Below, one piece after another: positions 1 through 64,000 of a stretch of 64,000 nucleotides of DNA. The notes beneath the pieces were generated by a model, which saw only the letters and a program-made list of their open reading frames with translations, did no database searches and was not told the DNA's origin. A program made the translations under genes and the position numbers. Within the stretch, counting starts at the first letter, position 1. Each line of letters begins with the position of its first letter. Source of the stretch: Gammaproteobacteria bacterium (GTDB lineage: Bacteria; Pseudomonadota; Gammaproteobacteria; CBDBNL01; JAAOII01). The DNA is taken from positions 736,001 through 800,000 of the forward strand of contig OZ242372.1 in NCBI GenBank assembly GCA_965209035.1, in the 5' to 3' direction.

Positions 1-1762
1 GTTTGGGTTTTAGTTGCACGGCTTGTAAAATGCGTTGCTGTCCCGGGGTGAGTGGGTGCGGGTTGTGGTAATAGTTGCCGATGGGATCGCGTTGGATAGT
101 TGCTTTGAAGTTGCGCAGTTCTTTGAGGATCTTCTTGGTGGTGACGATTTCCTCGGTCTTGTTTTTTTGCGGCGGCTGCGGTCGGGCATCTAGATCGGTG
201 AACGGCAGCATTTCGGTGGTCCACACGGTGGTGGGTGCGGGCTTTTGTTGGCGGAGGACATACCGCAAGCGGCGGATGGCGGCAAACGCCAGATAGCAGA
301 GGGCGAAATGGGCGCGGATGCGCTCGGGTTTCCAATGGAAGGTCGGGCGGATTTGCAGATCACTTTTAAGATCCCGGAAGCCGTGTTCAATGGCATACAG
401 TTGTTTGTAGTAAGTGTAGGCGGTTTGGTAGTCAATATTGGGCGAGGCCTGCACGCCATAGAGACCGATTTCTTGCATCGCCTGCTTGATGGCGGCGGTG
501 TTCAGTGTGGTGATGCCGTTGTTGGATAAGAACTTACGGATATCGGGATTGGTAATCCCCTGCAGGGCTTGGCGGTTGCCGCCGGTACTGTTTTGGGCCC
601 GCTTCAAGGCCAGATCCAGCTGATGGAGATCGCGGCGGGCGCGCTTGAAGGATAAGTTGGCATAATAATTGCGTGCCACGGTGCGCCGGTCATCGTCGGC
701 ACGTGGGCTGCGCGCCCGCGGTAGCAAGCCGAGCTCAAAGATACGGGCCCCGCCTTCAAAATCAAAGCTGTAGACCGCCGTGCGGATCTCTTTGGGTAAC
801 TTGCGTGGCGAACAGGCCATGACAAACTCATGCCCGGCCGCGGTAATCGCCGCCAAGTTGTCTTCACTGAGGAGGCCGTTGTCAGCAATCACCACCGTCT
901 TTTGGGCCCCCAGCCGCTGCTGCATCTCGTCCAAAGCCGGCAACAAGGTCGACACATCCGCCGTATTGCCGGTAAATAGTTTGTAGCCCAACGGCAAGCC
1001 ACAAGGCGTCATCCACATCCCAAAGACCACTTGCGTCCGATGGGCTTTGCCGTCTTTGGACCAACCCCTGCAGCGGAAGTCATCGGCCTGCACCGATTCA
1101 AAGTAAAAGGTCGTCGTGTCATACAGCAACAGCTGCACCGTCTTTTGGTTGAGCAATGCCAAGTTGGAACGTGCCACCCGCATCTGAATGCGCTCAATCG
1201 CGGCATCATCCAAATGATCCATCGCTTTATACATGCTGTCCTCAGACCAGCGGATCCCATATTCTTCTTCCAACAGCTGCGACAATTGCCGTTTACTAAT
1301 CCGCTCGGCCGTCAGCCGCCCCCAACTGAGCACCCGCAAACAGGCATTCAGCCGTTGGCGCCGCGGTGCCACCAACGTATCCAAGCCCATGGACGCAAAT
1401 AATTTCTCCATGACATAGGGCAGACCGTAACTGCGCGCACCCAGAGCCTGAACAAATAGTGTGGCACCCGCATTGTCTGCGCGCGTACTTTGCCGTTTTG
1501 CATGGCCACGACCACAACCGACAAACTTTTGATGCTGTGCCAAAAACACATTCACCGACTCGCTTTGTTTGAACTCCTTCTCCAAACGCACGCGCCGTTG
1601 CTCAACATCAGCACGCACCGTATCATACGCCGCACTACCGGCTTTGACCGCCGGGCTGGTATAGAGGGTCATATTCGTTGCGTTTTTGCTGCCGGATGGC
1701 TGAAAACAAAACACCACGGACAGAACCTGTCCCTTTTTTCGGGTAATTTCACGGATACGCAT
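1..1762 (-). CDS. IS1634-family DDE transposase, 3' end runs off the window
   Basis: Manual translation from ATG at 1762 (MRIREITRKKG...) is open to base 1. Motifs LLYDTTTFYFES, GWSKDGKAHRTQVVFG, LFTGNTAD, VIADNG, YKQLYAIEHGFRDLKSDLQIRPTFHWKPERIRAHFALCYLA are typical of IS1634. Not in the ORF track because there is no stop in the window. Confidence 0.9.
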   Translation of the reverse strand, partial: MRIREITRKKGQVLSVVFCFQPSGSKNATNMTLYTSPAVKAGSAAYDTVRADVEQRRVRLEKEFKQSESVNVFLAQHQKFVGCGRGHAKRQSTRADNAGATLFVQALGARSYGLPYVMEKLFASMGLDTLVAPRRQRLNACLRVLSWGRLTAERISKRQLSQLLEEEYGIRWSEDSMYKAMDHLDDAAIERIQMRVARSNLALLNQKTVQLLLYDTTTFYFESVQADDFRCRGWSKDGKAHRTQVVFGMWMTPCGLPLGYKLFTGNTADVSTLLPALDEMQQRLGAQKTVVIADNGLLSEDNLAAITAAGHEFVMACSPRKLPKEIRTAVYSFDFEGGARIFELGLLPRARSPRADDDRRTVARNYYANLSFKRARRDLHQLDLALKRAQNSTGGNRQALQGITNPDIRKFLSNNGITTLNTAAIKQAMQEIGLYGVQASPNIDYQTAYTYYKQLYAIEHGFRDLKSDLQIRPTFHWKPERIRAHFALCYLAFAAIRRLRYVLRQQKPAPTTVWTTEMLPFTDLDARPQPPQKNKTEEIVTTKKILKELRNFKATIQRDPIGNYYHNPHPLTPGQQRILQAVQLKPK

Positions 1763-1856
1763 AATATACCCTATAATTATACCCTGTAAAAACTCTAAAA
1801 AACCCTTATAAATACAAGAGTTTTTAAAAATCTAAAAATTTCTTTCCGAAGTCAAG
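1..1856 (-). mobile_element. IS1634-family insertion sequence (left end and transposase; right end outside window)
   Basis: Transposase plus AT-rich leader. Probable terminus CTTGACTTCGGAAAG... at 1856 (minus strand), where the upstream gene's Asp-rich repeat stops abruptly. Confidence 0.75.
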
Positions 1857-2459
1857 ATCGTTATCATCATCCTCACCGTCACCGTCATCGTCCATATCTT
1901 CCGTCAAGGGCGATGTCGTGCAACCCGGAACAAGGCTATCCGGATTGCCGTCATTATCCGTGTCGGTACTGGCACAGGCATCTGTCCGGAACGCATCTGC
2001 GCCATTCACAGTATCATCATCGTCAATATCTGTGCCTACACCCGCTCCCGCTCCCGTTGTGCTTGACACAGGAGGTGAGGTCCCGATAGTGCGGCTCTTA
2101 TAACGCACCGCAATCGTGATGTGATAGGTGATGTCATTGGTTAAGCCCGTAATGTTGTAGATGACCCGAGCAAGCGGCGCAACATCCGCCACGGTAGAAT
2201 TAAGTTCTGTTGTGCCACCATCGCTCGCATTGTCACGGCGTGCGGTAATAACGAACCCCGTGATATTATCCGAAGCCGGATTGGTCCAACCCACGAGAAT
2301 ATAATCCTCACCGACCAGAGTCTGGATATTGGAAACAGCCGGGGAATTCTGAGCAGCGGGATCGCCACCACCACCGCTGCCGCCACCGCCACAACCTGTC
2401 AGAACCAAACCGAACATACCCGCCAGCAGCACACCGTAAAAACGAGCCGGTATGCGCAT
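1824..2459 (-). pseudogene. Lipoprotein with FN3-like domain and thrombospondin type-3-like (DxDxDG) repeats, 3'-truncated by the IS
   Basis: Lipobox VLTGC followed by GGGGSGGGG; W-x-x-P...YNITGLTNDITY (FN3); DIDDDD/DAF, DTDNDGNPD, DDDGDGEDD repeats. Last 10 aa (LDFGKKFLDF) are read from the IS end. Likely start 2459 (ORF extends to 2603). Confidence 0.7.
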
Positions 2460-2859
2460 CCGTCGCGCCCTATTGGGTTCGGGAAAATTCTTAAAGGCAT
2501 TAAAAGCATTAAAAGTATTAAAGAGACGCACAGATACCGTGCCTCTTTGTTCGCGGCGCATTGCTTTCACCGACCGCACAGGAAAAAAGTGTAACTGATT
2601 CATTATTTTCTATTGTTTATTATTGTTTTCTGTTATGATTAATGGGGATTAGATACTTTGTGACCCATAAAAAAGTAAGTGCCATTATTATTACATTAAA
2701 AAGGAGAGTTGAGGAGTAAAATATGAGCATAAATACTGGTAAATACAAGAAAAAAGAGGGTTATTTTCTGTTCGAGACTCGAGACCTTCAGAATGGAAGT
2801 TTTGGCAGATCCCCAGGCTGTTTGCAATGGATCTTGAGGCAAATGGCAAATTTTTTGAA

Positions 2860-3047
2860 GTGCAGGGGAAGAGTTCGGTTGTCATATGCGGCATCTCTTG
2901 TTTAAGGATATGCCGGCATTCAACGCCAAACTCATCGAGTGGTTGGCTTGGTATCATCTGGAACGTCTCCATTATGCCCACAAACAACTCTCGCCGATCC
3001 AATTTTTACAAAAACAACAAAAGTCCGGGAATGGGTGGGATCATACA
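2860..3047 (+). pseudogene. IS481-like transposase C-terminal remnant (integrase core end)
   Basis: EEF..MRHLLFKD..AFNAKLIEWLAWYHLERLHYAHKQLSPIQF resembles the WY-N-x-x-R-P-H...SP end of rve cores; ends in ...TCATACA, compatible with the TGT/ACA termini of IS481. Confidence 0.55.
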
Positions 3048-3138
3048 AGCATTTTCAAAACTGAGCGGAGTCGAGTATAATGATTTAGCAACAGGTGTTG
3101 CGTTAGTGAGTTGAATTCAGCCTTATAATTATAGGTAA

Positions 3139-3894
3139 ATGTTGGAACTAAAGAATTTGGAAGCCGGTTATGGTCGTATTAAGATCTTAAACAACATTAA
3201 TATGTCGATTCCCGGGGGCAGTATCGTGGCATTATTAGGCGGAAACGGGACTGGCAAATCCACCTTGCTAAAAACTATTTCCGGACTGCTAAAAATTCAA
3301 GGCGGGACAATGATATTCAACAACGAACGCATAGACAATTTGCGACCGGACAAAATTGTCAAGAAGGGATTGGTACAAGTCACTCAAGCAAAAGAAGCAT
3401 TCGTCAATATGACCGTAGAAGAAAACTTAAAGGTCGGCGCTTTTGTCAAATCATCGGCAAAGGATCTTGCCCGCAACTTGGAAATTGTTTACGGCTATTT
3501 TCCGGACTTGAAAAACAAACGGCGACAGTTGTCCGGCAGTTTATCCGGCGGCCAATTGCAAATGCTCTGCATCGGGCGCGGGTTGATGAGCGAGCCCAAG
3601 ATGCTGATGTTGGATGAGCCCAGTGCGGCATTGGCACCGCGCGTGGTCTTGGATATCTTTCGCATCATCAACCGAATTCGCAAAAGCGGAATGACTGTGT
3701 TATTGGTGGAGCAAAATGTTCGGATGGCGTTATTATTGTCCTCTTACGGATATGTCATTAAGGACGGCATGATCCATCTGGAGGGGGCTGCGGACAAACT
3801 CATCTCGGATGACAATTTACGATTGTCATACCTTGGCGGAGGCACGGTGACGCGCCATCAAGAAGATAGCCAGCCGGATCAAAACTCTCCATAA
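3139..3894 (+). CDS. livF: Branched-chain amino acid-type ABC transporter ATP-binding protein (LivF-like)
   Basis: Walker A GGNGTGKST, LSGGQLQML, LDEPS, LLVEQN. Confidence 0.9.
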   Translation: MLELKNLEAGYGRIKILNNINMSIPGGSIVALLGGNGTGKSTLLKTISGLLKIQGGTMIFNNERIDNLRPDKIVKKGLVQVTQAKEAFVNMTVEENLKVGAFVKSSAKDLARNLEIVYGYFPDLKNKRRQLSGSLSGGQLQMLCIGRGLMSEPKMLMLDEPSAALAPRVVLDIFRIINRIRKSGMTVLLVEQNVRMALLLSSYGYVIKDGMIHLEGAADKLISDDNLRLSYLGGGTVTRHQEDSQPDQNSP

Positions 3895-3917
3895 TCTCTT
3901 CATACAAACAAACAAAA

Positions 3918-4808
3918 ATGGAATTTTTTATTGATCTCTTGATTGTCGGCATATCCGTAGGGATGATCTACGCACTGGTCGCTTTGGGGATCTCTTTAAT
4001 TTATTCCGGCTTGGATATCGTTCATTTTGCCCACGGTGAAATATATATGTTCGGAGCTTTCTTTGGTTTGGTTGCATACAGAGATTTGACTTTCATCTAC
4101 CCTCTGGCGTTAGTGGCTGCCATGATCATAACCGCCCTGTTTGGAATGTTAGTTGAACGCTTGTTTTACAGACGTCTTACGCGCACCGGCGGCGGCTATA
4201 CGGTTGCCGGCATGGGAATGATCATCTGCGGCTTCGGCATGTCCGTGGTCCTCCAAAATATTGCTTATTTGATCTGGTCGCCCAAGACATTTCCTTTCTT
4301 TGTTGATTTTGGTCTGCCGATGGAAGTCGGCAATCTGATTTTACCGAAAAGTTACTTATGGATCCTTTTAATCTCCTTGGGCCTAATGGTCAGTCTGCAC
4401 CTTTTCTTAAAGTACACCAAATGGGGGCGCGCTATTCGGGCTGTTGCCAATAACAAGGATATTGCTTTTTTGATGGGGATCAATGTTCCCGTCACTATTT
4501 CTCTTATTTTTGGGTTGGCATGTGCTCTGGCGGCGGCGGCGGGTGTCTTGGTAGGACCGATCAATACCGTCCAGGTTCAAATGGGGTATCTTATTCTCAT
4601 TAAATCTTTTGCCGCCGCCGTAGTAGGCGGTTTTGGCAGCTTGCCGGGCGCTATTGTGGGCGGCTTAACCGTCGGTATTGCGGAAACACTTGGCGCCGGC
4701 TATATTTCCGGCAGCCATAAAGATATCTATGCATTCCTACTTCTAATTCTTGTCCTAATGTTTCGACCGGGCGGCTTTTTGGGGCAACACTTTAAATCCA
4801 AAGCATAA
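3918..4808 (+). CDS. livH: Liv-type ABC permease (LivH-like)
   Basis: G.IYALVALG.SLIY, FAHGE, T.WGRAIRAVA, GGFGSLPGA. Confidence 0.9.
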   Translation: MEFFIDLLIVGISVGMIYALVALGISLIYSGLDIVHFAHGEIYMFGAFFGLVAYRDLTFIYPLALVAAMIITALFGMLVERLFYRRLTRTGGGYTVAGMGMIICGFGMSVVLQNIAYLIWSPKTFPFFVDFGLPMEVGNLILPKSYLWILLISLGLMVSLHLFLKYTKWGRAIRAVANNKDIAFLMGINVPVTISLIFGLACALAAAAGVLVGPINTVQVQMGYLILIKSFAAAVVGGFGSLPGAIVGGLTVGIAETLGAGYISGSHKDIYAFLLLILVLMFRPGGFLGQHFKSKA

Positions 4809-4819
4809 AGGTTGCCCCG

Positions 4820-4842
4820 GCCGGTTTAACCGGTTTTTTCTA
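4820..4842 (+). terminator. Possible intrinsic terminator after livH
   Basis: CCGGTTTAACCGG hairpin followed by a T-run. Confidence 0.35.
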
Positions 4843-4908
4843 TCTTTTCTTTTCTTTTCTTTTAATAACTCCCTCCCCCCCCTTCTCTATCCCTATCCCT
4901 ATCCCCTA

Positions 4909-5712
4909 ATGTCATACAGAGACGAGTTAACAGGACAAACGGCACTCATCACCGGCGGTAGCAAGGGGATTGGCAAAGCAATCGCGGATATTTTATACAG
5001 AGACGGCGCGGACATTTTATTGGTTGCTTCCCAAGAACGGGGGTTACAAAAAGCAAGGGAAGAGCTCTTACAACATCATCCTCAAAAAGGCAACATAGAG
5101 ATCCTGGCAACGGACTTGCGTCGGGCGGATAATTGCCGCAGACTCTATGAGGATGTGATCGCAAAGAGTAACACAAAACCCGCAATCCTTATTAATTCGG
5201 CGGGTGCCACCCGCGGCGGGGATTTTTTGGAATTAACAGACGATGACTGGCAGGACGGCTTTGCCCTCAAGTTTTATGCTTGTGTGCGTCTCTGCCGTCT
5301 GTTTTGGCAAGATCTGGCCGCCAATAACGGGCGGGTCGTCAATATTGTCGGGGGGTTTGCCCGCACACCGCATCCGGATTTTATGATAGGAGGATCAGTC
5401 AATGCCGCCATGACAAACTTTAGTAAGTCCTTGGCCGCCCGCGGAATTCGCGACGGTGTCAGAGTGAATGTTGTACATCCGGGCTCTACGCAATCGGATC
5501 GGCTGCTCAATGTTTTGAGGGACATTGCATCCGCATCCGACAAGACACCGGAACAAGTTCAAGAAGAGCGGTTTAAAGAAGAGGGAGTCCGTCGATTAGG
5601 TCAGCCGGAAGATGTTGCAAATCTTGTCCGATTTCTTGTCAGCCGGGAAGCCGAACATATTCAAGGAATATCCGTCTCGGTGGACGGCGGTGCGACCAAG
5701 AGTATCTTTTAG
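4909..5712 (+). CDS. Short-chain dehydrogenase/reductase (SDR)
   Basis: TGGSKGIG, LINSAG, VNVVHPG, VDGG; lacks a canonical YxxxK (atypical subfamily). Confidence 0.85.
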   Translation: MSYRDELTGQTALITGGSKGIGKAIADILYRDGADILLVASQERGLQKAREELLQHHPQKGNIEILATDLRRADNCRRLYEDVIAKSNTKPAILINSAGATRGGDFLELTDDDWQDGFALKFYACVRLCRLFWQDLAANNGRVVNIVGGFARTPHPDFMIGGSVNAAMTNFSKSLAARGIRDGVRVNVVHPGSTQSDRLLNVLRDIASASDKTPEQVQEERFKEEGVRRLGQPEDVANLVRFLVSREAEHIQGISVSVDGGATKSIF

Positions 5713-5729
5713 AACCGACCCCGCCCCCC

Positions 5730-6620
5730 TTATTTTTTGGCGTTGTTCATCTTCCGTATTTTTTTCATCAGATCCACCTGTCTTTTCGCCCCGGCAAAAA
5801 TCGGATAATCCACAAAGTTGCCGCGCACCTTGATCGCGGCGATTCCCTGTTTTTCCGCTTTACGAAACTCTCTCACAATCGCAAGAGACAAATCATATTC
5901 TTCGGCGGAAGGAGAAAAGCCGGCATTAATGTCGGGTAACTGGCAGGGATGAATACAGGCCTTTCCTTGAAAACCGATTTTACGCGCGACGGCGGCTGAT
6001 CGTCGCAGACCTTCGGTGTCCTCTAAAATCGGGTAGGATGTATCAATCGGGGCTTCCAAACCATGCGCCCGAGCGGCCGTTACCAACTGATGGCGTGCCG
6101 TAACAATTGCCTCTTCGGACGCATCCCAGATTCTGTCCGTATCCGCACAAAAGTCCCAAGAACCAAAAGAAAGTTTTTTTATTCTGCCGGCGGCCGCGCA
6201 AATTGCATTCAAGGCAATGAACCCCTTCGCTGTTTCAATCACCGGGATAATCTCGGTCCCGGTACGGGAGTACTCGCGTTCCAAAGCGTTGACAAGCCAA
6301 TTCAATATGTGGCAGTCCGCCGCGGTTTCAATTTTTGGGACAATAAACCCTTTAATGAACCCTTTAATCTCCGCCCGCATTAATTGACACATATCGCCAT
6401 AGGTTCTGTCAGCCGCCAAAGTATTCAAGCGGACATAAAAGCGGCGCGTCGGATTTTTGGCAACTCGGATGATTGTCTTTAAAGCCCTGTCCTTCTCGCC
6501 GGGCGGTACCGCGTCTTCAAGGTCAACCGCCACCTGGTCCGCATCGCTCAGCAAGGCCTTACGCATCTTCGCCTCCTCGTGGCCCGGCGCAAAGAGGACG
6601 CTACGAAAGAGTTCAGTCAT
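5730..6620 (-). CDS. CitE/malyl-CoA lyase-like (HpcH/HpaI) CoA-ester lyase
   Basis: RSVLFAPG, DLEDAVP, VRLN, PKIE, IETAKG, GFQGKACIHPCQ. Confidence 0.85.
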   Translation of the reverse strand: MTELFRSVLFAPGHEEAKMRKALLSDADQVAVDLEDAVPPGEKDRALKTIIRVAKNPTRRFYVRLNTLAADRTYGDMCQLMRAEIKGFIKGFIVPKIETAADCHILNWLVNALEREYSRTGTEIIPVIETAKGFIALNAICAAAGRIKKLSFGSWDFCADTDRIWDASEEAIVTARHQLVTAARAHGLEAPIDTSYPILEDTEGLRRSAAVARKIGFQGKACIHPCQLPDINAGFSPSAEEYDLSLAIVREFRKAEKQGIAAIKVRGNFVDYPIFAGAKRQVDLMKKIRKMNNAKK

Positions 6621-7788
6621 TCTCGGAGGCAGTACAGTCTTTGATCAGGTAGTCTTTAATGACCTCTTCGTCCGGGTCCGCTCCCAATCCGGGCAAGTCA
6701 CTCGGCTGATAAAACCCTTCTGTCGGTGCAATCAATCCGTTAAACAGATCCGCTTCCGGTTCAATAAAAAATCTCTCCACCATCGGCGGGTGTTTCTCGG
6801 CGGCACACAAATGAATCGTTGCCAATAAGCCGGGGCCAAAATAAGCGGAATGTGGCGCGAGATGAACAGCCCGATGTTGCCGCACCAACCGGGCAATCTT
6901 AACAAACTCGGTAATACCGCCGACCTTGGTGACACTCGGTTGAACAAAATCAACGGCACCGCAACCAAGAAGTTGCCGAAAGGCATGCAAAGTACTTGCA
7001 TTCTCTCCGGCCGCTATCGCAACAGGCTTCCCGGTTTGTCTTCCGACTTGTCTTCCGGTTTGTCTTAATGCCGCCAAAGATTCGTAATCATCCGGCGGAA
7101 AGATGGGTTCTTCCAACCACATGAGATCATAGGGTTGAAAGCGAGAGACGGCAGTACGCGCCTCCGGCAAACTCCAACAACAGTTAACATCGGTTGCCAA
7201 CGGAATATCGTCGCCAATTTCTTTGCGCGCCGCCTCTATTTCCCTCTCGTTATTCTCGTGGAGTTTAATCGCCTTGTAACCCAACTCCAAGGCACGCCGA
7301 CAGTTTGCCCGCACCGTCTCCGAGTCTCCGTACTTAAACAAACTGGCATAGGCGGTCAACTTCGGGACGGGGACGGTGACACTCCGCGCACCCTCATGCT
7401 CCGTTTCGCACAAAAGAGCGAACAAAGGTTTGCCCGCAAGTTTTCCTTTCAGATCCCAAAGAGCGATGTCCGCACCCGCAAGAGCAAACATCCCGATACC
7501 GGAATGCCCGTATGTATGCATTTGTTGTCGCACGCTGTGCATCAGATCGTCGATCTTGTCGACTGACTTTCCCACCAAAAGAGGAACAAACATATCACGC
7601 AACGCAAACACCACGGCTCTCCAACAAGAGTAACCGAAAGATTCCCCCCAGCCTACCGCCCCCTCGTCTGTCTCAATTCTTACCAAGACCACACAAATAC
7701 TCTTCCAATCCGCCCCCTTGAAGCCGCCGGCACCGAGAGTATCCACAGGCAATCGCAAGGGAAAAATTTGAATGTCTTTAATAATCAT
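6613..7788 (-). CDS. Mandelate racemase/muconate lactonizing (enolase superfamily) enzyme
   Basis: G.VGWGE, DIALWDLKGK..GKPL..LL; metal ligands D(VN), (L)EEP, (G)EN; APH. Confidence 0.88.
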   Translation of the reverse strand: MIIKDIQIFPLRLPVDTLGAGGFKGADWKSICVVLVRIETDEGAVGWGESFGYSCWRAVVFALRDMFVPLLVGKSVDKIDDLMHSVRQQMHTYGHSGIGMFALAGADIALWDLKGKLAGKPLFALLCETEHEGARSVTVPVPKLTAYASLFKYGDSETVRANCRRALELGYKAIKLHENNEREIEAARKEIGDDIPLATDVNCCWSLPEARTAVSRFQPYDLMWLEEPIFPPDDYESLAALRQTGRQVGRQTGKPVAIAAGENASTLHAFRQLLGCGAVDFVQPSVTKVGGITEFVKIARLVRQHRAVHLAPHSAYFGPGLLATIHLCAAEKHPPMVERFFIEPEADLFNGLIAPTEGFYQPSDLPGLGADPDEEVIKDYLIKDCTASEND

Positions 7789-7849
7789 CCATGATCATCC
7801 ATAATCATCCCGGTATGGCACCCCAGTCCATTTGAACTAGCTGTTTCCA

Positions 7850-8662
7850 TTATAGATTCTTGCGGAATCTGCGAAAATTGGGCTTGCGTTTTTCCAAGAA
7901 CGCCTTGGCGCCTTCTTCCTGCTCCCCCGTTGCAAAGTAACCCGGTGCAATTTGCCGGACCATCTCGTCTTGCCGCAAAGACAAAACGGATGCCATCTGA
8001 TGTCTAAAAGTTTCTTTAAGAATTTTTAAACAAGTGGGCGATAAAGACAACATATCCGCGGCCCATGCGGACACCTCCGCGTCCAGATCCTCATAAGGAA
8101 CGACCGCGTTAACCAGCCCCCAATCCAGCATTTTTGCCGCCGAATATCGGCGGCATGTCAGCCACATTTCTCTGGCGCGCTTGTGTCCCAGAATATTTGC
8201 CAAATGGGCGACAGTGGCACCCGCCGCCGGCGAACCCACCCTCGGCCCGTTTTGGCCAAAGACCGCGTGCTCGGCTGCGATGGTCAAGTCACAATAGTAT
8301 GCCATGTGGTTTCCCCCGCCGATGGCGTAACCATTGACACGTGCAATCACCGGTTTGGGACACTCCGTCAAATGCCGGTGTAATTCATACTCATGCTTCT
8401 TAAATTCTTTCGTTGCCTCCCAATTGACATCGCCACCGGAACAAAAGGCGCGTTCCCCGGCCCCCGTAAGAACAATGACGCCAACTTGCGGGTCTTCGGC
8501 TGCAATTTTTAAAGCACTTTGAATTTCATTCAAAGTAACGGGAGTAAACGCATTAAGAACCTGCGGGCGATTAATGGTGATGCGAGCAACTTCATCTCGC
8601 ACCTCATAAATAATATCCTTAAACGAAGCCACTTTTAATACCGCGTTTAATGCCACTTTCAA
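7850..8662 (-). CDS. Crotonase-family enzyme, MenB/BadI-like
   Basis: ITINRP, AFCSGGD, KPVIARVNGYAIGGG, FGQNGPRVGS, KRAREMW, EG.KAFLEKRKP.F. Confidence 0.8.
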   Translation of the reverse strand: MKVALNAVLKVASFKDIIYEVRDEVARITINRPQVLNAFTPVTLNEIQSALKIAAEDPQVGVIVLTGAGERAFCSGGDVNWEATKEFKKHEYELHRHLTECPKPVIARVNGYAIGGGNHMAYYCDLTIAAEHAVFGQNGPRVGSPAAGATVAHLANILGHKRAREMWLTCRRYSAAKMLDWGLVNAVVPYEDLDAEVSAWAADMLSLSPTCLKILKETFRHQMASVLSLRQDEMVRQIAPGYFATGEQEEGAKAFLEKRKPNFRRFRKNL

Positions 8663-8677
8663 TATTCTTCAATGTTT

Positions 8678-10705
8678 TCAATGCGTCTTAGCCGACAACC
8701 GTTGAAACAGATACTCTTTTTGTAAACTGCGAACCGCCGCCGGATTCATCACAGACGACACATCCTTTATTTCTTCTCCCATCAAAGCCGACCTTATGGT
8801 TTTACGCATAATTTTCATCGTTCGCGTTTTGGGAAGATCCGCCACTTGCAAGATATGCTTGGGGCAAAAAGAACGCCCCAGATCCTTTGTGATTCTACGG
8901 GTTAAAAGCTCTTCAAGTTCCGCGGCCGAAACATCTTCTTGCCCTTCGGTATCCTTCGGGACATACAAACACAAAATCATATTCCCGGTGTGCTCATCCG
9001 GCAGCCCTATAGCCGCGCATTCCAACACGCGCCCGCTGTGCATCATAGAATTCTCAATTTCAGCCGGGCCGACCCGCTTACCGGAAATCTTGATCACATC
9101 ATCGGACCTCCCGTGAATGAACCAAAAGCCATCCTCGTCACGGGAAACAAGATCGCCGTGCGCCCAATAACCCGGTATTTTATTCCAATAATTTTCCAAG
9201 TAGCCTTTCGGATTCTTCCACAACCCGGCGGTTAACCCGACAGACGAGTGCGTCATGACCAGCTCGCCGATCTCTCCCGTTGCAACCGGACTCCCGTCCG
9301 AGTGTCGAATTTCCGCCCCCATACCGGGTATGGCAATAGAAAAGCCGCCGCGTTTTAGCGGGTGATGCAGGTCGCACAAAAGTATGGAGCCGCTGACTTC
9401 GGTACCGCCGGCCGAATTGAGAATAGGCACCCGCCCTCCGCAAAGATCAAACAACCTGTTCCAGGCGGTTTCGGTCCAGGGTTCGCCGCCGCTAACGATG
9501 ATACGCAAACTGCTCAGATCGTATTTGTCCGGCTCGGCTGCCGGATAACGCATCATATTGCGTATCAAAGCGGGACTCAGTTCAACCCAACTGGCGCGAT
9601 AATCTTGAATCAGCCGCCAAAATCTTCCGTGCTGCGGATAGTCCGGCAAGCCCTCCGCCAGGATCATACTGCCGCCGTTAACCGCCGCAATGGTAGCGGA
9701 CTTAGAGCCGACCATCCATCCCATATCCGCCATGCAAAAATGCCGGTCTCGGGAACGAAAATCCGTTAAGATACCGTGATCAAACAGCATCTTGGTCACA
9801 AGTCCTATGTGCGTATAAACACAGCCTTTCGGACTGCCGGTCGTCCCGGATGTGTAGTGAATGACTGCGGGGGCCATGGCATCCATCGGGACTGTGGCGG
9901 TATTCTTATCTCCGCGAGAAAGAAGTTCTCCCCATTCTATGCTGTTATTCTTATTCTTATTCTTATTCTTATTCTTCCCCGCAATGTCGCGGGTCTCTTC
10001 ACAAGCATCTCCGCGAGCCTCTCCGGAAGTATCAACATAAATGAGAGACTTTAAGTCGGTAAGATCACGCCGGGCTTCTTCCAGCAACTTCTTCATAGGT
10101 ATTTTTTTACCCCGCCGCCAAGCATGTGTCACCGTTACAACCGCCTTCGCATTGGCCGGCCTTAACCGGTCCGCGCAAGCCCGAGGTCCGAAGCCGGAAA
10201 AAAGCGGCATCACTATGGCACCTATTTTTGCTATGCCGTAATACGCGATATAGGTTTCCGCCACATTGGGCATATACAACGCAACCACATCCCCCTGCTT
10301 AATGCCAAGTTCCAACAAGCCGCCGGCAAACTTGCACACCTCCGCATCAAACTGCGCGTAGGTTAGGGTTTTTCTGTCGCCGTTTTCACGCTCTTCAAAA
10401 ATGAAAGTCTTGTGATAGATATCGGATTGGCGATATCTGTCAAGACAGTTCAAAACAAGGTTTGTTTTTCCGCCGACACACCATTGCGTCCAAGGTTTGC
10501 CGCGAGAATCGTCCATGATCTTCGCGTAAGGTTGATAAAACTTCAGATCCCCAAAACGGATCACCGCATCCCACAACCATCCCGGATCCTGCCGAGCCCG
10601 GTCTTCCATCTCTTCAAAAGAATGCAATCCCTCGGCTTTCAAAAACTCACTTTGCCCGGAAGAAGCGATCAGTGCCTCGGAGGGCGACCAGGCATAAGCC
10701 GACAT
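8678..10705 (-). CDS. Acetyl-CoA synthetase-like acyl-CoA ligase
   Basis: YTSGTTGSPKG, GGTE, HGD, GRSDDVIKISGKR, LPKTRTMKIMR; contains a (KN)n insert. Confidence 0.9.
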   Translation of the reverse strand: MSAYAWSPSEALIASSGQSEFLKAEGLHSFEEMEDRARQDPGWLWDAVIRFGDLKFYQPYAKIMDDSRGKPWTQWCVGGKTNLVLNCLDRYRQSDIYHKTFIFEERENGDRKTLTYAQFDAEVCKFAGGLLELGIKQGDVVALYMPNVAETYIAYYGIAKIGAIVMPLFSGFGPRACADRLRPANAKAVVTVTHAWRRGKKIPMKKLLEEARRDLTDLKSLIYVDTSGEARGDACEETRDIAGKNKNKNKNKNNSIEWGELLSRGDKNTATVPMDAMAPAVIHYTSGTTGSPKGCVYTHIGLVTKMLFDHGILTDFRSRDRHFCMADMGWMVGSKSATIAAVNGGSMILAEGLPDYPQHGRFWRLIQDYRASWVELSPALIRNMMRYPAAEPDKYDLSSLRIIVSGGEPWTETAWNRLFDLCGGRVPILNSAGGTEVSGSILLCDLHHPLKRGGFSIAIPGMGAEIRHSDGSPVATGEIGELVMTHSSVGLTAGLWKNPKGYLENYWNKIPGYWAHGDLVSRDEDGFWFIHGRSDDVIKISGKRVGPAEIENSMMHSGRVLECAAIGLPDEHTGNMILCLYVPKDTEGQEDVSAAELEELLTRRITKDLGRSFCPKHILQVADLPKTRTMKIMRKTIRSALMGEEIKDVSSVMNPAAVRSLQKEYLFQRLSAKTH

Positions 10706-10706
10706 T

Positions 10707-11741
10707 TTATTTGTCCTTCGCTTTCTTATCGTTAATCATTTTGCCGCGCAAAGAAGGGGCAACATAAATATTATTAATTCTGTGAACACCTCCCGCCGGA
10801 TAAAAGACCCCCTCATAATGTGCTTCCTCCGGAGTGATATCATAATGATAATGTCCGCCTTGTTGTTTATCTTCCATGTGATAAAAGTGGGTATGCTCGT
10901 GCGAAGGTCGCAGATGCAACCTACCGCCCGTTGGATCGCCGCTCCAAAGGACACTGAAGTTGACAAGATTCGGACCCATCGTCTCATAAAACTGCAGAAA
11001 GTCCCGAAACACTTCATCTTTTTCCTCGTCATAATATTGATGCGCGATGCATTCAAAGTTCGGCATGATATGCGAACGCACCTTGCCCCCCTTCATTTCA
11101 AACACACCGCCCATACCCAATTGCTCACCCTTACCTCTCTCGCGACACAGGTTCACCAACCCCTTGCGAATGTTTAGAGGAAAAGAGCCACTCTTGCCAA
11201 TTCGCTTTTTGACTTTAATATGCATCACATCGCCGGGATTGCCTTCACAAAGAAAGAAGTTTGCCAAGCCACCGTGCAAATAAGAATCATAAGGTTCCAG
11301 AACCGCCCGCTCATCCTCGCCGACGCGCGCCGCTTTGGAACGATTGACGGCATCGCCCAAATGCGCGGAGGCTATTAATTCGCCGCAATTCCCGCCAAGG
11401 ACATCCCGGTGGGCGATGCCCGCACCCAGAATATGACCGCCCGGCAAGCCGCAGGCTGCCGCCAGTCCATCCATATGAAAGCAAATATCCCGGTATGCGG
11501 TATGATGCGCATAGGGCTCACCGCCCAACTCTATGAGTCGTGCGGAACCGCATAATCCGGCAGACGCCGAACCCAAATCGGACAGATCCGGACAGGGTGC
11601 GATTCCCACATCCACAAACGCGTAATCCTCGCGCAGACTCTGTTCCACGGCTGCCGCGAGCATCTCCAACGGCAGCAATGCAAAATCAGCGGAATCCGCC
11701 CACAAGGTCGGATTCTTTAAGGTCCCCTCTTCAACCCGCAT
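10707..11741 (-). CDS. DUF1907 / C11orf54 (PTD012)-like Zn-dependent enzyme
   Basis: CPDL, G.CG..RL.ELGG.PY, ILGAG, ANFFLCEGNPG.V, LGMGGVF, HIMP.F, EHTHF...GGHYHYDITP....YEG.F (three-His Zn site). Likely start 11741, overlapping the panE-like stop. Confidence 0.82.
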   Translation of the reverse strand: MRVEEGTLKNPTLWADSADFALLPLEMLAAAVEQSLREDYAFVDVGIAPCPDLSDLGSASAGLCGSARLIELGGEPYAHHTAYRDICFHMDGLAAACGLPGGHILGAGIAHRDVLGGNCGELIASAHLGDAVNRSKAARVGEDERAVLEPYDSYLHGGLANFFLCEGNPGDVMHIKVKKRIGKSGSFPLNIRKGLVNLCRERGKGEQLGMGGVFEMKGGKVRSHIMPNFECIAHQYYDEEKDEVFRDFLQFYETMGPNLVNFSVLWSGDPTGGRLHLRPSHEHTHFYHMEDKQQGGHYHYDITPEEAHYEGVFYPAGGVHRINNIYVAPSLRGKMINDKKAKDK

Positions 11742-12696
11742 CGGTGTACTTGCTTTCCAATGCCTTAACATAAGCGGTCAGGATATCGTTGACCGGGGTC
11801 GGGATGCCGTGCTTTCGCCCCAGTTTTGCAACCATACCGTTGATGTAATCAATCTCTGTCGGTCTGGAATTGAGAATATCCACACACAGGCTGGACTTGT
11901 TCCCCGGGGTGCCGCCGTGAGGATCGGTGATTTGGTTGAATACCTTAACAGATTCTTCGCGACCAAACTCAAGTCCCTCGGCTGCGGCAACACGCACTGC
12001 TTCTTCTATGGCGGCATAGGACACTTTTCTAAGCGAAGGATCTTCGCTTAATTTTTTTAAAGCAACATCCAAAATACCGCTCGGCGCGCTGACCCCTATG
12101 TTCGCAAAAAGTTTTGCCCAGATGCTGCGACGAATATCGGCAACCGCCTGCGTGGGTAACCCGTTTTGGCTGAGAAAATCCGCAATCTTTTGACTCCTTT
12201 CAGACAGATCACCGGACAGATCATCGGACATCTCGCCGATATAAGTAGGTAACTCGGCATGATTACGAACACAACCCGGGCCTTCCATATTCGCTCCTTG
12301 CGCGGTCAAGCCACCCAGGACGCGATCAGTCCCAAGATGTTCGGCAATCTTCTCTTCGTTACCCAAACCGTTTTGAAAACTAATGGCTATTGTTTGTGTC
12401 TCGGCGGAAAAAAGATATCGCACCGAATCTGCGGCCGCATCGTTGTAAATCGCCTTGCATTGAAAAAATACCAGATCCGTCTCACCAATCTCCTTTGCAT
12501 CCGTGAGTGCGCGCAGTTTGATCATTCTGTCACCGCCGTGACCTATCATTTTGAGACCATCGCGCCTAACGGCATCCATATGCTCTTGCCAAGGATCGAG
12601 TAAAGTGACATCCGCCCCTCCTTCCGCCAATAGGCCGCCAAACAAAGAGCCCATGGCACCGGCACCCGCAATTGTGATTTTTAGTTTGTTCGTCAT
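11731..12696 (-). CDS. 2-dehydropantoate 2-reductase (PanE/ApbA) family 2-ketoacid reductase
   Basis: GAGAMGSLFG, FQNGLG, W.KL..N, SSL..D...RPTEIDYING. Confidence 0.85.
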   Translation of the reverse strand: MTNKLKITIAGAGAMGSLFGGLLAEGGADVTLLDPWQEHMDAVRRDGLKMIGHGGDRMIKLRALTDAKEIGETDLVFFQCKAIYNDAAADSVRYLFSAETQTIAISFQNGLGNEEKIAEHLGTDRVLGGLTAQGANMEGPGCVRNHAELPTYIGEMSDDLSGDLSERSQKIADFLSQNGLPTQAVADIRRSIWAKLFANIGVSAPSGILDVALKKLSEDPSLRKVSYAAIEEAVRVAAAEGLEFGREESVKVFNQITDPHGGTPGNKSSLCVDILNSRPTEIDYINGMVAKLGRKHGIPTPVNDILTAYVKALESKYTDAG

Positions 12697-12746
12697 AATA
12701 AGTAGTAAGTAGTATTAATAAATAAATCTTTAAGGCACTCGCAGCA

Positions 12747-13565
12747 TTAATGCAAGATAACCGAGATATGAGCGGAACCTTTTTCGGTGGAAAAATAAGC
12801 GGCCGCCAGATCACCCGATGTCACCGGCACCGGCTGCGTCAGAGAGCCTGTCAAAATTAAATCGTCTTTCTTAAGAGGCAACCCGCATGCCTTGGCATGA
12901 CAAAAAATCCACTGTAACGGCGGCATCAAATAATCTGCAACCGACATTTGATTTTTGGCATCGGCAACCGGTCTTCCGTTTAGAATCAGCCGGACTTCCC
13001 AAAAATTTGCATCATCCGGAACAACCGGAACAACAGACAGCGGTTCGGAATCCAAAACAACAAACCCGCCGTTACCGTTGTCCGCCAACTGTGCCAGCAT
13101 CCGTTCGCGGGCGCTCGCCCTGTTCATCCAGTCCGCGGCATAGCGACCGGCGGTAATATCAAAAGATAAAAAGATGTCCGCCAACTCACCGAGTTCCAAG
13201 GAAGTTGGCGAGCCCTCGCAGCCCCAATCCGCGGGTGTTTCTTTCAGACGCACCGCCAATTCACATTCAATCTTGGGTTGGCTCTTTGCCGACAGAGAGA
13301 CACAGGAGCCGCTTTCAAAAACATAATCGGCAAGCAGACGACCGGGAATTGGACCGTCATAACCTTCCGCTTTTTGAACTTCCGGTGAAAGTGCGCCAAG
13401 TTTCCAACCACAAGTGGACAACCCAAGCCGTTGAATGACCGCGTCGCGGACCCGATAAGCATCCTCGCGATGACGCGGCAACATCTGCGGCGATGGCGAC
13501 AAGGCGGCCCTATGCGGATTACGAGCCGCGACCAGAGCGACGGTTAAACTCGACGGAGCGGACAC
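12747..13565 (-). CDS. 2-keto-4-pentenoate hydratase (MhpD)/FAA-hydrolase family protein
   Basis: GWKLG, PIPGRL, IECELAV, LADNG, D.ILTGS. Confidence 0.75.
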   Translation of the reverse strand: MSAPSSLTVALVAARNPHRAALSPSPQMLPRHREDAYRVRDAVIQRLGLSTCGWKLGALSPEVQKAEGYDGPIPGRLLADYVFESGSCVSLSAKSQPKIECELAVRLKETPADWGCEGSPTSLELGELADIFLSFDITAGRYAADWMNRASARERMLAQLADNGNGGFVVLDSEPLSVVPVVPDDANFWEVRLILNGRPVADAKNQMSVADYLMPPLQWIFCHAKACGLPLKKDDLILTGSLTQPVPVTSGDLAAAYFSTEKGSAHISVILH

Positions 13566-13666
13566 AAAGCAATCTTTGCGAAGATTGGAGATATCGGTTC
13601 CGGCAATTATGTTGGGCGTGGCGGGCGAGGTGAATATGGCGGGCGCGGTAAATATGACGGCGACGA

Positions 13667-14470
13667 TTAGGTGGCAAAAAACTCGCGCACCTTGTCATCC
13701 TCCATTTCCTGTCCCAGGTAGGCTTCAACCACCCCGTGATCGTTCTTTATTTCCTCGGGACTCCCCTCGGCTATTTTGACGCCATAATCCAAAACAGTGA
13801 CAATGCGACAAGTGTTCATAATCACCTTGAGTATATGCTCCACCAAGATTAAAGTAATATCCATGGCCTTATTCATACGCCGAATAATTTCCATGATATT
13901 ATCCACATTGGCGGGACTCAACCCCGCACCCGGCTCATCCAGCATGAGAAGTTTGGGTTTCATCGCCATCGCGCGCGCCATAGAAATTAATCTTCGCTGA
14001 CCGATGGAAGTTTCACTCGCCGGCATGTCGGCAAAATCCGCCATACCGACAAAATCCAAAAGATCCTTCATTTCTTTTTTTACCCGCTGCTCGGTCTTGC
14101 GAGAGGCGGGGGAGTTAAGCATCAGATCCCAAAAGTTTCTTTTAATATGGCAGTGATGCCCCACCAACACATTTTCAAGAACACTCATCTCCGGCCAAAT
14201 CCGCAACATCTGAAACGAACGAGCCAGCCCCCGTCTCGCAATTTGATGCGGCGGCATACCGGCGATTTTTTCTCCGCAAAATTCAATCTTACCGGAATCC
14301 GGTTTATAGATACCGGATACCACATTAAACAAAGTACTCTTGCCGGAGCCGTTCGGACCAATCACACCGTGAATGTCATGCTCCTTTACCGAAAAACTCA
14401 CATCGTTCAATGCCACAAGACCGCCAAAACTTTTGTTAAGGCGATCAATAACGAGAATGTCCGTCTTCAA
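13667..14470 (-). CDS. livG: Liv-type ABC ATP-binding protein (LivG-like)
   Basis: FGGL.AL, GPNGSGKST, ARSFQ, LDEP.AG, VEH, V.EAYLG. Confidence 0.9.
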   Translation of the reverse strand: MKTDILVIDRLNKSFGGLVALNDVSFSVKEHDIHGVIGPNGSGKSTLFNVVSGIYKPDSGKIEFCGEKIAGMPPHQIARRGLARSFQMLRIWPEMSVLENVLVGHHCHIKRNFWDLMLNSPASRKTEQRVKKEMKDLLDFVGMADFADMPASETSIGQRRLISMARAMAMKPKLLMLDEPGAGLSPANVDNIMEIIRRMNKAMDITLILVEHILKVIMNTCRIVTVLDYGVKIAEGSPEEIKNDHGVVEAYLGQEMEDDKVREFFAT

Positions 14471-15453
14471 GCCCGGGCGCGGTCTCGCTGGGCCGCGATG
14501 AATTTTCGGCGACTCGTATATCGCGTGATGAAGCCGCCAATGCCTTTTGGCATAAACAAAACAGTAAAGACAATGCCGAGACCGAATATGAGCAATTGAT
14601 ATTGATAATACTCGCGAGTGAGATCATAAAAAATTGTAATGATGATCGCGCCGATAATGCCGCCCCATATATTGCCGACACCGCCCAAAATCACCATCAA
14701 CAACAGAGTGACCATTTCTATGATTGTGAAGTTATTCGGATGAATATAGCCCGGCTCCAAATGCGCATACAAACTTCCGGCCGCCCCCGCATAAAAGGCG
14801 CTGATTAAAAATGCCAGTGACTTGTATGTGCGCACAGGGATGCCGGACGTTGCCGCCGCCAAGGAGTCATCTCTGACGGCCTTAAAGCCGCGTCCGAGAG
14901 ACGAGTTTAAAATATTAAAAGAAAAATAGATGCCCATCAAGGTAATCGGCATTAACAAAAAATAATACTTGTTCGGTGTGTCAAGATGAAAACCGAATAA
15001 GTTGGGTGCCGGGATGTTACCAATACCAAGTGTTGTCCCGAAGTAGTCAGTCACCGATATCAAAATTCGCACAGTTTCGGCAAAACCGAGAGTGGCAAGC
15101 GCCAAGTAGGCCCCTTCCAACTTGAAGGAAGGAACGGCGACCAAAAGCCCGACAGCGCCCGTAATAGCGATCGCGGACAAAAAAGCGAGAAAAAACGGAA
15201 AATCAAAATTAATGGAAAGAATGGCGGAACTGTATGCTCCGATGGCATACAAGGCAATATGTCCGACCGTAACCTGCCCCGCAAAACCCTTGACCACATT
15301 CAGCCCGACCGCCAGCAAGATATTAATCATCACAATACAGATCAAATGATCCACATAAAGATTGGGAGTGATTAATGGCACCGGCAGCAAAAGAGCCAAC
15401 GCAACCAGCCAGCCATAGCGCGGATTAATCTTATTAAAAAAAGAAAACTGCAT
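14467..15453 (-). CDS. livM: Liv-type ABC permease (LivM-like)
   Basis: GLN...G.AGQ...GH, G.YLALATL.FAE, GR.F.AVRD, ILGG.G, PKG. Confidence 0.9.
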   Translation of the reverse strand: MQFSFFNKINPRYGWLVALALLLPVPLITPNLYVDHLICIVMINILLAVGLNVVKGFAGQVTVGHIALYAIGAYSSAILSINFDFPFFLAFLSAIAITGAVGLLVAVPSFKLEGAYLALATLGFAETVRILISVTDYFGTTLGIGNIPAPNLFGFHLDTPNKYYFLLMPITLMGIYFSFNILNSSLGRGFKAVRDDSLAAATSGIPVRTYKSLAFLISAFYAGAAGSLYAHLEPGYIHPNNFTIIEMVTLLLMVILGGVGNIWGGIIGAIIITIFYDLTREYYQYQLLIFGLGIVFTVLFMPKGIGGFITRYTSRRKFIAAQRDRARA

Positions 15454-15517
15454 TACTCGTTTTTTGTTACGATTGCGGTTATTTCCGTATCTCTCTTAAT
15501 TAAAAGCGGACACAAAA

Positions 15518-15563
15518 ACAGAAACACCTCCCAAGCACGAATGCGGCGGAGGTGTTTTCTGTG
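15518..15563 (-). terminator. Stem-loop between substrate-binding gene and permease
   Basis: Arms ACAGAAA(A)CACCTCC / GGAGGTGTTTCTGT followed by a T-run on the minus strand; the usual position of a SBP mRNA-stabilising or attenuating hairpin. Confidence 0.6.
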
Positions 15564-15579
15564 AACTTACAAACTGATC

Positions 15580-16776
15580 TTATAAACCAAAATCAGCATC
15601 AAATGTTATAGTATCCAGCACTCTGGTTTGAAAGTTTTTACCGCCTTGGGTATACTCAATCAAAACAGGTGTCCTGTTACCGTCTCGACACTGCGGAGTG
15701 GGTGCCCGACAAAAACTGATAGGACCCGAAGCCAGACCCTGATAGTTCTTTATGTTTGCCAAAGCATCGCGCAAAGCCGCTCTGTCCGCAGCCAGCGTCG
15801 CCGGCTGATTCTTAATATCGGCATTCTCCAATGCAATCTTCATAATTTGCACCATATCCCACGCCTGAGAAAAGTCATGATCGGGCGAAGTGCCATAACG
15901 CTCATTGACCGTCTTGGTAAACTTTTTCGCAATAGGACGCTCGTCGGCATGCGAAAAGGCAGCCGCATAGAAAACGCCCTTAACCGCCTTGCCCGCCAAG
16001 ATAGGAACATCCTGCTTGGACGCCACCGAAGGAGCGACTCTTTTCACCTTTTTGGAAATACCCACTTCATAGGACTGGATAAGCATTCGGGCAACATCGT
16101 CCTGCAGACCGGAAAGAATTAACGCATCCGGTTTGGCCGCCTTGGCCTTAAGAAGAACCGAACGATAGTCCACTTCTTTTTCTTGCACCTGCGCTTCGTA
16201 CACCGGATCCACATTGTATTTTTCTTTCATATAGGCAATGGTATCTTTGGACTGCTTCAAACCGGCGGCATCGGTCGCGTAAATATAAGCAATTTTCTTG
16301 CCCACATTGTTGGCGACATATTCCGCCTGAACCGCATTATAAAAGCGGCCGGAAACAGGAACACGAAATATCCAATCGCTTCCTTTCATCGTGATGCCCG
16401 GATTAGTGGAATGCGGCGTAATCTGCGGCACCCCGGCTTTTGCGGTTACATCCACTATGGGAAGAGTGACCGAACTGCAACTTGAACCTATCACAGCAAG
16501 AACCTTGTGTTGATAGATCAACTTGTTCGCGTTGGCGACTCCTTTTTCGGACTTGCATTCGTCATTGAGAAAAACGAGTTCTATGTCGCGACCGTTAATA
16601 CCGCCCGCATCATTGATTGCTTTAAACTCATCTTCGATCATTTGACCGATTTTGAAGCCCGCATCGCTAATCATCCTAATGGTCACACCAAGTTTCAAAG
16701 TATCCGCGGATACGGAAACAGAGGCGGTCGCCAAAAAGGCAATTAACAAGACATATAATAATTTAATTGATTTCAT
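15580..16776 (-). CDS. Liv-type ABC substrate-binding protein
   Basis: Signal peptide; IN.AGGINGR.IEL, V.AVIG...S, WIFR. Confidence 0.88.
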   Translation of the reverse strand: MKSIKLLYVLLIAFLATASVSVSADTLKLGVTIRMISDAGFKIGQMIEDEFKAINDAGGINGRDIELVFLNDECKSEKGVANANKLIYQHKVLAVIGSSCSSVTLPIVDVTAKAGVPQITPHSTNPGITMKGSDWIFRVPVSGRFYNAVQAEYVANNVGKKIAYIYATDAAGLKQSKDTIAYMKEKYNVDPVYEAQVQEKEVDYRSVLLKAKAAKPDALILSGLQDDVARMLIQSYEVGISKKVKRVAPSVASKQDVPILAGKAVKGVFYAAAFSHADERPIAKKFTKTVNERYGTSPDHDFSQAWDMVQIMKIALENADIKNQPATLAADRAALRDALANIKNYQGLASGPISFCRAPTPQCRDGNRTPVLIEYTQGGKNFQTRVLDTITFDADFGL

Positions 16777-16914
16777 AAGTATTACCTCTAATTGATTTTT
16801 ATATAAATAATCTTACTCATATTTTACTCTATTCAACGCCGGGAAACACATTAAATGACAAAAAACATCATTTTTCAACGGGCGATTTTTTGGAGAATGA
16901 ACGCAGCATCTAAA

Positions 16915-16980
16915 TAAAGCATTGCAAGCACGGAAAGCATAAAAAACATGGAAAACATGGAGCACATTGGAAGCACCGGT
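16915..16980. repeat. Degenerate 9-bp tandem repeat in the divergent SBP/def intergenic region
   Basis: AAGCATTGC AAGCACGGA AAGCATAAA AAACATGGA AAACATGGA GCACATTGG AAGCACCGG. Confidence 0.7.
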
Positions 16981-17078
16981 GAGACTGCCCGGTTCGCTTA
17001 TTTAAAGAGTTCCGGCAAGCACACCCTCTTTCTCTGCGGTGAAACCGGCACGGGTGTGATGAAGTTATAATAACCCAT

Positions 17079-17588
17079 ATGGCAATACGCAACATCCTTG
17101 TTTTTCCGGAACCCCAATTACGCGCAGTCTCAAAAGAGGTCACGGAATTCAACGCAGCACTTCAATCTCTGGAAGCGGAACTTTATGAAACGATGGAAAG
17201 TGTTTCCGGCATCGGGCTGGCGGCAATTCAAGTTGGCATCCCGCTCAGGATTGCGGTCACCCATGTGGAGGAACCTCTGACTATTGTGAACCCGCAAATT
17301 GAGTCTTTGGATGCAACAACCTTAACACACGAGGAGGGTTGCCTGTCCTTGCCCGGTATTCGCGGCGAGATCACACGCCCCAAGAACATTCGCCTGACTG
17401 CCCAAGATATGAAAGGCGAACCTTTTAAAATGCCCGTTCAAGGATTATTGGCCGTCTGTTTACAACACGAGGCGGATCACATGGATGGGAAGTTACTCAT
17501 AGACAGAATATCGCCTTTGAAGCGCGCCGCACTCAACACCGAACTGAGAAATCTAATCGCACTGCAAAGAAAACAAACGGCAAGTTAA
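17079..17588 (+). CDS. def: Peptide deformylase
   Basis: GIGLAAIQ, EGCLS, QHEADH. Confidence 0.97.
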   Translation: MAIRNILVFPEPQLRAVSKEVTEFNAALQSLEAELYETMESVSGIGLAAIQVGIPLRIAVTHVEEPLTIVNPQIESLDATTLTHEEGCLSLPGIRGEITRPKNIRLTAQDMKGEPFKMPVQGLLAVCLQHEADHMDGKLLIDRISPLKRAALNTELRNLIALQRKQTAS

Positions 17589-17596
17589 TTCAGAAG

Positions 17597-18541
17597 TTGA
17601 TTAAATATGCTCTTGTCGGCACGCCGCAGTTTGCGGCCGATATCGGCGAACGACTTCTGGCAAGCGGGGACAAGCCCGCGTTCATTTTAACCAGAGCGGA
17701 TAAGCCGGCGGGGCGCGGGCAAAAGGTCGTGCCCTCGCCTATGCGTTCTTTGGCATTGCGACATTCCGTTCCCTGTATTGTTGCCGAACAACCCGGCGAA
17801 CTTCACCCGGATCGCATTTGTAACTATGATGTCCGCTTGTTAATTGTCATCGCCTTTGGATTGTTCCTGCCGGTGAGTCTTTTGAAACAAGTGCGCTGCG
17901 TCAATCTGCATCCTTCTTTATTGCCGCGTTGGCGCGGCGCTGCGCCGATTGAACGGGCGATAGAAGCCGGTGATGCGGAAAGCGGGATCACGCTAATGCG
18001 CGTGAGCAACCGGCTGGATGCCGGTCCTATCCTCATGCAAAAAAAGTGTGTCTTGGAAGACGAGACAGAGACGGCCGCAAGTTTGGCAGACAAATTAAAA
18101 GATATGGCGGTAACCGCTTTGAAGGAATATCTCGCTGCGCCCGACCAATACAAAGAAGAACCGCAAGACGATTCTCTGGCATCCTACGCCGCCAAGATTG
18201 AAAAAACCGAAACCCGTATCAACTGGACGGAGGCGGCACAGACCATCGCGCGACGGATTCGCGCTTTTAATCCGAGCCCCGGATGTTGGACCGAGTATCA
18301 CGGTCAAAGATTAAAGATTTGGATGGCCACCGCGGCGACCGACCCGACAAACCGGCCGGAACAAACAACAAAACATCCGCCGGGCACGGTTGTAAAAAGT
18401 GACCGGAACAGTTTGTCCGTTGCCGGCGGTGACGGCTGCTTGGAAGTGACGCAGTTGCAGTTTGCCGGCAGCACAAAAACGGATGTGGCGGCGGCAACCA
18501 ACCTGCCCCGACCGGGTGAGGTTCTTGGGACAACGCGCTAA
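17597..18541 (+). CDS. fmt: Methionyl-tRNA formyltransferase
   Basis: GTPQFA, NLHPSLLPRWRGAAPI, LDAGP; follows def. Confidence 0.95.
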   Translation: MIKYALVGTPQFAADIGERLLASGDKPAFILTRADKPAGRGQKVVPSPMRSLALRHSVPCIVAEQPGELHPDRICNYDVRLLIVIAFGLFLPVSLLKQVRCVNLHPSLLPRWRGAAPIERAIEAGDAESGITLMRVSNRLDAGPILMQKKCVLEDETETAASLADKLKDMAVTALKEYLAAPDQYKEEPQDDSLASYAAKIEKTETRINWTEAAQTIARRIRAFNPSPGCWTEYHGQRLKIWMATAATDPTNRPEQTTKHPPGTVVKSDRNSLSVAGGDGCLEVTQLQFAGSTKTDVAAATNLPRPGEVLGTTR

Positions 18542-19979
18542 GCACTCTGCGCGCAGGGGGACTCCCGCCCCGCGGGCACAGGCCGCCCCGCGGGCACAAG
18601 CCTCCCCCCGGGCACAAGCCTTGTCCGTTCTGACAAGCATCCTGCAAAAAAAATCCAACTTGGACAAACTCTTGAAAGAAAGAACGGTTGGGCTGAGCGC
18701 GCGCGATGCCGCTTTAACCGCCGAAATATCCTACGGGGTTTGCCGATTTTATCAGCGTCTTAAACGAAAACTGGACCGGGTCTCGGATCGCCCGCCGCGC
18801 GATACCGAAGTGGCGGTTGCCATTTTAATGGGAATTTATGAGTTGGAGTACACCCGCATACCCGCATATGCAACTCTGAACGAAATGACAACACTCATCG
18901 GAACACGCAAACGCCACGCCAAAGGAATGGTCAATGCGTGCCTGAGGAAACATCTGTCTTTTTTGGACAATTTTTTGGACCCTCTTTTGGACAATGACGA
19001 CTTGCGGTTGTCGGATGATCCGGAAGAACTGTACGCGCATCCGCAATGGCAGATTGAAAAATTCCGTCGCAACTTCCCGCAACATTGGCAAGAAATTCTA
19101 AAGTGCGGCAACGAGAAACCGCCGCTTGCTGTGCGGGTGAACCCGCACAGGTCCGGCATGCCGGACTATGCGGAACTTCTGAACAAACATTCCGTTGCCT
19201 GCCATCCTCAGGGCCGGGACCCGGATGCGCCGCACGGTTTGATATTGAAAAACAGCATTGCAACAAGCCGCTTGCCGGGATACTCGGACGGGACAGCCCG
19301 GGTGCAGGACATAGGTTCCCAAAAAGCGGCGAGATTGCCCAAGTTGCGGCAAGGGATGCGTTTGCTGGATGCTTGCTGTGCGCCGGGAAACAAAGTATCT
19401 TATATACTGAGCATAGCGAAGGCGGCGGGAATGGATTCCATTGCCGTTGATTGCTTGGATAAGAACCCTGTCCGGTTGGAAAGCGCGCGCCGCAACCTTG
19501 CCGAACAGGGTTTTTGTGCGGGGGATCTTCTTGCGTTCTTTTGCCAAGATCTCGCGGACTATGCAATGTCGCCGACACGGAATGCCCAATACGATTGTGT
19601 CCTTTTGGATGTGCCTTGCTCGGGCAGCGGTGTGATTCGGCGACATCCGGAACTGAAAATTTTGGCGGCGGAGGCGGACATTAAAAAACTGAGTCGGGAA
19701 CAACGCAACTTGCTCTCGCATGCTTGGAAATGTCTTAAACCGGGCGGAGAGTTAATTTACATCACTTGTTCTTTGTTTGCCGAAGAAAACGAGGAAGTCA
19801 TACGGGACTTTTTGGCAAAGCAAAAGGATGCCGTTTTTATTCCTCCCAAGTTAACCGCAACCGAAACAAGTCTCTTAGTCCCCCGACCGGGAGCGGGACT
19901 CTGTTTGCTGCCCGGCGAAACAAACGACGGTTTCTTTTTTGCCTGTCTAATGAAAAAAGATTCCTCTAAAAGCGGCTGA
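18525..19979 (+). CDS. rsmB: 16S rRNA m5C967 methyltransferase
   Basis: NusB-like N-terminus, LDACCAPG.K, LLDVPCSGSG, Y.TCS..EENE; def-fmt-rsmB order. Start uncertain (TTG 18525 after GGTGAGG; ORF opens at 18462). Confidence 0.92.
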   Translation: MGQRAKHSARRGTPAPRAQAAPRAQASPRAQALSVLTSILQKKSNLDKLLKERTVGLSARDAALTAEISYGVCRFYQRLKRKLDRVSDRPPRDTEVAVAILMGIYELEYTRIPAYATLNEMTTLIGTRKRHAKGMVNACLRKHLSFLDNFLDPLLDNDDLRLSDDPEELYAHPQWQIEKFRRNFPQHWQEILKCGNEKPPLAVRVNPHRSGMPDYAELLNKHSVACHPQGRDPDAPHGLILKNSIATSRLPGYSDGTARVQDIGSQKAARLPKLRQGMRLLDACCAPGNKVSYILSIAKAAGMDSIAVDCLDKNPVRLESARRNLAEQGFCAGDLLAFFCQDLADYAMSPTRNAQYDCVLLDVPCSGSGVIRRHPELKILAAEADIKKLSREQRNLLSHAWKCLKPGGELIYITCSLFAEENEEVIRDFLAKQKDAVFIPPKLTATETSLLVPRPGAGLCLLPGETNDGFFFACLMKKDSSKSG

Positions 19980-20092
19980 TAATTAATGCCCGCCAAAAGC
20001 GGGCTGATAATTGACGCCCGCTAAAAGCGGCTGATTAAGGATCCCCGCTGAAAGCGGCTGATAATTGACGCCCGCTAAAAGCGGCCTATTAA
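19966..20092. repeat. Five 27-28 bp tandem units forming CCGC-N5-GCGG hairpins between convergent rsmB and yejF
   Basis: Units start at 19966, 19993, 20021, 20048, 20075; consensus CTAAAAGCGGCTGATAATTGACGCCCG. Confidence 0.9.
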
Positions 20093-20097
20093 GAGAA

Positions 20098-21690
20098 TTA
20101 AATCGTTTGTAGCAGATCTTTGGTGTATTGGGATTGCGGGTTGCGAAAAACTTTTGCCGTCTCGCCAAACTCCACCGCAGTGCCGCCGTGCAAAACCAAA
20201 GTTTTATGCCCCAAAGATCTTGCCAAACGCATATCGTGCGTAATGAACACATAGGCCAGTTTGTGCTCTTTTTGCAGTTGACGCAAAAGAGCAATGATCT
20301 CCGTCTGCACTGTCACATCCAAAGAAGAAGTCGGTTCATCCAGAACAAGAAGACGCGGTTGCATGATCAAAGCGCGGGCAATGGCAATGCGTTGTTTTTG
20401 ACCGCCGGAGAACTTGCTCGGCGGTTCAAACAGCCTGTCAGGGTCCAGTTGCACTTCTGTCATCGCCGCCTTGCATTGCTTTTGCAGATCTTCCGGGTTG
20501 CCCTCTTCTTTTTTGCGGCTGCGCATCAGTCCTTCCGTAATGATGCGAAACACACCAAACCGCGGGTTAATACTGGCGGCGGGATCTTGGAATATCATCT
20601 GCATTGTGGGACGCAGTGCGCGCAGTTGGCGCGAGGTCAACAGCCGCAGATCCTGCCCCGCAAAACGCACACTGCCATTCCAGTCTTCGTCCTTAAGTAG
20701 CCTGAGCAGGGCCAGGGCAAGAGATGTTTTACCGCTGCCGCTGCCGCCGATGACCGCCAGGGTCTCGCCGGCAAACAGATCAAAACTGACACCGGTCAAT
20801 GCCACGTGATAACCTTTGATGCGACGCAGAATTCCCTTGCGCTGCGGATAACGAATACGCAGGTCGCGCACGGCAAGCAGCGGCGCTTCATTGCTGCGCG
20901 CGGGCGCGCGTCGCGTCGGTCGGCCCACACGGTATGCCCCAAGAAGTTTCTTGGTGTAAGGATGTTTCGGTCTCTTCATCAGTTCCGATAGTTTCGTTAG
21001 TTTCGATGCTTTTCCCGTTTCTATGATCCGCCCGTCTTTCATTACACAGACATCGTCGCCGAAATGCCGAACCAGCGGGAGATCATGAGTAATTAACAGA
21101 AGACTTGTTTTCTGTTCGGAACAAAGAGCGCACATCAGGGTCATCATTTGCAATCTCAAAGAAGCATCCAAAGCAGTCGTCGGCTCGTCCGCTATCAACA
21201 GATCCGGTTTACGCATCATCATCATCGCCAATAGGACTCTTTGTCTTTGACCGCCGGACAATTGGTGCGGATAACGCTGCCCCAGTTCCTCGGGTAAATG
21301 CACTCGCGCAAGCGCTGCGCTCACTTCGGTGCGGCACAAGTTTGGATTTCTTTTTGAAAAAGGATGCGCCATCTCACTCAATTGCCGGGAAACCTTATGC
21401 AACGGGTTGAGAGCGGCAAGACTGTCTTGAAAAATCATGGCAATCTTAGTCCCGCGCAGCCGACTATTTTGCTTTTCGTTTGGCGGTAACAACTCGGTTC
21501 CCCGAAAGCGGATACTGCCGCGAACTTTTGCCCCGGCAGGCAACAATCCCATGATCGCCATAGCAGTCATGCTTTTACCGCTGCCACTTTCGCCGACCAG
21601 GGCGCAAACACGCCCTTTGCCAATATCCATACTGACATTGTGCAAAATCTCAGATTGCAGTGACAGATGCAGATTTCGGATGCTCAGCAT
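20098..21690 (-). CDS. yejF: Peptide ABC transporter double ATPase (YejF-like)
   Basis: Two NBDs: GESGSGKS/LSGGQRQR and GGSGSGKT/FSGGQKQR; next to yejE. Confidence 0.8.
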   Translation of the reverse strand: MLSIRNLHLSLQSEILHNVSMDIGKGRVCALVGESGSGKSMTAMAIMGLLPAGAKVRGSIRFRGTELLPPNEKQNSRLRGTKIAMIFQDSLAALNPLHKVSRQLSEMAHPFSKRNPNLCRTEVSAALARVHLPEELGQRYPHQLSGGQRQRVLLAMMMMRKPDLLIADEPTTALDASLRLQMMTLMCALCSEQKTSLLLITHDLPLVRHFGDDVCVMKDGRIIETGKASKLTKLSELMKRPKHPYTKKLLGAYRVGRPTRRAPARSNEAPLLAVRDLRIRYPQRKGILRRIKGYHVALTGVSFDLFAGETLAVIGGSGSGKTSLALALLRLLKDEDWNGSVRFAGQDLRLLTSRQLRALRPTMQMIFQDPAASINPRFGVFRIITEGLMRSRKKEEGNPEDLQKQCKAAMTEVQLDPDRLFEPPSKFSGGQKQRIAIARALIMQPRLLVLDEPTSSLDVTVQTEIIALLRQLQKEHKLAYVFITHDMRLARSLGHKTLVLHGGTAVEFGETAKVFRNPQSQYTKDLLQTI

Positions 21691-21741
21691 CCTAACAGCC
21701 CCGCGGCGGATAACCTCCGCAATTGGACGCCGACCCGTCCG

Positions 21742-22761
21742 TTACAAAATACGCGGATCAAAAGAATCGCGCAGACCTTCGCCGACAAACACCAGCAGGG
21801 ATAACATGACTGTGATCACAACAAACGCCGTAATGCCGATCCAAGGCGCGGTGAGATTGGTTTTTGCCTGAGCAATTAACTCCCCCAAAGAGGGTGTTCC
21901 CAAAGGCAGTCCGTAACCCAGAAAATCCAAAGATGCCAAGACCGAAACGGCCGAAGTGAAAATCAAAGGAACAAATGTAAACACGGACACGGCGGCATTC
22001 GGCAAAATATGTGTGAACATAATACCCGTATCGCGGACACCCAGATTGCGCGCCGCCAACACATAGGTCATATTCCGGCCGCGCAGGAATTCCGCACGCA
22101 CCAGATCGGCCAAACCCATCCAACTAAACAGCAGCGTAATAAATAACAGCCACCAAAGATTCGGTTGAACCAGACTGGCAAGGATAATCAAAATGAACAG
22201 GACAGGCATACCGCTCCATACTTCAATCACTCGCTGCCCGAGTAAATCCGGCAAGCCACCGTAATATCCTTGGACGGCACCGAACAACACGCCCAATACA
22301 ACGGTGAACACAGTTAACAGAAATGCAAAAACAATGGAAATGCGGTAACCATACAGAACACGCGCCAGAAGATCCCTGCCCTGATCATCGGTGCCGAGCC
22401 AATGAATCGCATCCGGCGGGCTCGGTGTCGGCTTTGAAAGTTCGTAATCTATACCGGTCCCGCTGAACGGGATTGGCGGCCAAACTTGGCGGGCATTTTT
22501 CTCCGCAAAAAATGCGCGCATATAATCATCGCGATAATTGACATGCCAGTCCAACTCGCCGCCAAAATCGCGCTCCGTATAGTCGGTAAAAATCGGCACA
22601 TAAACCCGGTCATCCATTAAGATTAACCAAGGTCTGTCGTTCGCCAAAAACTCGGCAAACAAGGACAGGAGCGCCAAGATAGCAAATATCCAAAGCGAAT
22701 AGTAGGAACGCCTCCTGGCTCTGAACTTAGACCAAACAGAGCGGAGGGCCGCGGAATGCAT
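21742..22761 (-). CDS. yejE: Peptide ABC permease (YejE-like)
   Basis: SLFAEFLANDRP, HWLGTDDQGRD.LAR..YG.RIS, VRAEFLRGRN, GEGLRD.FDP. Confidence 0.88.
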   Translation of the reverse strand: MHSAALRSVWSKFRARRRSYYSLWIFAILALLSLFAEFLANDRPWLILMDDRVYVPIFTDYTERDFGGELDWHVNYRDDYMRAFFAEKNARQVWPPIPFSGTGIDYELSKPTPSPPDAIHWLGTDDQGRDLLARVLYGYRISIVFAFLLTVFTVVLGVLFGAVQGYYGGLPDLLGQRVIEVWSGMPVLFILIILASLVQPNLWWLLFITLLFSWMGLADLVRAEFLRGRNMTYVLAARNLGVRDTGIMFTHILPNAAVSVFTFVPLIFTSAVSVLASLDFLGYGLPLGTPSLGELIAQAKTNLTAPWIGITAFVVITVMLSLLVFVGEGLRDSFDPRIL

Positions 22762-24123
22762 TTAGAACTTAAATCTGTATAAAAAAGGAGACCAGTCCGG
22801 TGATTTAATATTGCCGCCGCCAAGGGGCAGGTAAACCGGATTGCCGAGATCAACCGAAGCAATTGCCAATCTGTAACTGCCGCCGCGGCGCGTAGAATAA
22901 ATAACCCTGTTGCCGTCCGGCGATACGCTCGGACTGTCGTCCAGTTGATTTTTTGTCACCAACTGCAATTCTCCCTTCGCCAGGTCCATCTTGGTGACTC
23001 TGTAACCGCCGGCCGCTCGGGATATTAAAACAAGAGCACTGTCGCCGTGTGTGTACTCGGCACTTGATGTATAAACATTGTCAAATGTCAGACGCTTAAT
23101 TGCATTATCGTTCAGGTCGTATTGAAAGATTTGCGGTCTGTTGTTTATTCGGTCGGAAGTAAATACCAGTTTTGTCCCTTCCCGGGACCAGGCGGGTTCG
23201 GTGTCTATCCCGGGGTGCCGAGTCAATCGCCGTGCCTTCAAGCTATCCAGGTCTATCAAGTAGATATCGGCGTTGGCTCCTTGCGATAAAACCACCGCCA
23301 GTTGTCTGCCATCCGGCGACCAGGCGGGCGCGCTGTTAATTCCCCTAAAAGCGGTCACCAACCAACGTTTGCCGCTGAGGATATCCTGGACATAGATGTT
23401 GGAGCGACCGTTCTCAAAAGAAACATATGCAACTTTTTTGGCATCCGGCGACCAGGCGGGAGAAGTGATTGGCTCATCCGAACGCAAAATTAATCGTTCA
23501 CGTTTCCCGTCCGCATCGGCGATATTTAAACTAAACTCTTTTTTACCTCTTCGGTCAGATTCGCGCACAAAAACGATTTTTGTTGAAAAAGAACCTTGAA
23601 TGCCGAGCATCTTTTCATAAATATAATCGCTAACATAATGTGCGAAATCTTGCGTATATTTTGAGGGAAAAGTAAATGCATTGTTGGAAAGCACCTCCTC
23701 CGCAAAAACATCCATAATCGTAATGTTCAAACTGTAGGTGCGCCCGCCTGTTTTCGCTAGCTCGCCAAATATTAAATATTCAACATCCTTGTCGCGCCAC
23801 TCCTTGTAAAGAATTTGATTTACACGAAAGGGAGAAGAAGGCAAGTCGTTTTCGGCAATTCCAGTTAAGTGACCGCTAAAACGAAAGTCATTTCTTATCA
23901 GACGAACAATTTGAGTGCGCGTATCGGCACCGGCCCCCGATACGCGAAAAGGCACCAACGCCAAAGTAATGGGGCGAGTCACACCGCGACGAATCTTAAT
24001 GATTAACTCGTCTTCTTGTGCCGCCAATTGTTGGTCGGGGGTGCCGGGGGTGCTGTCCGCTGCCATCGCATTGCCGGCAAGAGCAAACAGGCAACAGCAA
24101 CAAAAAATAATTAATCTGTACAT
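22762..24123 (-). CDS. tolB: Tol-Pal beta-propeller protein TolB
   Basis: TolB_N plus PD40 repeats (SPAWSPD, APAWSPDG, TEPAWS); follows tolQRA. Likely start 24123. Confidence 0.93.
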   Translation of the reverse strand: MYRLIIFCCCCLFALAGNAMAADSTPGTPDQQLAAQEDELIIKIRRGVTRPITLALVPFRVSGAGADTRTQIVRLIRNDFRFSGHLTGIAENDLPSSPFRVNQILYKEWRDKDVEYLIFGELAKTGGRTYSLNITIMDVFAEEVLSNNAFTFPSKYTQDFAHYVSDYIYEKMLGIQGSFSTKIVFVRESDRRGKKEFSLNIADADGKRERLILRSDEPITSPAWSPDAKKVAYVSFENGRSNIYVQDILSGKRWLVTAFRGINSAPAWSPDGRQLAVVLSQGANADIYLIDLDSLKARRLTRHPGIDTEPAWSREGTKLVFTSDRINNRPQIFQYDLNDNAIKRLTFDNVYTSSAEYTHGDSALVLISRAAGGYRVTKMDLAKGELQLVTKNQLDDSPSVSPDGNRVIYSTRRGGSYRLAIASVDLGNPVYLPLGGGNIKSPDWSPFLYRFKF

Positions 24124-24224
24124 CCTTTCATTATAAAAACTCGGTGAGAACTTTTTGACGCAAATTCTGTGTCGGTTACCGTTGTCTCTTTTTTTTACCC
24201 CAAATAATAACATCTCTAACTCTT

Positions 24225-24941
24225 TTAAGGACCCAGTTGAAACTCCATGGTAATTTCTTTAAAGTATTTTTCCACCAGCAAAGGATCCGACGGCAAAATA
24301 AATCGTTTCACCCGGCGCACCGCCCTTTCGGCTTCGGCGTCAAATACGCGATTACCGCTGGACTTAAGAATTCGCATATCGGTTAGCCTCCCTTCCGCAT
24401 CCAAGAAAATTTTTATACGCACGACAAGCCCCTCAAAAAGTTTGCGTTGTGCGGCCGTCCCCGTATTAAAATTACGCTCTACCAAAGCCTGATTGCGTTG
24501 ATAGTATGCCAAGGCCTGATTAATTCTTGCCTCTTGCTTCTCTCGTATTTCTGCCGTTTCTTGTTCTGAGGCACTTTGCCCGGTCGTTTCTTTCTTTTCC
24601 ACATACAACGGGAGTTCGTCGGCAAGCGCCTCATCCGTGCGCTTTTTGTCGTCCGCGAGAACAGGCTGATTTAAATGCTCCACAAGGCTTTCCAAAGGGT
24701 TCTTTTGTGGCTGCGACGCGGATTTTTTAATCTTTTTGGGCGGGGTCGGGCGCACAGGTGCGACAAGCGTTACCAAGCTCGCTTTGACGGAAAGGCCGGG
24801 ATCCGGTTGTAAGGCAAATGTTTCTTCATCAATGTGCGTCCAGTTGCTTAGCATGATGACCAATACAATATGAACAAAACACGCGCCAAAACAAGGAAGC
24901 AAGAATGGCGGAGTATCATCCGCAAAATAACCGCCGGACAT
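24225..24941 (-). CDS. tolA: Short TolA-like protein (TM anchor with His, TonB/TolA C-terminal domain)
   Basis: Position between tolR and tolB; N-terminal TM with H; KSSGNRVFDAEAERAV. Confidence 0.72.
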   Translation of the reverse strand: MSGGYFADDTPPFLLPCFGACFVHIVLVIMLSNWTHIDEETFALQPDPGLSVKASLVTLVAPVRPTPPKKIKKSASQPQKNPLESLVEHLNQPVLADDKKRTDEALADELPLYVEKKETTGQSASEQETAEIREKQEARINQALAYYQRNQALVERNFNTGTAAQRKLFEGLVVRIKIFLDAEGRLTDMRILKSSGNRVFDAEAERAVRRVKRFILPSDPLLVEKYFKEITMEFQLGP

Positions 24942-24971
24942 GTTTTTTGTTTCGCTTTCTTTCGCGACAAC

Positions 24972-25391
24972 TCACTTGGACGGCGGTTGGGACACCAATC
25001 CCACATCCGAAATCCCGGCATTTTGCATCACTTGCATGAGTTCCATAATCTTGCCATATACAACCCTTGCATCCCCTTTAATAAACACATCCGGCACATC
25101 TTTATCCTTAAAAGTATCCGACAAATACCCGCGCAATTCGGGCAAAGATACCTGTTTACTGCCGCTGCCGCTATCATAGTAGTATTTTCCATCGGCGGTA
25201 ATACTAACCACCAGTTGATCTTTTTTGTTAATTTTAATCGGTTTGGCGGCAACCGAAGGCAACTTCACCGGATAACCCTGGGAAAGCAACGGGGCTGTGA
25301 CAATAAAAACCACAAGAAGGACCAACATCACATCAATATAGGGAACAACATTGATATCGGATATCAAACGATTTTTGCGCCGTCTTGCCAT
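24972..25391 (-). CDS. tolR: TolR
   Basis: INVVPYIDVMLVLL..F..TAP. Confidence 0.93.
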   Translation of the reverse strand: MARRRKNRLISDINVVPYIDVMLVLLVVFIVTAPLLSQGYPVKLPSVAAKPIKINKKDQLVVSITADGKYYYDSGSGSKQVSLPELRGYLSDTFKDKDVPDVFIKGDARVVYGKIMELMQVMQNAGISDVGLVSQPPSK

Positions 25392-25491
25392 GTGCTATGT
25401 GTGCTATGCGGATAGGACAAAAAACTTGCCCGCGTCCCTTTTCAAAAAGACCCTTCTGTCCATTTCATCCTTTTCATCCTTTTCATCCTTT

Positions 25492-26178
25492 TCATAAGGT
25501 GGAATAAAGACGGCGATGCAGAATACTGACAAACTCTTCACTAAATAACTCATAACGAGAAAGCAAAAAATCCGCCTTGCCGCCGTAATAATTGTAAGAA
25601 AGAACAGCCGGGATCGCGGCAATTAATCCCATGGCGGTTGCTATCAGGGCTTCGGCAATACCCGGCGCAACCACATTAATGGTGATCGCCTCGGTGGATG
25701 CGGCAAGTCCCAGGAACGCATTCATAATTCCCCAAACCGTACCAAAAAGACCGATATAGGGGCTCACCGAGCCAACGGATGCCAGAAAGCCCAGGCCGGA
25801 TATCAGAGATTCTTCCTCCCGGTTGATCGCCACCCGCATCAACCTTTGCACCCCTTCCATGGTCGCATCGGCGGAGGCTCTTTTCTTAAGAAGGCGATTA
25901 AATTCTTCGTATCCGTCCACAAAGACATTGTTAATACCGCGAATATTGCCTTTATTGTCGCGCAGTTCATAAAACAGGGTGTTCAAATCCATGCCGGACC
26001 AAAACTTGCGTTCAAACACATCCAAAGCGGCGCGACTGCCGCCGATGATCAGGTAACGCTGAATAATAACAATCCAGGAGAAGATCGAAGCTACGACAAG
26101 AACAGACATCGCCGCTTGGACCACCGGCGATGCTTCTTTTACCAGTTGCCAAAATGCTGTTTCGGTTAAAAATTCCAT
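25492..26178 (-). CDS. tolQ: TolQ
   Basis: FE.KFWSG.DL, SPYIGLFGTVWGIM, VAPGIAEALIATAMGL. Likely start 26178. Confidence 0.95.
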   Translation of the reverse strand: MEFLTETAFWQLVKEASPVVQAAMSVLVVASIFSWIVIIQRYLIIGGSRAALDVFERKFWSGMDLNTLFYELRDNKGNIRGINNVFVDGYEEFNRLLKKRASADATMEGVQRLMRVAINREEESLISGLGFLASVGSVSPYIGLFGTVWGIMNAFLGLAASTEAITINVVAPGIAEALIATAMGLIAAIPAVLSYNYYGGKADFLLSRYELFSEEFVSILHRRLYSTL

Positions 26179-26200
26179 TATTCTCTTGCTTGCTTGCGTC

Positions 26201-26656
26201 CTATTGTATCCGCTTGTCTTGCTCTGTCCCGGAGTCGGCAATCCCGGCAAGGATTTCTTTGGGTAAGAGGCGGGGACATAACTTTTGGGTATTAACACAT
26301 ACCACCTGAACTTGCGCTCGGCACAATAAGGCCTTGTCATGCACCCGACTAATGTCCTGGATAAAGGTTATCGCACACTTGCTTTTTTGCGCGGCATCCG
26401 CCCGCACCCGAAGAATGTCATCCAAGTAAGCGGGGGCAAGATATCTAATTTGCACTTGTCGCACTACAAACAAAATATTTCGCAGCCGCATGCTCTTTTT
26501 GTCCATGCCGATCCTGCGAATGAACTCGGTGCGCGCCCGCTCCATGAACTTAAGATAATTGGCGTAGTAAACAACACCGCCGGCATCCGTATCTTCCATG
26601 TAAACGCGCTGATGAAATGGCGAAAGAGCTGAGTGATTAACGCCGTGTATGGCCAT
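26201..26656 (-). CDS. ybgC: Tol-pal-associated acyl-CoA thioesterase
   Basis: RVY.EDTDAGGVVYYANYLKFMERARTE. Confidence 0.93.
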   Translation of the reverse strand: MAIHGVNHSALSPFHQRVYMEDTDAGGVVYYANYLKFMERARTEFIRRIGMDKKSMRLRNILFVVRQVQIRYLAPAYLDDILRVRADAAQKSKCAITFIQDISRVHDKALLCRAQVQVVCVNTQKLCPRLLPKEILAGIADSGTEQDKRIQ

Positions 26657-28427
26657 AAATTCTTAAGGTCGCCGAGCCGGAAGAACCTTGCCCGCCACCC
26701 GTAACCCTTAGTTCCCAGGCCCCATTGGGGTTCTCGCCAAGATGGGCCGCCGTGCCAAAAGTGAATGTGTTGCTAAGATCCGCACAATCCGTCACCCGTG
26801 TTGGCATCTCTCGATTCGGAAAAAAGTTCAAACAAGAATGCGGGTTGGCAAGACGACTTTGCACCCCGTTTGGAGAAACCAAAGTAATCGTCATATCTCC
26901 AAAATTGGGGTAATTCCCTTGCATTTCTACCTGAGCAGACTCAATAAAATTAATTGCGTCACTAATAGTGAAACTAAATCCACCGGCGTCGGCAGTTCCG
27001 GGAACGAACACTTGCTCTTCATTCGGTAAAAGTTCCCAATTTCTTGCTAAATTAACCGCGGCACCGGCATTCACCAAACCAAATCCATAGTCATGATGAT
27101 GTGTATAGCGAGTTGAGCCATTATGCAAGGTAAACCCCGAATCTTGCCACCCGATGTCGAAAGTTTCGTTCCGGTTCACATCCACCTGCTCGGCGGTTTC
27201 TGCCAGGATGAGTTTGACATCTCTCCATGTCAATTCCTCATTTGCATCCCTCATAAGGGCAATAATCCCGCTGACTGTCGGTGTGGCCGCCGAAGTGCCG
27301 GTAAAAAATCTGTGGTAATTAAAGGATTCAAAATTAAAACAATCCCGAATAATAAATGTTTGGCCCAGAACTCCCGTCGGGGTGCAGGCAATCACTACCG
27401 ATGGATCAGGCATTTTGTTATAACCGGCATTGCCGCTGAGATCCGTTGTAGATATACCCACGTGCTCAATAGTAAGCCGCATCAGCTCCTCATTCGAAAG
27501 ACCTCTACGTTCTTCCTCACCGGGAGATCTGCCCGAACTTGACGCACCGCAAACCCACAGGTTGGCACCCGGGTTGGAATAGGAGGCAACCTTATCATCC
27601 CTTCCTACCGAACAAACCGGTATGACCCCGCGGTGATTCAGCAGCCCTTCGTATGTTGCCAGATCTTCATATGCTTCCCCGCCGTTCCGAGGCGGAACCA
27701 TAAGTCCCTCAAACGGTATATTGTCGGATATTGTTCGAGCATTGCCGGCGGCAAAAACATAACTGATGCCTTTGCCGCCAAATCCAGTGGTTAATCCGCT
27801 ACTAATGGCCATCTCGCGCACACCACTCAACCTGGCTCTCAGCCTGGTATAAGATTGTGCCCCCCAACTGTTACTGGAAATTGCCGTTTCGTTCAACTCG
27901 CGTGTCAGAGATTGAAATAAATTACCTTCCGTAGAAGCACCGAGATAGTTAACACCAAATATCTTTGCCCCGTGGGCTATCCCCTTAATTCCCAATCCAT
28001 TGTTCGCCGTAGCTGCGATGATTCCCGCCACAGATGTGCCATGGCCGCTTTCGCAATCCTCGGGACGCGGGTCATTGCGAGGTATATTCTGATAACTGAC
28101 CACATTTAAACTCTTATTCGACGCAATATTATCTTTCAGATCCTCGTGTGCAATTTCCAAGCCATCGTCCACTATCCCGATTTGAATGCCTTTTCCGTTG
28201 AATCCGGATGTCCAAACTTCAGGAACCGACAGCCTACTCAGATACCACTGTGTATCACTCAACGGATCCCCACCCCCGGCGGTGCCTGCGGCGGACCCGG
28301 AATCAAGATCACAATGAGTACCGAAACCTCCCCTTGACCCCGAAAGTTCTTCGGGCACCACTTCAATTCCACAACCGGTGAGTGTGAGAAGTAAAACAAT
28401 GAGACCGCATAAATAAATTCTTTGCAT
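26637..28427 (-). CDS. Kexin/furin-like S8 serine protease lipoprotein with C-terminal P-domain, no propeptide
   Basis: Lipobox LTGC; IVDDG (D), HGTSVAG (H), FAAGN, FTGTSAATP (S); LTWRDVK, YGFGLVNA, GENPNGAWELRV. Confidence 0.9.
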   Translation of the reverse strand: MQRIYLCGLIVLLLTLTGCGIEVVPEELSGSRGGFGTHCDLDSGSAAGTAGGGDPLSDTQWYLSRLSVPEVWTSGFNGKGIQIGIVDDGLEIAHEDLKDNIASNKSLNVVSYQNIPRNDPRPEDCESGHGTSVAGIIAATANNGLGIKGIAHGAKIFGVNYLGASTEGNLFQSLTRELNETAISSNSWGAQSYTRLRARLSGVREMAISSGLTTGFGGKGISYVFAAGNARTISDNIPFEGLMVPPRNGGEAYEDLATYEGLLNHRGVIPVCSVGRDDKVASYSNPGANLWVCGASSSGRSPGEEERRGLSNEELMRLTIEHVGISTTDLSGNAGYNKMPDPSVVIACTPTGVLGQTFIIRDCFNFESFNYHRFFTGTSAATPTVSGIIALMRDANEELTWRDVKLILAETAEQVDVNRNETFDIGWQDSGFTLHNGSTRYTHHHDYGFGLVNAGAAVNLARNWELLPNEEQVFVPGTADAGGFSFTISDAINFIESAQVEMQGNYPNFGDMTITLVSPNGVQSRLANPHSCLNFFPNREMPTRVTDCADLSNTFTFGTAAHLGENPNGAWELRVTGGGQGSSGSATLRIYGHTRR

Positions 28428-28478
28428 GCTTAATCTTTATTCTTTAAACCGTAGGTTATTCTCTTTTCCATCCGGTTC

Positions 28479-29540
28479 CTACTTACCGAACAGGCCGTTT
28501 TGCCCGGCAGTCATGTGCTCCGGGACCACGAGAGAAAAATGTTCATACGCGCGCGGCAGAGCGAGTCGACCGCGCGCCGTGCGCTTAATAAATCCTTCGC
28601 GAATGAGATAAGGTTCCACCACATCTTCCAAGGTCCCGCGTTCCTCTTGCATGGCCGTGGCCAGATTATCTATGCCGACGGGACCGCCGTTAAATCGTTC
28701 CATAATCGTGGTCAACAGTTTGCGATCCGTTTCATCCAAGCCGGAAACATCCACCCCCAACAGTTGCAATGCCTTCGCAACGACCTGCTCGTTAATTTTT
28801 TTGACTCCTTCCACCTCGGCATAGTCGCGCACCCGCCGCAACAAGCGATTGACGATCCGCGGTGTGCCGCGCGCACCGGCCGCAATCTTCAGGGCGGCGC
28901 CATCTGTGAGAGAAATTTTGAGCAGTTGCGCCGAGCGCAACACGATGGATTTAAGTTCCTCTTGTTCGTAAAAATCCAACCGAAGAACAATGCCAAATCT
29001 GTCTCGCAGAGGAGAAGTTAGCAGGCCGCTGCGTGTGGTTGCACCGATCAAGGTGAACGGCGACACATCCAATCGCAACGGGCGGGATGCGCTGCCGTCG
29101 CCAAACACAATATCAATCTTGTAGTCTTCCATTGCCGGATACAAAATTTCTTCCACATGAGGCGAAAGGCGATGCAGTTCATCAACAAACAGAACATCCC
29201 GACGCTCCAAGTTGGACAGCAGCGCGGCAATATCCCGTCCTTTTTCCAGAACAGGGCCGGAACTAACGGAAATGTTCGCTCCAATTTCATTTGCAATGAT
29301 GCGGGCCAAGGTGGTCTTACCAAGACCGGGCGGCCCAAACAAGAGAATGTGATCCAAGGGTTCGGACCGTTGTTTCGCGGCACGCACGGCAACATCCAGT
29401 TGCCGGCGAATATTATCTTGACCGATGTACTCGCCCAGACTGCGCGGCCGCAGTGCGTTATCAAATACCCCCTCCTCCGCCACCGAGGCAATACGAACGG
29501 TTCTGTCCTCTTTAATCGCGGGCATCATTTTACCGACCAC
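28479..29540 (-). CDS. ruvB: Holliday junction helicase RuvB
   Basis: [34 protein letters not shown]. Confidence 0.97.
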
Positions 29541-29564
29541 TCCCCAAATACGGAAAACGATTGA

Positions 29565-29852
29565 TTAATAAAGGATTTGGAAATGACATTCGGTATCCGC
29601 GGCCTCTTCACCCGCATCACTCGGTTCGCAACAACGAACGGATACCACCTCGGCAAGATGCGGTCCTCTGTGGCACAATTTCAAGCACCTTTCAATTTTT
29701 TGTTTATCGCCGCGCAGTTCGGCCTCAACTCTGCCGTTGGGCAAATTGCGCACCCAGCCGGACAAAGCCAACTCACTCGCTCTGCTTCTTAACCAATCCC
29801 TGTAGCCGACACCCTGAACGCGACCACAAACTTCCAAACGCATCCTTGTCAC
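29565..29852 (-). CDS. acyP: Acylphosphatase
   Basis: GRVQGVGYR, GWVRN..GRVE. Confidence 0.9.
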   Translation of the reverse strand: MTRMRLEVCGRVQGVGYRDWLRSRASELALSGWVRNLPNGRVEAELRGDKQKIERCLKLCHRGPHLAEVVSVRCCEPSDAGEEAADTECHFQILY

Positions 29853-29872
29853 GGCCGCGAGAACGCCGATAC

Positions 29873-30751
29873 CTAAGATAAGGCGGAAAGAACAGACCGG
29901 GTGGCATCTCCCAATTCCACAACATTGCGCACAGTGCGAACACCGGCTTCTTCCAAAACTCTGAACTTATCTTCCGCCGTTCCCTTGCCACCGGCAATGA
30001 TCGCTCCGGCATGCCCCATCCGTTTCCCCGGCGGGGCTGTAACACCGGCAATATAAGCAAGAACGGGGGTACGCATTTCCCGTTTGATAAAATCGGCCGC
30101 TTCCTCTTCGGCACTCCCTCCTATTTCGCCGACCATAATGATCATCTCGGTGGCCGCATCCTCTTCAAACAGTTGCAAAATATCCGTGAACGAACTGCCG
30201 GCAATCGGGTCGCCGCCTATTCCCACACAGGTGCTTTGCCCTTCTCCCAGATCGGAAACCTGTTTAACCGCCTCATAGGTGAGCGTGCCGGATCTTGAGA
30301 CAATGCCGACACGACCCGGACGATGAATGTCTCCCGGCATAATTCCTATTTTGCATTCGCCCGGCGTAATGACCCCCGGACAATTCGGACCAATCAAACG
30401 AGCCCCGCGATCCGCGCAGAATATCTTAGCGCGCAACATATCCAAAACGGGAATGCCTTCTGTGATACATACGATCAATTTCACGCCGCTCACGGCTGCC
30501 TCGGCAATAGAGTCCAAACAAAAAGGCGCCGGAACATAAATGACGGAAGCGTCCGCCCGGGTTTTCTCAACAGCTTCTCGCATGGTATCAAACACGGGCA
30601 AGTTGAGATGCGTTTGCCCGCCCTTGCCGGGCGTCACCCCGCCAACCATCCGGGTGCCGTAGGCAATCGCTTGTTCGGAATGAAATGTGCCTTGGGAACC
30701 GGTAAATCCTTGGGTGATGACACGCGTGTTCTTGTTTATCAGAATGCTCAT
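29873..30751 (-). CDS. sucD: Succinyl-CoA synthetase alpha subunit
   Basis: [24 protein letters not shown]. Confidence 0.97.
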
Positions 30752-30775
30752 GCGGAAGACTGTATGAGGATAGGC

Positions 30776-31429
30776 TTAGCGAGGGCCCAAACTATTATGC
30801 CACCAGTTAGGCGAAGCAAGAAGAACGAATTCTTTGTCATCGGCAATACGATTTGCGATGTTTAAGGAAGCCAGCCCCGGTGCTGTCTTAACAATATAAC
30901 CGCTCGGATGCCAACTCAAGGGTTCAAGATGAATTCTTTGACCCGTAAGTTTCTCTAGAATCTTCTTCGCATTCGCCGGGTCCGCAAGGTCTGCGGCGTC
31001 CTTAAAAATAACGGTAACATCTCCCGGCAAGGCCTTGAGACCGCCGGAGTCCTCAAACACCGGCGACAGCATACGGGAATTGACAAACAACTCGGCTTCC
31101 GCCGATGGCGACAGATCCGGGTCCAGCCGGTAAACGGTTGCCCCGCCCTTTTTGTCCGCCACGGACATCAACCGTTCTTTTTCTTCCGCAGTCATTTGAT
31201 CGGCATGATCGCCAAATCCGGCCGCCAGCAGAGGAACGATTTGCAACGAACGCCTCAGGTCGCCGTCCATCCAATAATAGTTTTCCGCCAGGATCGTCGG
31301 GCTGGAAAAAATTAACAGCAGCAATAATACGAGCGTGCCGGTTAGTCTTTTTTTCCTTGTTAGTTTCCTTGTTAGTATCATTGTTAGTTTCATTGTTAGT
31401 TTCATTGTTAGTATCATTGTTAGTATCAT
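30776..31429 (-). CDS. Secreted protein with S8 prodomain-like C-terminus (candidate external protease chaperone)
   Basis: Sec signal (KKRLTGTLVLLLLLIFSSPTILA); SPVF...ALPGDVTVIFK...YIVKT..G..SL.IANRI....V..ASPNWW. Start ambiguous (five ATGs in a repeat). Confidence 0.6.
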   Translation of the reverse strand: MILTMILTMKLTMKLTMILTRKLTRKKRLTGTLVLLLLLIFSSPTILAENYYWMDGDLRRSLQIVPLLAAGFGDHADQMTAEEKERLMSVADKKGGATVYRLDPDLSPSAEAELFVNSRMLSPVFEDSGGLKALPGDVTVIFKDAADLADPANAKKILEKLTGQRIHLEPLSWHPSGYIVKTAPGLASLNIANRIADDKEFVLLASPNWWHNSLGPR

Positions 31430-31440
31430 TGTTAGTTTCC
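31357..31440. repeat. Seven 12-bp tandem units TTGTTAGT(T/A)TC(A/C) spanning the sucC stop and next start
   Basis: Read directly from the sequence. Confidence 0.95.
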
Positions 31441-32649
31441 TTTTTGTGTTGCCCGCACGGCGGCCATGGCGGCCTCGGCCAGACCGGCTTTGGCAAGGGT
31501 CCCCGCCGCCCGCTCTTGTAAAATTTGCATACCCGCCTCGGCACGATTGCCTTCCAGGCGGACAATGATCGGCACATTTAAGCCTCCCTCTAATTCTTTG
31601 CCCAAACCGCTCCCTAAACCGTTTTCCGCCCGGAGTTCGGCAATGGCATCCGATATACCCGTGGCGATCAGATCACAGCGCACGATGCCGCCAAATATGT
31701 TTACCAAAACAGCCTTGACTTTTTTGTCGGAAAGAATAATCTTGAATGCTTCGCTGACTCTTTCTTTGGTGGCGCCGCCGCCGACATCCAAAAAGTTTGC
31801 GGGCACACCGCCATAGGTCTTAATGATATCCATCGTAGCCATTGCCAGACCCGCGCCGTTGACCATACAACCGATGTTGCCATCAAGAGCAACATAACTC
31901 AATCCGTGTTCGGCTGCTTCGTTTTCGCGCGCATCTTCTTGCAGCGGATCCCGCAATGCAACAAGATCCTTATGGCGATATAAGGCATTATCATCCAAAT
32001 TAACCTTCGCATCCAAACACAACAGGTTGCCGGTTTTGGTGATGACCAAAGGATTGACCTCCAACAGGGACACATCTTTTTCAATGAACAGACGCATCAA
32101 GTTGGCAAACAGAGGAACAAACTGTTTTATTTGCGCCGCGTTCATACCACAATGAAAGCCCAGTTCGCGCGCCTGAAACGCCAGCGGTCCCAACAAAGGA
32201 TCAACGGACACACGGCGAATTTTATCGGGTGTTTCCCGGGCAACTTTTTCTATATCCATACCGCCCGCCGGCGATGCCAACGCCACGGGTAACCCGATCT
32301 TGCGATCCACAAGGATACTCAAGTACAATTCGGTTTCTATATCCGTGCAGTGCTCCACAAGAATATGATGAATCGGTTGACCCTTGGCATCTGTCTGCAC
32401 AGTGACAAGATTCGTCCCCAAAAATTTGCGGGCAAAGTCCGCAACTTCCTTGGGACTGTCGGCAAGAATCACACCACCCGCTTTGCCTCTGCCGCCCGCA
32501 TGCACCTGCGCCTTTGCCACCCATTTGGTTCCGCCAATTTCCGCCGCCGCCGATTCGGCCTCTTCCGGGGTCTGTGCAACTTTCCCGCGCGCCACGGGCA
32601 ATGCGTAATCGGCAAAAAGTTTCTTTGCCTGATATTCGTGCAGATTCAT
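31432..32649 (-). CDS. sucC: Succinyl-CoA synthetase beta subunit
   Basis: [43 protein letters not shown]. Confidence 0.97.
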
Positions 32650-32661
32650 TTTACTGTGATT

Positions 32662-34122
32662 TTACTGTGAACGCCGGGGAGGCATTATATGAATTGGTCG
32701 ACCATCCGCCGCCAGAGAAGCCTCGTGCACCGCTTCGGAAAGAGTCGGATGGGCGAACATCGTTAACTGCAAATCTTCCGCGGAAGCCATAAACTCCATT
32801 GCAATGACCGCCTGGGCTATCAACTCGCCCGCTTGATTGCCGATCACATGCACGCCGATAATGCTGTCGCTTTCCTTATCCGCGAGTATTTTTACCATCC
32901 CCCGGGTGTCGTTGTTTGCCATGGCCCTGCCGCTGGCTGCAAACGGAAAAACACCCGTCTTAAAATCTTTGCCGGCGGCCTTTGCTTCTTCCTCGTTTAG
33001 ACCGACCCAGGCAATTTCCGGCGAAGTATAAATGACATTCGGCACCAGATCATAATTCACCTCGGCCTTCTTGTTATGAATGATTTCCGCAACCATAATT
33101 CCCTCTTCCGAGCCCTTATGCGCCAACATTGGTCCACGCACCAGATCTCCCACCGCGTAAACTCCCTGCACAGAGGTGCGGCAATATTCATCCACCGGAA
33201 TGAACCCGCGCGCATCCGGGGCAATCCCGCAATCCGCGGATAACAGTTCTTCCGTATAGGGCTTGCGACCTATGGCAACAACGACCTTATCCGCTTTCAA
33301 AAGCATCTTCTTGCCGTCCTCCTCATATGCAACTTCCGCAATCTGTTTTTTGGCGTCAGTCTTTATGCCTGTGACCTTGGAATTCAATTTAATATCCAAT
33401 TTTTGATCTTTTTTAAAGTGACGCAGAGCATCCTTCGCAATTTGTCGGTCCGTCATCGGCAAAAAGTCCGGCAGTGCCTCCAACAGGGTCACCTGGCTGC
33501 CCAGCCTTCCCCAAACACTCCCAAGTTCCAAACCGATAATACCCGCGCCTATGATACAAAGATTTTTCGGCGGCTTGGTAAAACTCAAAGCCCCGGTAGA
33601 ATCTGTCACCACTTTGTTGTCAAACGGCACACCGGGCAGTGGCATCGGCACAGAACCGCTTGCCAAAATAATATGTTCTCCCCGATAAACCTTCTTACCG
33701 CCGTTGGTCTTGCCACCGGCAACCGGAGTCACTTCCACACACTTGTCCTTAAGAAGTTTGCCATGACCATAAACCGAACTGATACCATTGGCCTTGAACA
33801 GGGCCGCAATACCGCCGGTGAGTTTTTTAACAATGCCATCCTTTCTCCGCATCATCACGGGAATATCCGCCGTCAGGCTCTTAACTCGGATGCCCTCGCC
33901 TTCAAAATGCTCCCGGGCAAACTCGTACCTGTGGGAAACTTCCAACAATGCTTTGGAGGGAATGCAACCGACATTCAAACAGGTCCCGCCCAAAGACTGT
34001 TGTTTGACATCATTTTGCCACTTTTCTATGCAAAGAGTCTTTGCTCCCAATTGGGCACACTTAATGGCGGCCACATAACCCGCCGGGCCCGCACCTATAA
34101 CAATAACATCAAATTTATCCAT
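32662..34122 (-). CDS. lpdA: Dihydrolipoamide dehydrogenase
   Basis: GAGPAGY, GGTCLNVGCIPSK, HPTLSE. Confidence 0.97.
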   Translation of the reverse strand: MDKFDVIVIGAGPAGYVAAIKCAQLGAKTLCIEKWQNDVKQQSLGGTCLNVGCIPSKALLEVSHRYEFAREHFEGEGIRVKSLTADIPVMMRRKDGIVKKLTGGIAALFKANGISSVYGHGKLLKDKCVEVTPVAGGKTNGGKKVYRGEHIILASGSVPMPLPGVPFDNKVVTDSTGALSFTKPPKNLCIIGAGIIGLELGSVWGRLGSQVTLLEALPDFLPMTDRQIAKDALRHFKKDQKLDIKLNSKVTGIKTDAKKQIAEVAYEEDGKKMLLKADKVVVAIGRKPYTEELLSADCGIAPDARGFIPVDEYCRTSVQGVYAVGDLVRGPMLAHKGSEEGIMVAEIIHNKKAEVNYDLVPNVIYTSPEIAWVGLNEEEAKAAGKDFKTGVFPFAASGRAMANNDTRGMVKILADKESDSIIGVHVIGNQAGELIAQAVIAMEFMASAEDLQLTMFAHPTLSEAVHEASLAADGRPIHIMPPRRSQ

Positions 34123-34142
34123 AATTTTTTATCGGTAACACT

Positions 34143-34213
34143 CAAACTTTTTTAGCAAATTTTTTTGGCAAACTTTTTTAGCAATTTTTTTTTGGCAAAT
34201 CTTTTTTGGCAAG
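34143..34213. repeat. About five 13-14 bp T-tract repeats (CAAA-Tn-[A/G]G) upstream of lpdA
   Basis: CAAACTTTTTTAG CAAATTTTTTTGG CAAACTTTTTTAG CAATTTTTTTTTGG CAAATCTTTTTTGG. Confidence 0.85.
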
Positions 34214-34281
34214 TATTTGTTGTGAACTCTTTGTTATTATAATCTAACGAGCACTTCGTCACAAACAACAGACAATCCGTA

Positions 34282-35592
34282 TTAGGATGAAAAGATTGGC
34301 AAACTAATCACCGGTGCCAAAGAGGCATCGCTGTTTTCAATTTTAGTGAGTGCGTTCCTCATATTCTTATAAGATGTCGTGTGAGTCAAAATGATAATCG
34401 GGACGGGGCTCTTGTCTTCTCTGGCATGTTCGCGTTGGTGCAATGCCTCTATACTAATCCCCGCTTCGCTGAGAATACCGGTAAGGTGCGCCATGACCCC
34501 CGGCTTCTCGGCCGCACTGATACGCAAGTAAAACTCACTCTCCAGGGATTCAACCGGAGTAAAACGTATTTGTCTTTTTCTTCTCATCACGGTCGGAGCG
34601 GCAGTCGTTGCAACATGGGCAAGATCGGAAAGCACCGCGGACGCGGTTGCCGGGCCGCCGGCACCGGGGCCGCTGAAAAATGTTTGACCCAGAGGATCGC
34701 TTTCTATCATCAGGGCATTCGTCACACCGGTTACCCGTGCCAAGGACGAGTCCGTTTTCACAAGAACCGGCTGAACACGCATACTGACACTTTCATCATC
34801 CAAAATCTCGGCTATGGCAAGATGCTTGATGACATAGTTCAATTGTTCCGCATAACAAACATCCTCTTTGGTCAGATGCTCAATGCCCACTCTGTAGACC
34901 TTGTCCGGCGACAAGGGGATATCAAACGCCAGACCGGCAAGAATTGTTATTTTATGCAGACTATCCGTTCCGTCAATATCAAATGTGGGATCTCTTTCGG
35001 CATAACCCAGTTCTTGTGCTTCTTTCAAGGTGTCGGCAAATGTTCCGGCCGACATTTGGGACAAGATGTAATTACAGGTCCCGTTGACGATACCGGTAAT
35101 GCGATGAATACGATTGGCAACCAATCCATCCCGTAAAACTTTGATAATCGGAATACCGCCGGCGACCGCCGCCTCATACAAATAATGTACCCCGTTTGCG
35201 TGTGCCAGGCGGATGAGTTCTTCGCCTTTTTCCGCCACCAGAGCCTTATTCGCTGTAACGACACTCTTACCGGAAGTCAATGCCTGTTTGGTTAGTTTGT
35301 ATGCATGGTCGGTTCCGCCGATTAACTCTATGAGAACAGACGCTTCGGGATGCCCGGCGGCAACAAAAATATCATTGACTCGGATCGCATCATCCAAGCC
35401 CGATTTGGAATTGGGACGCCGCGCACCGACCTGTGCCAAGTGAAAGGAATGTCCGAGGCGTGCACTCAGCGTCTCTTGATTTTGTGCCAAAAGGCGGACC
35501 ACAGAACCGCCTACTTCGCCAAGCCCGCAGATCACCATGGACAATGGCGGTGAGGTATTTGCTTTAATAGCTACTTGTTTGGATTGTTGCAA
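34282..35592 (-). CDS. hom: Homoserine dehydrogenase with ACT domain
   Basis: GLGEVG, VVTANKAL, YEAAVAGGIP, NGTCNYIL, GPGAG..TASAV. Confidence 0.95.
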   Translation of the reverse strand: MQQSKQVAIKANTSPPLSMVICGLGEVGGSVVRLLAQNQETLSARLGHSFHLAQVGARRPNSKSGLDDAIRVNDIFVAAGHPEASVLIELIGGTDHAYKLTKQALTSGKSVVTANKALVAEKGEELIRLAHANGVHYLYEAAVAGGIPIIKVLRDGLVANRIHRITGIVNGTCNYILSQMSAGTFADTLKEAQELGYAERDPTFDIDGTDSLHKITILAGLAFDIPLSPDKVYRVGIEHLTKEDVCYAEQLNYVIKHLAIAEILDDESVSMRVQPVLVKTDSSLARVTGVTNALMIESDPLGQTFFSGPGAGGPATASAVLSDLAHVATTAAPTVMRRKRQIRFTPVESLESEFYLRISAAEKPGVMAHLTGILSEAGISIEALHQREHAREDKSPVPIIILTHTTSYKNMRNALTKIENSDASLAPVISLPIFSS

Positions 35593-35681
35593 TTGTGTTT
35601 GGAAAGTAGGCTTTAATGATCATTAATAAATAAAATTCCCCAAAAACCGAAAAAATTCTTAACTCAGCCGCGCTCTGTCTT

Positions 35682-36431
35682 TTAAATTCTCAGTGTTTCC
35701 GCCAGTTTGATAGAAGGAATATAACCCGGCACGACCTTGCCGTTACTAAGAAACATCGTCGGTGTCCCCCGCACACCCGCGCGCTTGCCCAAATTATATT
35801 GCTCCGTCACGGGATGATCACAAGGTGCGGCTGTGATTTTTTTTCCCTGTTTGGCAAGAGTCATAGCCTGCTGTTTGTTGGCGGAGCACCACACATTGAT
35901 TGCTTTTTTAAATGAACCCGTCCCCGGGCCTGTCCGCGGAAACGCGGCATAACGAACCTCTATACCCAATTTTGTAATCTCATTAATTTCACGATGGAGT
36001 TTCCGACAGTAACCGCAATCTATATCCGTGAAGACCAACACCCAGGCTTTGGTCTTTCCTTTGGCAGGAAAAATAATTGTCTTGTTGCCGGGAATATCTC
36101 GAACCAGGGCGAACTGTTTCTTTTGACGATTAATGCGGCTGAGGTTACGCGGTTTCCCCTTCGCATCAAACTCATACTGTTCTCCGGCGATAAAATGACG
36201 ACCGTCCGGCGTCACATACAGTTCTTCAAAGTCATCGGTAACAACAAGAAACATGTTCAATTCTTTCATCTTGCGTATCTCAACGATGTTTAAATTGGGC
36301 AAGTTGGCGGTTAGTTTTTTTTTCAATTGTGCTTTTGTCAACTCGGGGGTCAACTTAGGGGTCAACTCGGCAGCCGCAAGTCCGACCGAAAACATCAGAG
36401 CAATGCAAGTCAGAATGCGCAACAACGGCAC
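35682..36431 (-). CDS. dsbC: Disulfide isomerase DsbC
   Basis: Signal peptide, VFTDIDCGYCRKLH, GV.GTP. Confidence 0.93.
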   Translation of the reverse strand: MPLLRILTCIALMFSVGLAAAELTPKLTPELTKAQLKKKLTANLPNLNIVEIRKMKELNMFLVVTDDFEELYVTPDGRHFIAGEQYEFDAKGKPRNLSRINRQKKQFALVRDIPGNKTIIFPAKGKTKAWVLVFTDIDCGYCRKLHREINEITKLGIEVRYAAFPRTGPGTGSFKKAINVWCSANKQQAMTLAKQGKKITAAPCDHPVTEQYNLGKRAGVRGTPTMFLSNGKVVPGYIPSIKLAETLRI

Positions 36432-36434
36432 AGA

Positions 36435-36794
36435 TTACTTCCTAAGTTCTTCCTTAATACGGGCCGCCTTACCGGTCCGACCGCGCATGTAATACAGTTT
36501 TGCTTTGCGGACGCGACCGTGCCTTTTTACGGCAATAGATTCAATTTGCGGGCTGTGCAACTGAAAGGTTCGCTCCACCCCGACTCCGTGCGAGATTTTG
36601 CGCAAAATAAACGAAGAATTGAGGCCGCGATTTCTTCTGGCAATCACTACGCCTTCAAATGCTTGGACTCTTTCTCTTTCTCCTTCGCGCACCCGAACCT
36701 TAACGACAAGCGTATCACCTGCCGAAAAATCGGGAAAAGACCTTTTTATTCTTTCCGCCTCAATCTTTGTGATCAACGAATAATCAATTTTCAT
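36435..36794 (-). CDS. rplS: 50S ribosomal protein L19
   Basis: [24 protein letters not shown]. Confidence 0.97.
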
Positions 36795-36836
36795 TGGATA
36801 TTAAACAATCATTAAATAAATATAAATATAAAAACA

Positions 36837-37616
36837 TTAAGCATTGGACTCCGTCCGATCCTCAATAAACTCTCTTAGCAACTTTTTATCGTCCGATGAC
36901 AAGCTTGCTCTCGCCAGCAAATCCGGGCGACGCAACCAGGTTCGCCCCAGCGACTGCCGGCGACGCCAACGCTTTATTTCAGCGTGGTTTCCGCTCAACA
37001 AAACCGCGGGAACTCGCATACCGTCAATACTTTCCGGTCGCGTATAATGAGGGGCTTCCAAAAGACCGCCACCTCCGTCGCCATCACCGGAAAAAGAGTC
37101 CGAATTGGCACTTGCCACATTACCCAATACTCCGTCTCTTAGACGCATCAACGCATTTACAAAAGTCATTATAGGTAACTCGCCGCCACTTAAGACATAA
37201 TCACCCGCGGATATTTCATCATCCGCATAACGAGATATGATGCGTTCATCCATTCCTTCATAACAACCGCTCACTAACACCAAAGATTCCATACGAGAAT
37301 AAGATCTTACCACATTCTGTGTCAATAAACGCCCTTGCGGCGAAAAAAACAAGCATCGCGGATTCAAATGACCTTGTTTAATTGCAGATTCTTTTCCCGC
37401 CTCAATTGCCATTTGTAAGGGCCGAAAAGACATCAGCATGCCGCCGCCGCCGCCGTAAGGATGATCGTCCGTTTGTCTGTGTTTGCCTTCGGCGTGTTCG
37501 CGCGGATTAAACAATTCAACCGCAGCACGTCCCTCACGAATACCTCTGCCGACTACTCCGTATTCGTCAAGAACCCGAAACATTTCCGGGAAAATACTAA
37601 CAATCCCTAACCACAT
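36837..37616 (-). CDS. trmD: tRNA m1G37 methyltransferase
   Basis: DD.PYGGGGGM, GDYVLSGGE, LLE.PHYTRP, LLSGNH. Confidence 0.96.
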   Translation of the reverse strand: MWLGIVSIFPEMFRVLDEYGVVGRGIREGRAAVELFNPREHAEGKHRQTDDHPYGGGGGMLMSFRPLQMAIEAGKESAIKQGHLNPRCLFFSPQGRLLTQNVVRSYSRMESLVLVSGCYEGMDERIISRYADDEISAGDYVLSGGELPIMTFVNALMRLRDGVLGNVASANSDSFSGDGDGGGGLLEAPHYTRPESIDGMRVPAVLLSGNHAEIKRWRRRQSLGRTWLRRPDLLARASLSSDDKKLLREFIEDRTESNA

Positions 37617-37622
37617 TTTAAT

Positions 37623-38156
37623 TCAATCCGGTGACTGCCAAGACACACAGACCCGCTTGCTCCGCAGATCCACGCGATAAACCGGTTCGGGCAGCACAAA
37701 AGGAATATAGGTTGTTCGCTTTGTGCCTTCTCGATCTGCCTCCTCTATCTCCATCACATCGGCACCGCCACAACGCCGCATTGCCAGAATTCGCCCAACG
37801 GGTGCTTCCGTGCCTGTGCCGGCGGAATTGAAAACTTGCATGCCAATCAGATCGTGCCAATAGTAACTTCCTTCGTCCGGGTGTGGCAAGTGTTCGCGCC
37901 GAACGCCCAATAACTTATTACAATAACTGTGCGCCTCTTCTTTGGTACTCACTTCTTTTATCTTGATGATGAACTTGTCGCTGTGTCGGTTAATTTGCGG
38001 CGGTTCCGAAATTTCGTACCAACCTTCGCCGGAGTTTTCTATCAACAAAGAATGATAATTGGTGACAGAAAGAGGGTCTTCCATATAGTGCGTAAAAAAC
38101 TGCCAGCCTTTCAGCCCGTAGGGCCTGCCGAGTTTTCCCAGGACGACAACATCCAT
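37623..38156 (-). CDS. rimM: Ribosome maturation factor RimM
   Basis: GK..RPYGLKGW, YYW.DLIG, IPFV; operon position. Likely start 38156. Confidence 0.92.
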   Translation of the reverse strand: MDVVVLGKLGRPYGLKGWQFFTHYMEDPLSVTNYHSLLIENSGEGWYEISEPPQINRHSDKFIIKIKEVSTKEEAHSYCNKLLGVRREHLPHPDEGSYYWHDLIGMQVFNSAGTGTEAPVGRILAMRRCGGADVMEIEEADREGTKRTTYIPFVLPEPVYRVDLRSKRVCVSWQSPD

Positions 38157-38264
38157 CCTATGTTTTTTTATGTTTTTGCTTGTCTTGTCTTTTATTCTCT
38201 TCCCTTCCCTTCCCTTCCCCGCCCATCCACAAGCGGCATCCATCCGTTTTTCGGAGAAAAACGG

Positions 38265-39104
38265 CTATTTTGTTTTCTCTTTTTCGTCGGCGGGCGATGA
38301 TGTTGCCGGTTTTTCCGTTTTCTCTTTTTGTTGACCCGCTTCCGCATCCTCTGCAGGAGCCGAGTCTTTTACAGGTTCGGTTTCGGCAACTTTGGGTTTC
38401 TCGGAAGCCTTTATTTCCTCTTTTTGTTGACCCGCTTCCGCATCCACATCCCCTGCAGGAGCCGAGTCTTTTACAGGTTCGGTTTTGGCAACTTCGGGTT
38501 TCTCGGAAGCCTTTATTTCCTCTTTTTGTTGACCCGCTTCCGCATCCACATCCCCTGCAGGAGCCGAGTCTTTTACAGGTTCGGTTTTGGCAACTTCGGG
38601 TTTCTCGGAAGCGGCGGCAGTGGGTTCTACTTTTTCTTCCGACTCGGGCTTTTTGTCGGAAGAAGTTACGGGTTCGGAGGTTGTCGGTGCTTCTTCATTT
38701 GCCTCCCCCTCACTTGCGGGTGTTTCTCCCGTGTCCGAACCTGCGGCAGAATCCGTCTTAGCGTTTTCGGCCGCTATCTCACCCTGTTCTTTTTGTTCTT
38801 TCTCTTTTTTCTTGGTGCGACGATGTTTTTTCTCTCTCCCCAAGAGTTCGTCCGACTCACCGGTTTTTTTGAGTTTTTTAATCAGATTATCGACGGTTTC
38901 GGAAGGGAGGGCACCTCTGTCAACCCAATAATCCACTCTCTCACGATTCACCCTGATATACACTTCTTCCCCTTTGGCAAGGGGGTTATAAAAACCTAAC
39001 TTCTCAATAAAACGCCCGGCACATGCCCGGCGCCTATCCGCCAAATTAATATGGTAAAAAGGAACCTTATGTGCTCCTTGACGCGTCAAACGAATAACTA
39101 ACAT
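38265..39104 (-). CDS. rpsP: 30S ribosomal protein S16 with long acidic C-terminal extension
   Basis: MLVIRLTR.G....PFY, GRFIEKLGFYNP, GA.PSETV, then about 195 aa low-complexity tail. Confidence 0.95.
   Translation of the reverse strand: MLVIRLTRQGAHKVPFYHINLADRRRACAGRFIEKLGFYNPLAKGEEVYIRVNRERVDYWVDRGALPSETVDNLIKKLKKTGESDELLGREKKHRRTKKKEKEQKEQGEIAAENAKTDSAAGSDTGETPASEGEANEEAPTTSEPVTSSDKKPESEEKVEPTAAASEKPEVAKTEPVKDSAPAGDVDAEAGQQKEEIKASEKPEVAKTEPVKDSAPAGDVDAEAGQQKEEIKASEKPKVAETEPVKDSAPAEDAEAGQQKEKTEKPATSSPADEKEKTK
38320..38611. repeat. Three 102-bp (34-aa) tandem repeats in the rpsP tail
   Basis: TCGGAAGC recurs at 38401, 38503, 38605; unit SEKPEVAKTEPVKDSAPAGDVDAEAGQQKEEIKA. Confidence 0.95.
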
Positions 39105-39422
39105 TTGTTCATTATAAATAGAAAACCAATCATTTTTAGATTTTGAATAATGTTTTTTATCCTTACCCGTTACAAAAACCGGTAAGGAATTAAAAAACGT
39201 AAAATAACCAAGATATTTTTATCTCTTTGTGGTTAATTATAGATATGGCGGATACCAAAAAGCACTTATATTGTGCCAAATTCCGTAAAAATAGAACTTT
39301 TGCAAAAAAATTGTTCTAAAATGACTTTATGGCACCAAAAGCGGACTTTTCCGGAATTTTGAAGAGAGATCGCCCAAATAGTTTCAAGATTTCAAGATAG
39401 TAAAATACTTCTTTCGATAAAA
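39105..39422. promoter_or_regulatory. AT-rich divergent rpsP/guaB promoter region with hairpin at 39160-39188
   Basis: Divergent starts; TCCTTACC...GGTAAGGA inverted repeat upstream of rpsP. Confidence 0.45.
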
Positions 39423-40889
39423 ATGAAAATTAAGCAAGAAGCCTATACTTTTGACGATCTGCTGTTGTTACCGCGCTACTCGCAGGTGTTACCCAGGGAT
39501 GTGGATACCAGATCCCGTTTGACTTCTCAAATAGAACTCGGTATCCCCGTTCTTTCCGCGGCCATGGACACGGTGACCGAAGCAAACATGGCCATTGCAC
39601 TTGCAAAGGCCGGCGGTATCGGTGTCATTCATAAAAATATGAACATTGAAAAACAAACGGACGAAGCGCGCAAAGTTAAAAAACACGAAAGCGGGGTAGT
39701 GCGCAACCCCATTACCATCTCGCGGGATGCCACAATTGGTCAACTTCGTGAACTCACCGAAAAGCACGGTATTTCCGGTGTTCCCGTTGTGGAAAAAATG
39801 AATTCGAAAAGTTTGGCGGGGATTGTGACCGCCCGCGACACACGCTGCGAGGAAGACGATAACAAACCGGTTAAATCCGTCATGACCCCTCTAAAAAAAT
39901 TGGTAACCGCACCCAAAGGAATTGGCACCGAAGAGGCTCAAAAACTCATGCATCAAAACAGAATTGAAAAACTTCTGTTGGTCACGGACAACTCCACCCT
40001 GTGCGGAATGATGACATTAAAGGATATTCAATATGAAGAAAAATACCCGAATGCTTGTAAGGACGAAGACGGACGATTGCGCGTTGCCGCATCTATCGGC
40101 ACAGATCCCAAATCCATGGATCGCGCCCGGGCCCTGGCGGCGGTGGGGACGGATTTTCTTGTTCTGGACACGGCGCACGGTCATTCGCGCAAAGTAATCG
40201 ACATGATCAAATACTGCCGAAAGAACTTTCCTTCCACGGCCGTTATTGGCGGCAATATCGCCACAGGCGAGGCGGCCACGGATCTGGCAAAAGCCGGGGT
40301 TTCCGCGATCAAGGTTGGCATAGGCCCCGGCACCATTTGCACCACGCGAATCGTCACCGGTGTGGGTGTGCCTCAACTCACCGCGATTGCCGAAGCCCGG
40401 AGTGCCTTACGGAAAAAATTTCCGGAGGTGGGTATCATCGCCGACGGTGGCATTCGTTTTTCGGGAGACATGGTCAAGGCTCTTGCAGCCGGGGCACATG
40501 CTGTGATGTTGGGTAGCATCTTTGCCGGGACCAACGAAGCCCCCGGAGAGGTTGTTCTTTATCAAGGCAGATCCTATAAAAAGTATCGCGGTATGGGCTC
40601 CTTGGAAGCACTCAAAAAAGGATCGCGTGACCGATATTTTCAACAGCATCCGGAAAAACTTGTGCCGGAAGGTGTGGAAGGGATGGTGCCAAATCGCGGT
40701 GCCGTCAACCTGGTGATAGATCAGATTGTCGGAGGTCTCTGTTCGGCTATGGGTTATCTTGGTTGTAAGACGGTAAAAGAATTAACGGAAAATGCCGAGT
40801 TTGTCCGCGTCACCAAGGCGGGTATGCTGGAAAGCCATGTGCATGATGTTCGCATCACCAGCGAAGCGCCGAATTATCATCGCGAATGA
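39423..40889 (+). CDS. guaB: IMP dehydrogenase
   Basis: [12 protein letters not shown] pair, KVGIGPG.ICTTR, YRGMGS. Confidence 0.97.
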
Positions 40890-41515
40890 CCCGCCATCCA
40901 CACATACTTGTGACTTTCCTCGCCGAGAAACATCACTTCCTCTTCGGTTGATTCTCGGCCCAATACCGTGTTGCGGTGCGGGAAACGACCAAAACGCTTA
41001 ACAATATCACGATGTTCGCGTGCCATACTCAGACTTGATCTCACAAACTCGTATTGGTCCGCACCCGCGGCTGCGAGGAGTTTTTTAAAAAGAACCACCG
41101 ACTTTTCTTGCGAAGATATATTCTCACTGTGCATGAAGGGCAAATAACAAAAAACTCTTTCCGCCGTGTGCATTCTGACATCATAACTTTTTTCAAGGAC
41201 ATAGCCGGCAACTTCTTCGGCATGTGCCGTATATGCGAAAGCTCTCTCTTCACCCCTGAACATATTGCGCGGAAACTGATCAAATAACAGAATCAGCACC
41301 AAGCAGCCCTGGGCACTGTGTCGCCACTGCGGAAATTTTCCCGCAGCCGCGCTCTCCAACGCATGTGCATACTTATCGGCAATTTCCCCGTCCGTCTCGG
41401 GCGAATAATTGAACCATTTGTCCGTTATTTCCTGCGGCGGCATCTCCGCTTTCAGAGAGCCGAACCAAAAATGATGAACGGACTTCATCAAGGCCGTATC
41501 ATTATTATTTTGCAT
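40877..41515 (-). CDS. DUF924 family protein
   Basis: FWF, LFDQFPRNMFRG, F.YLPFMHSE, RFGRFPHRN..LGRES. Confidence 0.9.
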   Translation of the reverse strand: MQNNNDTALMKSVHHFWFGSLKAEMPPQEITDKWFNYSPETDGEIADKYAHALESAAAGKFPQWRHSAQGCLVLILLFDQFPRNMFRGEERAFAYTAHAEEVAGYVLEKSYDVRMHTAERVFCYLPFMHSENISSQEKSVVLFKKLLAAAGADQYEFVRSSLSMAREHRDIVKRFGRFPHRNTVLGRESTEEEVMFLGEESHKYVWMAGHSR

Positions 41516-41624
41516 CGCTTTATTTTATTTTTTGGCAACAGGTCTCTATTTCACCGCACATCTTTCTAATTGTAGGATATGCCGCGTTTGTTTGAAATGC
41601 GTGTATTTGTATTGCGTCTAATCG

Positions 41625-42461
41625 TTAAGAATTCAGTTGCAAGGCAATCACTTCAATCCAACCATCGTCCGGCCTTGGAAAAACGGACCCGTCCGAACCG
41701 AACATTTTTTCCAATTGATGCAAACTCAGATGCTCGGTAACCTCGCCGGGCAACAACGCAGTAATCCGCTCTTTGTTAAGGCACGTCGGTTGCCCCAGAC
41801 CGGTGCTACGTGAGATGATGTGAAACACTTCTGTTGGAATCGCACGCCTTGAAGGGTGAATATCCCGCCCGGGTAACAAATATTCCAGCAGGACTTGTTT
41901 CTTACCTTGGCCGAGAGAACAAAACCTATGCAGAACTTTTTGAATCTCGGCTTCTTTTAGATAGTAACTGATCCCTTCCATCACAAGAACGGAAGGGAGT
42001 TTTGCATCCCATCCTGCTTTTTTAATATCGGCAAAAGTTTTTTCCAAAGTAATATCGCCGGCGACAAACCGAATGGAGTCCGCCGCCTTGGCATCCAAAC
42101 TGCGGATCAATTTTTCTTTTTCCGGCAGATAACGAATATCCGTTTCAAAAATACGCAAGTCCTTATCACGATGCTTGTAATACAGATCAAGCCCCAACGG
42201 CGAGAAACCGGCGGCAAGAATGAGTATCTGGCAACCGGATGACTCGTTCAGCATTCTGTCCAAGCATGCCCCAATTCCAAGTTTACGATATTCAATCACC
42301 TTATGGTAGTGCGGCCAGACGGCATTACATTTTTTGTAAAGGAACTTGCCTTCGTCAAGTCGGACTTCGGCAAGGTAGTTACGACTGCCGACCGAGGAGT
42401 AAACCCGATTATCCCGTATCCAAAGAAGAACCAAGGCCGAACTGGCGGAGATATGTATCAT
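41625..42461 (-). CDS. Class I SAM methyltransferase, LCM (leucine carboxyl MT)-like
   Basis: QILILAAG, IFETD, FVAGDI, LVMEGISYYL. Likely start 42461 (ORF extends to 42533). Confidence 0.7.
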   Translation of the reverse strand: MIHISASSALVLLWIRDNRVYSSVGSRNYLAEVRLDEGKFLYKKCNAVWPHYHKVIEYRKLGIGACLDRMLNESSGCQILILAAGFSPLGLDLYYKHRDKDLRIFETDIRYLPEKEKLIRSLDAKAADSIRFVAGDITLEKTFADIKKAGWDAKLPSVLVMEGISYYLKEAEIQKVLHRFCSLGQGKKQVLLEYLLPGRDIHPSRRAIPTEVFHIISRSTGLGQPTCLNKERITALLPGEVTEHLSLHQLEKMFGSDGSVFPRPDDGWIEVIALQLNS

Positions 42462-42731
42462 ATTCCAAGCCCCGGATCCAAACGAAAACGCGGCTGCCGG
42501 TAAGGCGGTACATAAAGATCCGCAAACACCCAATAGGAAAGAAAGTTAGTGCAAAGAACAAACATCTTGATAAGATTTTACCCAATTGATTAAAAAATTC
42601 ACCGGTAACCGCGGGCGTCCAAATGCAAGTAGCGATAAAAACACCTACTTTGCTCCCTTCTCTTTGGAAGTATTTTTTTAATGTGATATAATGAAATTCT
42701 TGTTATAAAACTTAATCCATTATTACATTAT

Positions 42732-43361
42732 TTGAATATTATGAAAACAAATCTATTAACAGTATGGTGTGTTGCGTTAGCAGCCGCCCTGGCAATGCTT
42801 GTCACAGGGTGTGCCGGCAAACAAGTCAAGGAGCAGACTTTGGAAGAAGTCAGCCACATAGACGAATGCTTTTACCCGGATGTGCCCGATAAAAAAGCCC
42901 CTCTGTGGGTATGCGGTGCGCCAATAGAAGGCCTGGCAATGCACGCGGTGGGTATAGCGGAACATTCACAGGCAGGTTTTGGCTTCATGCGTCAACTTGC
43001 CGCAACCGATGCCAGAACTCAGATGGCACAACAGATGCAAGTGCAGGTACAAAACATGATTAAGTCCTTCGTGGAAACTACGGGACAGGGCGACACAGAA
43101 ACAGTCGACAGGGTAAATACTCTGGTGACAAAACAGATTACGGACGAAAGTCTTGTGGGCAGCCGAGTCATTCGCTACATTTCAAGTCCGAATGAAACTT
43201 TGTATGTTTTGGTCGGCATGGATGAAGCGTCTGTTCGTCAATCCGCCCAAGATGCAGTAAGCAGCAGTGTGCGCGACGATAGCGCGGCCTGGCAGCAATT
43301 CCAAGCCGACAGAGGGCAGGAAGATCTGGCAAACAGTATTGCCAATCAACCCCTTAACTAA
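42732..43361 (+). CDS. LPP20-family lipoprotein
   Basis: Lipobox VTGC; AP.WVC, AVG.A, A..DAR..MA, LVGSR. Confidence 0.75.
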   Translation: MNIMKTNLLTVWCVALAAALAMLVTGCAGKQVKEQTLEEVSHIDECFYPDVPDKKAPLWVCGAPIEGLAMHAVGIAEHSQAGFGFMRQLAATDARTQMAQQMQVQVQNMIKSFVETTGQGDTETVDRVNTLVTKQITDESLVGSRVIRYISSPNETLYVLVGMDEASVRQSAQDAVSSSVRDDSAAWQQFQADRGQEDLANSIANQPLN

Positions 43362-43461
43362 ACATTGCATTGATTGTATGATGCAAGCAAGGAAGGCATG
43401 TTGCGCAGCGGTATTAATGAAACTCTGCCCGATTCTTCTTCCTTTTTAATAATAATTAGCC

Positions 43462-44535
43462 TTGCTTAAGGAACCGAAACAAACATATATCGGCACGGAC
43501 CAAGTCATTCAAAGACAAAGAGTGCCGGAACATCTTGCGGGCCTGCGAGTTACACCTCCCTTATCGCAAGAAAGAAAAACTCTTTTGCAAAAAGAAATTA
43601 AACGGGTTATTAAAAAGAAAAATGCCGTCCTGATCGCACACTACTATGTGGATGAGGATTTACAGAAATTATCCGAAGAAACGGGCGGTTTTGTCGGCGA
43701 TTCTTTGGAAATGGCTCGCTTTGGCAAAAATCACCCTGCGGACATTCTTATCATTGCCGGGGTTAAGTTCATGGGCGAAACGGCGCAAATTCTCAGCCCG
43801 GACAAGACGGTCCTGATGCCCACTTTGGATGCCACCTGCTCTTTGGATTTGGGGTGTCCGGCCGAAGAGTTCAACGCTTTTTGTGAAGAGCATCCGGACA
43901 GAACCGTCATCGTCTATGCCAACACCTCGGCAGCCGTCAAAGCAAGAGCGGACTGGGTGGCGACTTCGTCAATTGCCATCAGTCTGGCAGAGCATCTGCA
44001 CGACCGCGGCGAAAAAATTCTGTGGGCACCGGATAAGTATCTGGGCAACTATATCGCACGCACAACGGGTGCCGATCTGCTATGCTGGAACAGTGCCTGC
44101 ATTGTTCACGAAGAATTCAAAGCACAGGGAATCAAGCGTCTTCTCAATGTGTATCCGCAAGCCGCTGTTTTGGTGCATCCCGAATCACCTCCGCCTGTCA
44201 TTGAAATGGCGGACAGGGTGGGTTCCACTTCTCAGCTGATTGCCGCAGTCAACGAACTGCCAAACGATACTTTTATCGTCGCCACAGATCGCGGGATATT
44301 CTACAAGATGCGGCAACAGGCGCCGAATAAACAACTGATCGCCGCACCGACAGCCGGCAAGGGTGCCACATGCCGAAGTTGCGCCCATTGCCCCTGGATG
44401 GCAATGAACGATTTGGAACGACTGGCGCAGTCTATCGAGGAAGAAACCAACAGAATTGACGTTCCCAAAGCACTTGCCCAAAAAGCGATCCTGCCGCTGC
44501 AACGCATGCTGCGATTTCGCCAAAAATACCACTAA
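43462..44535 (+). CDS. nadA: Quinolinate synthase
   Basis: AHYY, DSLEMA, GV.FMGE, CSLD, C.VHEEF, HPES, CPWM. Confidence 0.96.
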
Positions 44536-44571
44536 AAGCGCACATCTCACCCACGCACATAACAGACTGCG

Positions 44572-45153
44572 ATGTCTGAAATAGCAATTATTCTGCTCAG
44601 CACTGTTTTAGTGAACAATTTTGTTTTAACACAGTTTCTGGGTTTATGCCCCTTCATGGGGGTTTCGTCCAAGTTTGCAAACACCCTGAGTATGTCCGCG
44701 GCTACTTCGTTTGTTCTGACGCTCTCCGCAGCCGCCGCTTATCTTATTTATCATTACATTCTCGTCCCTCTCAATGCCGAGTTCATGCGAACAGTCGTCT
44801 TAATTATGGTCATTGCCGCCCTGGTTCAACTGACGGAGATGATTATCCGGCGAGTGAGCCCATTAATGTACCGAGTTCTGGGAATTTTCTTGCCTCTCAT
44901 CACTTCCAATTGTGCCGTGCTGGGTGTCGCCCTGCTCACCTTAACTCGCACGGATTCATTTACCGATGCTTTGTTTTATGGCTTTGGCGCCTCTCTCGGC
45001 TTCTCTTTGGTTCTCATTCTTTTTTCCGCATTGCGCGAAAAAATGGCACTGGCGGATATCCCCAAGCCGCTGCGAGGCACCGCGATTGCCATGATCACGG
45101 CCGGGCTGATCAGTATGATCTTCATGGGATTTGACGGACTGGTCAAATCTTAA
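44572..45153 (+). CDS. rnfA: Rnf/Rsx electron transport subunit A
   Basis: [32 protein letters not shown]. Confidence 0.92.
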
Positions 45154-45182
45154 AAGATCCCGGGCGAGGTTAAAAAGCCTCT

Positions 45183-46394
45183 CTAAGAAATAACATTAAA
45201 CCGCAGGGTCCCTTCCGCGCCGGCTAAACGCTCGGTTAACCGTTTGCCGTAATTTTTGTCAATGTCGGAAATAACATAGCCCAGCAACTCGTTTGTTTTA
45301 AGATGCTGAGCAAGAATATTACAGTTGTTCTCGGCAAAGATGCCGTTAATCCGTGCTAGCATGCCGGGCACATTTTTATGAATATGGAGCATCCTGTGTG
45401 TACCGCGCACAGGCGTCAATCGGACATTTGGCAGGTTGACGCTGCCAAAACTGCTCCCGGTAGACAAATAGTCTATTAAGATATCGGGCACATACTCGCC
45501 AATGGCTTGTTGTGCCTGCTCCGTGCTACCGCCTATATGAGGTGTCAGTAAAACATTTGACAGGTTTCGCAAGGGCGATTTGAAAGAGCCGAGGCTCTTG
45601 GACGGCTCATCCGGAAAAGCATCCATGGCCGCACCCGCCAAATGTTCGGCAGCAAGAGCCGCTACAAGCGCAGCCGTATCCACAAGCATCCCCCTTGAGA
45701 TGTTCAATAACAGAGATCCTTTTTTCATCATCGCGATTTCTTTTTTGCCAATGATCCGAATATTGTCTTTGCCTCCGTCCACATGCAGGGTAACAACATC
45801 CGCCAGTCGCAGCAATTCGGTCAAACTGCGACATTTGCGGGCATTGCCATGGGCAAGCCTTTCCGCCAGGTCATAGTAAACCACGCGCATCCCCAGGGCT
45901 TCCGCCAATATGGAAAGTTGCGAGCCCACATTGCCGTAACCGACAATACCGAGCGTCTTGCCGCGCACTTCCTGTGCCCCCGCACTCTTTTTATTCCATT
46001 TGCCGTTATGCATTTCACGATTGCGATCTCCACTCTGACGCATCAAAGCAAAAATCTGCCCCAAGGTCAGTTCCACCACGCTTCGGGTATTGGCATAGGG
46101 GGCATTAAAAACGGCGACCCCCATTTCTGAGGCGGCCGAAATGTCTATTTGATTCACCCCGACACCAAAGGCACCGATTGCTTGTAAGCACGGAGCCTGC
46201 CGCAACAACTCGGCCGTCAGTTTCGTTTTGGAGCGAATTCCCAAAACGGTCGTATCCGCCAGCATGGAAGCCGGGTTCTTGATAGGCAAGTTATCGGCTG
46301 TGCTGACTTGAAGACCCGCCGCCTCAAAGCGAGTTTTTGCAACCGGATGAATCTTATCCAGCAACAACACTTTTTCTTTTTTTATCTTATGCAT
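45183..46394 (-). CDS. serA: D-3-phosphoglycerate dehydrogenase
   Basis: GIRS.T, FNAPY.NTRSV.EL, GIVGYGNVG, TPHIGGST, ACT domain HKNVPG. Confidence 0.95.
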   Translation of the reverse strand: MHKIKKEKVLLLDKIHPVAKTRFEAAGLQVSTADNLPIKNPASMLADTTVLGIRSKTKLTAELLRQAPCLQAIGAFGVGVNQIDISAASEMGVAVFNAPYANTRSVVELTLGQIFALMRQSGDRNREMHNGKWNKKSAGAQEVRGKTLGIVGYGNVGSQLSILAEALGMRVVYYDLAERLAHGNARKCRSLTELLRLADVVTLHVDGGKDNIRIIGKKEIAMMKKGSLLLNISRGMLVDTAALVAALAAEHLAGAAMDAFPDEPSKSLGSFKSPLRNLSNVLLTPHIGGSTEQAQQAIGEYVPDILIDYLSTGSSFGSVNLPNVRLTPVRGTHRMLHIHKNVPGMLARINGIFAENNCNILAQHLKTNELLGYVISDIDKNYGKRLTERLAGAEGTLRFNVIS

Positions 46395-46441
46395 TTTCGT
46401 TTTGCATTTGCATTATTAAGTTTTAAATTTTATGGTATCTC

Positions 46442-47230
46442 TTATCCGCCCGACTTACCCCGCTTACCTCGATTCCCCCGCTTACCCGGTATTGTTTCGG
46501 TTATCCGCGGATGCGGGGCATTGCATTGTTCAATAAAGTGAAAAAATTCCTCCATAAATTCTTCAATGCTGCTTACCTCAACATCCGCAGATGCCACAAC
46601 TTCCGGCCGGCGAACATTTTCCGTGAATACACAAAAAAAATCCGCCAGACCCTCCGCGCGAATCTCGTAATCCGTAAACCCATCTCCAAGCACCACCGTC
46701 CGGGAGTCTTTATGTTGTTTCAAATCCGGCAAACTCCGCATCAATTCCGGCTTGCCACCCACCCGCGACAGCGGGTTATCTTTGTCATAACCGGTTACCT
46801 TGCCGGCACGGTCAAAAAGAAACCGGTTTGCATAGGTCCGACAGCGCATTAAACCGCAGGTTTCCAATACAGGCCCCATGTAATCAATAAACCCGCCGGA
46901 AACAACAACAATTCGTTTTGCGTTTTGACGAAAAAAATTGAGATTACGTCGGACGGAAGTACTTAAAAGAGAAGGCAATCGTCCCGCCAATTCGTTGATA
47001 TGCGCGCGTTCAATGCTAAGCAGCGACAAACGCTCGGCAAGTGCTTTGCCGAAATCCAGTTCACCCGCCATAGATTTTTGAGTGACAGATTCTATGCGTT
47101 GTAAAGTCCTATTCCGAACTGTAGCGGACGCATCTTGCAAAGAAATCTCGGCAAGAAGTTCCAAACTTTCAACCTTCACCAAAGTGCTGTCAAAATCCAG
47201 AACAATAACAGGGATATTTTTATCCGTCAC
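46442..47230 (-). CDS. HAD-IB phosphatase, phosphoserine phosphatase-like
   Basis: DFDST, VSGGF, K, GDG.TD; adjacent to serA. Confidence 0.85.
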   Translation of the reverse strand: MTDKNIPVIVLDFDSTLVKVESLELLAEISLQDASATVRNRTLQRIESVTQKSMAGELDFGKALAERLSLLSIERAHINELAGRLPSLLSTSVRRNLNFFRQNAKRIVVVSGGFIDYMGPVLETCGLMRCRTYANRFLFDRAGKVTGYDKDNPLSRVGGKPELMRSLPDLKQHKDSRTVVLGDGFTDYEIRAEGLADFFCVFTENVRRPEVVASADVEVSSIEEFMEEFFHFIEQCNAPHPRITETIPGKRGNRGKRGKSGG

Positions 47231-47276
47231 CGGATATTAATAAAAAGAACTCTTACTCAGTATCGCAAGCAAACCG

Positions 47277-49238
47277 TTACATTAACAGAGAATCCGTCAT
47301 AACTTCCACCAAAGCAAATCCTTTGTGGTTCATTGCTTTCTCAAAAGCCGCATCCAATTCCTCTTGCTTTTCCACCCGCAAGCCCAAGCCGCCGCAATTG
47401 GTCGTGAATTCGGAAAAGTTCGGATTGTGCAAACTCGTTTGCCACACATCGAAGTTTGCCACTCTCTGTTCCTTACTAATCTTACCCAACTCCTTATTAT
47501 GCAAAAGAATGTGTGTGATATTCATATCATACTTAACGGCTGTGGTAATCTCCGCCAAAAACTGTCCCAGACCGCCGTCGCCGGAAACAGAAACCACCTT
47601 GCGTCCCTTAAAAGCCGGATCCTCTTCGCCGGTCGCCACCCATGCCCCCATGGCGGCAGGCAAGGCAAAACCGATGGAACCCAGGTAACCGGACATCAGC
47701 ACCGCCTGCTGATCGCATTCAAAATACCGACCAAAAGAGTAGGTGTTGTTTCCAACATCTACGGCGATAATGGCATCCGCGGGTGTCCGCCGCGCCAATC
47801 TGTCAAACAGAACGGCGGAATTAATGCCTTTGCCGGCATCGTCTTGCATACGCTTCTCTTTTTCGGCACGCCATAGTCTCCACCGTTCTTTAATCTGTTC
47901 TTGCCGATCCTCCTTGACAACTCCCGCAAGTTCCTTGGCAAGAATGTCGGCGGTGATTTCTATTTCTCCCCAGACGGGAATATCTACGGGATGGAACTTA
48001 CCAAGTGCCATCACATCATAGTCCACCTGAATGAGTTTCTTTTTGGTCGTGATCCCCGTATGATTGCTAAAACTTGCTCCGAAAACTAAAATAGTGTCGC
48101 ACTCGTTCATAAACCAACTGGCAATGGGAGTCCCGCTGCGCCCAAGCACCCCGCAAGCCAGAGGATGCGCATCGGAAATAACTCCTTTGCCCTTAAAGGT
48201 TGTCAATACCGGGACATTCAATTGCTCCGCCAGATTCAAGATACTATTCATCGCAAAGCGCGCCCCATGCCCGCATATGATCACCGGCCTTTTGGACTGC
48301 TTCAATGTGGCCACGGCCTGCCGCACCGAATCCGCCGCCGGTGTGATAGCACGGTTGCCCAGCCTCCCGACCGGCGAGCCCGCCTTCGCGTTCTCATCCG
48401 CTGCGAGAGTTTGCACCTGATCCGGAAAAATCAGGTGGGAAACATTACGATTCAAGATGGCACTTTTACATGCCAAGTTCACCAATTCGGCGTGCTTACT
48501 TGAAGGAAGAACTTGCTGACTAAACCCCGCCACCTGACCGAATGCGGCTTGCAAATCGATCTCTTGAAAAGCACCGGGGCCGAGAAACTGTGTTTCCACT
48601 TGCCCGGACAATGCGATCACGGGGGCCCTGTCCACATGCGCATCCCAAAGTCCTGTGAGAAGATTAGTAGAGCCGGGGCCCGCAATCGCCAAACAGGCAA
48701 TCGGACGCCCGGTTAATTTTGCATAACCGGAACAGGCAAAAGCGGCCGCCCCCTCGTGCCGGATACCGAAGTAGCGCATGTCGCCTTCTTCGCATTTGCG
48801 CCGCACCGCATCCGCCAATCCCAAATTGGAGTGCCCCACCATACCGAACACCGCTTTGATACCCCAGTTCACCAAAGTATCCGCCATCACATCGCTCACG
48901 GTCACCGGACGGGCTTCTTCCTCTTCCAAACAAACATAAACCCCGTCTGCGCGATCTTCCACCGTATAGGTCGGAACGCCGTCATCATGCGAACCGGGCG
49001 AGCGGCCCGTGTGCGGATGAAAATCCCAGCCGTGCCAGGGACAACGCAACCAGCCATCTTCGATGGAACCTTCTCCCAAGGGACCTCCCTGGTGCGGGCA
49101 TTTATTATCCATAGCCCCGTACTTACCCGCATACTTTGTCAGGCAAAGTGTTTTTCTGCCGCAGGCAACGGATGTCACACGGTTTTCACCAAGTTCGTCC
49201 TTGGCAAGAACCTTATACCATTTTTTGTTCTTGTTCAT
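47277..49238 (-). CDS. Rieske domain-fused thiamine pyrophosphate enzyme (pyruvate oxidase/ALS family)
   Basis: CPHQG...CPWHG; RHEGAAAF, GPG.TN; SGDGG...HN TPP motif. Confidence 0.88.
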   Translation of the reverse strand: MNKNKKWYKVLAKDELGENRVTSVACGRKTLCLTKYAGKYGAMDNKCPHQGGPLGEGSIEDGWLRCPWHGWDFHPHTGRSPGSHDDGVPTYTVEDRADGVYVCLEEEEARPVTVSDVMADTLVNWGIKAVFGMVGHSNLGLADAVRRKCEEGDMRYFGIRHEGAAAFACSGYAKLTGRPIACLAIAGPGSTNLLTGLWDAHVDRAPVIALSGQVETQFLGPGAFQEIDLQAAFGQVAGFSQQVLPSSKHAELVNLACKSAILNRNVSHLIFPDQVQTLAADENAKAGSPVGRLGNRAITPAADSVRQAVATLKQSKRPVIICGHGARFAMNSILNLAEQLNVPVLTTFKGKGVISDAHPLACGVLGRSGTPIASWFMNECDTILVFGASFSNHTGITTKKKLIQVDYDVMALGKFHPVDIPVWGEIEITADILAKELAGVVKEDRQEQIKERWRLWRAEKEKRMQDDAGKGINSAVLFDRLARRTPADAIIAVDVGNNTYSFGRYFECDQQAVLMSGYLGSIGFALPAAMGAWVATGEEDPAFKGRKVVSVSGDGGLGQFLAEITTAVKYDMNITHILLHNKELGKISKEQRVANFDVWQTSLHNPNFSEFTTNCGGLGLRVEKQEELDAAFEKAMNHKGFALVEVMTDSLLM

Positions 49239-50860
49239 ATTGATTCGGCTTCAACGCCGCCGTAGTTGATCCCGGTTAAGCGGACCATATCGTAATTAAA
49301 TGTTGTGAGATCCTCGGTACAAAACTGACTTAAATGATCATGCCCGCAAGCCCGAGCCAACACTTGCATCAACTTGACGGAAGCATCAAAAAAGGTGGCA
49401 AGTCGCTTCGCCGATTCTTTAATAATTAACCTTGCCCGCAAATCCTTTTGCTGAGTTGCTATGCCGACCGGACAATTATTGGTATGGCACGCACGCATAC
49501 CCAAACAGCCGATGGCTTGAATGGCTGCGTTTGAAACGGCAATCCCATCCGCGCCCAATGCGAGTGCCTTGGCAAAGTCTGCGGGAACACGCAAACCGCC
49601 CGTAATGATGAGAGTGACATCCGGTCGTGCCATTTTATTCAAGTGTCGGCGTGCCCTGGCCAATGCGGGTATGGTCGGTACGGAAATATGATCGCGAAAA
49701 ATAACCGGTGCCGCGCCGGTGCCGCCGCCGCGCCCATCCAAAATAATGTAATTGACGCCTATGTCCAACGCGGCATCTATGTCCTTTTCTATGTTTTGTG
49801 CCGAAAGCTTATAGCCGATGGGGATCCCGCCTGTCTCTTCTTTAACCATATCCGCAAAGTCACGCATCCGGCTGATGTCTTCCCAGTCCGGAAAACTGGC
49901 CGGTGATATGGCGGGAGTGCCGGGTTTGAGACCGCGCACCTTGGCAATCTTGCCGGCAACCTTACTGCCGGAAAGATGTCCGCCCGTACCGGTCTTTGCC
50001 GCCTGACCGCCTTTGAAATGAAATGCTTGACACTTTTTCACTTTATCCATACCATAACCAAACCGCGCCGAAGCCAATTCGTAAAAATAACGCCGACATG
50101 CCTGTTGCTCCTCCGCCAGCATACCACCCTCGCCGCTGCATATGCCGGTACCCGACATTTCGGCCCCTTGAGCCAATGCCAGTTTCGCCTCCTCGGAAAG
50201 AGCGCCAAAACTCATATCCGAAACAAAAAGCGGGATTTTTAATTTCAACGGTTTTTTGGCCGTAGCCCCTATCACCAGATCCGTCCCTACGGTAGAATCG
50301 TCCAACAGAGGAAACTTATGCAGTTGCGCGGTGACAAACTGTATGTCATCCCACCGAGGCAACTGATCATAGGGGACGCCCATCGCCGCCATAGGGCCAT
50401 GATGACCGGCATCCAGTCCGTGTTTTGCAAGGTGTTGTATCTCCTTGTTATGCGGTTCGGCGGCTCTGAACTTCTCATCACTATGATCGGCATACTGACC
50501 GAGATAGGTATTGCGAGCGTAGGGTTGCGGATTATCTTTCTCCCATGCGGAAATTTGATCTTCGTCCACCCAAACCTTATCATCTTCCACCCAAGCATTG
50601 AACTTGGCCAACCTTTCCGTCGGGTTATAAGAACTGATACCCGTGTCATAACGAAAATCCCAGCCATGCAATCCGCAGATGAGGTTATCGCCTTCAATTG
50701 CTCCGTCCGCAAGCAATCCGCCGCGATGCAAGCAACGCCCGTAAAGAACCGAAATTTTGTCGTCATAACGGACGACTACCAGATCCACATTGGCAACCAG
50801 AGCGGCTGTCGGCTGACGATCCTTAAGCAGACTCCAAGAACAAATACTCTTTTTTCTCAT
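49235..50860 (-). CDS. Rieske domain-fused FMN-binding glutamate synthase-family protein
   Basis: CLHRG...CGLHG; MSFGALS, GEGG, GQAAK.G.GG.L, DG.GGGTGAAP, C.GMRACHTNNCPVGIATQ. Confidence 0.88.
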   Translation of the reverse strand: MRKKSICSWSLLKDRQPTAALVANVDLVVVRYDDKISVLYGRCLHRGGLLADGAIEGDNLICGLHGWDFRYDTGISSYNPTERLAKFNAWVEDDKVWVDEDQISAWEKDNPQPYARNTYLGQYADHSDEKFRAAEPHNKEIQHLAKHGLDAGHHGPMAAMGVPYDQLPRWDDIQFVTAQLHKFPLLDDSTVGTDLVIGATAKKPLKLKIPLFVSDMSFGALSEEAKLALAQGAEMSGTGICSGEGGMLAEEQQACRRYFYELASARFGYGMDKVKKCQAFHFKGGQAAKTGTGGHLSGSKVAGKIAKVRGLKPGTPAISPASFPDWEDISRMRDFADMVKEETGGIPIGYKLSAQNIEKDIDAALDIGVNYIILDGRGGGTGAAPVIFRDHISVPTIPALARARRHLNKMARPDVTLIITGGLRVPADFAKALALGADGIAVSNAAIQAIGCLGMRACHTNNCPVGIATQQKDLRARLIIKESAKRLATFFDASVKLMQVLARACGHDHLSQFCTEDLTTFNYDMVRLTGINYGGVEAESI

Positions 50861-50877
50861 TGCGATTATTATACACT

Positions 50878-51723
50878 CTACTCGTGATATTTTCTATAAA
50901 AGTGATGCAACGGGCCGTTTCCCTTGCCAATTTTTAAATCTTTACCCGCCGTTATGGCTCCGGTAACATATTTTTTAGAATGCTCTACGGCCGCCGGCAA
51001 GGAGTGCCCGCGTGCCAAGTAAGCACAAATAGCCGAAGACAGGGTGCAGCCGCTGCCGTGTGTGTGTGTTGTATCCTGCCTCGGGGCGGAAAACTTGCGA
51101 ATAGGGGACCCAATAGAGGAGGACCCATCCAGTAACCAGTCGTCCGAAGTGACACCGGACGAATGACCTCCCTTAATCAAGACCGCGGGAGCACCCAGTT
51201 TTCTCAAGGATGCGGCCGCTTCGGGGATGTTTGAAATCACCTCTTCCGGCCTGATGCCCAGAAGTGCCGCAGACTCGGGGATATTTGGTGTCACGATGCA
51301 AGACAACGGAAAGATTTCACCTATTAGCGAAGAAATTGCATCACCGGCAAGAAGTTTTGCACCGCCTTGGGAAAGAAGCACAGGATCCAACACAATGTTT
51401 TTCCAATTCGTCCGCCTCAACTCTTTGGCAACTTCCGAGATAATTCGCTTATTCGCCAGCATCCCAATCTTAACCGAATGGATATGCATATCCTTGGCAA
51501 CCGTTTGCATCTGAAGACGGACAAATTGTGGCGCAACCTCGGCGACGCCCGCCACCTCGCAAGTATTTTGCGCGGTCAAAGCGGTAATCACGGAAGCGGC
51601 ATATACTCCCAAAGCGGAAAATGTCTTAATGTCGGCCTGAATTCCGGCACCGCCTCCCGAATCCGAACCCGCAATCGTCACGGCTACGGGAATCCCCGCT
51701 ACCATGACCGAAGTTCTTCGCAC
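50878..51723 (-). CDS. thiD: HMP/HMP-P kinase
   Basis: TIAGSDSGGGAGIQAD.KT, TPN..E, KGGH, HG.GCTLS. Confidence 0.95.
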   Translation of the reverse strand: MRRTSVMVAGIPVAVTIAGSDSGGGAGIQADIKTFSALGVYAASVITALTAQNTCEVAGVAEVAPQFVRLQMQTVAKDMHIHSVKIGMLANKRIISEVAKELRRTNWKNIVLDPVLLSQGGAKLLAGDAISSLIGEIFPLSCIVTPNIPESAALLGIRPEEVISNIPEAAASLRKLGAPAVLIKGGHSSGVTSDDWLLDGSSSIGSPIRKFSAPRQDTTHTHGSGCTLSSAICAYLARGHSLPAAVEHSKKYVTGAITAGKDLKIGKGNGPLHHFYRKYHE

Positions 51724-52391
51724 ATTTGCTCGGCGATTGATCGCGGATCTTTTGCAAACGCGAGACCTTCAAACAAAACAATGCCGTCCGGCCGAAGCGG
51801 GCGCAATGACCGAAGATTCCGTGCATTGATACCGCCTATACAAAATATAGGCACGGCACTTCGTTTGCGTACTTCGGCTATCACCCGCCTTGCTCCCACA
51901 ACACCCAAAATTGGCAGGCCCGGTTTTGTGCGGCTGGGAAACATACAACCGAGAGAAACATAATCCAATTCCGCATACGGGGCCATTTGGGCATGCAATT
52001 CGGAATGCAAAGTCTGGCCGATTACGGCGGAACTTCCGAGCAGTCGTCGCGCCCTGCCGACCGGCATATCGGTTTGTCCCAGATGGACACCGTCCGCTTG
52101 GATCTTCCGACAAAGAGCAACATCGTCATTAATAAGAAACAGGGCTGCGCGCCTGGCACAGATTTTTTTTAATTCCAAAAGAACCTCCGTATCTTCGGCA
52201 GTTTCGGCAGGCTCGTCCGCCACAGCGCGCCATTGAACAATTCCGACACCTCCCGCCAGAACCGAAGGAACCAAAGATGCCAAATCATCGCGAGACGCGC
52301 GAGACGCATTCGCCAAAAAGTAAATGCACGGTATCTTATCCTTTAAGGAAGACTGCTTAGGGAACATATCCCCCGCCCATTTGCCGAACAT
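51699..52391 (-). CDS. thiE: Thiamine-phosphate synthase
   Basis: INDD, ADGVHLGQTD, FP..TK, IGGI. Confidence 0.88.
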   Translation of the reverse strand: MFGKWAGDMFPKQSSLKDKIPCIYFLANASRASRDDLASLVPSVLAGGVGIVQWRAVADEPAETAEDTEVLLELKKICARRAALFLINDDVALCRKIQADGVHLGQTDMPVGRARRLLGSSAVIGQTLHSELHAQMAPYAELDYVSLGCMFPSRTKPGLPILGVVGARRVIAEVRKRSAVPIFCIGGINARNLRSLRPLRPDGIVLFEGLAFAKDPRSIAEQMCEELRSW

Positions 52392-53307
52392 ATAACCCTA
52401 TCCCCAGCAAAAATCTGTAAGATCTGCGCATCCCGTTATACAAGAACGGTAACTTACCATTCAACCACTCTTTCCAGGAGGCTCTTCTATAGCCAGCCGG
52501 TCGCCCGGTGATCGTGGAGTTTTGAAAAAAATATGCCGTCGTTTGTACCACCTTTGGATTGACACCGGCAATACCGTATCTTTTATCATAAACACCCAAG
52601 GTTAATAACAAATCCAAGGGCAGACGCATGGGCATAGACAGTTCCAATAATTTTTTTACCCCCCTCAATGTGATCAAATATCCATGGCTACCCAAGGGAA
52701 CCACTACAAAATGACCCAACTCATAAGGATGATTTAATTTAACCCGCCCCCACAAAGACAAGGGAGTTTCCTCATCCTTAAGAGAGCGGGCACCCCAATA
52801 CAAATGACCCAGGAAGATTAATTCATACCTGAGATCTTGCTTTACCAAGTGTAAAATGAATTCGCCAAAGCCTGGCATGAGTTGTGCGTCATCTTCCAAA
52901 ATAACGGCAAAAGGGTTATTCTCATGAATCATATGGCTATATATTTTCATATGGCTCAAAAAGCAACCCACCTCACCGGCCGTCAAAGGGCGCGGCAACA
53001 TCGCTTTTTCAACTTTAATTTTCTTTCGCTTTTTGGGGACCACAAAATGATGGAGACGCACCATCATGTCTTGCTCGGAACTCGCATATTCCCGCTTAAT
53101 TTCATTATAGTTATCTGTGACCTCTTCTCCCAACTTGACACCGTCCACGGCATCCACAAAACCGTAAAAAACTTTTTCTCTCGTTAACTGGTTTTCTATA
53201 CTACGCCGCCTTTCCTCACTTTGTCGCATATTAACGACATACACAGGCGGATAACCCGCCCTTTTGTCCGTCCTCTTGTACTGTGTATTGCGATACTCTA
53301 TCGTCAT
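52357..53307 (-). CDS. Glycosyltransferase family 25
   Basis: YVVN...S.ERR, F.DAVDG, GE.GC.LSH, ILEDD, Y.I...G..KLL, P.D. Confidence 0.88.
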   Translation of the reverse strand: MTIEYRNTQYKRTDKRAGYPPVYVVNMRQSEERRRSIENQLTREKVFYGFVDAVDGVKLGEEVTDNYNEIKREYASSEQDMMVRLHHFVVPKKRKKIKVEKAMLPRPLTAGEVGCFLSHMKIYSHMIHENNPFAVILEDDAQLMPGFGEFILHLVKQDLRYELIFLGHLYWGARSLKDEETPLSLWGRVKLNHPYELGHFVVVPLGSHGYLITLRGVKKLLELSMPMRLPLDLLLTLGVYDKRYGIAGVNPKVVQTTAYFFQNSTITGRPAGYRRASWKEWLNGKLPFLYNGMRRSYRFLLGIGLYVRQMGGGYVP

Positions 53308-53324
53308 GACCGGCGATGATTCTT

Positions 53325-54944
53325 TCAGTCCCGGCGCATTTGTGCGTCCCCGGATAAATCCGGATAAGGATCCTCCAGTTCCGCAAGAGCGGCGCGTAGT
53401 TCCGGGCGCAAAAAATACACATGTTCCGACTTGGCAAAGACCCGGGCAAAATGATTCCTACCCCAAGTATTATCACCGTGATAGGTGTAAATATACAATT
53501 CCGGAAAATCCAAAATCACAACGCGTTTGCGTTTGGCAAGCCGATGAACCGCCCAATAGTCCTCACCGCGCCGCATACGCGGGTACCGGGACAGGGCACT
53601 CTTGCGCGCCAACATCGTCCCCTCCCACAGACGGCTGCCGGAAATCGCCAAAGCAAGCGGCTTTCGACTATAAAGGATTTCACGCAACAAAAAGCACGCA
53701 TCGGCATCACAGGACTGACAGGCGGATAACTGATAAGATATTTTTTGCGGATGATACAGATCATCGTCATCCCATTGGCAAACATATTCGCCGTTTGCCA
53801 AAGTGATGGCGCGGTTACGCAGGGCCCCCAACGAAGTCGCCTTTTCATTGCGAAAATACTTAATTTCCGGACTGTTAATTTTTTTCAATTCCAGATAAAA
53901 TCTGTCATCTCCTTCGTCTATGACGATCAACTCTTTTGGAAAATAGTCTTGCCGTAAAAAACATCGGACCGCCCGCATCGCCAACCCGGGACGCTCTTTG
54001 GTGATCAACAAGGCGGAAACCAGCGGTTTTAATTTTCCTTGGGCTAATTTCCGCGCGGCATCCGAACAAGAAAAATCTTTTATATCCCGGACAATACGCC
54101 CGCGATCCAAAATCAGAACACGGCTCAGAACAGGGCTCAGAATACGGTATTGCTTCTCTCTTTTTGGGATGTTCACCCGGACATCATCCGTCGGATGCTT
54201 GGCAAGATATGCGCGCAACTGAAAGTTTGGCAAGAATAAGGGCAAAAAAATCTTCGCCAGTTTTTTCAACAAACGGACGGCAGCCTCCTTATACCAAGGG
54301 CGGATCCACCAGCTGCCGTGCCAGTGATGCACGGCATATGCCGTTTGCCCCGCATTAATTGTCTTGCTCGGGTTCAATTCAAAATGATCGTGTTTTTCCA
54401 AAGGCAAGATTGGCCGAAACTCCGTGTGCGCCCTCGTCAACATAAAGGGACCCGTAGCATCCAAGGGATCCCAGTCATCCTTGGCAATCTGCAAATGCTC
54501 TGTGACCCGCTTCCAAAAGGGATGTCCGGCCGCCGAAGCCATCAAAGCATTGGAAACCACATAAGAGAAACCTCGGCACTTTGATTTCCCGGTCCGCACA
54601 CGCTCCAAGGGTTCCGGCACCAATAAAATGCTCTTTTGTTGCAATAACGCATCAAGCGGACAAAGACTCTCGTAATCCAAATCCGCATAAACGCCGCCGT
54701 AATGATAAAGAAGATAGTAACGAAACGCGTCCACTCGCATAATTGCTTTCGGATAAGCATCAAAAGTGGCAAGAAATGCCGGATAGTACCGAACAAAAAA
54801 ATCCCGTATATCCGCGTCTGTCCAGAATCGGTGTTCCCAATCCGGATGGTTCCTTAACCACCCCTTCCGCAACCCTGCCAAGTACCTCGGCAAACGCCGA
54901 GTGGAATAGGTCTGATGTAAGATCTTGGGTATTTCGGATGACAT
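53325..54944 (-). CDS. Two-domain glycosyltransferase: GT32-like (DxD) plus GT2
   Basis: IPKILHQT, D.FRY..LY.YGGVYADLD, TGP; then PLVS.L, QDY..KELIVID, LG.LRN, WDDDD. Likely start 54944. Confidence 0.82.
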   Translation of the reverse strand: MSSEIPKILHQTYSTRRLPRYLAGLRKGWLRNHPDWEHRFWTDADIRDFFVRYYPAFLATFDAYPKAIMRVDAFRYYLLYHYGGVYADLDYESLCPLDALLQQKSILLVPEPLERVRTGKSKCRGFSYVVSNALMASAAGHPFWKRVTEHLQIAKDDWDPLDATGPFMLTRAHTEFRPILPLEKHDHFELNPSKTINAGQTAYAVHHWHGSWWIRPWYKEAAVRLLKKLAKIFLPLFLPNFQLRAYLAKHPTDDVRVNIPKREKQYRILSPVLSRVLILDRGRIVRDIKDFSCSDAARKLAQGKLKPLVSALLITKERPGLAMRAVRCFLRQDYFPKELIVIDEGDDRFYLELKKINSPEIKYFRNEKATSLGALRNRAITLANGEYVCQWDDDDLYHPQKISYQLSACQSCDADACFLLREILYSRKPLALAISGSRLWEGTMLARKSALSRYPRMRRGEDYWAVHRLAKRKRVVILDFPELYIYTYHGDNTWGRNHFARVFAKSEHVYFLRPELRAALAELEDPYPDLSGDAQMRRD

Positions 54945-54951
54945 AAAAGCC

Positions 54952-55770
54952 TTAGTCTCCAAGAAGTTGTCTCCTAAGGCGCCCCAGTTTTCTGCGAGTG
55001 ACGCTGATCGGAAATTCCACCGCATAATAAAGATACTTATTGAGCCTTGGAAACGGACCAAAATCTTGAGCCGTATCACTAAACAAATAACCGCTACTAA
55101 AAGTCCCTTGCCAGCCGATGTGTTGAACTACGGAAGGTTTGGCGGCTAATATTCGGTAACCGCGTTGCGACATCCGCCAAACCACGAGTTCATCCCAACT
55201 GTTCTGTAAGGGTAGGAATAATTTTTTGTACAAAGCGACAGAAAAAAAGAGACTAACCCCGCCGATGTCCGCCTTTTGACAGTAATTGGCAGTTTCTTTC
55301 AAATTTTTCTTTCTTAAAGAATTAAATCCCGAGAGCAGGATGTTTGGTTTATCTGTCTGTTTTTCATACAAAGAACGCAAGACAAGTAGCCAGTTTTTTT
55401 TGACAATCGTATCCGAATCCAGCACCGCCAGATAAGAGCATTCAAAATGGGACAAGGCGTAATTGAAAGCAAACATTAAGTTATGATGCAGCGTATCGAA
55501 CAACCCGGCCTGCGGCATTCTATTTCTGCGTGTTATCCGCAAACAGTCCGCTTGCGGATGACGAAATTTTTTGATCAATTGCAGTGTCTCGGCGTCGTCG
55601 CTGCCGTCATCAAAAAAAATAAGCAAAGTCGCCGACAATTGGGAAGCACGCACAGACTCCAAGCAACGTTTCAAGTATTTCGGTCTGTTGAATACAGGTA
55701 TCACCACGCAAACTCGATAAGAAGAAGCAAGCAGATCTCCGTTCCAAGAGATCAGATAATCGTGTTTCAT
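54952..55770 (-). CDS. GT2/GT-A glycosyltransferase (copy 2)
   Basis: VIPVFNRP.YL, DDGS, LDSD, S.VQHIG. Confidence 0.85.
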   Translation of the reverse strand: MKHDYLISWNGDLLASSYRVCVVIPVFNRPKYLKRCLESVRASQLSATLLIFFDDGSDDAETLQLIKKFRHPQADCLRITRRNRMPQAGLFDTLHHNLMFAFNYALSHFECSYLAVLDSDTIVKKNWLLVLRSLYEKQTDKPNILLSGFNSLRKKNLKETANYCQKADIGGVSLFFSVALYKKLFLPLQNSWDELVVWRMSQRGYRILAAKPSVVQHIGWQGTFSSGYLFSDTAQDFGPFPRLNKYLYYAVEFPISVTRRKLGRLRRQLLGD

Positions 55771-55927
55771 TTAAAGAATTTTCCCGACAGCCCGACAGAA
55801 TGCCCAATTCTTGGAAAAGCGACGAGATACGTGCCTAATTCCGGGGGCACAGAATGGTCATCCCGATTTGCTGCGCGCATACCGCCCAAGCGACGGGGAT
55901 GCTTGGCACACCGTATTTCCTGCCGCT

Positions 55928-56755
55928 TCAATTTCCAAGAAGGTGTCTCTTAATGCGTCCCAGTTTTCCGCGAATAAATCTGATCGGAAAATCCGTCGCA
56001 TAATAAAGAAACTTGTTGAACCTTGGAAACGGACCAAAATCCGCCGCCCTTTCGCTAAAAAAATAGCCGCCGCTGAAGGTTCCTCGTTTTCCTATGTGCT
56101 GAATCACGGAAGGTCTGGATGCCAACATCCGGTAACCGCGTTCGGACATCCTGCGCGACAGGCAATCGTCCCAATAGGGCTCCATAGGAACAAATATCTT
56201 TGTATAAAAAGCAACGGAAAAAAAGAGACCCACTCCGTTTAAGAGATTGACTTGATAGTAATCTGCGGTCTCTTTCAAAATTTTCTTCCGTAATGAACTT
56301 AAGGATGTAAACCCCGAAAGGATCATGTTTGGTTTATCGACTTGCTTTTCATATAAAGAACGCAAGACAAGCAACCAATTCTTTTTGACAATCGTATCCG
56401 AATCCAGAACCGCCAGATAAGAGCATTCAAAGTGAGACAGTGCATAATTGAAAGCAAACATTAAGTTATGATGCAGCGTATCCAACAACCCGGACTGTGG
56501 CAGTCTATTTCTGCGTTTTATCCGCAAGCAGTCCGCTTGGGGATGACGAAATTTTGTTAGCAATTGCAGTGTCTCGGCATCGTCGCTGCCGTCATCAAAA
56601 AAAATAAGCAAAGTCGCCGGTAATTGGGAAGCGCACACAGATTCCAAGCAACGTTTCAAGTATTCCGGTCTGTTGAATACCGGGATCACCACGCAGAATC
56701 TATAAGAATGTGCGAGAAGATCTTCGTTCCCGGAAATCAGATAATCATGTTTCAC
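55928..56755 (-). CDS. GT2/GT-A glycosyltransferase (copy 1)
   Basis: Close paralogue of 54952-55770 with the same motifs. Confidence 0.85.
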   Translation of the reverse strand: MKHDYLISGNEDLLAHSYRFCVVIPVFNRPEYLKRCLESVCASQLPATLLIFFDDGSDDAETLQLLTKFRHPQADCLRIKRRNRLPQSGLLDTLHHNLMFAFNYALSHFECSYLAVLDSDTIVKKNWLLVLRSLYEKQVDKPNMILSGFTSLSSLRKKILKETADYYQVNLLNGVGLFFSVAFYTKIFVPMEPYWDDCLSRRMSERGYRMLASRPSVIQHIGKRGTFSGGYFFSERAADFGPFPRFNKFLYYATDFPIRFIRGKLGRIKRHLLGN

Positions 56756-56892
56756 TTTTTACCGAACTTTTTAATCGACCAACACGCAAAAAATACAATG
56801 GCAATAGCATCACCAACAGAATAAAACGGACATAGGGTTTCCAATTTTTAAAGCCCGCTTATAAATGAAACAAAAACCAATACTCGCCACTT

Positions 56893-57417
56893 CTATCTTG
56901 TCCCTCCGTGAGTTCCGGCAGAACTGATCTTTTTTCGTTTAATCACAAAAAAAGATTGCAGCAGATCCGCAGATTCCTCCTTACAAACACCCGAGCGAGA
57001 CATGGGTTTCCATGAGAGCATCTGTGTGTCGGTCAAACACCCCCGGCTGACCACTGCGCCGGTTTTCGGCTCCGGCAAAGCATAAACAATCGCGACAATG
57101 CGCGCATGTGATGCCGCCGCCAGACACATCGCACAGGGTTCCAGAGTAACATAAAGAATACAATCCGTCAAACGATAGTTTCCCTCAAAAGCACCGGCTT
57201 GGCGCATAGCCAGGATCTCGGCATGCCCGGTGGGGTCCGATGTTGCAATCATCCGGTTGTGCCCCCTCCCTATTATCTTGTTCTGTTTAACAATCACAGC
57301 ACCCACGGGCACCTCATCAACAGACATTGCCAACCGGGCCTCCCGTATGGCAGCCTGCATCCAGTGGGTGTCTTCTTTTTCAGAACGCGTATTTGGTCTC
57401 GGTGAGCTGCCTTTCAT
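56893..57417 (-). CDS. tadA: tRNA adenosine(34) deaminase
   Basis: EVPVGAV, HAE, LYVTLEPCAMC, LL..FF. Confidence 0.92.
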   Translation of the reverse strand: MKGSSPRPNTRSEKEDTHWMQAAIREARLAMSVDEVPVGAVIVKQNKIIGRGHNRMIATSDPTGHAEILAMRQAGAFEGNYRLTDCILYVTLEPCAMCLAAASHARIVAIVYALPEPKTGAVVSRGCLTDTQMLSWKPMSRSGVCKEESADLLQSFFVIKRKKISSAGTHGGTR

Positions 57418-57436
57418 ATTCGGATGTCCGCCCGGC

Positions 57437-58996
57437 TCATTCCCACTCTATGGTTGCCGGCGGTTTGGAAGAGCAATCATAAACAACCCGACCGACATCT
57501 TTGACCTCATTGATGATGCGCGTTGCCGTCCGGTGCAAAAAAGGACCGGGCAGATCCGCCACAGCCGCTGTCATGAAATCCTCGGTCACTACGGCTCGCA
57601 AAGCAATCACATATCCGTAAGAGCGTTCATCCCCGCCCACGCCCACGGAACGTATCGGCAAAAACACACAAAATGCCTGACTCACCTTGCGATCATAGCC
57701 GGCCGCCCGCAATTCCTCCAGGTAAATACGATCGGCGGAACGCAAAATCTCCGCATGCTTGCGGTTAACCCGCCCCATAATTCGCACCGCCAACCCGGGG
57801 CCCGGGAAAGGATGCCGCATCAACAAAGAATCCGGTATCCCCAATTCTTTGCCCAGGCGACGCACCTCGTCTTTGAACAGCATTCTAAGCGGCTCCAACA
57901 ATCGTAACTTCATCTTAGCCGGCAAGCCGCCGACATTATGATGCGATTTAATCACCCGAGCGTCCGCAACGGCCGCGGATTCAATCACATCCGGATAAAT
58001 GGTCCCTTGGACTAACCAGTCGGCTCCCCCCACCTTCCGCACCTCTTTTTCAAAAACGCGAATAAAATTCTTACCGATGATCATCCTCTTTTTTTCGGGG
58101 TCCTGTGCGGTCCGCAAAGCATCAAAAAATAACCGCACGGCATTCACCTTGCGCACCTTAATATTCATCAGGGTCTTCAGTTCCCGCACAACTTGATCCG
58201 CTTCGCCGCAGCGAAGCAGACCCGTATCCACCAAAATGGGCCTAATTCTGTTGCCCAGGGCGCGTGCCGCCAGAACACAGGCAACGGTCGAATCCACGCC
58301 ACCGGAAAGTGCGATAATGGCGTTCTCCTTTTCACCCACTTTGTCTTGCATATCGGTTAGGATCTCATCAATAATGTGTCCTTCCGTCCAAGAAGGACGG
58401 CAACCGCATATGCGGGCAAAATTGACAAGAATTTTTGTTCCGCCGACAGTATGTGAAACCTCCGGGTGAAACTGAACCGCATAGATTTTTTGGGCGGAGG
58501 ATTCAAACGCCGCGATCTGTCCGTCCGCATTACGGGCTGTGCATACAAATCCCGCCGGCAAGGATTGCACTTCGTCACCGTGGCTCATCCAAACTTTGCG
58601 CGTGCCGGGCGATTGCATTCCGCGCCAAAGAAGCCCCCCTTTTTCAAGAGAGACCTCGCTCGCACCATACTCACCGCCCTGCCCCTCGCCGACAGTGCCC
58701 CGATAAAAGTTTGCCAACAGGTGCATCCCATAGCATATGCCCAACACCGGCGGATGCTCGCGCCCGCCCAACACGAATTCCCGGACGGCGACATCCGCAT
58801 CGTCCGCCGCGGATCTGTAACTGCCGGCAAGAATAATGCCCGCCCCCTTAAAAGAATGCAAGGTATTTTCTTTGAGAGCGGACCGCGGTGTAACAGTCGC
58901 ATAATAACCGGCCTGCCGCAACCTTCTGGCGATTAATTGCGTGTATTGCGAACCAAAATCAACGATTAACAATTCGTCATTATTATTATGATTCAT
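57437..58996 (-). CDS. guaA: GMP synthase
   Basis: DFGSQYTQLI, GICYG, QFHPE, SGGVDS, KPPATIEWE. Confidence 0.97.
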   Translation of the reverse strand: MNHNNNDELLIVDFGSQYTQLIARRLRQAGYYATVTPRSALKENTLHSFKGAGIILAGSYRSAADDADVAVREFVLGGREHPPVLGICYGMHLLANFYRGTVGEGQGGEYGASEVSLEKGGLLWRGMQSPGTRKVWMSHGDEVQSLPAGFVCTARNADGQIAAFESSAQKIYAVQFHPEVSHTVGGTKILVNFARICGCRPSWTEGHIIDEILTDMQDKVGEKENAIIALSGGVDSTVACVLAARALGNRIRPILVDTGLLRCGEADQVVRELKTLMNIKVRKVNAVRLFFDALRTAQDPEKKRMIIGKNFIRVFEKEVRKVGGADWLVQGTIYPDVIESAAVADARVIKSHHNVGGLPAKMKLRLLEPLRMLFKDEVRRLGKELGIPDSLLMRHPFPGPGLAVRIMGRVNRKHAEILRSADRIYLEELRAAGYDRKVSQAFCVFLPIRSVGVGGDERSYGYVIALRAVVTEDFMTAAVADLPGPFLHRTATRIINEVKDVGRVVYDCSSKPPATIEWE

Positions 58997-59961
58997 TGCA
59001 CTCGCAACCTATTCTCGTTCTCCTTAAACCACTCATATGCCATGCGAATCCCTTCCTTTAAGTTAATGCGATGCTTCCAGCCCAGTTTGTGCAGTCTGGT
59101 CACATCCAAAACCTTCTTCGGTGTCCCGTCCGGCATAGAAGTATCCCAAGTCATCTTCCCGTCATAATCCACAATTTCCTTGATCAGTTCGGCAAGTTCG
59201 CGCACCGATATGTCTTCGCCGCAACCGACATTAATATGCTCGTTCGTCCGATCCCCGGTGTGCAACTTGGCGGCGGGAACATGCATAACAAAAAGAGAGC
59301 CTTCGGCCAGATCTTCGGCATGAATAAATTCCCGCCGCGGCTTTCCGCTCCCCCACAAAACAATCTCCGGCAATCTTTCTTCCTTGGCGCGATGAAACCT
59401 CGCCAACAAGGCGGCCATCACATGGCTGTTTTGCGGATGATAGTTGTCGCGCGGCCCGTAGACATTGGTCGGCATCACGGACCGAAAATCCGTTCCGTAT
59501 TGGCAGTTGTAGGCTTCGCACAACCCTAGCCCCGCTATCTTTGCCAGAGCGTACGGTTTGTTGGTGGGCTCCAAAAAACCGCCAAGCAAGGCGTCTTCCG
59601 TAATCGGTTGCTCGGCGAACTTGGGATAAACGCAAGAACTGCCAAAAAATAGCAAGCGTTTCACATGACTGCGGCGAGATGCCTCTATGACATTCGCCGC
59701 AATCATCAGGTTATCATAAATAAACTCCGCGGGATAAGTGTGATTGGCATAAATACCTCCCACCTTGGCGGCGGACAAAAACACATACTCCGGTTCGGTT
59801 TCGCGAAAGAATGCGTTTGTTTGTGCTTGATTGCGTAAATCTGTGGTCCGTCTGTCAACAATTATGATATTGGTATGCCCGCGTTTTTTTAGCAGATCAC
59901 AAACCGCACCGCCCACCATGCCGGTGGCTCCCGTAACCAAAACTCGGGATTTTCCTTCCAC
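58993..59961 (-). CDS. fcl: GDP-L-fucose synthase
   Basis: AAKVGGI.AN, GSSC.YPK, LEPTN..YA.AK, DGTP.K. Confidence 0.95.
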   Translation of the reverse strand: MEGKSRVLVTGATGMVGGAVCDLLKKRGHTNIIIVDRRTTDLRNQAQTNAFFRETEPEYVFLSAAKVGGIYANHTYPAEFIYDNLMIAANVIEASRRSHVKRLLFFGSSCVYPKFAEQPITEDALLGGFLEPTNKPYALAKIAGLGLCEAYNCQYGTDFRSVMPTNVYGPRDNYHPQNSHVMAALLARFHRAKEERLPEIVLWGSGKPRREFIHAEDLAEGSLFVMHVPAAKLHTGDRTNEHINVGCGEDISVRELAELIKEIVDYDGKMTWDTSMPDGTPKKVLDVTRLHKLGWKHRINLKEGIRMAYEWFKENENRLRVQ

Positions 59962-59991
59962 GATCGCAATTAAAAATTAAAAGAAGCGAAT

Positions 59992-61029
59992 TTACGCAAG
60001 ACTGCGCAACTCGCTCTCAACCATTTCTTCTATCAATTCCTCCAAACTTACCGCGGGTTCCCAACCCAGCTCCCGCTTCGCCTTGGAATAGTCGCCGCGC
60101 AGATTCTCCACCTCTGTCGGGCGGAAATAACGCTCGTCAATGCGGACAACCGTCTTGCCGTTGCTCTTGTTTATACCGATTTCCCGCAGACCTTCTCCCT
60201 CCCAAATGATTTCCATACCGGCACAGGCAAACGCCTGTTCCATGAAAAAACGCACCGTCGCCGAACACCCCGTTGCCAACACAAAATCATCCGGCGTATG
60301 ATGCTGTAACATCAGATACATGCCGCGCACATAGTCGCGCGCATGCCCCCAATCGCGCACGGCACCCAAGTTTCCCATATAAACGCAATCTTTAGACCCT
60401 TTTTTGATACGCGCGACGGCCATGGCAATTTTGCGGGTAACAAAGGTTTCACCGCGCCAAGGAGATTCGTGATTAAATAAAATCCCGCTGGCAACAAACA
60501 TATCGTATGCCTCGCGATAATTAATGGCTATCCAATGGGCAAAACATTTTGACACGGCATAAGGAGAACGCGGGTAAAATGCGGTGCCTTCATTCTGCGG
60601 CGGCGGCGCCGCACCAAACATCTCGCTGGAAGATGCCTGATAAAAACGAACTTCTTTTCCCATTCCGCATGAACGCAACGCAGCCAGCAGTCTGAGCGTC
60701 CCCATACCCACCGTATCCGCGGTATATTCCGGCACATCAAAGGATACGCGCACATGACTCTGGGCGGCCAGGTTGTAGATTTCGGAAGGCTTAACCCGAT
60801 GCAAGATATTCACCGTGGCCATCCCATCGGTGGCATCGCCGTAATGCAAAAACAGTTGTGCGCCCTTCAGATGCGGATCCTTATAAAGTTCGTCTATGCG
60901 GGTGGTATTAATTAACGATGTTCGCCGTTTTATGCCATGCACCTCATAGCCTTTTTCCAGCAAGAGTTTTGCAAGATAATAACCATCCTGACCGGTAATG
61001 CCCGTAATAAGCGCCTTTTTTATTCCCAT
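59992..61029 (-). CDS. gmd: GDP-mannose 4,6-dehydratase
   Basis: ITGITGQDG, AAQSHV, YQASSSE, FNHES, RDWGHA. Confidence 0.97.
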   Translation of the reverse strand: MGIKKALITGITGQDGYYLAKLLLEKGYEVHGIKRRTSLINTTRIDELYKDPHLKGAQLFLHYGDATDGMATVNILHRVKPSEIYNLAAQSHVRVSFDVPEYTADTVGMGTLRLLAALRSCGMGKEVRFYQASSSEMFGAAPPPQNEGTAFYPRSPYAVSKCFAHWIAINYREAYDMFVASGILFNHESPWRGETFVTRKIAMAVARIKKGSKDCVYMGNLGAVRDWGHARDYVRGMYLMLQHHTPDDFVLATGCSATVRFFMEQAFACAGMEIIWEGEGLREIGINKSNGKTVVRIDERYFRPTEVENLRGDYSKAKRELGWEPAVSLEELIEEMVESELRSLA

Positions 61030-61062
61030 GCCTGCAAAAGATATGAATACACTGAGTATGCG

Positions 61063-62403
61063 TTAAGCGGAAAGATGGTTAATTGAAATTGCATCACCTC
61101 CCGCGATGAATTCGGGAGAACGCAAAATAGAACGATGCAACTCCGAGTTACTTTCTATGCCGGCAATGTAAATCTCTTCCAAAGCAGAGCACATCCGCGC
61201 GATAGCCGTCTTGCGCGTGTCGCCGTGAGCTATAATTTTTGCCACCAACGAATCGTAATAAGGCGGGATTGTATAACCGTCATACAAATGCGAATCTACG
61301 CGCACACCGGGCCCTCCCGGCGCGTGGAAATGCGAAACCTTGCCGGGGCTCGGAATAAAATTTTTGTAGTCCTCGGCATTGATGCGGCATTCAATCGCAT
61401 GGCCGCGCATGGTAATGTCTTTTTGTCGAAAAGACAAAGGCTGGCCGCTCGCCACCAGAATCTGCTCTTTCACCAGGTCATATCCCGTCACCATTTCCGT
61501 GACCGGATGCTCCACTTGGATGCGCGTGTTCATTTCTATGAAGTAAAACTGTCCGTTTTCATAAAGAAATTCAAAGGTCCCCGCCCCCAAATACTTAATC
61601 CGTTTACAGGCATCCGCACAGGTCTGTGTGATCTGTTGATAGGCATCCGCATCTATCCCCGGTGCGGGCGCTTCTTCTATCAGTTTTTGATGCCGTCTCT
61701 GAATGGAACAATCGCGTGTCCCAAGATGCACCGCATTTCCGTGTCCATCCGCCATCACCTGAATTTCCACATGACGGGGAGATTGCAAAAATTTTTCCAT
61801 ATAAACGGCGGCATTGCCAAACGCCGCTTTCGCTTCGCTTTGTGTCAGCTCTATGGCCTCGGGTAATTCATCCGCCGCACGGACAACTCGCATCCCTCGG
61901 CCACCGCCACCGGCGACCGCTTTAATAATCACCGGATAACCGATACGATTCGCAATATCCGCATGCTCTTTGTGGTTACCACTCAATTCACCGTCCGAAC
62001 CCGGCACAGTCGGCACGCCCGCTTCTTTCATCGTCGCTATGGCGGAAACCTTGTCGCCCATCGTGCGAATCACATCGGGCGAAGGACCCACAAAAGTATA
62101 ACCGCTGCGCTCCAATTGCTCCGCAAAATCGGCGTTCTCCGCCAAAAACCCGTAGCCGGGATGCACCGCCTCGGCGCCCGTAACCTCACAGGCACTGATG
62201 ATCGCCGCCGTATTTAAGTAACTTTCCGTCGCACTGTTGGGACCAATGCATACGGATTGGTCCGCCATACGCACATGCATCAGTTCTTTATCCGCTTGCG
62301 AGTACACCGCAACGGCGAACACATCAAGTTCTCTGCAGGCGCGCAACACTCTGAGTGCTATTTCACCGCGATTTGCAATCAGCAATCGGTTAAACACGAA
62401 CAC
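61063..62403 (-). CDS. accC: Biotin carboxylase
   Basis: [33 protein letters not shown]. Confidence 0.97.
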
Positions 62404-62430
62404 ACCCCGGACAAGATCGCATCCGCTTCT

Positions 62431-62877
62431 TTACTGCAAAATGCAAAGAATCTGATTATATTCCACAGGCGCCGCATTGTCCACCGGTAATTCTTTGACA
62501 ATTCCCGCGCGATCGCTCTTGATCTTATTCAAGGTTTTCATCGCTTCCACAATACAGATTGTATCCCCTTCCTTAATCTGACTGCCGACCTTGACAAACG
62601 GAGCACTGCCGGGAGAGGATGCATTGTAAAAAGTGCCGACCATGGGTGAACGCACGGCATGTCCTTGCATCTCTTCGGGCGATACCTTCCCTGTTTCCGG
62701 TGAGGCCGGTTCCTTCGCAACATGCGCAGGCGGCGGTGTTGCCGCCGCTGCCATAATTGCGCCCCTGCTTTTTCGTTTTACCAGCCTAACGGAAGAGTCC
62801 TTTTCCGTTACTTCCAGTTCATCCAAATCGGATTCTTCAAGAATCAGAATGAGTTGCTTAATTTTTTTTATCTCCAT
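62431..62877 (-). CDS. accB: Biotin carboxyl carrier protein
   Basis: SPMVGTFY, EAMK. Confidence 0.96.
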   Translation of the reverse strand: MEIKKIKQLILILEESDLDELEVTEKDSSVRLVKRKSRGAIMAAAATPPPAHVAKEPASPETGKVSPEEMQGHAVRSPMVGTFYNASSPGSAPFVKVGSQIKEGDTICIVEAMKTLNKIKSDRAGIVKELPVDNAAPVEYNQILCILQ

Positions 62878-62921
62878 TTTTATTTTGTCGTATTATTATC
62901 CGTTACATTCATTGCATTACA

Positions 62922-63368
62922 TTAATTATTTAACTGAATTTCCTTTATGGCAAAACGCAAAGCATACATATAACCGTCAACCCCAAAACCGCAGATCACT
63001 CCTCTGGCAATGTCACTCAAATAAGAGTGATGCCGAAAAGATTCCCGGGCATAGATATTGCTAATATGCACTTCAACGAAAGGCACACCGACTAATTTTA
63101 ACGCATCACGCAAACCGATACTTGTGTGCGTCAATGCGGCCGCATTAATGATGATAAATGCCCAATCCGGCGACGATACCGATTGAATACGGTCTATCAG
63201 ATTTCCTTCACTATTGGACTGAAATACTTCCAGACTGTGTCCCGCGGCCGTCGCAATTCGCCGCAGTTCGCTATTTAAAGCATCCGGCGTTGTCGCGCCA
63301 TAAATTTCGGGCTCTCTCTTTCCCAGAAGGTTCAAGTTTGGTCCGTTAATCACAAGAATTTTTGCCAT
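62922..63368 (-). CDS. aroQ: Type II 3-dehydroquinate dehydratase
   Basis: NGPNLNLLG.REP, EVH.SN..ARE.FRH.S; aroQ-accB-accC order. Confidence 0.96.
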   Translation of the reverse strand: MAKILVINGPNLNLLGKREPEIYGATTPDALNSELRRIATAAGHSLEVFQSNSEGNLIDRIQSVSSPDWAFIIINAAALTHTSIGLRDALKLVGVPFVEVHISNIYARESFRHHSYLSDIARGVICGFGVDGYMYALRFAIKEIQLNN

Positions 63369-63466
63369 CTGTCAATTATTATTACACTCTTTCTATTGTA
63401 TATCATTTTGAATATGCGTTTGACACGCCTTACCCGATTATCCCGCCCCCCTGGCCTTTTAGCCTT

Positions 63467-64000
63467 TTAGCCTTTTGCCCGTTGCATCCCGCCACTCAAA
63501 GAAGAAGCCAAAGAAGAAGCCACATAGCGCGCCAACAGATCCGCTTCCAAATTAACGCCTGTGCCCCGGCAATAATGTTTGGCGATCGTGCGTTTCAAAG
63601 TCATGGGTATCAAACCAACCGAGAACTCGGATGCTGTCACTCTGTTAACCGTCAAACTGATACCATCCACCGCCACACTGCCTTTGACAGCTAACAGACC
63701 GCCTATTTCCGACGGATATTCAATTTCTAGCAGTCTATTCATACCATCCTCTGTCATTTTTTTTATGATGCCCACCCCATCCGCATGGCCGGTAAGATAA
63801 TGACCGCCAAGAGCATCACCCACCCTGAGGGAACCTTCAAGGTTCACTTCGTCACCTTCGGACCATCGCCGGGCGGTGGTAACCGCCAGCGTCTCTGTTC
63901 CAAGTTCAAACAAAATATTTTTCCCTCTCAAATCCAAATCACTCACCGTAAGGCAGATACCGTTGACTGCAATACTGTCACCGGGAACCGGGCTATTTTT
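63467..64000 (-). CDS. ribC: Riboflavin synthase (alpha chain), 5' end outside window
   Basis: GDSIAVNGICLTV, VNLE, GGH..TGH.DG, KGSVAVDGISLTV. Confidence 0.93.
   Translation of the reverse strand, partial: KNSPVPGDSIAVNGICLTVSDLDLRGKNILFELGTETLAVTTARRWSEGDEVNLEGSLRVGDALGGHYLTGHADGVGIIKKMTEDGMNRLLEIEYPSEIGGLLAVKGSVAVDGISLTVNRVTASEFSVGLIPMTLKRTIAKHYCRGTGVNLEADLLARYVASSLASSLSGGMQRAKG

Follow-up and report, generated by a model that had tools for sequence, protein, structure and literature searches.

A gammaproteobacterial gene cluster joining a C11orf54-family protein and a PanE-like dehydrogenase to a putative CoA ring-opening module: a candidate variant of polyhydroxy-acid breakdown

Two modules within a cluster of 13 genes (positions 3139-16776 of the window, that is, of the whole 64,000-nucleotide stretch of DNA from an uncultured gammaproteobacterium analysed here) are conserved, and the 13-gene set is not conserved as a whole. 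Tentatively, and with confidence that falls just short of even, we propose that the cluster consists of two conserved catabolic modules and lineage-specific accessories, serving oxidative decarboxylation, CoA activation and ring opening of what may be a cyclitol-type carboxylate. In the first module, an NAD-type PanE-like enzyme would oxidise a 2,3-dihydroxy acid to an unstable 2-hydroxy-3-oxo acid, which the Zn enzyme DUF1907 would chelate and convert to CO2 and an alpha-ketol; this would be the chemistry of animal CRYL1 and C11orf54, with a PanE-family enzyme replacing CRYL1. In the second, a ligase would turn a bulky acid into its CoA ester, an SDR would reduce a ring C=C bond, and a crotonase would open the cyclic beta-ketoacyl-CoA by retro-Claisen hydrolysis. 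In relatives that bear iol genes, the decarboxylated ketocyclitol may pass into inositol catabolism; in the window cluster ring opening would be used rather than the iol route, and breakdown of the open chain would be completed by an enolase-family dehydratase, an FAH-like protein and a CitE-like lyase. That the substrate is a polyhydroxy carbocyclic (cyclitol-type) carboxylate is a guess, possible rather than probable. A rare bacterial relative of C11orf54 with its own dehydrogenase and a CoA ring-opening module would thus mark an undescribed breakdown of polyhydroxy acids. The chemistry is known, and the combination of modules points to a variant so far undescribed; our literature search found no named pathway matching the set and, among the 15 of 17 papers listed for carboxylated inositols, none on their catabolism. 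A first-pass annotation had likewise seen a cluster for organic-acid catabolism that matched no named pathway, and our results support it on both counts.

All 13 open reading frames are intact, and their families agree with those first listed. The genes for LivF, LivH and the SDR lie on the forward strand, and those for the solute-binding protein, LivM, LivG, the MhpD-like protein, the PanE-like enzyme, DUF1907, the ligase, the crotonase, the enolase-family protein and the CitE-like protein on the reverse strand. These two units converge on a 17-bp gap (5713-5729), so that the five ABC subunits are divided 2+3; the importer described earlier as enclosing the enzymes has all five Liv subunits, but they are split over the two units. 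These are a LivF-type ATPase (3139..3894, +; PF00005; best NCBIfam model LivF, 215 bits, below its cut-off of 441), a LivH-type permease (3918..4808, +; PF02653), a LivG-type ATPase (13667..14470, -; PF00005 and PF12399), a LivM-type permease (14467..15453, -; PF02653) and a HAAT/Liv-family solute-binding protein (15580..16776, -; PF13458), whose best PDB match reaches only 84 bits and which has no match in plasmids at E 1e-25. The tight couplings reported before are real: DUF1907 and the ligase are 1 bp apart, the mandelate-racemase-type (MR) and CitE-like genes overlap by 8 bp, and panE and DUF1907 overlap by 11 bp with the DUF1907 start at 11741 (41 bp for the longest frame), a start that agrees with the 344-aa size of a 97%-identical relative, P0001. 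In addition, livM and livG overlap by 4 bp and 15 bp separate the ligase and crotonase genes. The designation "island" lacks support: compared with 22 housekeeping genes the cluster is not atypical in GC3 (p=0.21), its codon usage is not atypical (p=0.14), and neither flanking repeats nor a tRNA as an island mark were found. A recently acquired genomic island is thus not supported; 1.4 kb to the left there is an IS1634 transposase. As had been stated, the 13 genes include no regulator, nor do the remaining window proteins that were scanned; relatives of panE-DUF1907 are often accompanied by an RpiR-type regulator (10 loci).

The module 1 gene at 10707..11741 (-; the frame reaches 11771) encodes a DUF1907/C11orf54-family Zn enzyme, a probable 2-hydroxy-3-oxo-acid decarboxylase. 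The family now has a known function: human C11orf54 is a Zn-dependent beta-keto-L-gulonate decarboxylase (PMC12337341), which makes the family one of beta-keto-acid decarboxylases and allows the C-C cleavage step to be attributed to this protein. The PF08925 domain is matched with E 2e-54 (185 bits, cut-off 25) and structure 1XCR with E 5e-40 by sequence search. The predicted structure (pLDDT 92.7) aligns with 1XCR over 294 residues (Z 42.9, 1.7 A rmsd; Foldseek E 1e-29), and acetolactate decarboxylases are the next structural matches (Z 15.2). In the alignment, human Zn-binding H266, H268 and H278 correspond to H283, H285 and H297, and catalytic H217 to H224. R278, E282, H283 and H285, which lie outside the scan patterns, are present in 77/77 DUF1907 loci; H224 and H297 lie inside those patterns and are present in 76/77 (the remaining locus not being covered) and 77/77, respectively. 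R278, the candidate for the essential human R263, stands five residues before the first Zn histidine where the human residue stands three before it, which is a two-residue insertion. A further insertion, near residues 231-247, is specific to bacterial DUF1907. Human C-terminal Asp315 aids efficiency and is non-essential (PMC12337341); none of the 31 aligned bacterial proteins shares a conserved terminal Asp, and in the window protein the C-terminus is a Lys-rich tail. We consider it very probable that this protein decarboxylates a 2-hydroxy-3-oxo acid.

Its proposed substrate maker in module 1 is a PanE/ApbA-family dehydrogenase (11731..12696, -) that scores 234 bits against TIGR00745 (cut-off 141). 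D34, K81, N109, K195, N199, S269 and E281, which include the Lys/Glu/Asn catalytic set, are invariant in 32/32 rows, and the invariant Asp34 suggests NAD as cofactor, so the enzyme is probably NAD-dependent. Asn184 is described as the carboxylate-binding residue of PanE (PMC10127515), and 29/32 rows have Ser at this place, which would fit, if weakly, a shifted reaction site. With that Ser and with every PRK06522 model below cut-off, ketopantoate reductase proper was rejected. Characterised PanE enzymes have C2 of 2-oxo/2-hydroxy acids as their reaction site, and a C3 oxidation would be a novelty for the family. That the PanE-like enzyme and DUF1907 act one after the other is likely, only slightly less so than the decarboxylation itself.

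The GTDB scan returned 77 relatives of the window DUF1907, every one in a MAG, and the neighbourhood table covers 76 loci, with orthologues defined by 40% or more identity. A PanE orthologue lies near DUF1907 at 34/76 loci, in Gamma- and Alphaproteobacteria, Spirochaetota and Chloroflexota; 33 are on the DUF1907 strand and 32 within 315 bp, and two have transposases in between. Distances in the two families correlate (rho 0.72, 30 pairs, 0/2000 permutations), a value that kinship inflates. Half of the pairs (17/34) adjoin myo-inositol genes, and iolG/E/D/B/C orthologues occur at 22/42 loci outside the Caldilineaceae-MR group (five of the six iol reference proteins lie above NCBIfam cut-offs), mainly in Gammaproteobacteria that are related to one another (the tree shows 3 changes). 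TRAP carboxylate transporters accompany 20/34 PanE loci, frequently in the order TRAP-panE-DUF1907-iolG. The other large group, 34/76 loci and all Caldilineaceae, combines DUF1907 with another sugar-acid-dehydratase-like gene; orthologues of PanE and of the iol genes are missing there.

This context could also be read as salvage of host hexonates, in which the PanE-like enzyme would oxidise L-gulonate at C3, or reduce 2,3-diketo-L-gulonate (oxidised ascorbate) at C2, and DUF1907 would give L-xylulose, as it does in animals. Such a route would resemble the E. coli YiaK/YiaMNO/LyxK/SgbH one in a non-phosphorylating form. It would employ the proven C11orf54 reaction and, in its diketogulonate version, canonical PanE chemistry; the TRAP transporters beside 20/34 pairs suit it, as does the animal pathway, whose starting point is myo-inositol and which a sponge has in full (PMC12337341), and Caldilineae from sponges are described as using inositol and uronates (PMC6306507). 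Nevertheless, we regard it as unlikely. Neither the cluster nor 275 of 363 neighbour families contain a pentulose kinase, a class II aldolase/epimerase or a CRYL1-type 3HCDH, which could be encoded elsewhere in these genomes, and the sole FGGY kinase among the scanned neighbours is a glycerol kinase (locus L056). Moreover, E. coli PanE yields the 2R alcohol, whereas the human substrate centre is inferred to be L (S), and module 2 would be left unexplained.

Module 2 comprises three proteins in the window. The AcsA-like acyl-CoA ligase (8678..10705, -; PF16177/PF00501/PF13193), with a probably enlarged pocket, misses the equivalog/subfamily cut-offs of AcsA (431/725 bits), acetoacetate-CoA ligase (331/639) and PrpE (332/955), which rejects these names; its pocket motifs are common to a named Ca. 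Pelagibacter protein (51% identity). The crotonase (7850..8662, -; its true start may sit a few codons downstream of the 5' end of the frame) resembles MenB and BadI, which form a Dieckmann-type cluster according to PMC13689101. It was rejected as MenB, with 278/380 and 258/343 bits and the Asp of the GSFD motif replaced by Ala (GSPAAG where MenB has GSFDGG; Ala146 in 120/121 rows), and as BadI, with 256 bits against the TIGR03210 cut-off of 468. W81, E82, H119, Y122, S144 and P145 are present in 120-121 of 121 rows. We consider it a probable beta-ketoacyl-CoA (retro-Claisen) hydrolase; since the MenB Asp is missing, a decarboxylase or hydratase is also possible. The atypical, AerF-like SDR (4909..5712, +) has as its best PDB match 6JH7 (E 5e-37), reported as the alkenal reductase AerF (PMC13256417), and is a probable C=C (enone/enoyl) reductase. 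YxxxK is absent from it (IGGSVNA stands there, with an equivalent motif in loci L047 and L081), and a classical SDR alcohol dehydrogenase was rejected. Among the top 21 ligase matches, 14 have a crotonase match on a contig of equal length, which is indirect evidence that the two lie together. Module 2 is also found apart from DUF1907: on a Leisingera plasmid the crotonase (68% identical) is accompanied by another ligase and by Mo-hydroxylase, VOC and FAH genes. Ligase and crotonase very probably act in succession.

The modules meet in L047, a Chloroflexota MAG locus with the one-strand order SDR-ligase-crotonase-thioesterase-DUF1907-panE (SDR 48%, ligase 53%, crotonase 67-69%, DUF1907 44% and PanE-like 49% identical to the window), where the thioesterase would belong to module 2. 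The earlier reading expected its homologues to co-occur elsewhere; this is so for the five enzymes, since all of them lie in that single run, but not for the full set. The L047 and window DUF1907 belong to separate clades. The nearest relatives of the window DUF1907 (P0005, P0007 and P0009) have ligase and crotonase matches on contigs of equal length; by the same indirect sign, only 4/36 bacterial DUF1907 protein matches go with a ligase or crotonase match, and L047 is the only one of the 76 GTDB loci with module 2 beside DUF1907. We moderately favour the two modules serving one pathway.

The notion of 13 genes as one conserved pathway fails, as the MhpD-like, CitE-like, MR, solute-binding protein, livH, livM and livG genes have no orthologue in the 76 tabulated neighbourhoods, and livF has one. 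The CitE/malyl-CoA-lyase-family acyl-CoA C-C lyase (5730..6620, -) meets PF03328 and misses the equivalog cut-offs for CitE (147/443 bits), for citramalyl-CoA lyase, RipC (139/375), and for malyl-CoA lyase (58/500), so none of these was accepted. The mandelate-racemase-subgroup enolase (6613..7788, -; PF13378/PF02746) is a probable acid-sugar dehydratase with the metal-ligand motifs DVN, EEP and GEN and with KxH where KxK is usual; its best equivalog score (145 bits against 500) rejects any named enolase-superfamily dehydratase. The presumed MhpD-like hydratase (12747..13565, -) retains the motifs ExE, KLG, DN and TGS, but matches no Pfam family, FAA_hydrolase included, and scores 44-59 bits against NCBIfam cut-offs of 350-409 (HpaH 59/351, E 5e-16); it is better called a divergent MhpD/HpaH-like FAH-superfamily protein than an MhpD/HpaH hydratase, and its best plasmid matches are about 30% identical. 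Whether these accessory genes belong to the same pathway is evenly balanced.

A patchwork would explain such scatter: panE-DUF1907, ligase-crotonase-SDR, MR-CitE, the MhpD-like gene and the ABC genes would be independent, gathered in a streamlined genome and not one pathway. Every module does occur without the others, the accessory genes do not recur beside DUF1907 (one livF-level match aside), the units are convergent, and IS1634 is nearby. We give this no more credence than hexonate salvage, given that the window and L047, which differ in DUF1907 clade and in gene order, both link module 1 to module 2, that the opposite-strand window SDR is orthologous to the gene with which the L047 run begins, and that 1-bp and overlapping junctions span module borders.

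Less probable again is a tartrate-type substrate, where the PanE-like enzyme would oxidise one D-configured carbon of meso-/L-tartrate or of a comparable 2,3-dihydroxy diacid. Seen from one end, its product would be a 2-oxo acid and, seen from the opposite end, a 2-hydroxy-3-oxo acid; decarboxylation by DUF1907 would yield hydroxypyruvate, which would then be reduced to glycerate. Both enzymes would thereby keep their canonical regiochemistry, and the closest solved PanE relative, 3WFI, is one we take to be an NAD-dependent D-2-hydroxyacid dehydrogenase. The MR, FAH and CitE families each include C4-diacid enzymes. D-2-hydroxyacid dehydrogenases also flank L027, L044, L046/L057 and L061, but 2-hydroxyacid dehydrogenases are common and perhaps chance neighbours, and neither the inositol context of 22 loci nor the large-pocket ligase, ring-opening crotonase and C=C reductase would be accounted for. 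Finally, it is very improbable that DUF1907 is an esterase/lactonase (the family's older annotation) opening a lactone or ester before PanE and ligase, for although the human protein is reported to hydrolyse p-nitrophenyl acetate weakly (PMC12337341, PMC12435205) and the shifted Arg loop and the 231-247 insertion alter the pocket, the decarboxylation His and an Arg in the same loop are retained on an acetolactate decarboxylase fold.

Our preferred reading, the decarboxylation and ring opening of a cyclitol-type carboxylate, has partial parallels in known systems. Bacterial 3-oxo-sugar-acid routes (L-threonate Ltn3D/OtnK/OtnC and apionate ApnO), as described in PMC12994016 and PMC13753588, also run from sugar acid to 3-oxo acid to decarboxylation; in these descriptions the oxidases are SDR or KARI-like, a kinase precedes the decarboxylase in the Ltn3D route, and DUF1907 and PanE are not involved. 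Alpha-acetolactate decarboxylase (4BT2) shares the DUF1907 fold (Z 15.2 over 207 residues, 11% identity) and decarboxylates a 2-hydroxy-3-oxo acid, as we infer for DUF1907; the window protein probably has the BKGD-typical His/Arg pair in contrast to the Arg/Glu of acetolactate decarboxylase (PMC12337341), and the cluster lacks acetolactate synthase. The BadI/AliA cyclohexanecarboxylate pathway and MenB likewise place a MenB/BadI-cluster crotonase by an acyl-CoA ligase and an SDR, but the window crotonase is below both equivalog cut-offs with Ala at the MenB Asp site, the SDR without YxxxK is not BadH-like, and the cluster has neither acyl-CoA dehydrogenase nor men genes. The myo-inositol iol genes that surround 17/34 related pairs are absent from the window cluster; to our knowledge, the iol pathway has no decarboxylation ahead of ring cleavage and no PanE. 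Closest is the animal pentose (glucuronate-xylulose) pathway with CRYL1 and C11orf54/BKGD, whose main report never mentions bacteria or prokaryotes in its main text (PMC12337341) and on which a commentary says no more than "found in some bacteria". Decarboxylase family, fold and metal site are alike, both systems have an NAD-type dehydrogenase partner, and inositol metabolism lies near many of the bacterial relatives. The window DUF1907 differs from animal BKGD by its two-residue Arg-loop insertion and absent C-terminal Asp, no L-xylulose-using genes are nearby, the partner is of the PanE/ApbA family instead of 3HCDH (CRYL1), and in the window a CoA module is joined to the pair.

Each enzyme of the cluster falls within a known superfamily whose chemistry is established; the cluster is real, and its new parts are the pairing of a PanE-like dehydrogenase with DUF1907 and the bacterial setting. 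ORF calls and family assignments bear out the first-pass annotation of 13 intact genes at 3139-16776 with the families it had named. The rightward genes are livF, livH and the SDR gene, the remaining ten run leftward from the gene for the Liv-family solute-binding protein (SBP), and the SDR end and the leftward unit converge across a 17-bp gap. The DUF1907 and ligase genes lie 1 bp apart, the genes for MR (a mandelate-racemase-subgroup enolase) and the CitE-like protein meet at -8, livM and livG at -4, and panE and DUF1907 at -11, taking the DUF1907 start at 11741. The PanE-like protein alone among the cluster enzymes reaches an NCBIfam cut-off, and that model is at subfamily level. No regulator was found among the window proteins scanned, as had been claimed. 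The description of the cluster as an island is unsupported, because the 13 genes are not distinguishable from 22 housekeeping genes in GC3 (p=0.21) or codon usage (p=0.14), and searches at the cluster for tRNA genes, Rfam matches and flanking repeats were negative. Scans for promoters (22 sites vs 16.5±4.6 expected) and terminators (28 vs 18.5±4.7 expected) are not usable as evidence, and the same holds for a promoter-like site matching 10/12 upstream of livF and the lack of one upstream of the SBP gene. An obvious Shine-Dalgarno sequence is absent from most genes at 3139-16776, and short tandem repeats precede the SDR and panE starts.

The right flank of the cluster is def-fmt-rsmB, and the left flank consists of a fibronectin-domain gene and an IS1634-family transposase. 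The latter (2-1762, minus strand) scores above its NCBIfam cut-off and continues beyond the window edge. The former (1824-2603, minus strand) encodes a lipoprotein-like product that combines a fibronectin type III domain with Asp-rich repeats; the ORF stops abruptly, 61 bp short of the IS, and possibly codes for a surface protein that has been truncated. Elsewhere in the window, a subtilase with a proprotein-convertase P domain (26637-28427, minus strand) is inserted between ruvB and tolQ, ribosomal protein S16 (38265-39104, minus strand) carries an acidic tail of roughly 200 residues in repeated blocks, and two adjacent fusions (47277-50860, minus strand) join a Rieske domain to a glutamate-synthase-like FMN domain and to a TPP enzyme. 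Near gmd/fcl there is a glycosyltransferase cluster (52357-56755, minus strand) that contains a pair of near-duplicate GT2 genes along with a DXD-GT/GT2 fusion.

DUF1907 is no longer an unknown family, since its reaction is now explained; the assignment of C11orf54 as a beta-keto-L-gulonate decarboxylase came only in 2025, on eukaryote data (PMC12337341). The Zn site of C11orf54 consists of three His, H217 and R263 are both required, the terminal D315 has a supporting role, and acetolactate decarboxylase is a relative of the enzyme; in the main text of that study the strings "bacteri", "prokaryot" and "horizontal" occur nowhere (PMC12337341). The window protein is similar in sequence to 1XCR (E 5e-40), and its model (pLDDT 92.7) superposes on 1XCR with Z 42.9 and an rmsd of 1.7 A over 294 residues, the next structural matches being acetolactate decarboxylases at Z 14-15. 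Six residues, H224, R278, E282, H283, H285 and H297, are invariant across 31 aligned bacterial DUF1907 proteins and were found in 76-77 of the 77 loci from a GTDB scan, where H224 and H297 were part of the scan patterns and the other four were independent of them. Compared with human C11orf54, the window protein has a two-residue insertion after the Arg and an insertion near 231-247, and lacks the terminal Asp.

A protein search with DUF1907 returned 39 matches, of which 36 are bacterial-like (43-97% identity), one is a snail protein by name and two are distant sequences that were left unused. The GTDB scan, which detects only sequences with one of two peptide patterns, matched 93 stretches, of which 78 were confirmed, giving 77 loci, all in MAGs, with a best identity of about 52%. 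In the Atlas, where a homologue with low recognition served as query, the membership of the three large clusters displayed is 100% eukaryotic, and a plasmid search gave no match for DUF1907. By title, the carriers are Caldilineaceae, marine Gamma- and Alphaproteobacteria, and Spirochaetota. The lineages other than Caldilineae are presumably animal-associated. Caldilineae themselves are described as sponge symbionts using inositol (PMC6306507). Because our DUF1907 tree was built by a quick method with SH-aLRT support only, includes one distant named animal sequence, and has the Caldilineaceae loci with an MR gene thinned to 8/34, it is silent on the direction of transfer.

The neighbourhoods of DUF1907 do not bear out conservation of the 13-gene set. 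The comparison covers 76 loci, L077, a 50-residue fragment, having dropped out. A PanE orthologue 49-57% identical to the window protein is present in 34 of them; another 34, all from a single Caldilineaceae lineage, carry a galactonate-dehydratase-like MR instead, and the remaining eight, several truncated at contig ends, have neither. Within the PanE loci, panE is co-directional with DUF1907 in 33/34 and within 315 bp in 32/34, two being interrupted by transposases. The pair occurs in both gene orders and in several DUF1907 clades of the quick tree, and PanE and DUF1907 distances correlate with rho 0.72, kinship uncorrected. The Caldilineaceae MR was considered as an orthologue of the window MR and rejected, since the two are only about 30% identical. 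In L002-L030 and related Caldilineaceae loci, which lack PanE, DUF1907 lies between genes for an ADP-ribosylglycohydrolase and the galactonate-dehydratase-like MR, and many of these loci have a second MR, a GFO oxidoreductase and PhyH upstream.

Myo-inositol catabolism (iol) genes directly follow the panE-DUF1907 pair in many relatives; they are present in 17/34 PanE loci and in 22/42 loci outside the MR group, and NCBIfam cut-offs were passed by the iolG, iolE, iolD and iolC references and by one of two iolB references. A TRAP transporter is present in 20/34 PanE loci; genes for phytase, in 9 loci, and for an RpiR regulator also occur in these neighbourhoods. Inositol/phytase clusters also encode a 637-aa protein (L033, a DUF1907 locus, 4170-6083, minus strand) with a Tat-like signal and no NCBIfam match at E 1e-10, which we take to resemble PhoX phosphatases. 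Pfam or NCBIfam covered 275 of the 363 heuristically called neighbour families, those left over being ambiguous, short or very long. The covered families include neither a pentulose kinase nor a class II aldolase/epimerase, nor any domain of the type of CRYL1, the animal dehydrogenase that precedes C11orf54; the one FGGY kinase is GlpK.

The chemistry of the pair is well constrained: a 2-hydroxy-3-oxo acid would be made by the PanE-like enzyme and CO2 would then be removed by DUF1907. K81, N109, K195, N199, S269 and E281 are retained in 32/32 rows of the PanE family, and Asp34, also invariant, occupies a position that is predicted to select NAD. Characterized PanE enzymes act at C2. The window enzyme may oxidize a 2,3-dihydroxy acid at C3, which would be new for PanE; it may otherwise reduce a 2,3-diketo acid such as diketogulonate at C2, or act on a tartrate-like diacid. 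The place of Asn184, which binds the substrate carboxylate in Escherichia coli PanE (PMC10127515), is taken by Ser in 29/32 rows; roles of the other residues follow PMC3478992. As substrate we tentatively favor a polyhydroxy carbocyclic acid, at somewhat less than even chances, because iol genes follow the pair in many relatives and no pentose-using genes were seen among the neighbour families covered, and because the ligase, crotonase and SDR each independently point to a ring. A search for carboxylated or methylated inositols gave no catabolic work among the matches listed. Fatty-acid-hydroxylase/desaturase-type membrane genes lie near or beside DUF1907/panE in 6/76 loci (L027, L044, L072, L074, L040 and L061), and we presume that they could be methyl-group oxidases like rhizopine MocD. 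Methyl-inositol demethylation, which has these genes as its only basis and for which no literature support was found, was rejected.

The ligase, crotonase and SDR form a second module. Only L047, a Caldilineaceae locus, joins it to DUF1907 among the 76 loci, encoding on one strand the SDR (48% identical to that of the window), ligase (53%), crotonase (67-69%), a 4HBT thioesterase without a window counterpart, DUF1907 (44%) and PanE (49%). With pairing judged indirectly, from equal length of the longest contig, 14 of the top 21 ligase matches in the protein database pair with a crotonase match vs 0 of the next 99. The 14 include one near-identical relative of the window and one from Pseudochelatococcus sp. 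B33, and 4 of the 14 also pair with a DUF1907 match. Three of these four DUF1907 proteins cluster with the window protein (support 98, quick tree) and that of L047 lies elsewhere; the second module thus implies two changes on the DUF1907 tree. The ligase has Gly residues at the place where acetyl-CoA synthetases carry the Trp that closes the pocket, and its motifs recur in many AT-rich proteins, of which one bears the name Ca. Pelagibacter. About 100 AT-rich relatives (protein-search matches P0176-P0279) are 49-52% identical to it, and those that were inspected have these pocket motifs too. The window ligase has a KN-repeat insertion that its L047 orthologue lacks.

MenB and BadI are the top-scoring models for the crotonase, both below cut-off. 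The protein has GSPAAG in place of the MenB GSFDGG, and its family retains W81-E82, H119, Y122 and S144-P145; MenB and BadI make up the Dieckmann-reaction cluster (PMC13689101). The SDR lacks YxxxK, and its closest solved relative, 6JH7, is AerF, an alkenal double-bond reductase (PMC13256417). On a Leisingera plasmid without DUF1907, the crotonase (68%) is accompanied by a thioesterase, an MhpD-like gene that is only distantly related and a ligase other than that of the window, so the second module is reused in other settings. This region (L078, from Leisingera sp. M527, 4942-25030), which looks like an uncharacterized cluster, also encodes a Mo-hydroxylase, VOC and FAH proteins, two quinone oxidoreductases, a TRAP transporter and a transhydrogenase, its ligase is acetoacetate-CoA-ligase-like, and it offers a cultured host for the Asp-less crotonase family. 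The ligase-crotonase pair is a separate uncharacterized module, and the database labels acetyl-CoA synthetase and BadI/naphthoate synthase are wrong for it.

The window MR, CitE-like, MhpD-like, SBP, livH, livM and livG genes have no orthologue of at least 40% in the 76 neighbourhoods, and livF has one (45%, in L052). Their motifs appear mostly intact, and it is by position that they are assigned a putative part in the pathway. The plasmid search gave no match for the SBP, and its matches for MR (42%), MhpD-like protein (about 30%), ligase (39% at best), SDR (43%) and PanE (37%) have, in the cases that were inspected, surroundings that are unrelated or uninformative. Structure-based ligand inference failed for both the Liv SBP (15580-16776; best 84 bits) and the TRAP DctP protein (6026-7045) of the DUF1907 locus L054 (best 119 bits).

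One joint reading, which we consider unlikely in its entirety, is that the animal C11orf54 decarboxylase also occurs in uncultured marine bacteria, most of them associated with animals, perhaps as a result of cross-domain transfer, and that these bacteria pair it with the first PanE-family enzyme to oxidize a beta-hydroxyl. The substrate would be a carboxylated cyclitol, unrecognized as a marine metabolite; one branch would lead to iol, and the other, that of the window, would open the ring by a new Asp-less class of crotonase together with a ligase that has abundant close relatives among SAR11-like sequences. The neighbourhoods give bacterial C11orf54 members a fixed partner in the PanE-like dehydrogenase, a ligand-screenable transporter and an inositol context, so that the bacterial DUF1907 reaction is directly testable; they may also bring to light a metabolite exchanged by marine animals and their bacteria.

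In the open-access literature searched, no named pathway matches the gene combination, as the first-pass annotation had held, and the panE-DUF1907 pair was not found as a described pathway; our literature searches likewise found no papers on bacterial DUF1907 members or their function. Should the substrate prove to be gulonate or tartrate, the cluster would be a known route rebuilt from non-orthologous parts, a useful finding if a less surprising one. Other bacterial routes for 3-oxo acids that have been described (PMC12994016, PMC13753588) are built from different families.

Follow-up and report, generated by a model that had tools for sequence, protein, structure and literature searches.

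The human protein C11orf54 (PTD012) has been described as a beta-keto-L-gulonate decarboxylase (PMC12337341), in agreement with what an initial annotation of the present DNA had stated about it, and mutants at its substrate residues H217 and R263 lose activity (PMC12337341, section 8). For alpha-acetolactate decarboxylase (ALDC), the same paper describes an active-site Arg/Glu pair, and for rotifers it describes DUF1907-3HCDH (CRYL1) fusion proteins, in which the decarboxylase is joined to the dehydrogenase of the neighbouring step. Roles of individual residues of PanE in binding the 2-oxo/2-hydroxy-carboxylate have been reported (PMC3478992). It was not until 2025 that the human enzyme was identified, and published mentions of bacterial family members are only passing ones. 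Abundant, already characterised bacterial orthologues would have spoken against the initial annotation; no characterised bacterial DUF1907 member was found in the literature searched. Animals break down inositol via glucuronate and gulonate. The 2,3-diketo-L-gulonate route of E. coli includes the YiaK step, and phosphorylation comes before decarboxylation.

The DUF1907 gene and its predicted product

The window, i.e., the whole stretch of 64,000 nucleotides that was analysed, carries a DUF1907/C11orf54-family gene on its minus strand (10707..11741); the plus-strand reading of 10707-11741 is riddled with stops. The longest open reading frame extends over 10707..11771 (minus strand) and gives 354 aa from an in-frame ATG at 11771, and the second ATG, at 11741, corresponds to M11 of this frame and gives 344 aa. 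Since a start at 11741 gives an 11-nt overlap with the end of the PanE-like gene upstream (ATGCGGGTTGA), and since this ATG is preceded by GGAAAG 11 nt upstream and matches the position at which a 97%-identical relative of 344 aa (P0002) begins, 10707-11741 is more likely to be the gene. The motifs quoted in the initial annotation are all present in the translated minus-strand frame: CPDL at 60-63, GGEPY at 83-87, EHTHF at 292-296, GGHYHYDITP at 305-314 and YEGVF at 319-323 in the numbering of the 354-aa frame. The host is an uncultured marine-type bacterium.

Homology to DUF1907/C11orf54, as first proposed from the motifs, was borne out by the Pfam search (PF08925, E 2.3e-54; 185.1 bits, cut-off 25; match to positions 2-285 of the 285-position profile) and by the match to human PTD012 (PDB 1XCR, E 4.7e-40). 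The AlphaFold2 model of the protein has a mean pLDDT of 91.3 and a pTM of 0.90, and its top Foldseek match in PDB is 1xcr_A (E 9.3e-30, TM 0.84 on the target and 0.75 on the query, 34% identity). After 1xcr_A, acetolactate decarboxylases only were found (E 2.4e-5 to 1.6e-3, TM about 0.5), and the model confirms the ALDC-like fold that had been suggested. In the Pfam search no match to the ALDC profile was obtained at E up to 1e-3, DUF1907 alone being reported. Membership of the DUF1907 family and the PTD012 fold are far beyond chance, and the protein is not a new kind of enzyme.

The predicted Zn ligands H293, H295 and H307 align with human H266, H268 and H278, and the three-His site noticed at the outset is intact; no row of the alignment, whether among the 130 bacterial or the 43 other rows, lacks any of these histidines. 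H234 and R288, the counterparts of human H217 and R263, are likewise kept in all 130 bacterial rows, and the five residues together are invariant in alignment A1. The two positions that hold Arg/Glu in ALDC hold H and R here, as in C11orf54. The C-terminal Asp (human D315) is absent from the window protein, which ends in ...KAKDK; the last residue is D in only 3 of the 130 bacterial rows versus 13 of the 43 other rows, some of the latter being truncated. In the human enzyme, the C-terminal aspartate has a tuning effect.

Reductase partner, gene cluster and contexts in other genomes

The neighbouring gene (11731..12696, minus strand) encodes a PanE/ApbA-family (ketopantoate-reductase-type) 2-oxoacid reductase, as recognised by Pfam (ApbA and ApbA_C) and by TIGR00745 (234 bits against a cut-off of 141). 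All 8 aligned rows share the catalytic and substrate-binding residues K72, N98, K176, S244 and E256 (E. coli PanE numbering), and 7 of the 8 have N180. By these domains and residues, the partner belongs to the ketopantoate reductase family. Of 155 loci, 69 have a PanE-like gene within 300 bp of DUF1907; if the count is confined to the 92 loci flanked by at least 1 kb on each side, 41 have one. The pair occurs in both gene orders. Six DUF1907-ApbA fusion proteins were found (P0042, P0049, P0055, P0100, P0194 and P0198), a second natural fusion for the DUF1907 family, and an alignment of the P0049 reductase half with the window reductase gives 38% identity over the full length (E 5e-62). Two more fusions join DUF1907 to 3HCDH (P0054) and to a TPP enzyme (P0178), and the N-terminal 300 residues of P0041 showed no relation to PanE.

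Each of four Caldilineaceae genomes that were checked has an orthologue of the partner (56-57% identity) away from DUF1907, a fifth has it linked, and no match above 31% identity was found in 60 DUF1907-negative relatives, a co-occurrence sample that is small and made up of genomes related to each other. The adjacency is not universal: in about 33 loci from Caldilineaceae, DUF1907 is flanked directly by an ADP-ribosylglycohydrolase-family gene and an MR_MLE gene instead of PanE. Taken together, adjacency, fusions and co-occurrence give strong support to the early suggestion that the PanE-like neighbour provides or takes the substrate. A D-2-hydroxyacid dehydrogenase, considered as a second recurrent partner, was rejected, being within 5 kb in only 3 of the 155 loci.

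The DUF1907/PanE pair belongs to a cluster, specific to this lineage and about 14 kb long, that has its own ABC importer. Next to the reductase gene, 12747..13565 (minus strand) encodes a divergent FAH-superfamily protein of the MhpD/HpaH (2-oxo-ene-acid hydratase/decarboxylase) type, which scored 59 bits with TIGR02312 (HpaH), below the cut-off, had no match in Pfam and matched a 2-keto-4-pentenoate hydratase in PDB at E 2.6e-9. Three genes for an importer of the branched-chain-amino-acid (HAAT) type follow at 13667..16776 (minus strand, Pfam): the ATPase at 13667-14470 (ABC_tran with BCA_ABC_TP_C), the permease at 14467-15453 (BPD_transp_2) and the binding protein at 15580-16776 (Peripla_BP_6), whose PDB relatives are generic HAAT binding proteins only. 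On the other side, an acyl-CoA synthetase gene of the acetate/acetoacetate-CoA-ligase type (8678..10705, minus strand; Pfam AMP-binding, AMP-binding_C and ACAS_N; below every NCBIfam cut-off) begins 1 nt past the DUF1907 stop. Then come a MenB/BadI-type crotonase, a C-C bond forming or cleaving acyl-CoA enzyme (7850..8662, minus strand; Pfam ECH_1; MenB 278 bits and BadI 256 bits, both below cut-off; PDB MenB at E 1.8e-69), and an enolase-superfamily (MR/MLE) acid-sugar-dehydratase-like enzyme (6613..7788, minus strand; Pfam MR_MLE_N and MR_MLE_C), whose best NCBIfam model, talarate/galactarate dehydratase, gave 145 bits, below its cut-off. PDB relatives of the MR_MLE and FAH-like proteins have generic names only. 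A CitE/HpcH-type acyl-CoA C-C lyase-like enzyme is encoded at 5730..6620 (minus strand; Pfam HpcH_HpaI and C-C_Bond_Lyase; citE and RipC models below cut-off). A convergent operon on the plus strand (3139..5712, Pfam) includes a second ABC ATPase (3139-3894), a second permease (3918-4808) and a short-chain dehydrogenase (SDR, 4909-5712), and an IS4-type DDE transposase gene (2..1762, minus strand; DDE_Tnp_1, E 1.5e-10) flanks the cluster and runs past the left end of the window.

A menaquinone reading of the ligase, the MenB-like enzyme and the MR_MLE protein as MenE/MenB/MenC was rejected: the crotonase fits the MenB and BadI models equally, with both scores under the cut-off, the ligase carries the ACAS_N domain of acetate-type ligases, the MR_MLE protein has a much stronger match to acid-sugar dehydratases (E 2.7e-42) than to MenC (E 1e-10), and MenD, MenF and MenH are all missing from the cluster. 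Between 2500 and 17600 there are 22 promoter-like sites (18.0 +/- 3.7 in shuffles) and 29 terminator-like sites (19.7 +/- 4.2 in shuffles), neither count being informative, and the GC profile over 1-30000 (0.46-0.54) gave no island signal. Fmt is only 45-47% identical in relatives of the same family, and at such great distances synteny shows no more than the absence of the cluster beside def-fmt in them.

Two loci of other genomes repeat parts of this arrangement. Around its DUF1907 gene, L144 has four neighbour families of the window: MR_MLE, CitE-like (35% identity), SDR (with the same best NCBIfam model, PRK06125, as the window SDR) and HpaH-like, the last (27% identity) adjoining DUF1907; the order MR_MLE then CitE, with overlap, is common to both. 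L048 repeats SDR-ACS-MenB-DUF1907-PanE, and its acyl-CoA synthetase and crotonase are 53% and 67-69% identical to those of the window. Elsewhere, DUF1907 is found in inositol/phytate, TRAP-transporter and sugar-acid loci. TRAP components lie within 5 kb of it in many of the 155 loci (DctM 38, DctQ 30, DctP 28), and inositol/phytate genes include IolD within 10 kb (17 loci), a GFO-type dehydrogenase (44) and phytase (9). Since the three types of context (inositol/TRAP, Caldilineaceae and the CoA-type cluster described here) have little in common beyond the pair, the surrounding genes may belong to different pathways. It had been hoped that the operon context could reveal the substrate; the substrate is not readable from the operon.

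Family tree, proposed function and alternatives

The family had been thought mainly animal and fungal, and it is less rare in bacteria than this implies: the window protein belongs to one bacterial clade represented in 83 species-level genomes and 152 metagenome contigs. Trees were obtained by short searches with support by SH-aLRT only. The bacterial clade has as its sister group the DUF1907-ApbA fusions with their relatives, and the two together form the 55-row side of a branch with SH-aLRT 99, the opposite side of which holds a mollusc sequence and a 3HCDH (CRYL1-type) fusion. A hint of origin was obtained for only one of ten clusters of the nearest non-bacterial relatives, that of P0051, which has a 'eukprot' member. 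Transfer of DUF1907 between domains, in either direction, is plausible, and the patchy sharing of this family by eukaryotes and bacteria makes it a case for studying inter-domain gene transfer.

The gene probably encodes an active Zn-dependent decarboxylase of the C11orf54/DUF1907 family that works with the PanE-like reductase as a two-enzyme module. DUF1907 would act on a carboxylic acid with a 2-hydroxyl and a 3-keto group, the motif common to beta-keto-L-gulonate and acetolactate, and its partner, encoded immediately upstream and putatively coupled to it in translation, would serve as an NAD(P)H-dependent 2-oxoacid reductase. Two orders of steps may be considered. The reductase may convert a 2,3-dioxo acid to a 2-hydroxy-3-oxo acid, from which DUF1907 would remove CO2 to give a ketose-like hydroxy-ketone; or DUF1907 may decarboxylate a 2-hydroxy-3-oxo-dicarboxylate, and the reductase would then reduce the resulting 2-oxo acid. 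A sugar-like or hydroxy acid would be taken up by the importer of the cluster of about 14 kb and processed by its CoA-dependent, dehydratase and lyase enzymes. The pair points to an undescribed two-step breakdown route for a sugar-like acid. The bacterial branch, with its conserved and sometimes fused reductase partner, recurs in abundant marine bacteria at loci for inositol/phytate and for the uptake of organic acids, and the pair is a concrete, testable two-enzyme module for a step of marine carbon turnover.

A broader reading, tentative as a whole, divides the DUF1907 family into an animal-type CRYL1-coupled half and a PanE-coupled half. The latter would be an undescribed reductase-decarboxylase module making neutral ketoses from 2,3-dioxo or 2-hydroxy-3-oxo sugar acids. 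After an exchange between eukaryotes and marine bacteria, it would have become widespread across bacterial phyla, and in the host genome it would feed a new CoA-dependent pathway (ACS, MenB/BadI-type, CitE-type, MR_MLE and HpaH-type enzymes). The PanE-coupled branch would comprise bacteria of at least three phyla and fused proteins, probably of protists. Breakdown products of ascorbate or inositol would be examples of its substrates.

As a specific case of the two-enzyme module, a non-phosphorylating route for ascorbate products may be envisaged, paralleling YiaK and then LyxK and SgbH in E. coli: the PanE-like enzyme would reduce 2,3-diketo-L-gulonate or a related 2,3-diketo-aldonate at C2, and DUF1907 would decarboxylate the 3-keto-aldonate to a ketopentose. 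We regard this route as rather doubtful. The partner does keep the PanE residues for reduction of a C2 carbonyl beside a carboxylate, and two Caldilineaceae genomes have members of the aldonolactone/alditol oxidase family 2-4 kb away from the unlinked partner, but a PF04030 oxidase was not found in the host genome. In marine Gammaproteobacteria a TRAP transporter directly precedes the DUF1907/PanE pair, as YiaMNO stands beside YiaK in E. coli; however, the DctP binding proteins beside the pair are only 25% (L053) and 23% (L033) identical to YiaO, a generic likeness that gives no specific support for 2,3-diketo-L-gulonate, and the host cluster has an ABC importer, not TRAP. PanE-type reductases are expected to give a D-2-hydroxy product, which may not fit L-gulonate. 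A scan of the host genome (92.7% complete) for FGGY kinases gave only GlpK and one divergent FGGY-like ORF of 709 aa (78 bits with the XylB model, whose cut-off is 380), so that a pentulose kinase, and with it an onward route from xylulose, is not evident, though at this completeness its absence is not proven.

The same scan bears on a second alternative, which we consider unlikely, that the protein is a strict functional orthologue of the human enzyme, i.e., a beta-keto-L-gulonate (3-dehydro-L-gulonate) decarboxylase yielding L-xylulose in a glucuronate/inositol-derived pentose route. All five active-site residues of the human enzyme are kept, including H217 and R263, which distinguish C11orf54 from acetolactate decarboxylase, and yet the C-terminal Asp is missing and identity to 1XCR is just 34%. 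Many DUF1907 relatives are in inositol/phytate loci and the host genome carries its own iol cluster, but this is 470 kb distant from the DUF1907 gene. The gene also falls on the PanE-linked side of the tree, apart from the mollusc protein and the 3HCDH (CRYL1-type) fusion, and the enzyme found beside it and in fusions is a C2-type 2-oxoacid reductase (PanE), not a 3HCDH-type L-gulonate 3-dehydrogenase. A zinc hydrolase/esterase, as in the older family annotation, or another Zn-dependent activity is very improbable: weak cleavage of p-nitrophenyl acetate by the human protein was the source of the old name (PMC12337341, PMC12435205), but the same two papers show decarboxylation as the physiological activity, acetolactate decarboxylases are the only other structural relatives, and a steady oxidoreductase partner for hydroxy/oxo acids fits a redox-plus-decarboxylation pair rather than an esterase.

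Comparison with known systems

The window protein shares with human C11orf54/PTD012 (EC 4.1.1.34; 1XCR) the Pfam family over its full length, the predicted fold (TM 0.84 between model and crystal structure, as the structural comparison proposed at the outset was to examine), the three Zn histidines and the counterparts of H217 and R263. It differs in its level of identity (34%) and in its place in the tree, within a distinct clade of bacteria on the side linked to PanE. Compared with the eukaryote rows of A1, it has an insertion of about four residues near 240-246 (the ECIAHQYYDEEKDEV region) and a two-residue insertion before EHTHF. The partner of the human protein is CRYL1, a 3HCDH-type L-gulonate 3-dehydrogenase, whereas that of the window protein is a PanE-type reductase; likewise, the rotifer fusions carry 3HCDH, and relatives nearest to the bacterial clade carry a PanE/ApbA reductase instead.

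Alpha-acetolactate decarboxylase (e.g., PDB 4BT2) has a distantly related fold with a three-His zinc site (PMC12337341), and its TM to the window protein is about 0.5 with 10-15% identity. Its substrate is a 2-hydroxy-3-oxo acid, the same chemical type as is proposed for the window enzyme. The E. coli yiaK-yiaMNO-lyxK-sgbH route phosphorylates before decarboxylating and its enzyme families are unrelated to the window pair, but it follows the same proposed logic: TRAP uptake, C2 reduction to a 3-keto-aldonate and decarboxylation to a pentulose.

Gene, fold and active site

At 10707-11741 the minus strand carries a genuine and intact gene for a bacterial representative of DUF1907, an already known enzyme family; the plus strand of this interval is closed by stops. 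Its open reading frame covers 10707..11771 (354 aa, used here for residue numbering), and the likely start, as judged from the DNA, is the second ATG at 11741, where the initial annotation had already placed it. From this ATG the gene shares 11 nt with the end (TGA) of the PanE-like gene before it, GGAAAG lies 11 nt upstream of the ATG, and P0002, a relative with 97% identity, starts at the corresponding position; the first 20 residues of the longer version have low confidence in the AlphaFold2 model. All motifs quoted in that annotation were found in the translation, and its family assignment was borne out by the Pfam profile PF08925 (E 2.3e-54), which was covered as a whole, while no NCBIfam model was found for the protein.

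Human C11orf54 (PTD012, PDB 1XCR) is the sole solved relative by sequence (E 4.7e-40). The AlphaFold2 model, built on a 68-sequence alignment (pLDDT 91.3), likewise had 1XCR as its top Foldseek match (E 9.3e-30, TM 0.84 on the target, 34% identity), followed only by acetolactate decarboxylases (E 2.4e-5 to 1.6e-3, TM about 0.5), the rest being noise; this agrees with the acetolactate-decarboxylase-like fold given in the initial annotation. The function stated there for the human protein was also correct: according to PMC12337341, C11orf54 was shown in 2025 to be a beta-keto-L-gulonate decarboxylase (BKGD) with L-xylulose as product, its zinc ligands are H266, H268 and H278, activity is abolished in H217N and R263Q, H217 and R263 tell it from acetolactate decarboxylase, and catalytic efficiency falls when the C-terminal D315 is extended. 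No bacterial member is the subject of the full-text papers retrieved for DUF1907, and bacterial work on BKGD was absent among the 15 best-ranked of 438 literature matches to the enzyme's names, most of which concern an unrelated abbreviation.

In the alignment, H234, R288, H293, H295 and H307 of the window protein correspond to human H217, R263, H266, H268 and H278, with the proposed three-His zinc site intact. The residue survey comprised 173 rows; L154, a long-branch row, was omitted from the 131 rows of the bacterial clade, and the five residues are conserved in 130 of the 130 that remain. As far as aligned residues can tell, the BKGD-type active site is complete. The C-terminal Asp is not conserved; D is the last residue in 3 of these 130 rows, and the window protein ends in KAKDK.

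Distribution and origin

A word-indexed search gave 39 relatives, one at 97% identity and the others at no more than 59%. An exhaustive search of 1.84 billion representatives gave 432 matches at E <=1e-3 and 47 at E <=1e-30, in which the entire bacterial clade is one representative (E 1.4e-106) and the next match has 8.8e-66. Pattern scans of species-representative genomes provided 83 relatives, mostly from Caldilineaceae, Gammaproteobacteria, Alphaproteobacteria and Spirochaetia MAGs, and metagenome contigs provided 152 more. A single copy is present in the window's genome (2.24 Mb, 2 contigs, 92.7% complete), and DUF1907 was absent from all 60 relatives searched, of which 4 are from its family, 1 from its order and 55 from its class.

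The phylogeny was obtained from short tree searches with SH-aLRT support only. The bacterial sequences form their own clade, separated from the rest by a branch with support 99, in both the 173-row LG+G4 and the 67-row mixture-model trees. Phylum and class labels are intermixed within it, and its well-supported branches require no fewer than 6 label changes for Gammaproteobacteria, with minimum numbers of 4 for Alphaproteobacteria and 3 for Caldilineaceae. The window protein groups with P0003 and P0004, two unnamed proteins (support 96), and next with P0005, P0006, P0008 and P0010 (98-99), and this group adjoins the main Caldilineaceae group, apart from other Gammaproteobacteria. When fusion proteins were included, the bacterial clade (47 rows, support 95) joined 8 rows including five DUF1907-PanE fusions to make a 55-row side with support 99, and a mollusc sequence, a 3HCDH fusion and a TPP-enzyme fusion lay on the opposite side. 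The sister group is at least partly eukaryotic, because the cluster of its row P0051 has a member from a eukaryote proteome collection; since the trees are unrooted, they do not fix the direction of any inter-domain transfer.

The minus-strand operon of the window encodes, in order, a binding protein, permease and ATPase of an ABC importer, an HpaH-like protein, the PanE-like reductase, DUF1907, an acyl-CoA synthetase, a MenB-like crotonase, an MR_MLE enzyme and a CitE-like protein, and a convergent plus-strand operon encodes an ATPase, a permease and an SDR. The acyl-CoA synthetase (8678-10705, minus strand) has a low-complexity insert, KNKNKNKNKNN, inside its AMP-binding domain at about product residues 243-253. 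In same-family relatives the def-fmt-(rsmB)-ABC synteny is kept, and none of the cluster genes was found beside def. A DDE (IS4-type) transposase gene (2-1762, minus strand) flanks the cluster and is cut by the left edge of the window; beside it, 1824-2603 (minus strand) encodes a small protein that looks secreted, matches fn3 weakly and has a tail rich in Asp. The GC content of the cluster does not stand out. Because the cluster is missing beside def in relatives, a transposase is present and the phylogeny is mixed, the data fit horizontal acquisition of the PanE-like/DUF1907 pair, and probably of the whole cluster, without being proof.

The PanE-like partner and gene neighborhoods

The partner gene (11731-12696), directly upstream of DUF1907, was assigned to the PanE/ApbA reductase family by Pfam and NCBIfam profiles and is the sole strong ApbA-family gene in its genome. 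The association with this neighbor raised in the initial annotation recurs widely: of 160 loci, 155 gave a usable DUF1907 match and the other 5 were dropped, and a PanE-like homologue lies within 300 bp in 69 of the 155, in both gene orders and often with 4-nt overlaps. Where both sides extend for at least 1 kb (92 loci), PanE-like genes are adjacent in 41 and MR_MLE genes in 31. Six proteins are fusions of DUF1907 with ApbA/ApbA_C, and the reductase half of one, P0049, is 38% identical to the window's reductase over its full length. A Paracoccaceae MAG locus (L058, 9431-10978, plus strand) has a PanE-like 3' part and DUF1907 in a single 515-aa open frame, owing either to a fusion in the bacterium or to a frameshift from assembly. 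In four Caldilineaceae genomes DUF1907 has no adjacent PanE, yet a partner orthologue (56-57% identity) is present elsewhere; in a fifth it is linked to DUF1907. The partner gave no match above 31% identity in the 60 DUF1907-negative relatives and nothing in the four closest relatives. Position, fusion and co-occurrence in these sequences show coupling of a ketopantoate-reductase-type partner to DUF1907, and the window gene belongs to a distinct PanE-coupled branch of the family.

K72, N98, K176, S244 and E256 of E. coli PanE are kept in 8 of 8 rows of the partner subfamily, and N180 in 7 of 8; as described in PMC3478992, these residues supply the general acid and bind the substrate carboxylate and 2-oxygen. 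The nearest solved relatives, with 3wfi the best, are all deposited as 2-dehydropantoate 2-reductases. The evidence on the partner points to a redox reaction at the C2 position of a carboxylic acid.

Four contexts were distinguished. The main Caldilineaceae group has an ADP-ribosylglycohydrolase-family gene, DUF1907 and MR_MLE with overlap; the first of these immediately precedes DUF1907 in 31 of 155 loci (L004, 8976-9944, and about 30 other Caldilineaceae loci). In marine Gammaproteobacteria and others, a TonB-dependent receptor and TRAP DctPQM genes precede the pair in one operon, the pair occurring in either order with PanE first in most loci; on the flanks of this operon are RpiR, two GFO-type dehydrogenases, IolB, IolD, IolE, IolC-DUF2090, beta-propeller phytase, PhoX and an SSF symporter. 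The window shares with Caldilineaceae locus L048 an SDR, an acyl-CoA synthetase, a MenB/BadI-type crotonase, DUF1907 and PanE; the crotonases are 67-69% identical across phyla, and L048 additionally has a thioesterase and a PhyH-type dioxygenase. In the divergent subclade (38% identity), locus L144 has DUF1907 between bona fide IolE and IolD genes, both above cut-off, and four of the window's neighbor families (MR_MLE, CitE-like, SDR and HpaH-like) around it, with the MR_MLE-then-CitE order shared and the SDR convergent. In three loci of this subclade (L150, 3762-4847; L151; L153), an isocitrate/isopropylmalate (tartrate-type) dehydrogenase-family gene follows DUF1907 within about 430-640 bp. 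By gene content, the setting of DUF1907 is shown to consist of organic-acid transporters with sugar-acid or inositol enzymes. An inositol catabolic cluster (IolB, IolG-like, IolE, IolD and IolC-DUF2090; G000:C1:268000-280000) is also present in the window's genome, about 470 kb from the DUF1907 gene.

Proposed function

We propose that DUF1907 would decarboxylate a 2-hydroxy-3-oxo acid. The partner may produce this acid from a 2,3-dioxo acid, or may instead reduce the 2-oxo acid left after decarboxylation of a 2-hydroxy-3-oxo-dicarboxylate. The idea that the pair acts on 2,3-diketo-gulonate gained no specific support, but it has suggestive parallels in the TRAP transporter preceding the pair and in genes of the aldonolactone/alditol oxidase family that lie 2-4 kb away from the partner in Caldilineaceae. 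These genes, one or two FAD oxidases (FAD_binding_4 plus ALO) near the unlinked partner, were observed in two genomes (G064, L176 at C1:3379000-3397000, regions 3320-6258 and 8280-9365; G061, L177, regions 2875-4191 and 7793-8863), together with a His_Phos_1 gene and a PLP enzyme, joined in one of the two by a CoA transferase; no oxidase of this family was found in the window's genome. The stricter view that the window enzyme makes L-xylulose like the animal enzyme is weakened by the branch position of the bacterial clade, the absent C-terminal Asp, the C2 type of the partner and a xylulokinase not being evident in the window's genome.

In P0178 (988 aa), the fusion partner of DUF1907 is a TPP enzyme, complete and belonging to the acetolactate-synthase/IolD superfamily, that shares only 23% identity with an IolD. 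By analogy, this fusion recalls the pair of acetolactate synthase and decarboxylase, and hints that some members may take a carboligation product. The window DUF1907 merits follow-up by enzymology, as a member of a known family and not as a new kind of system.
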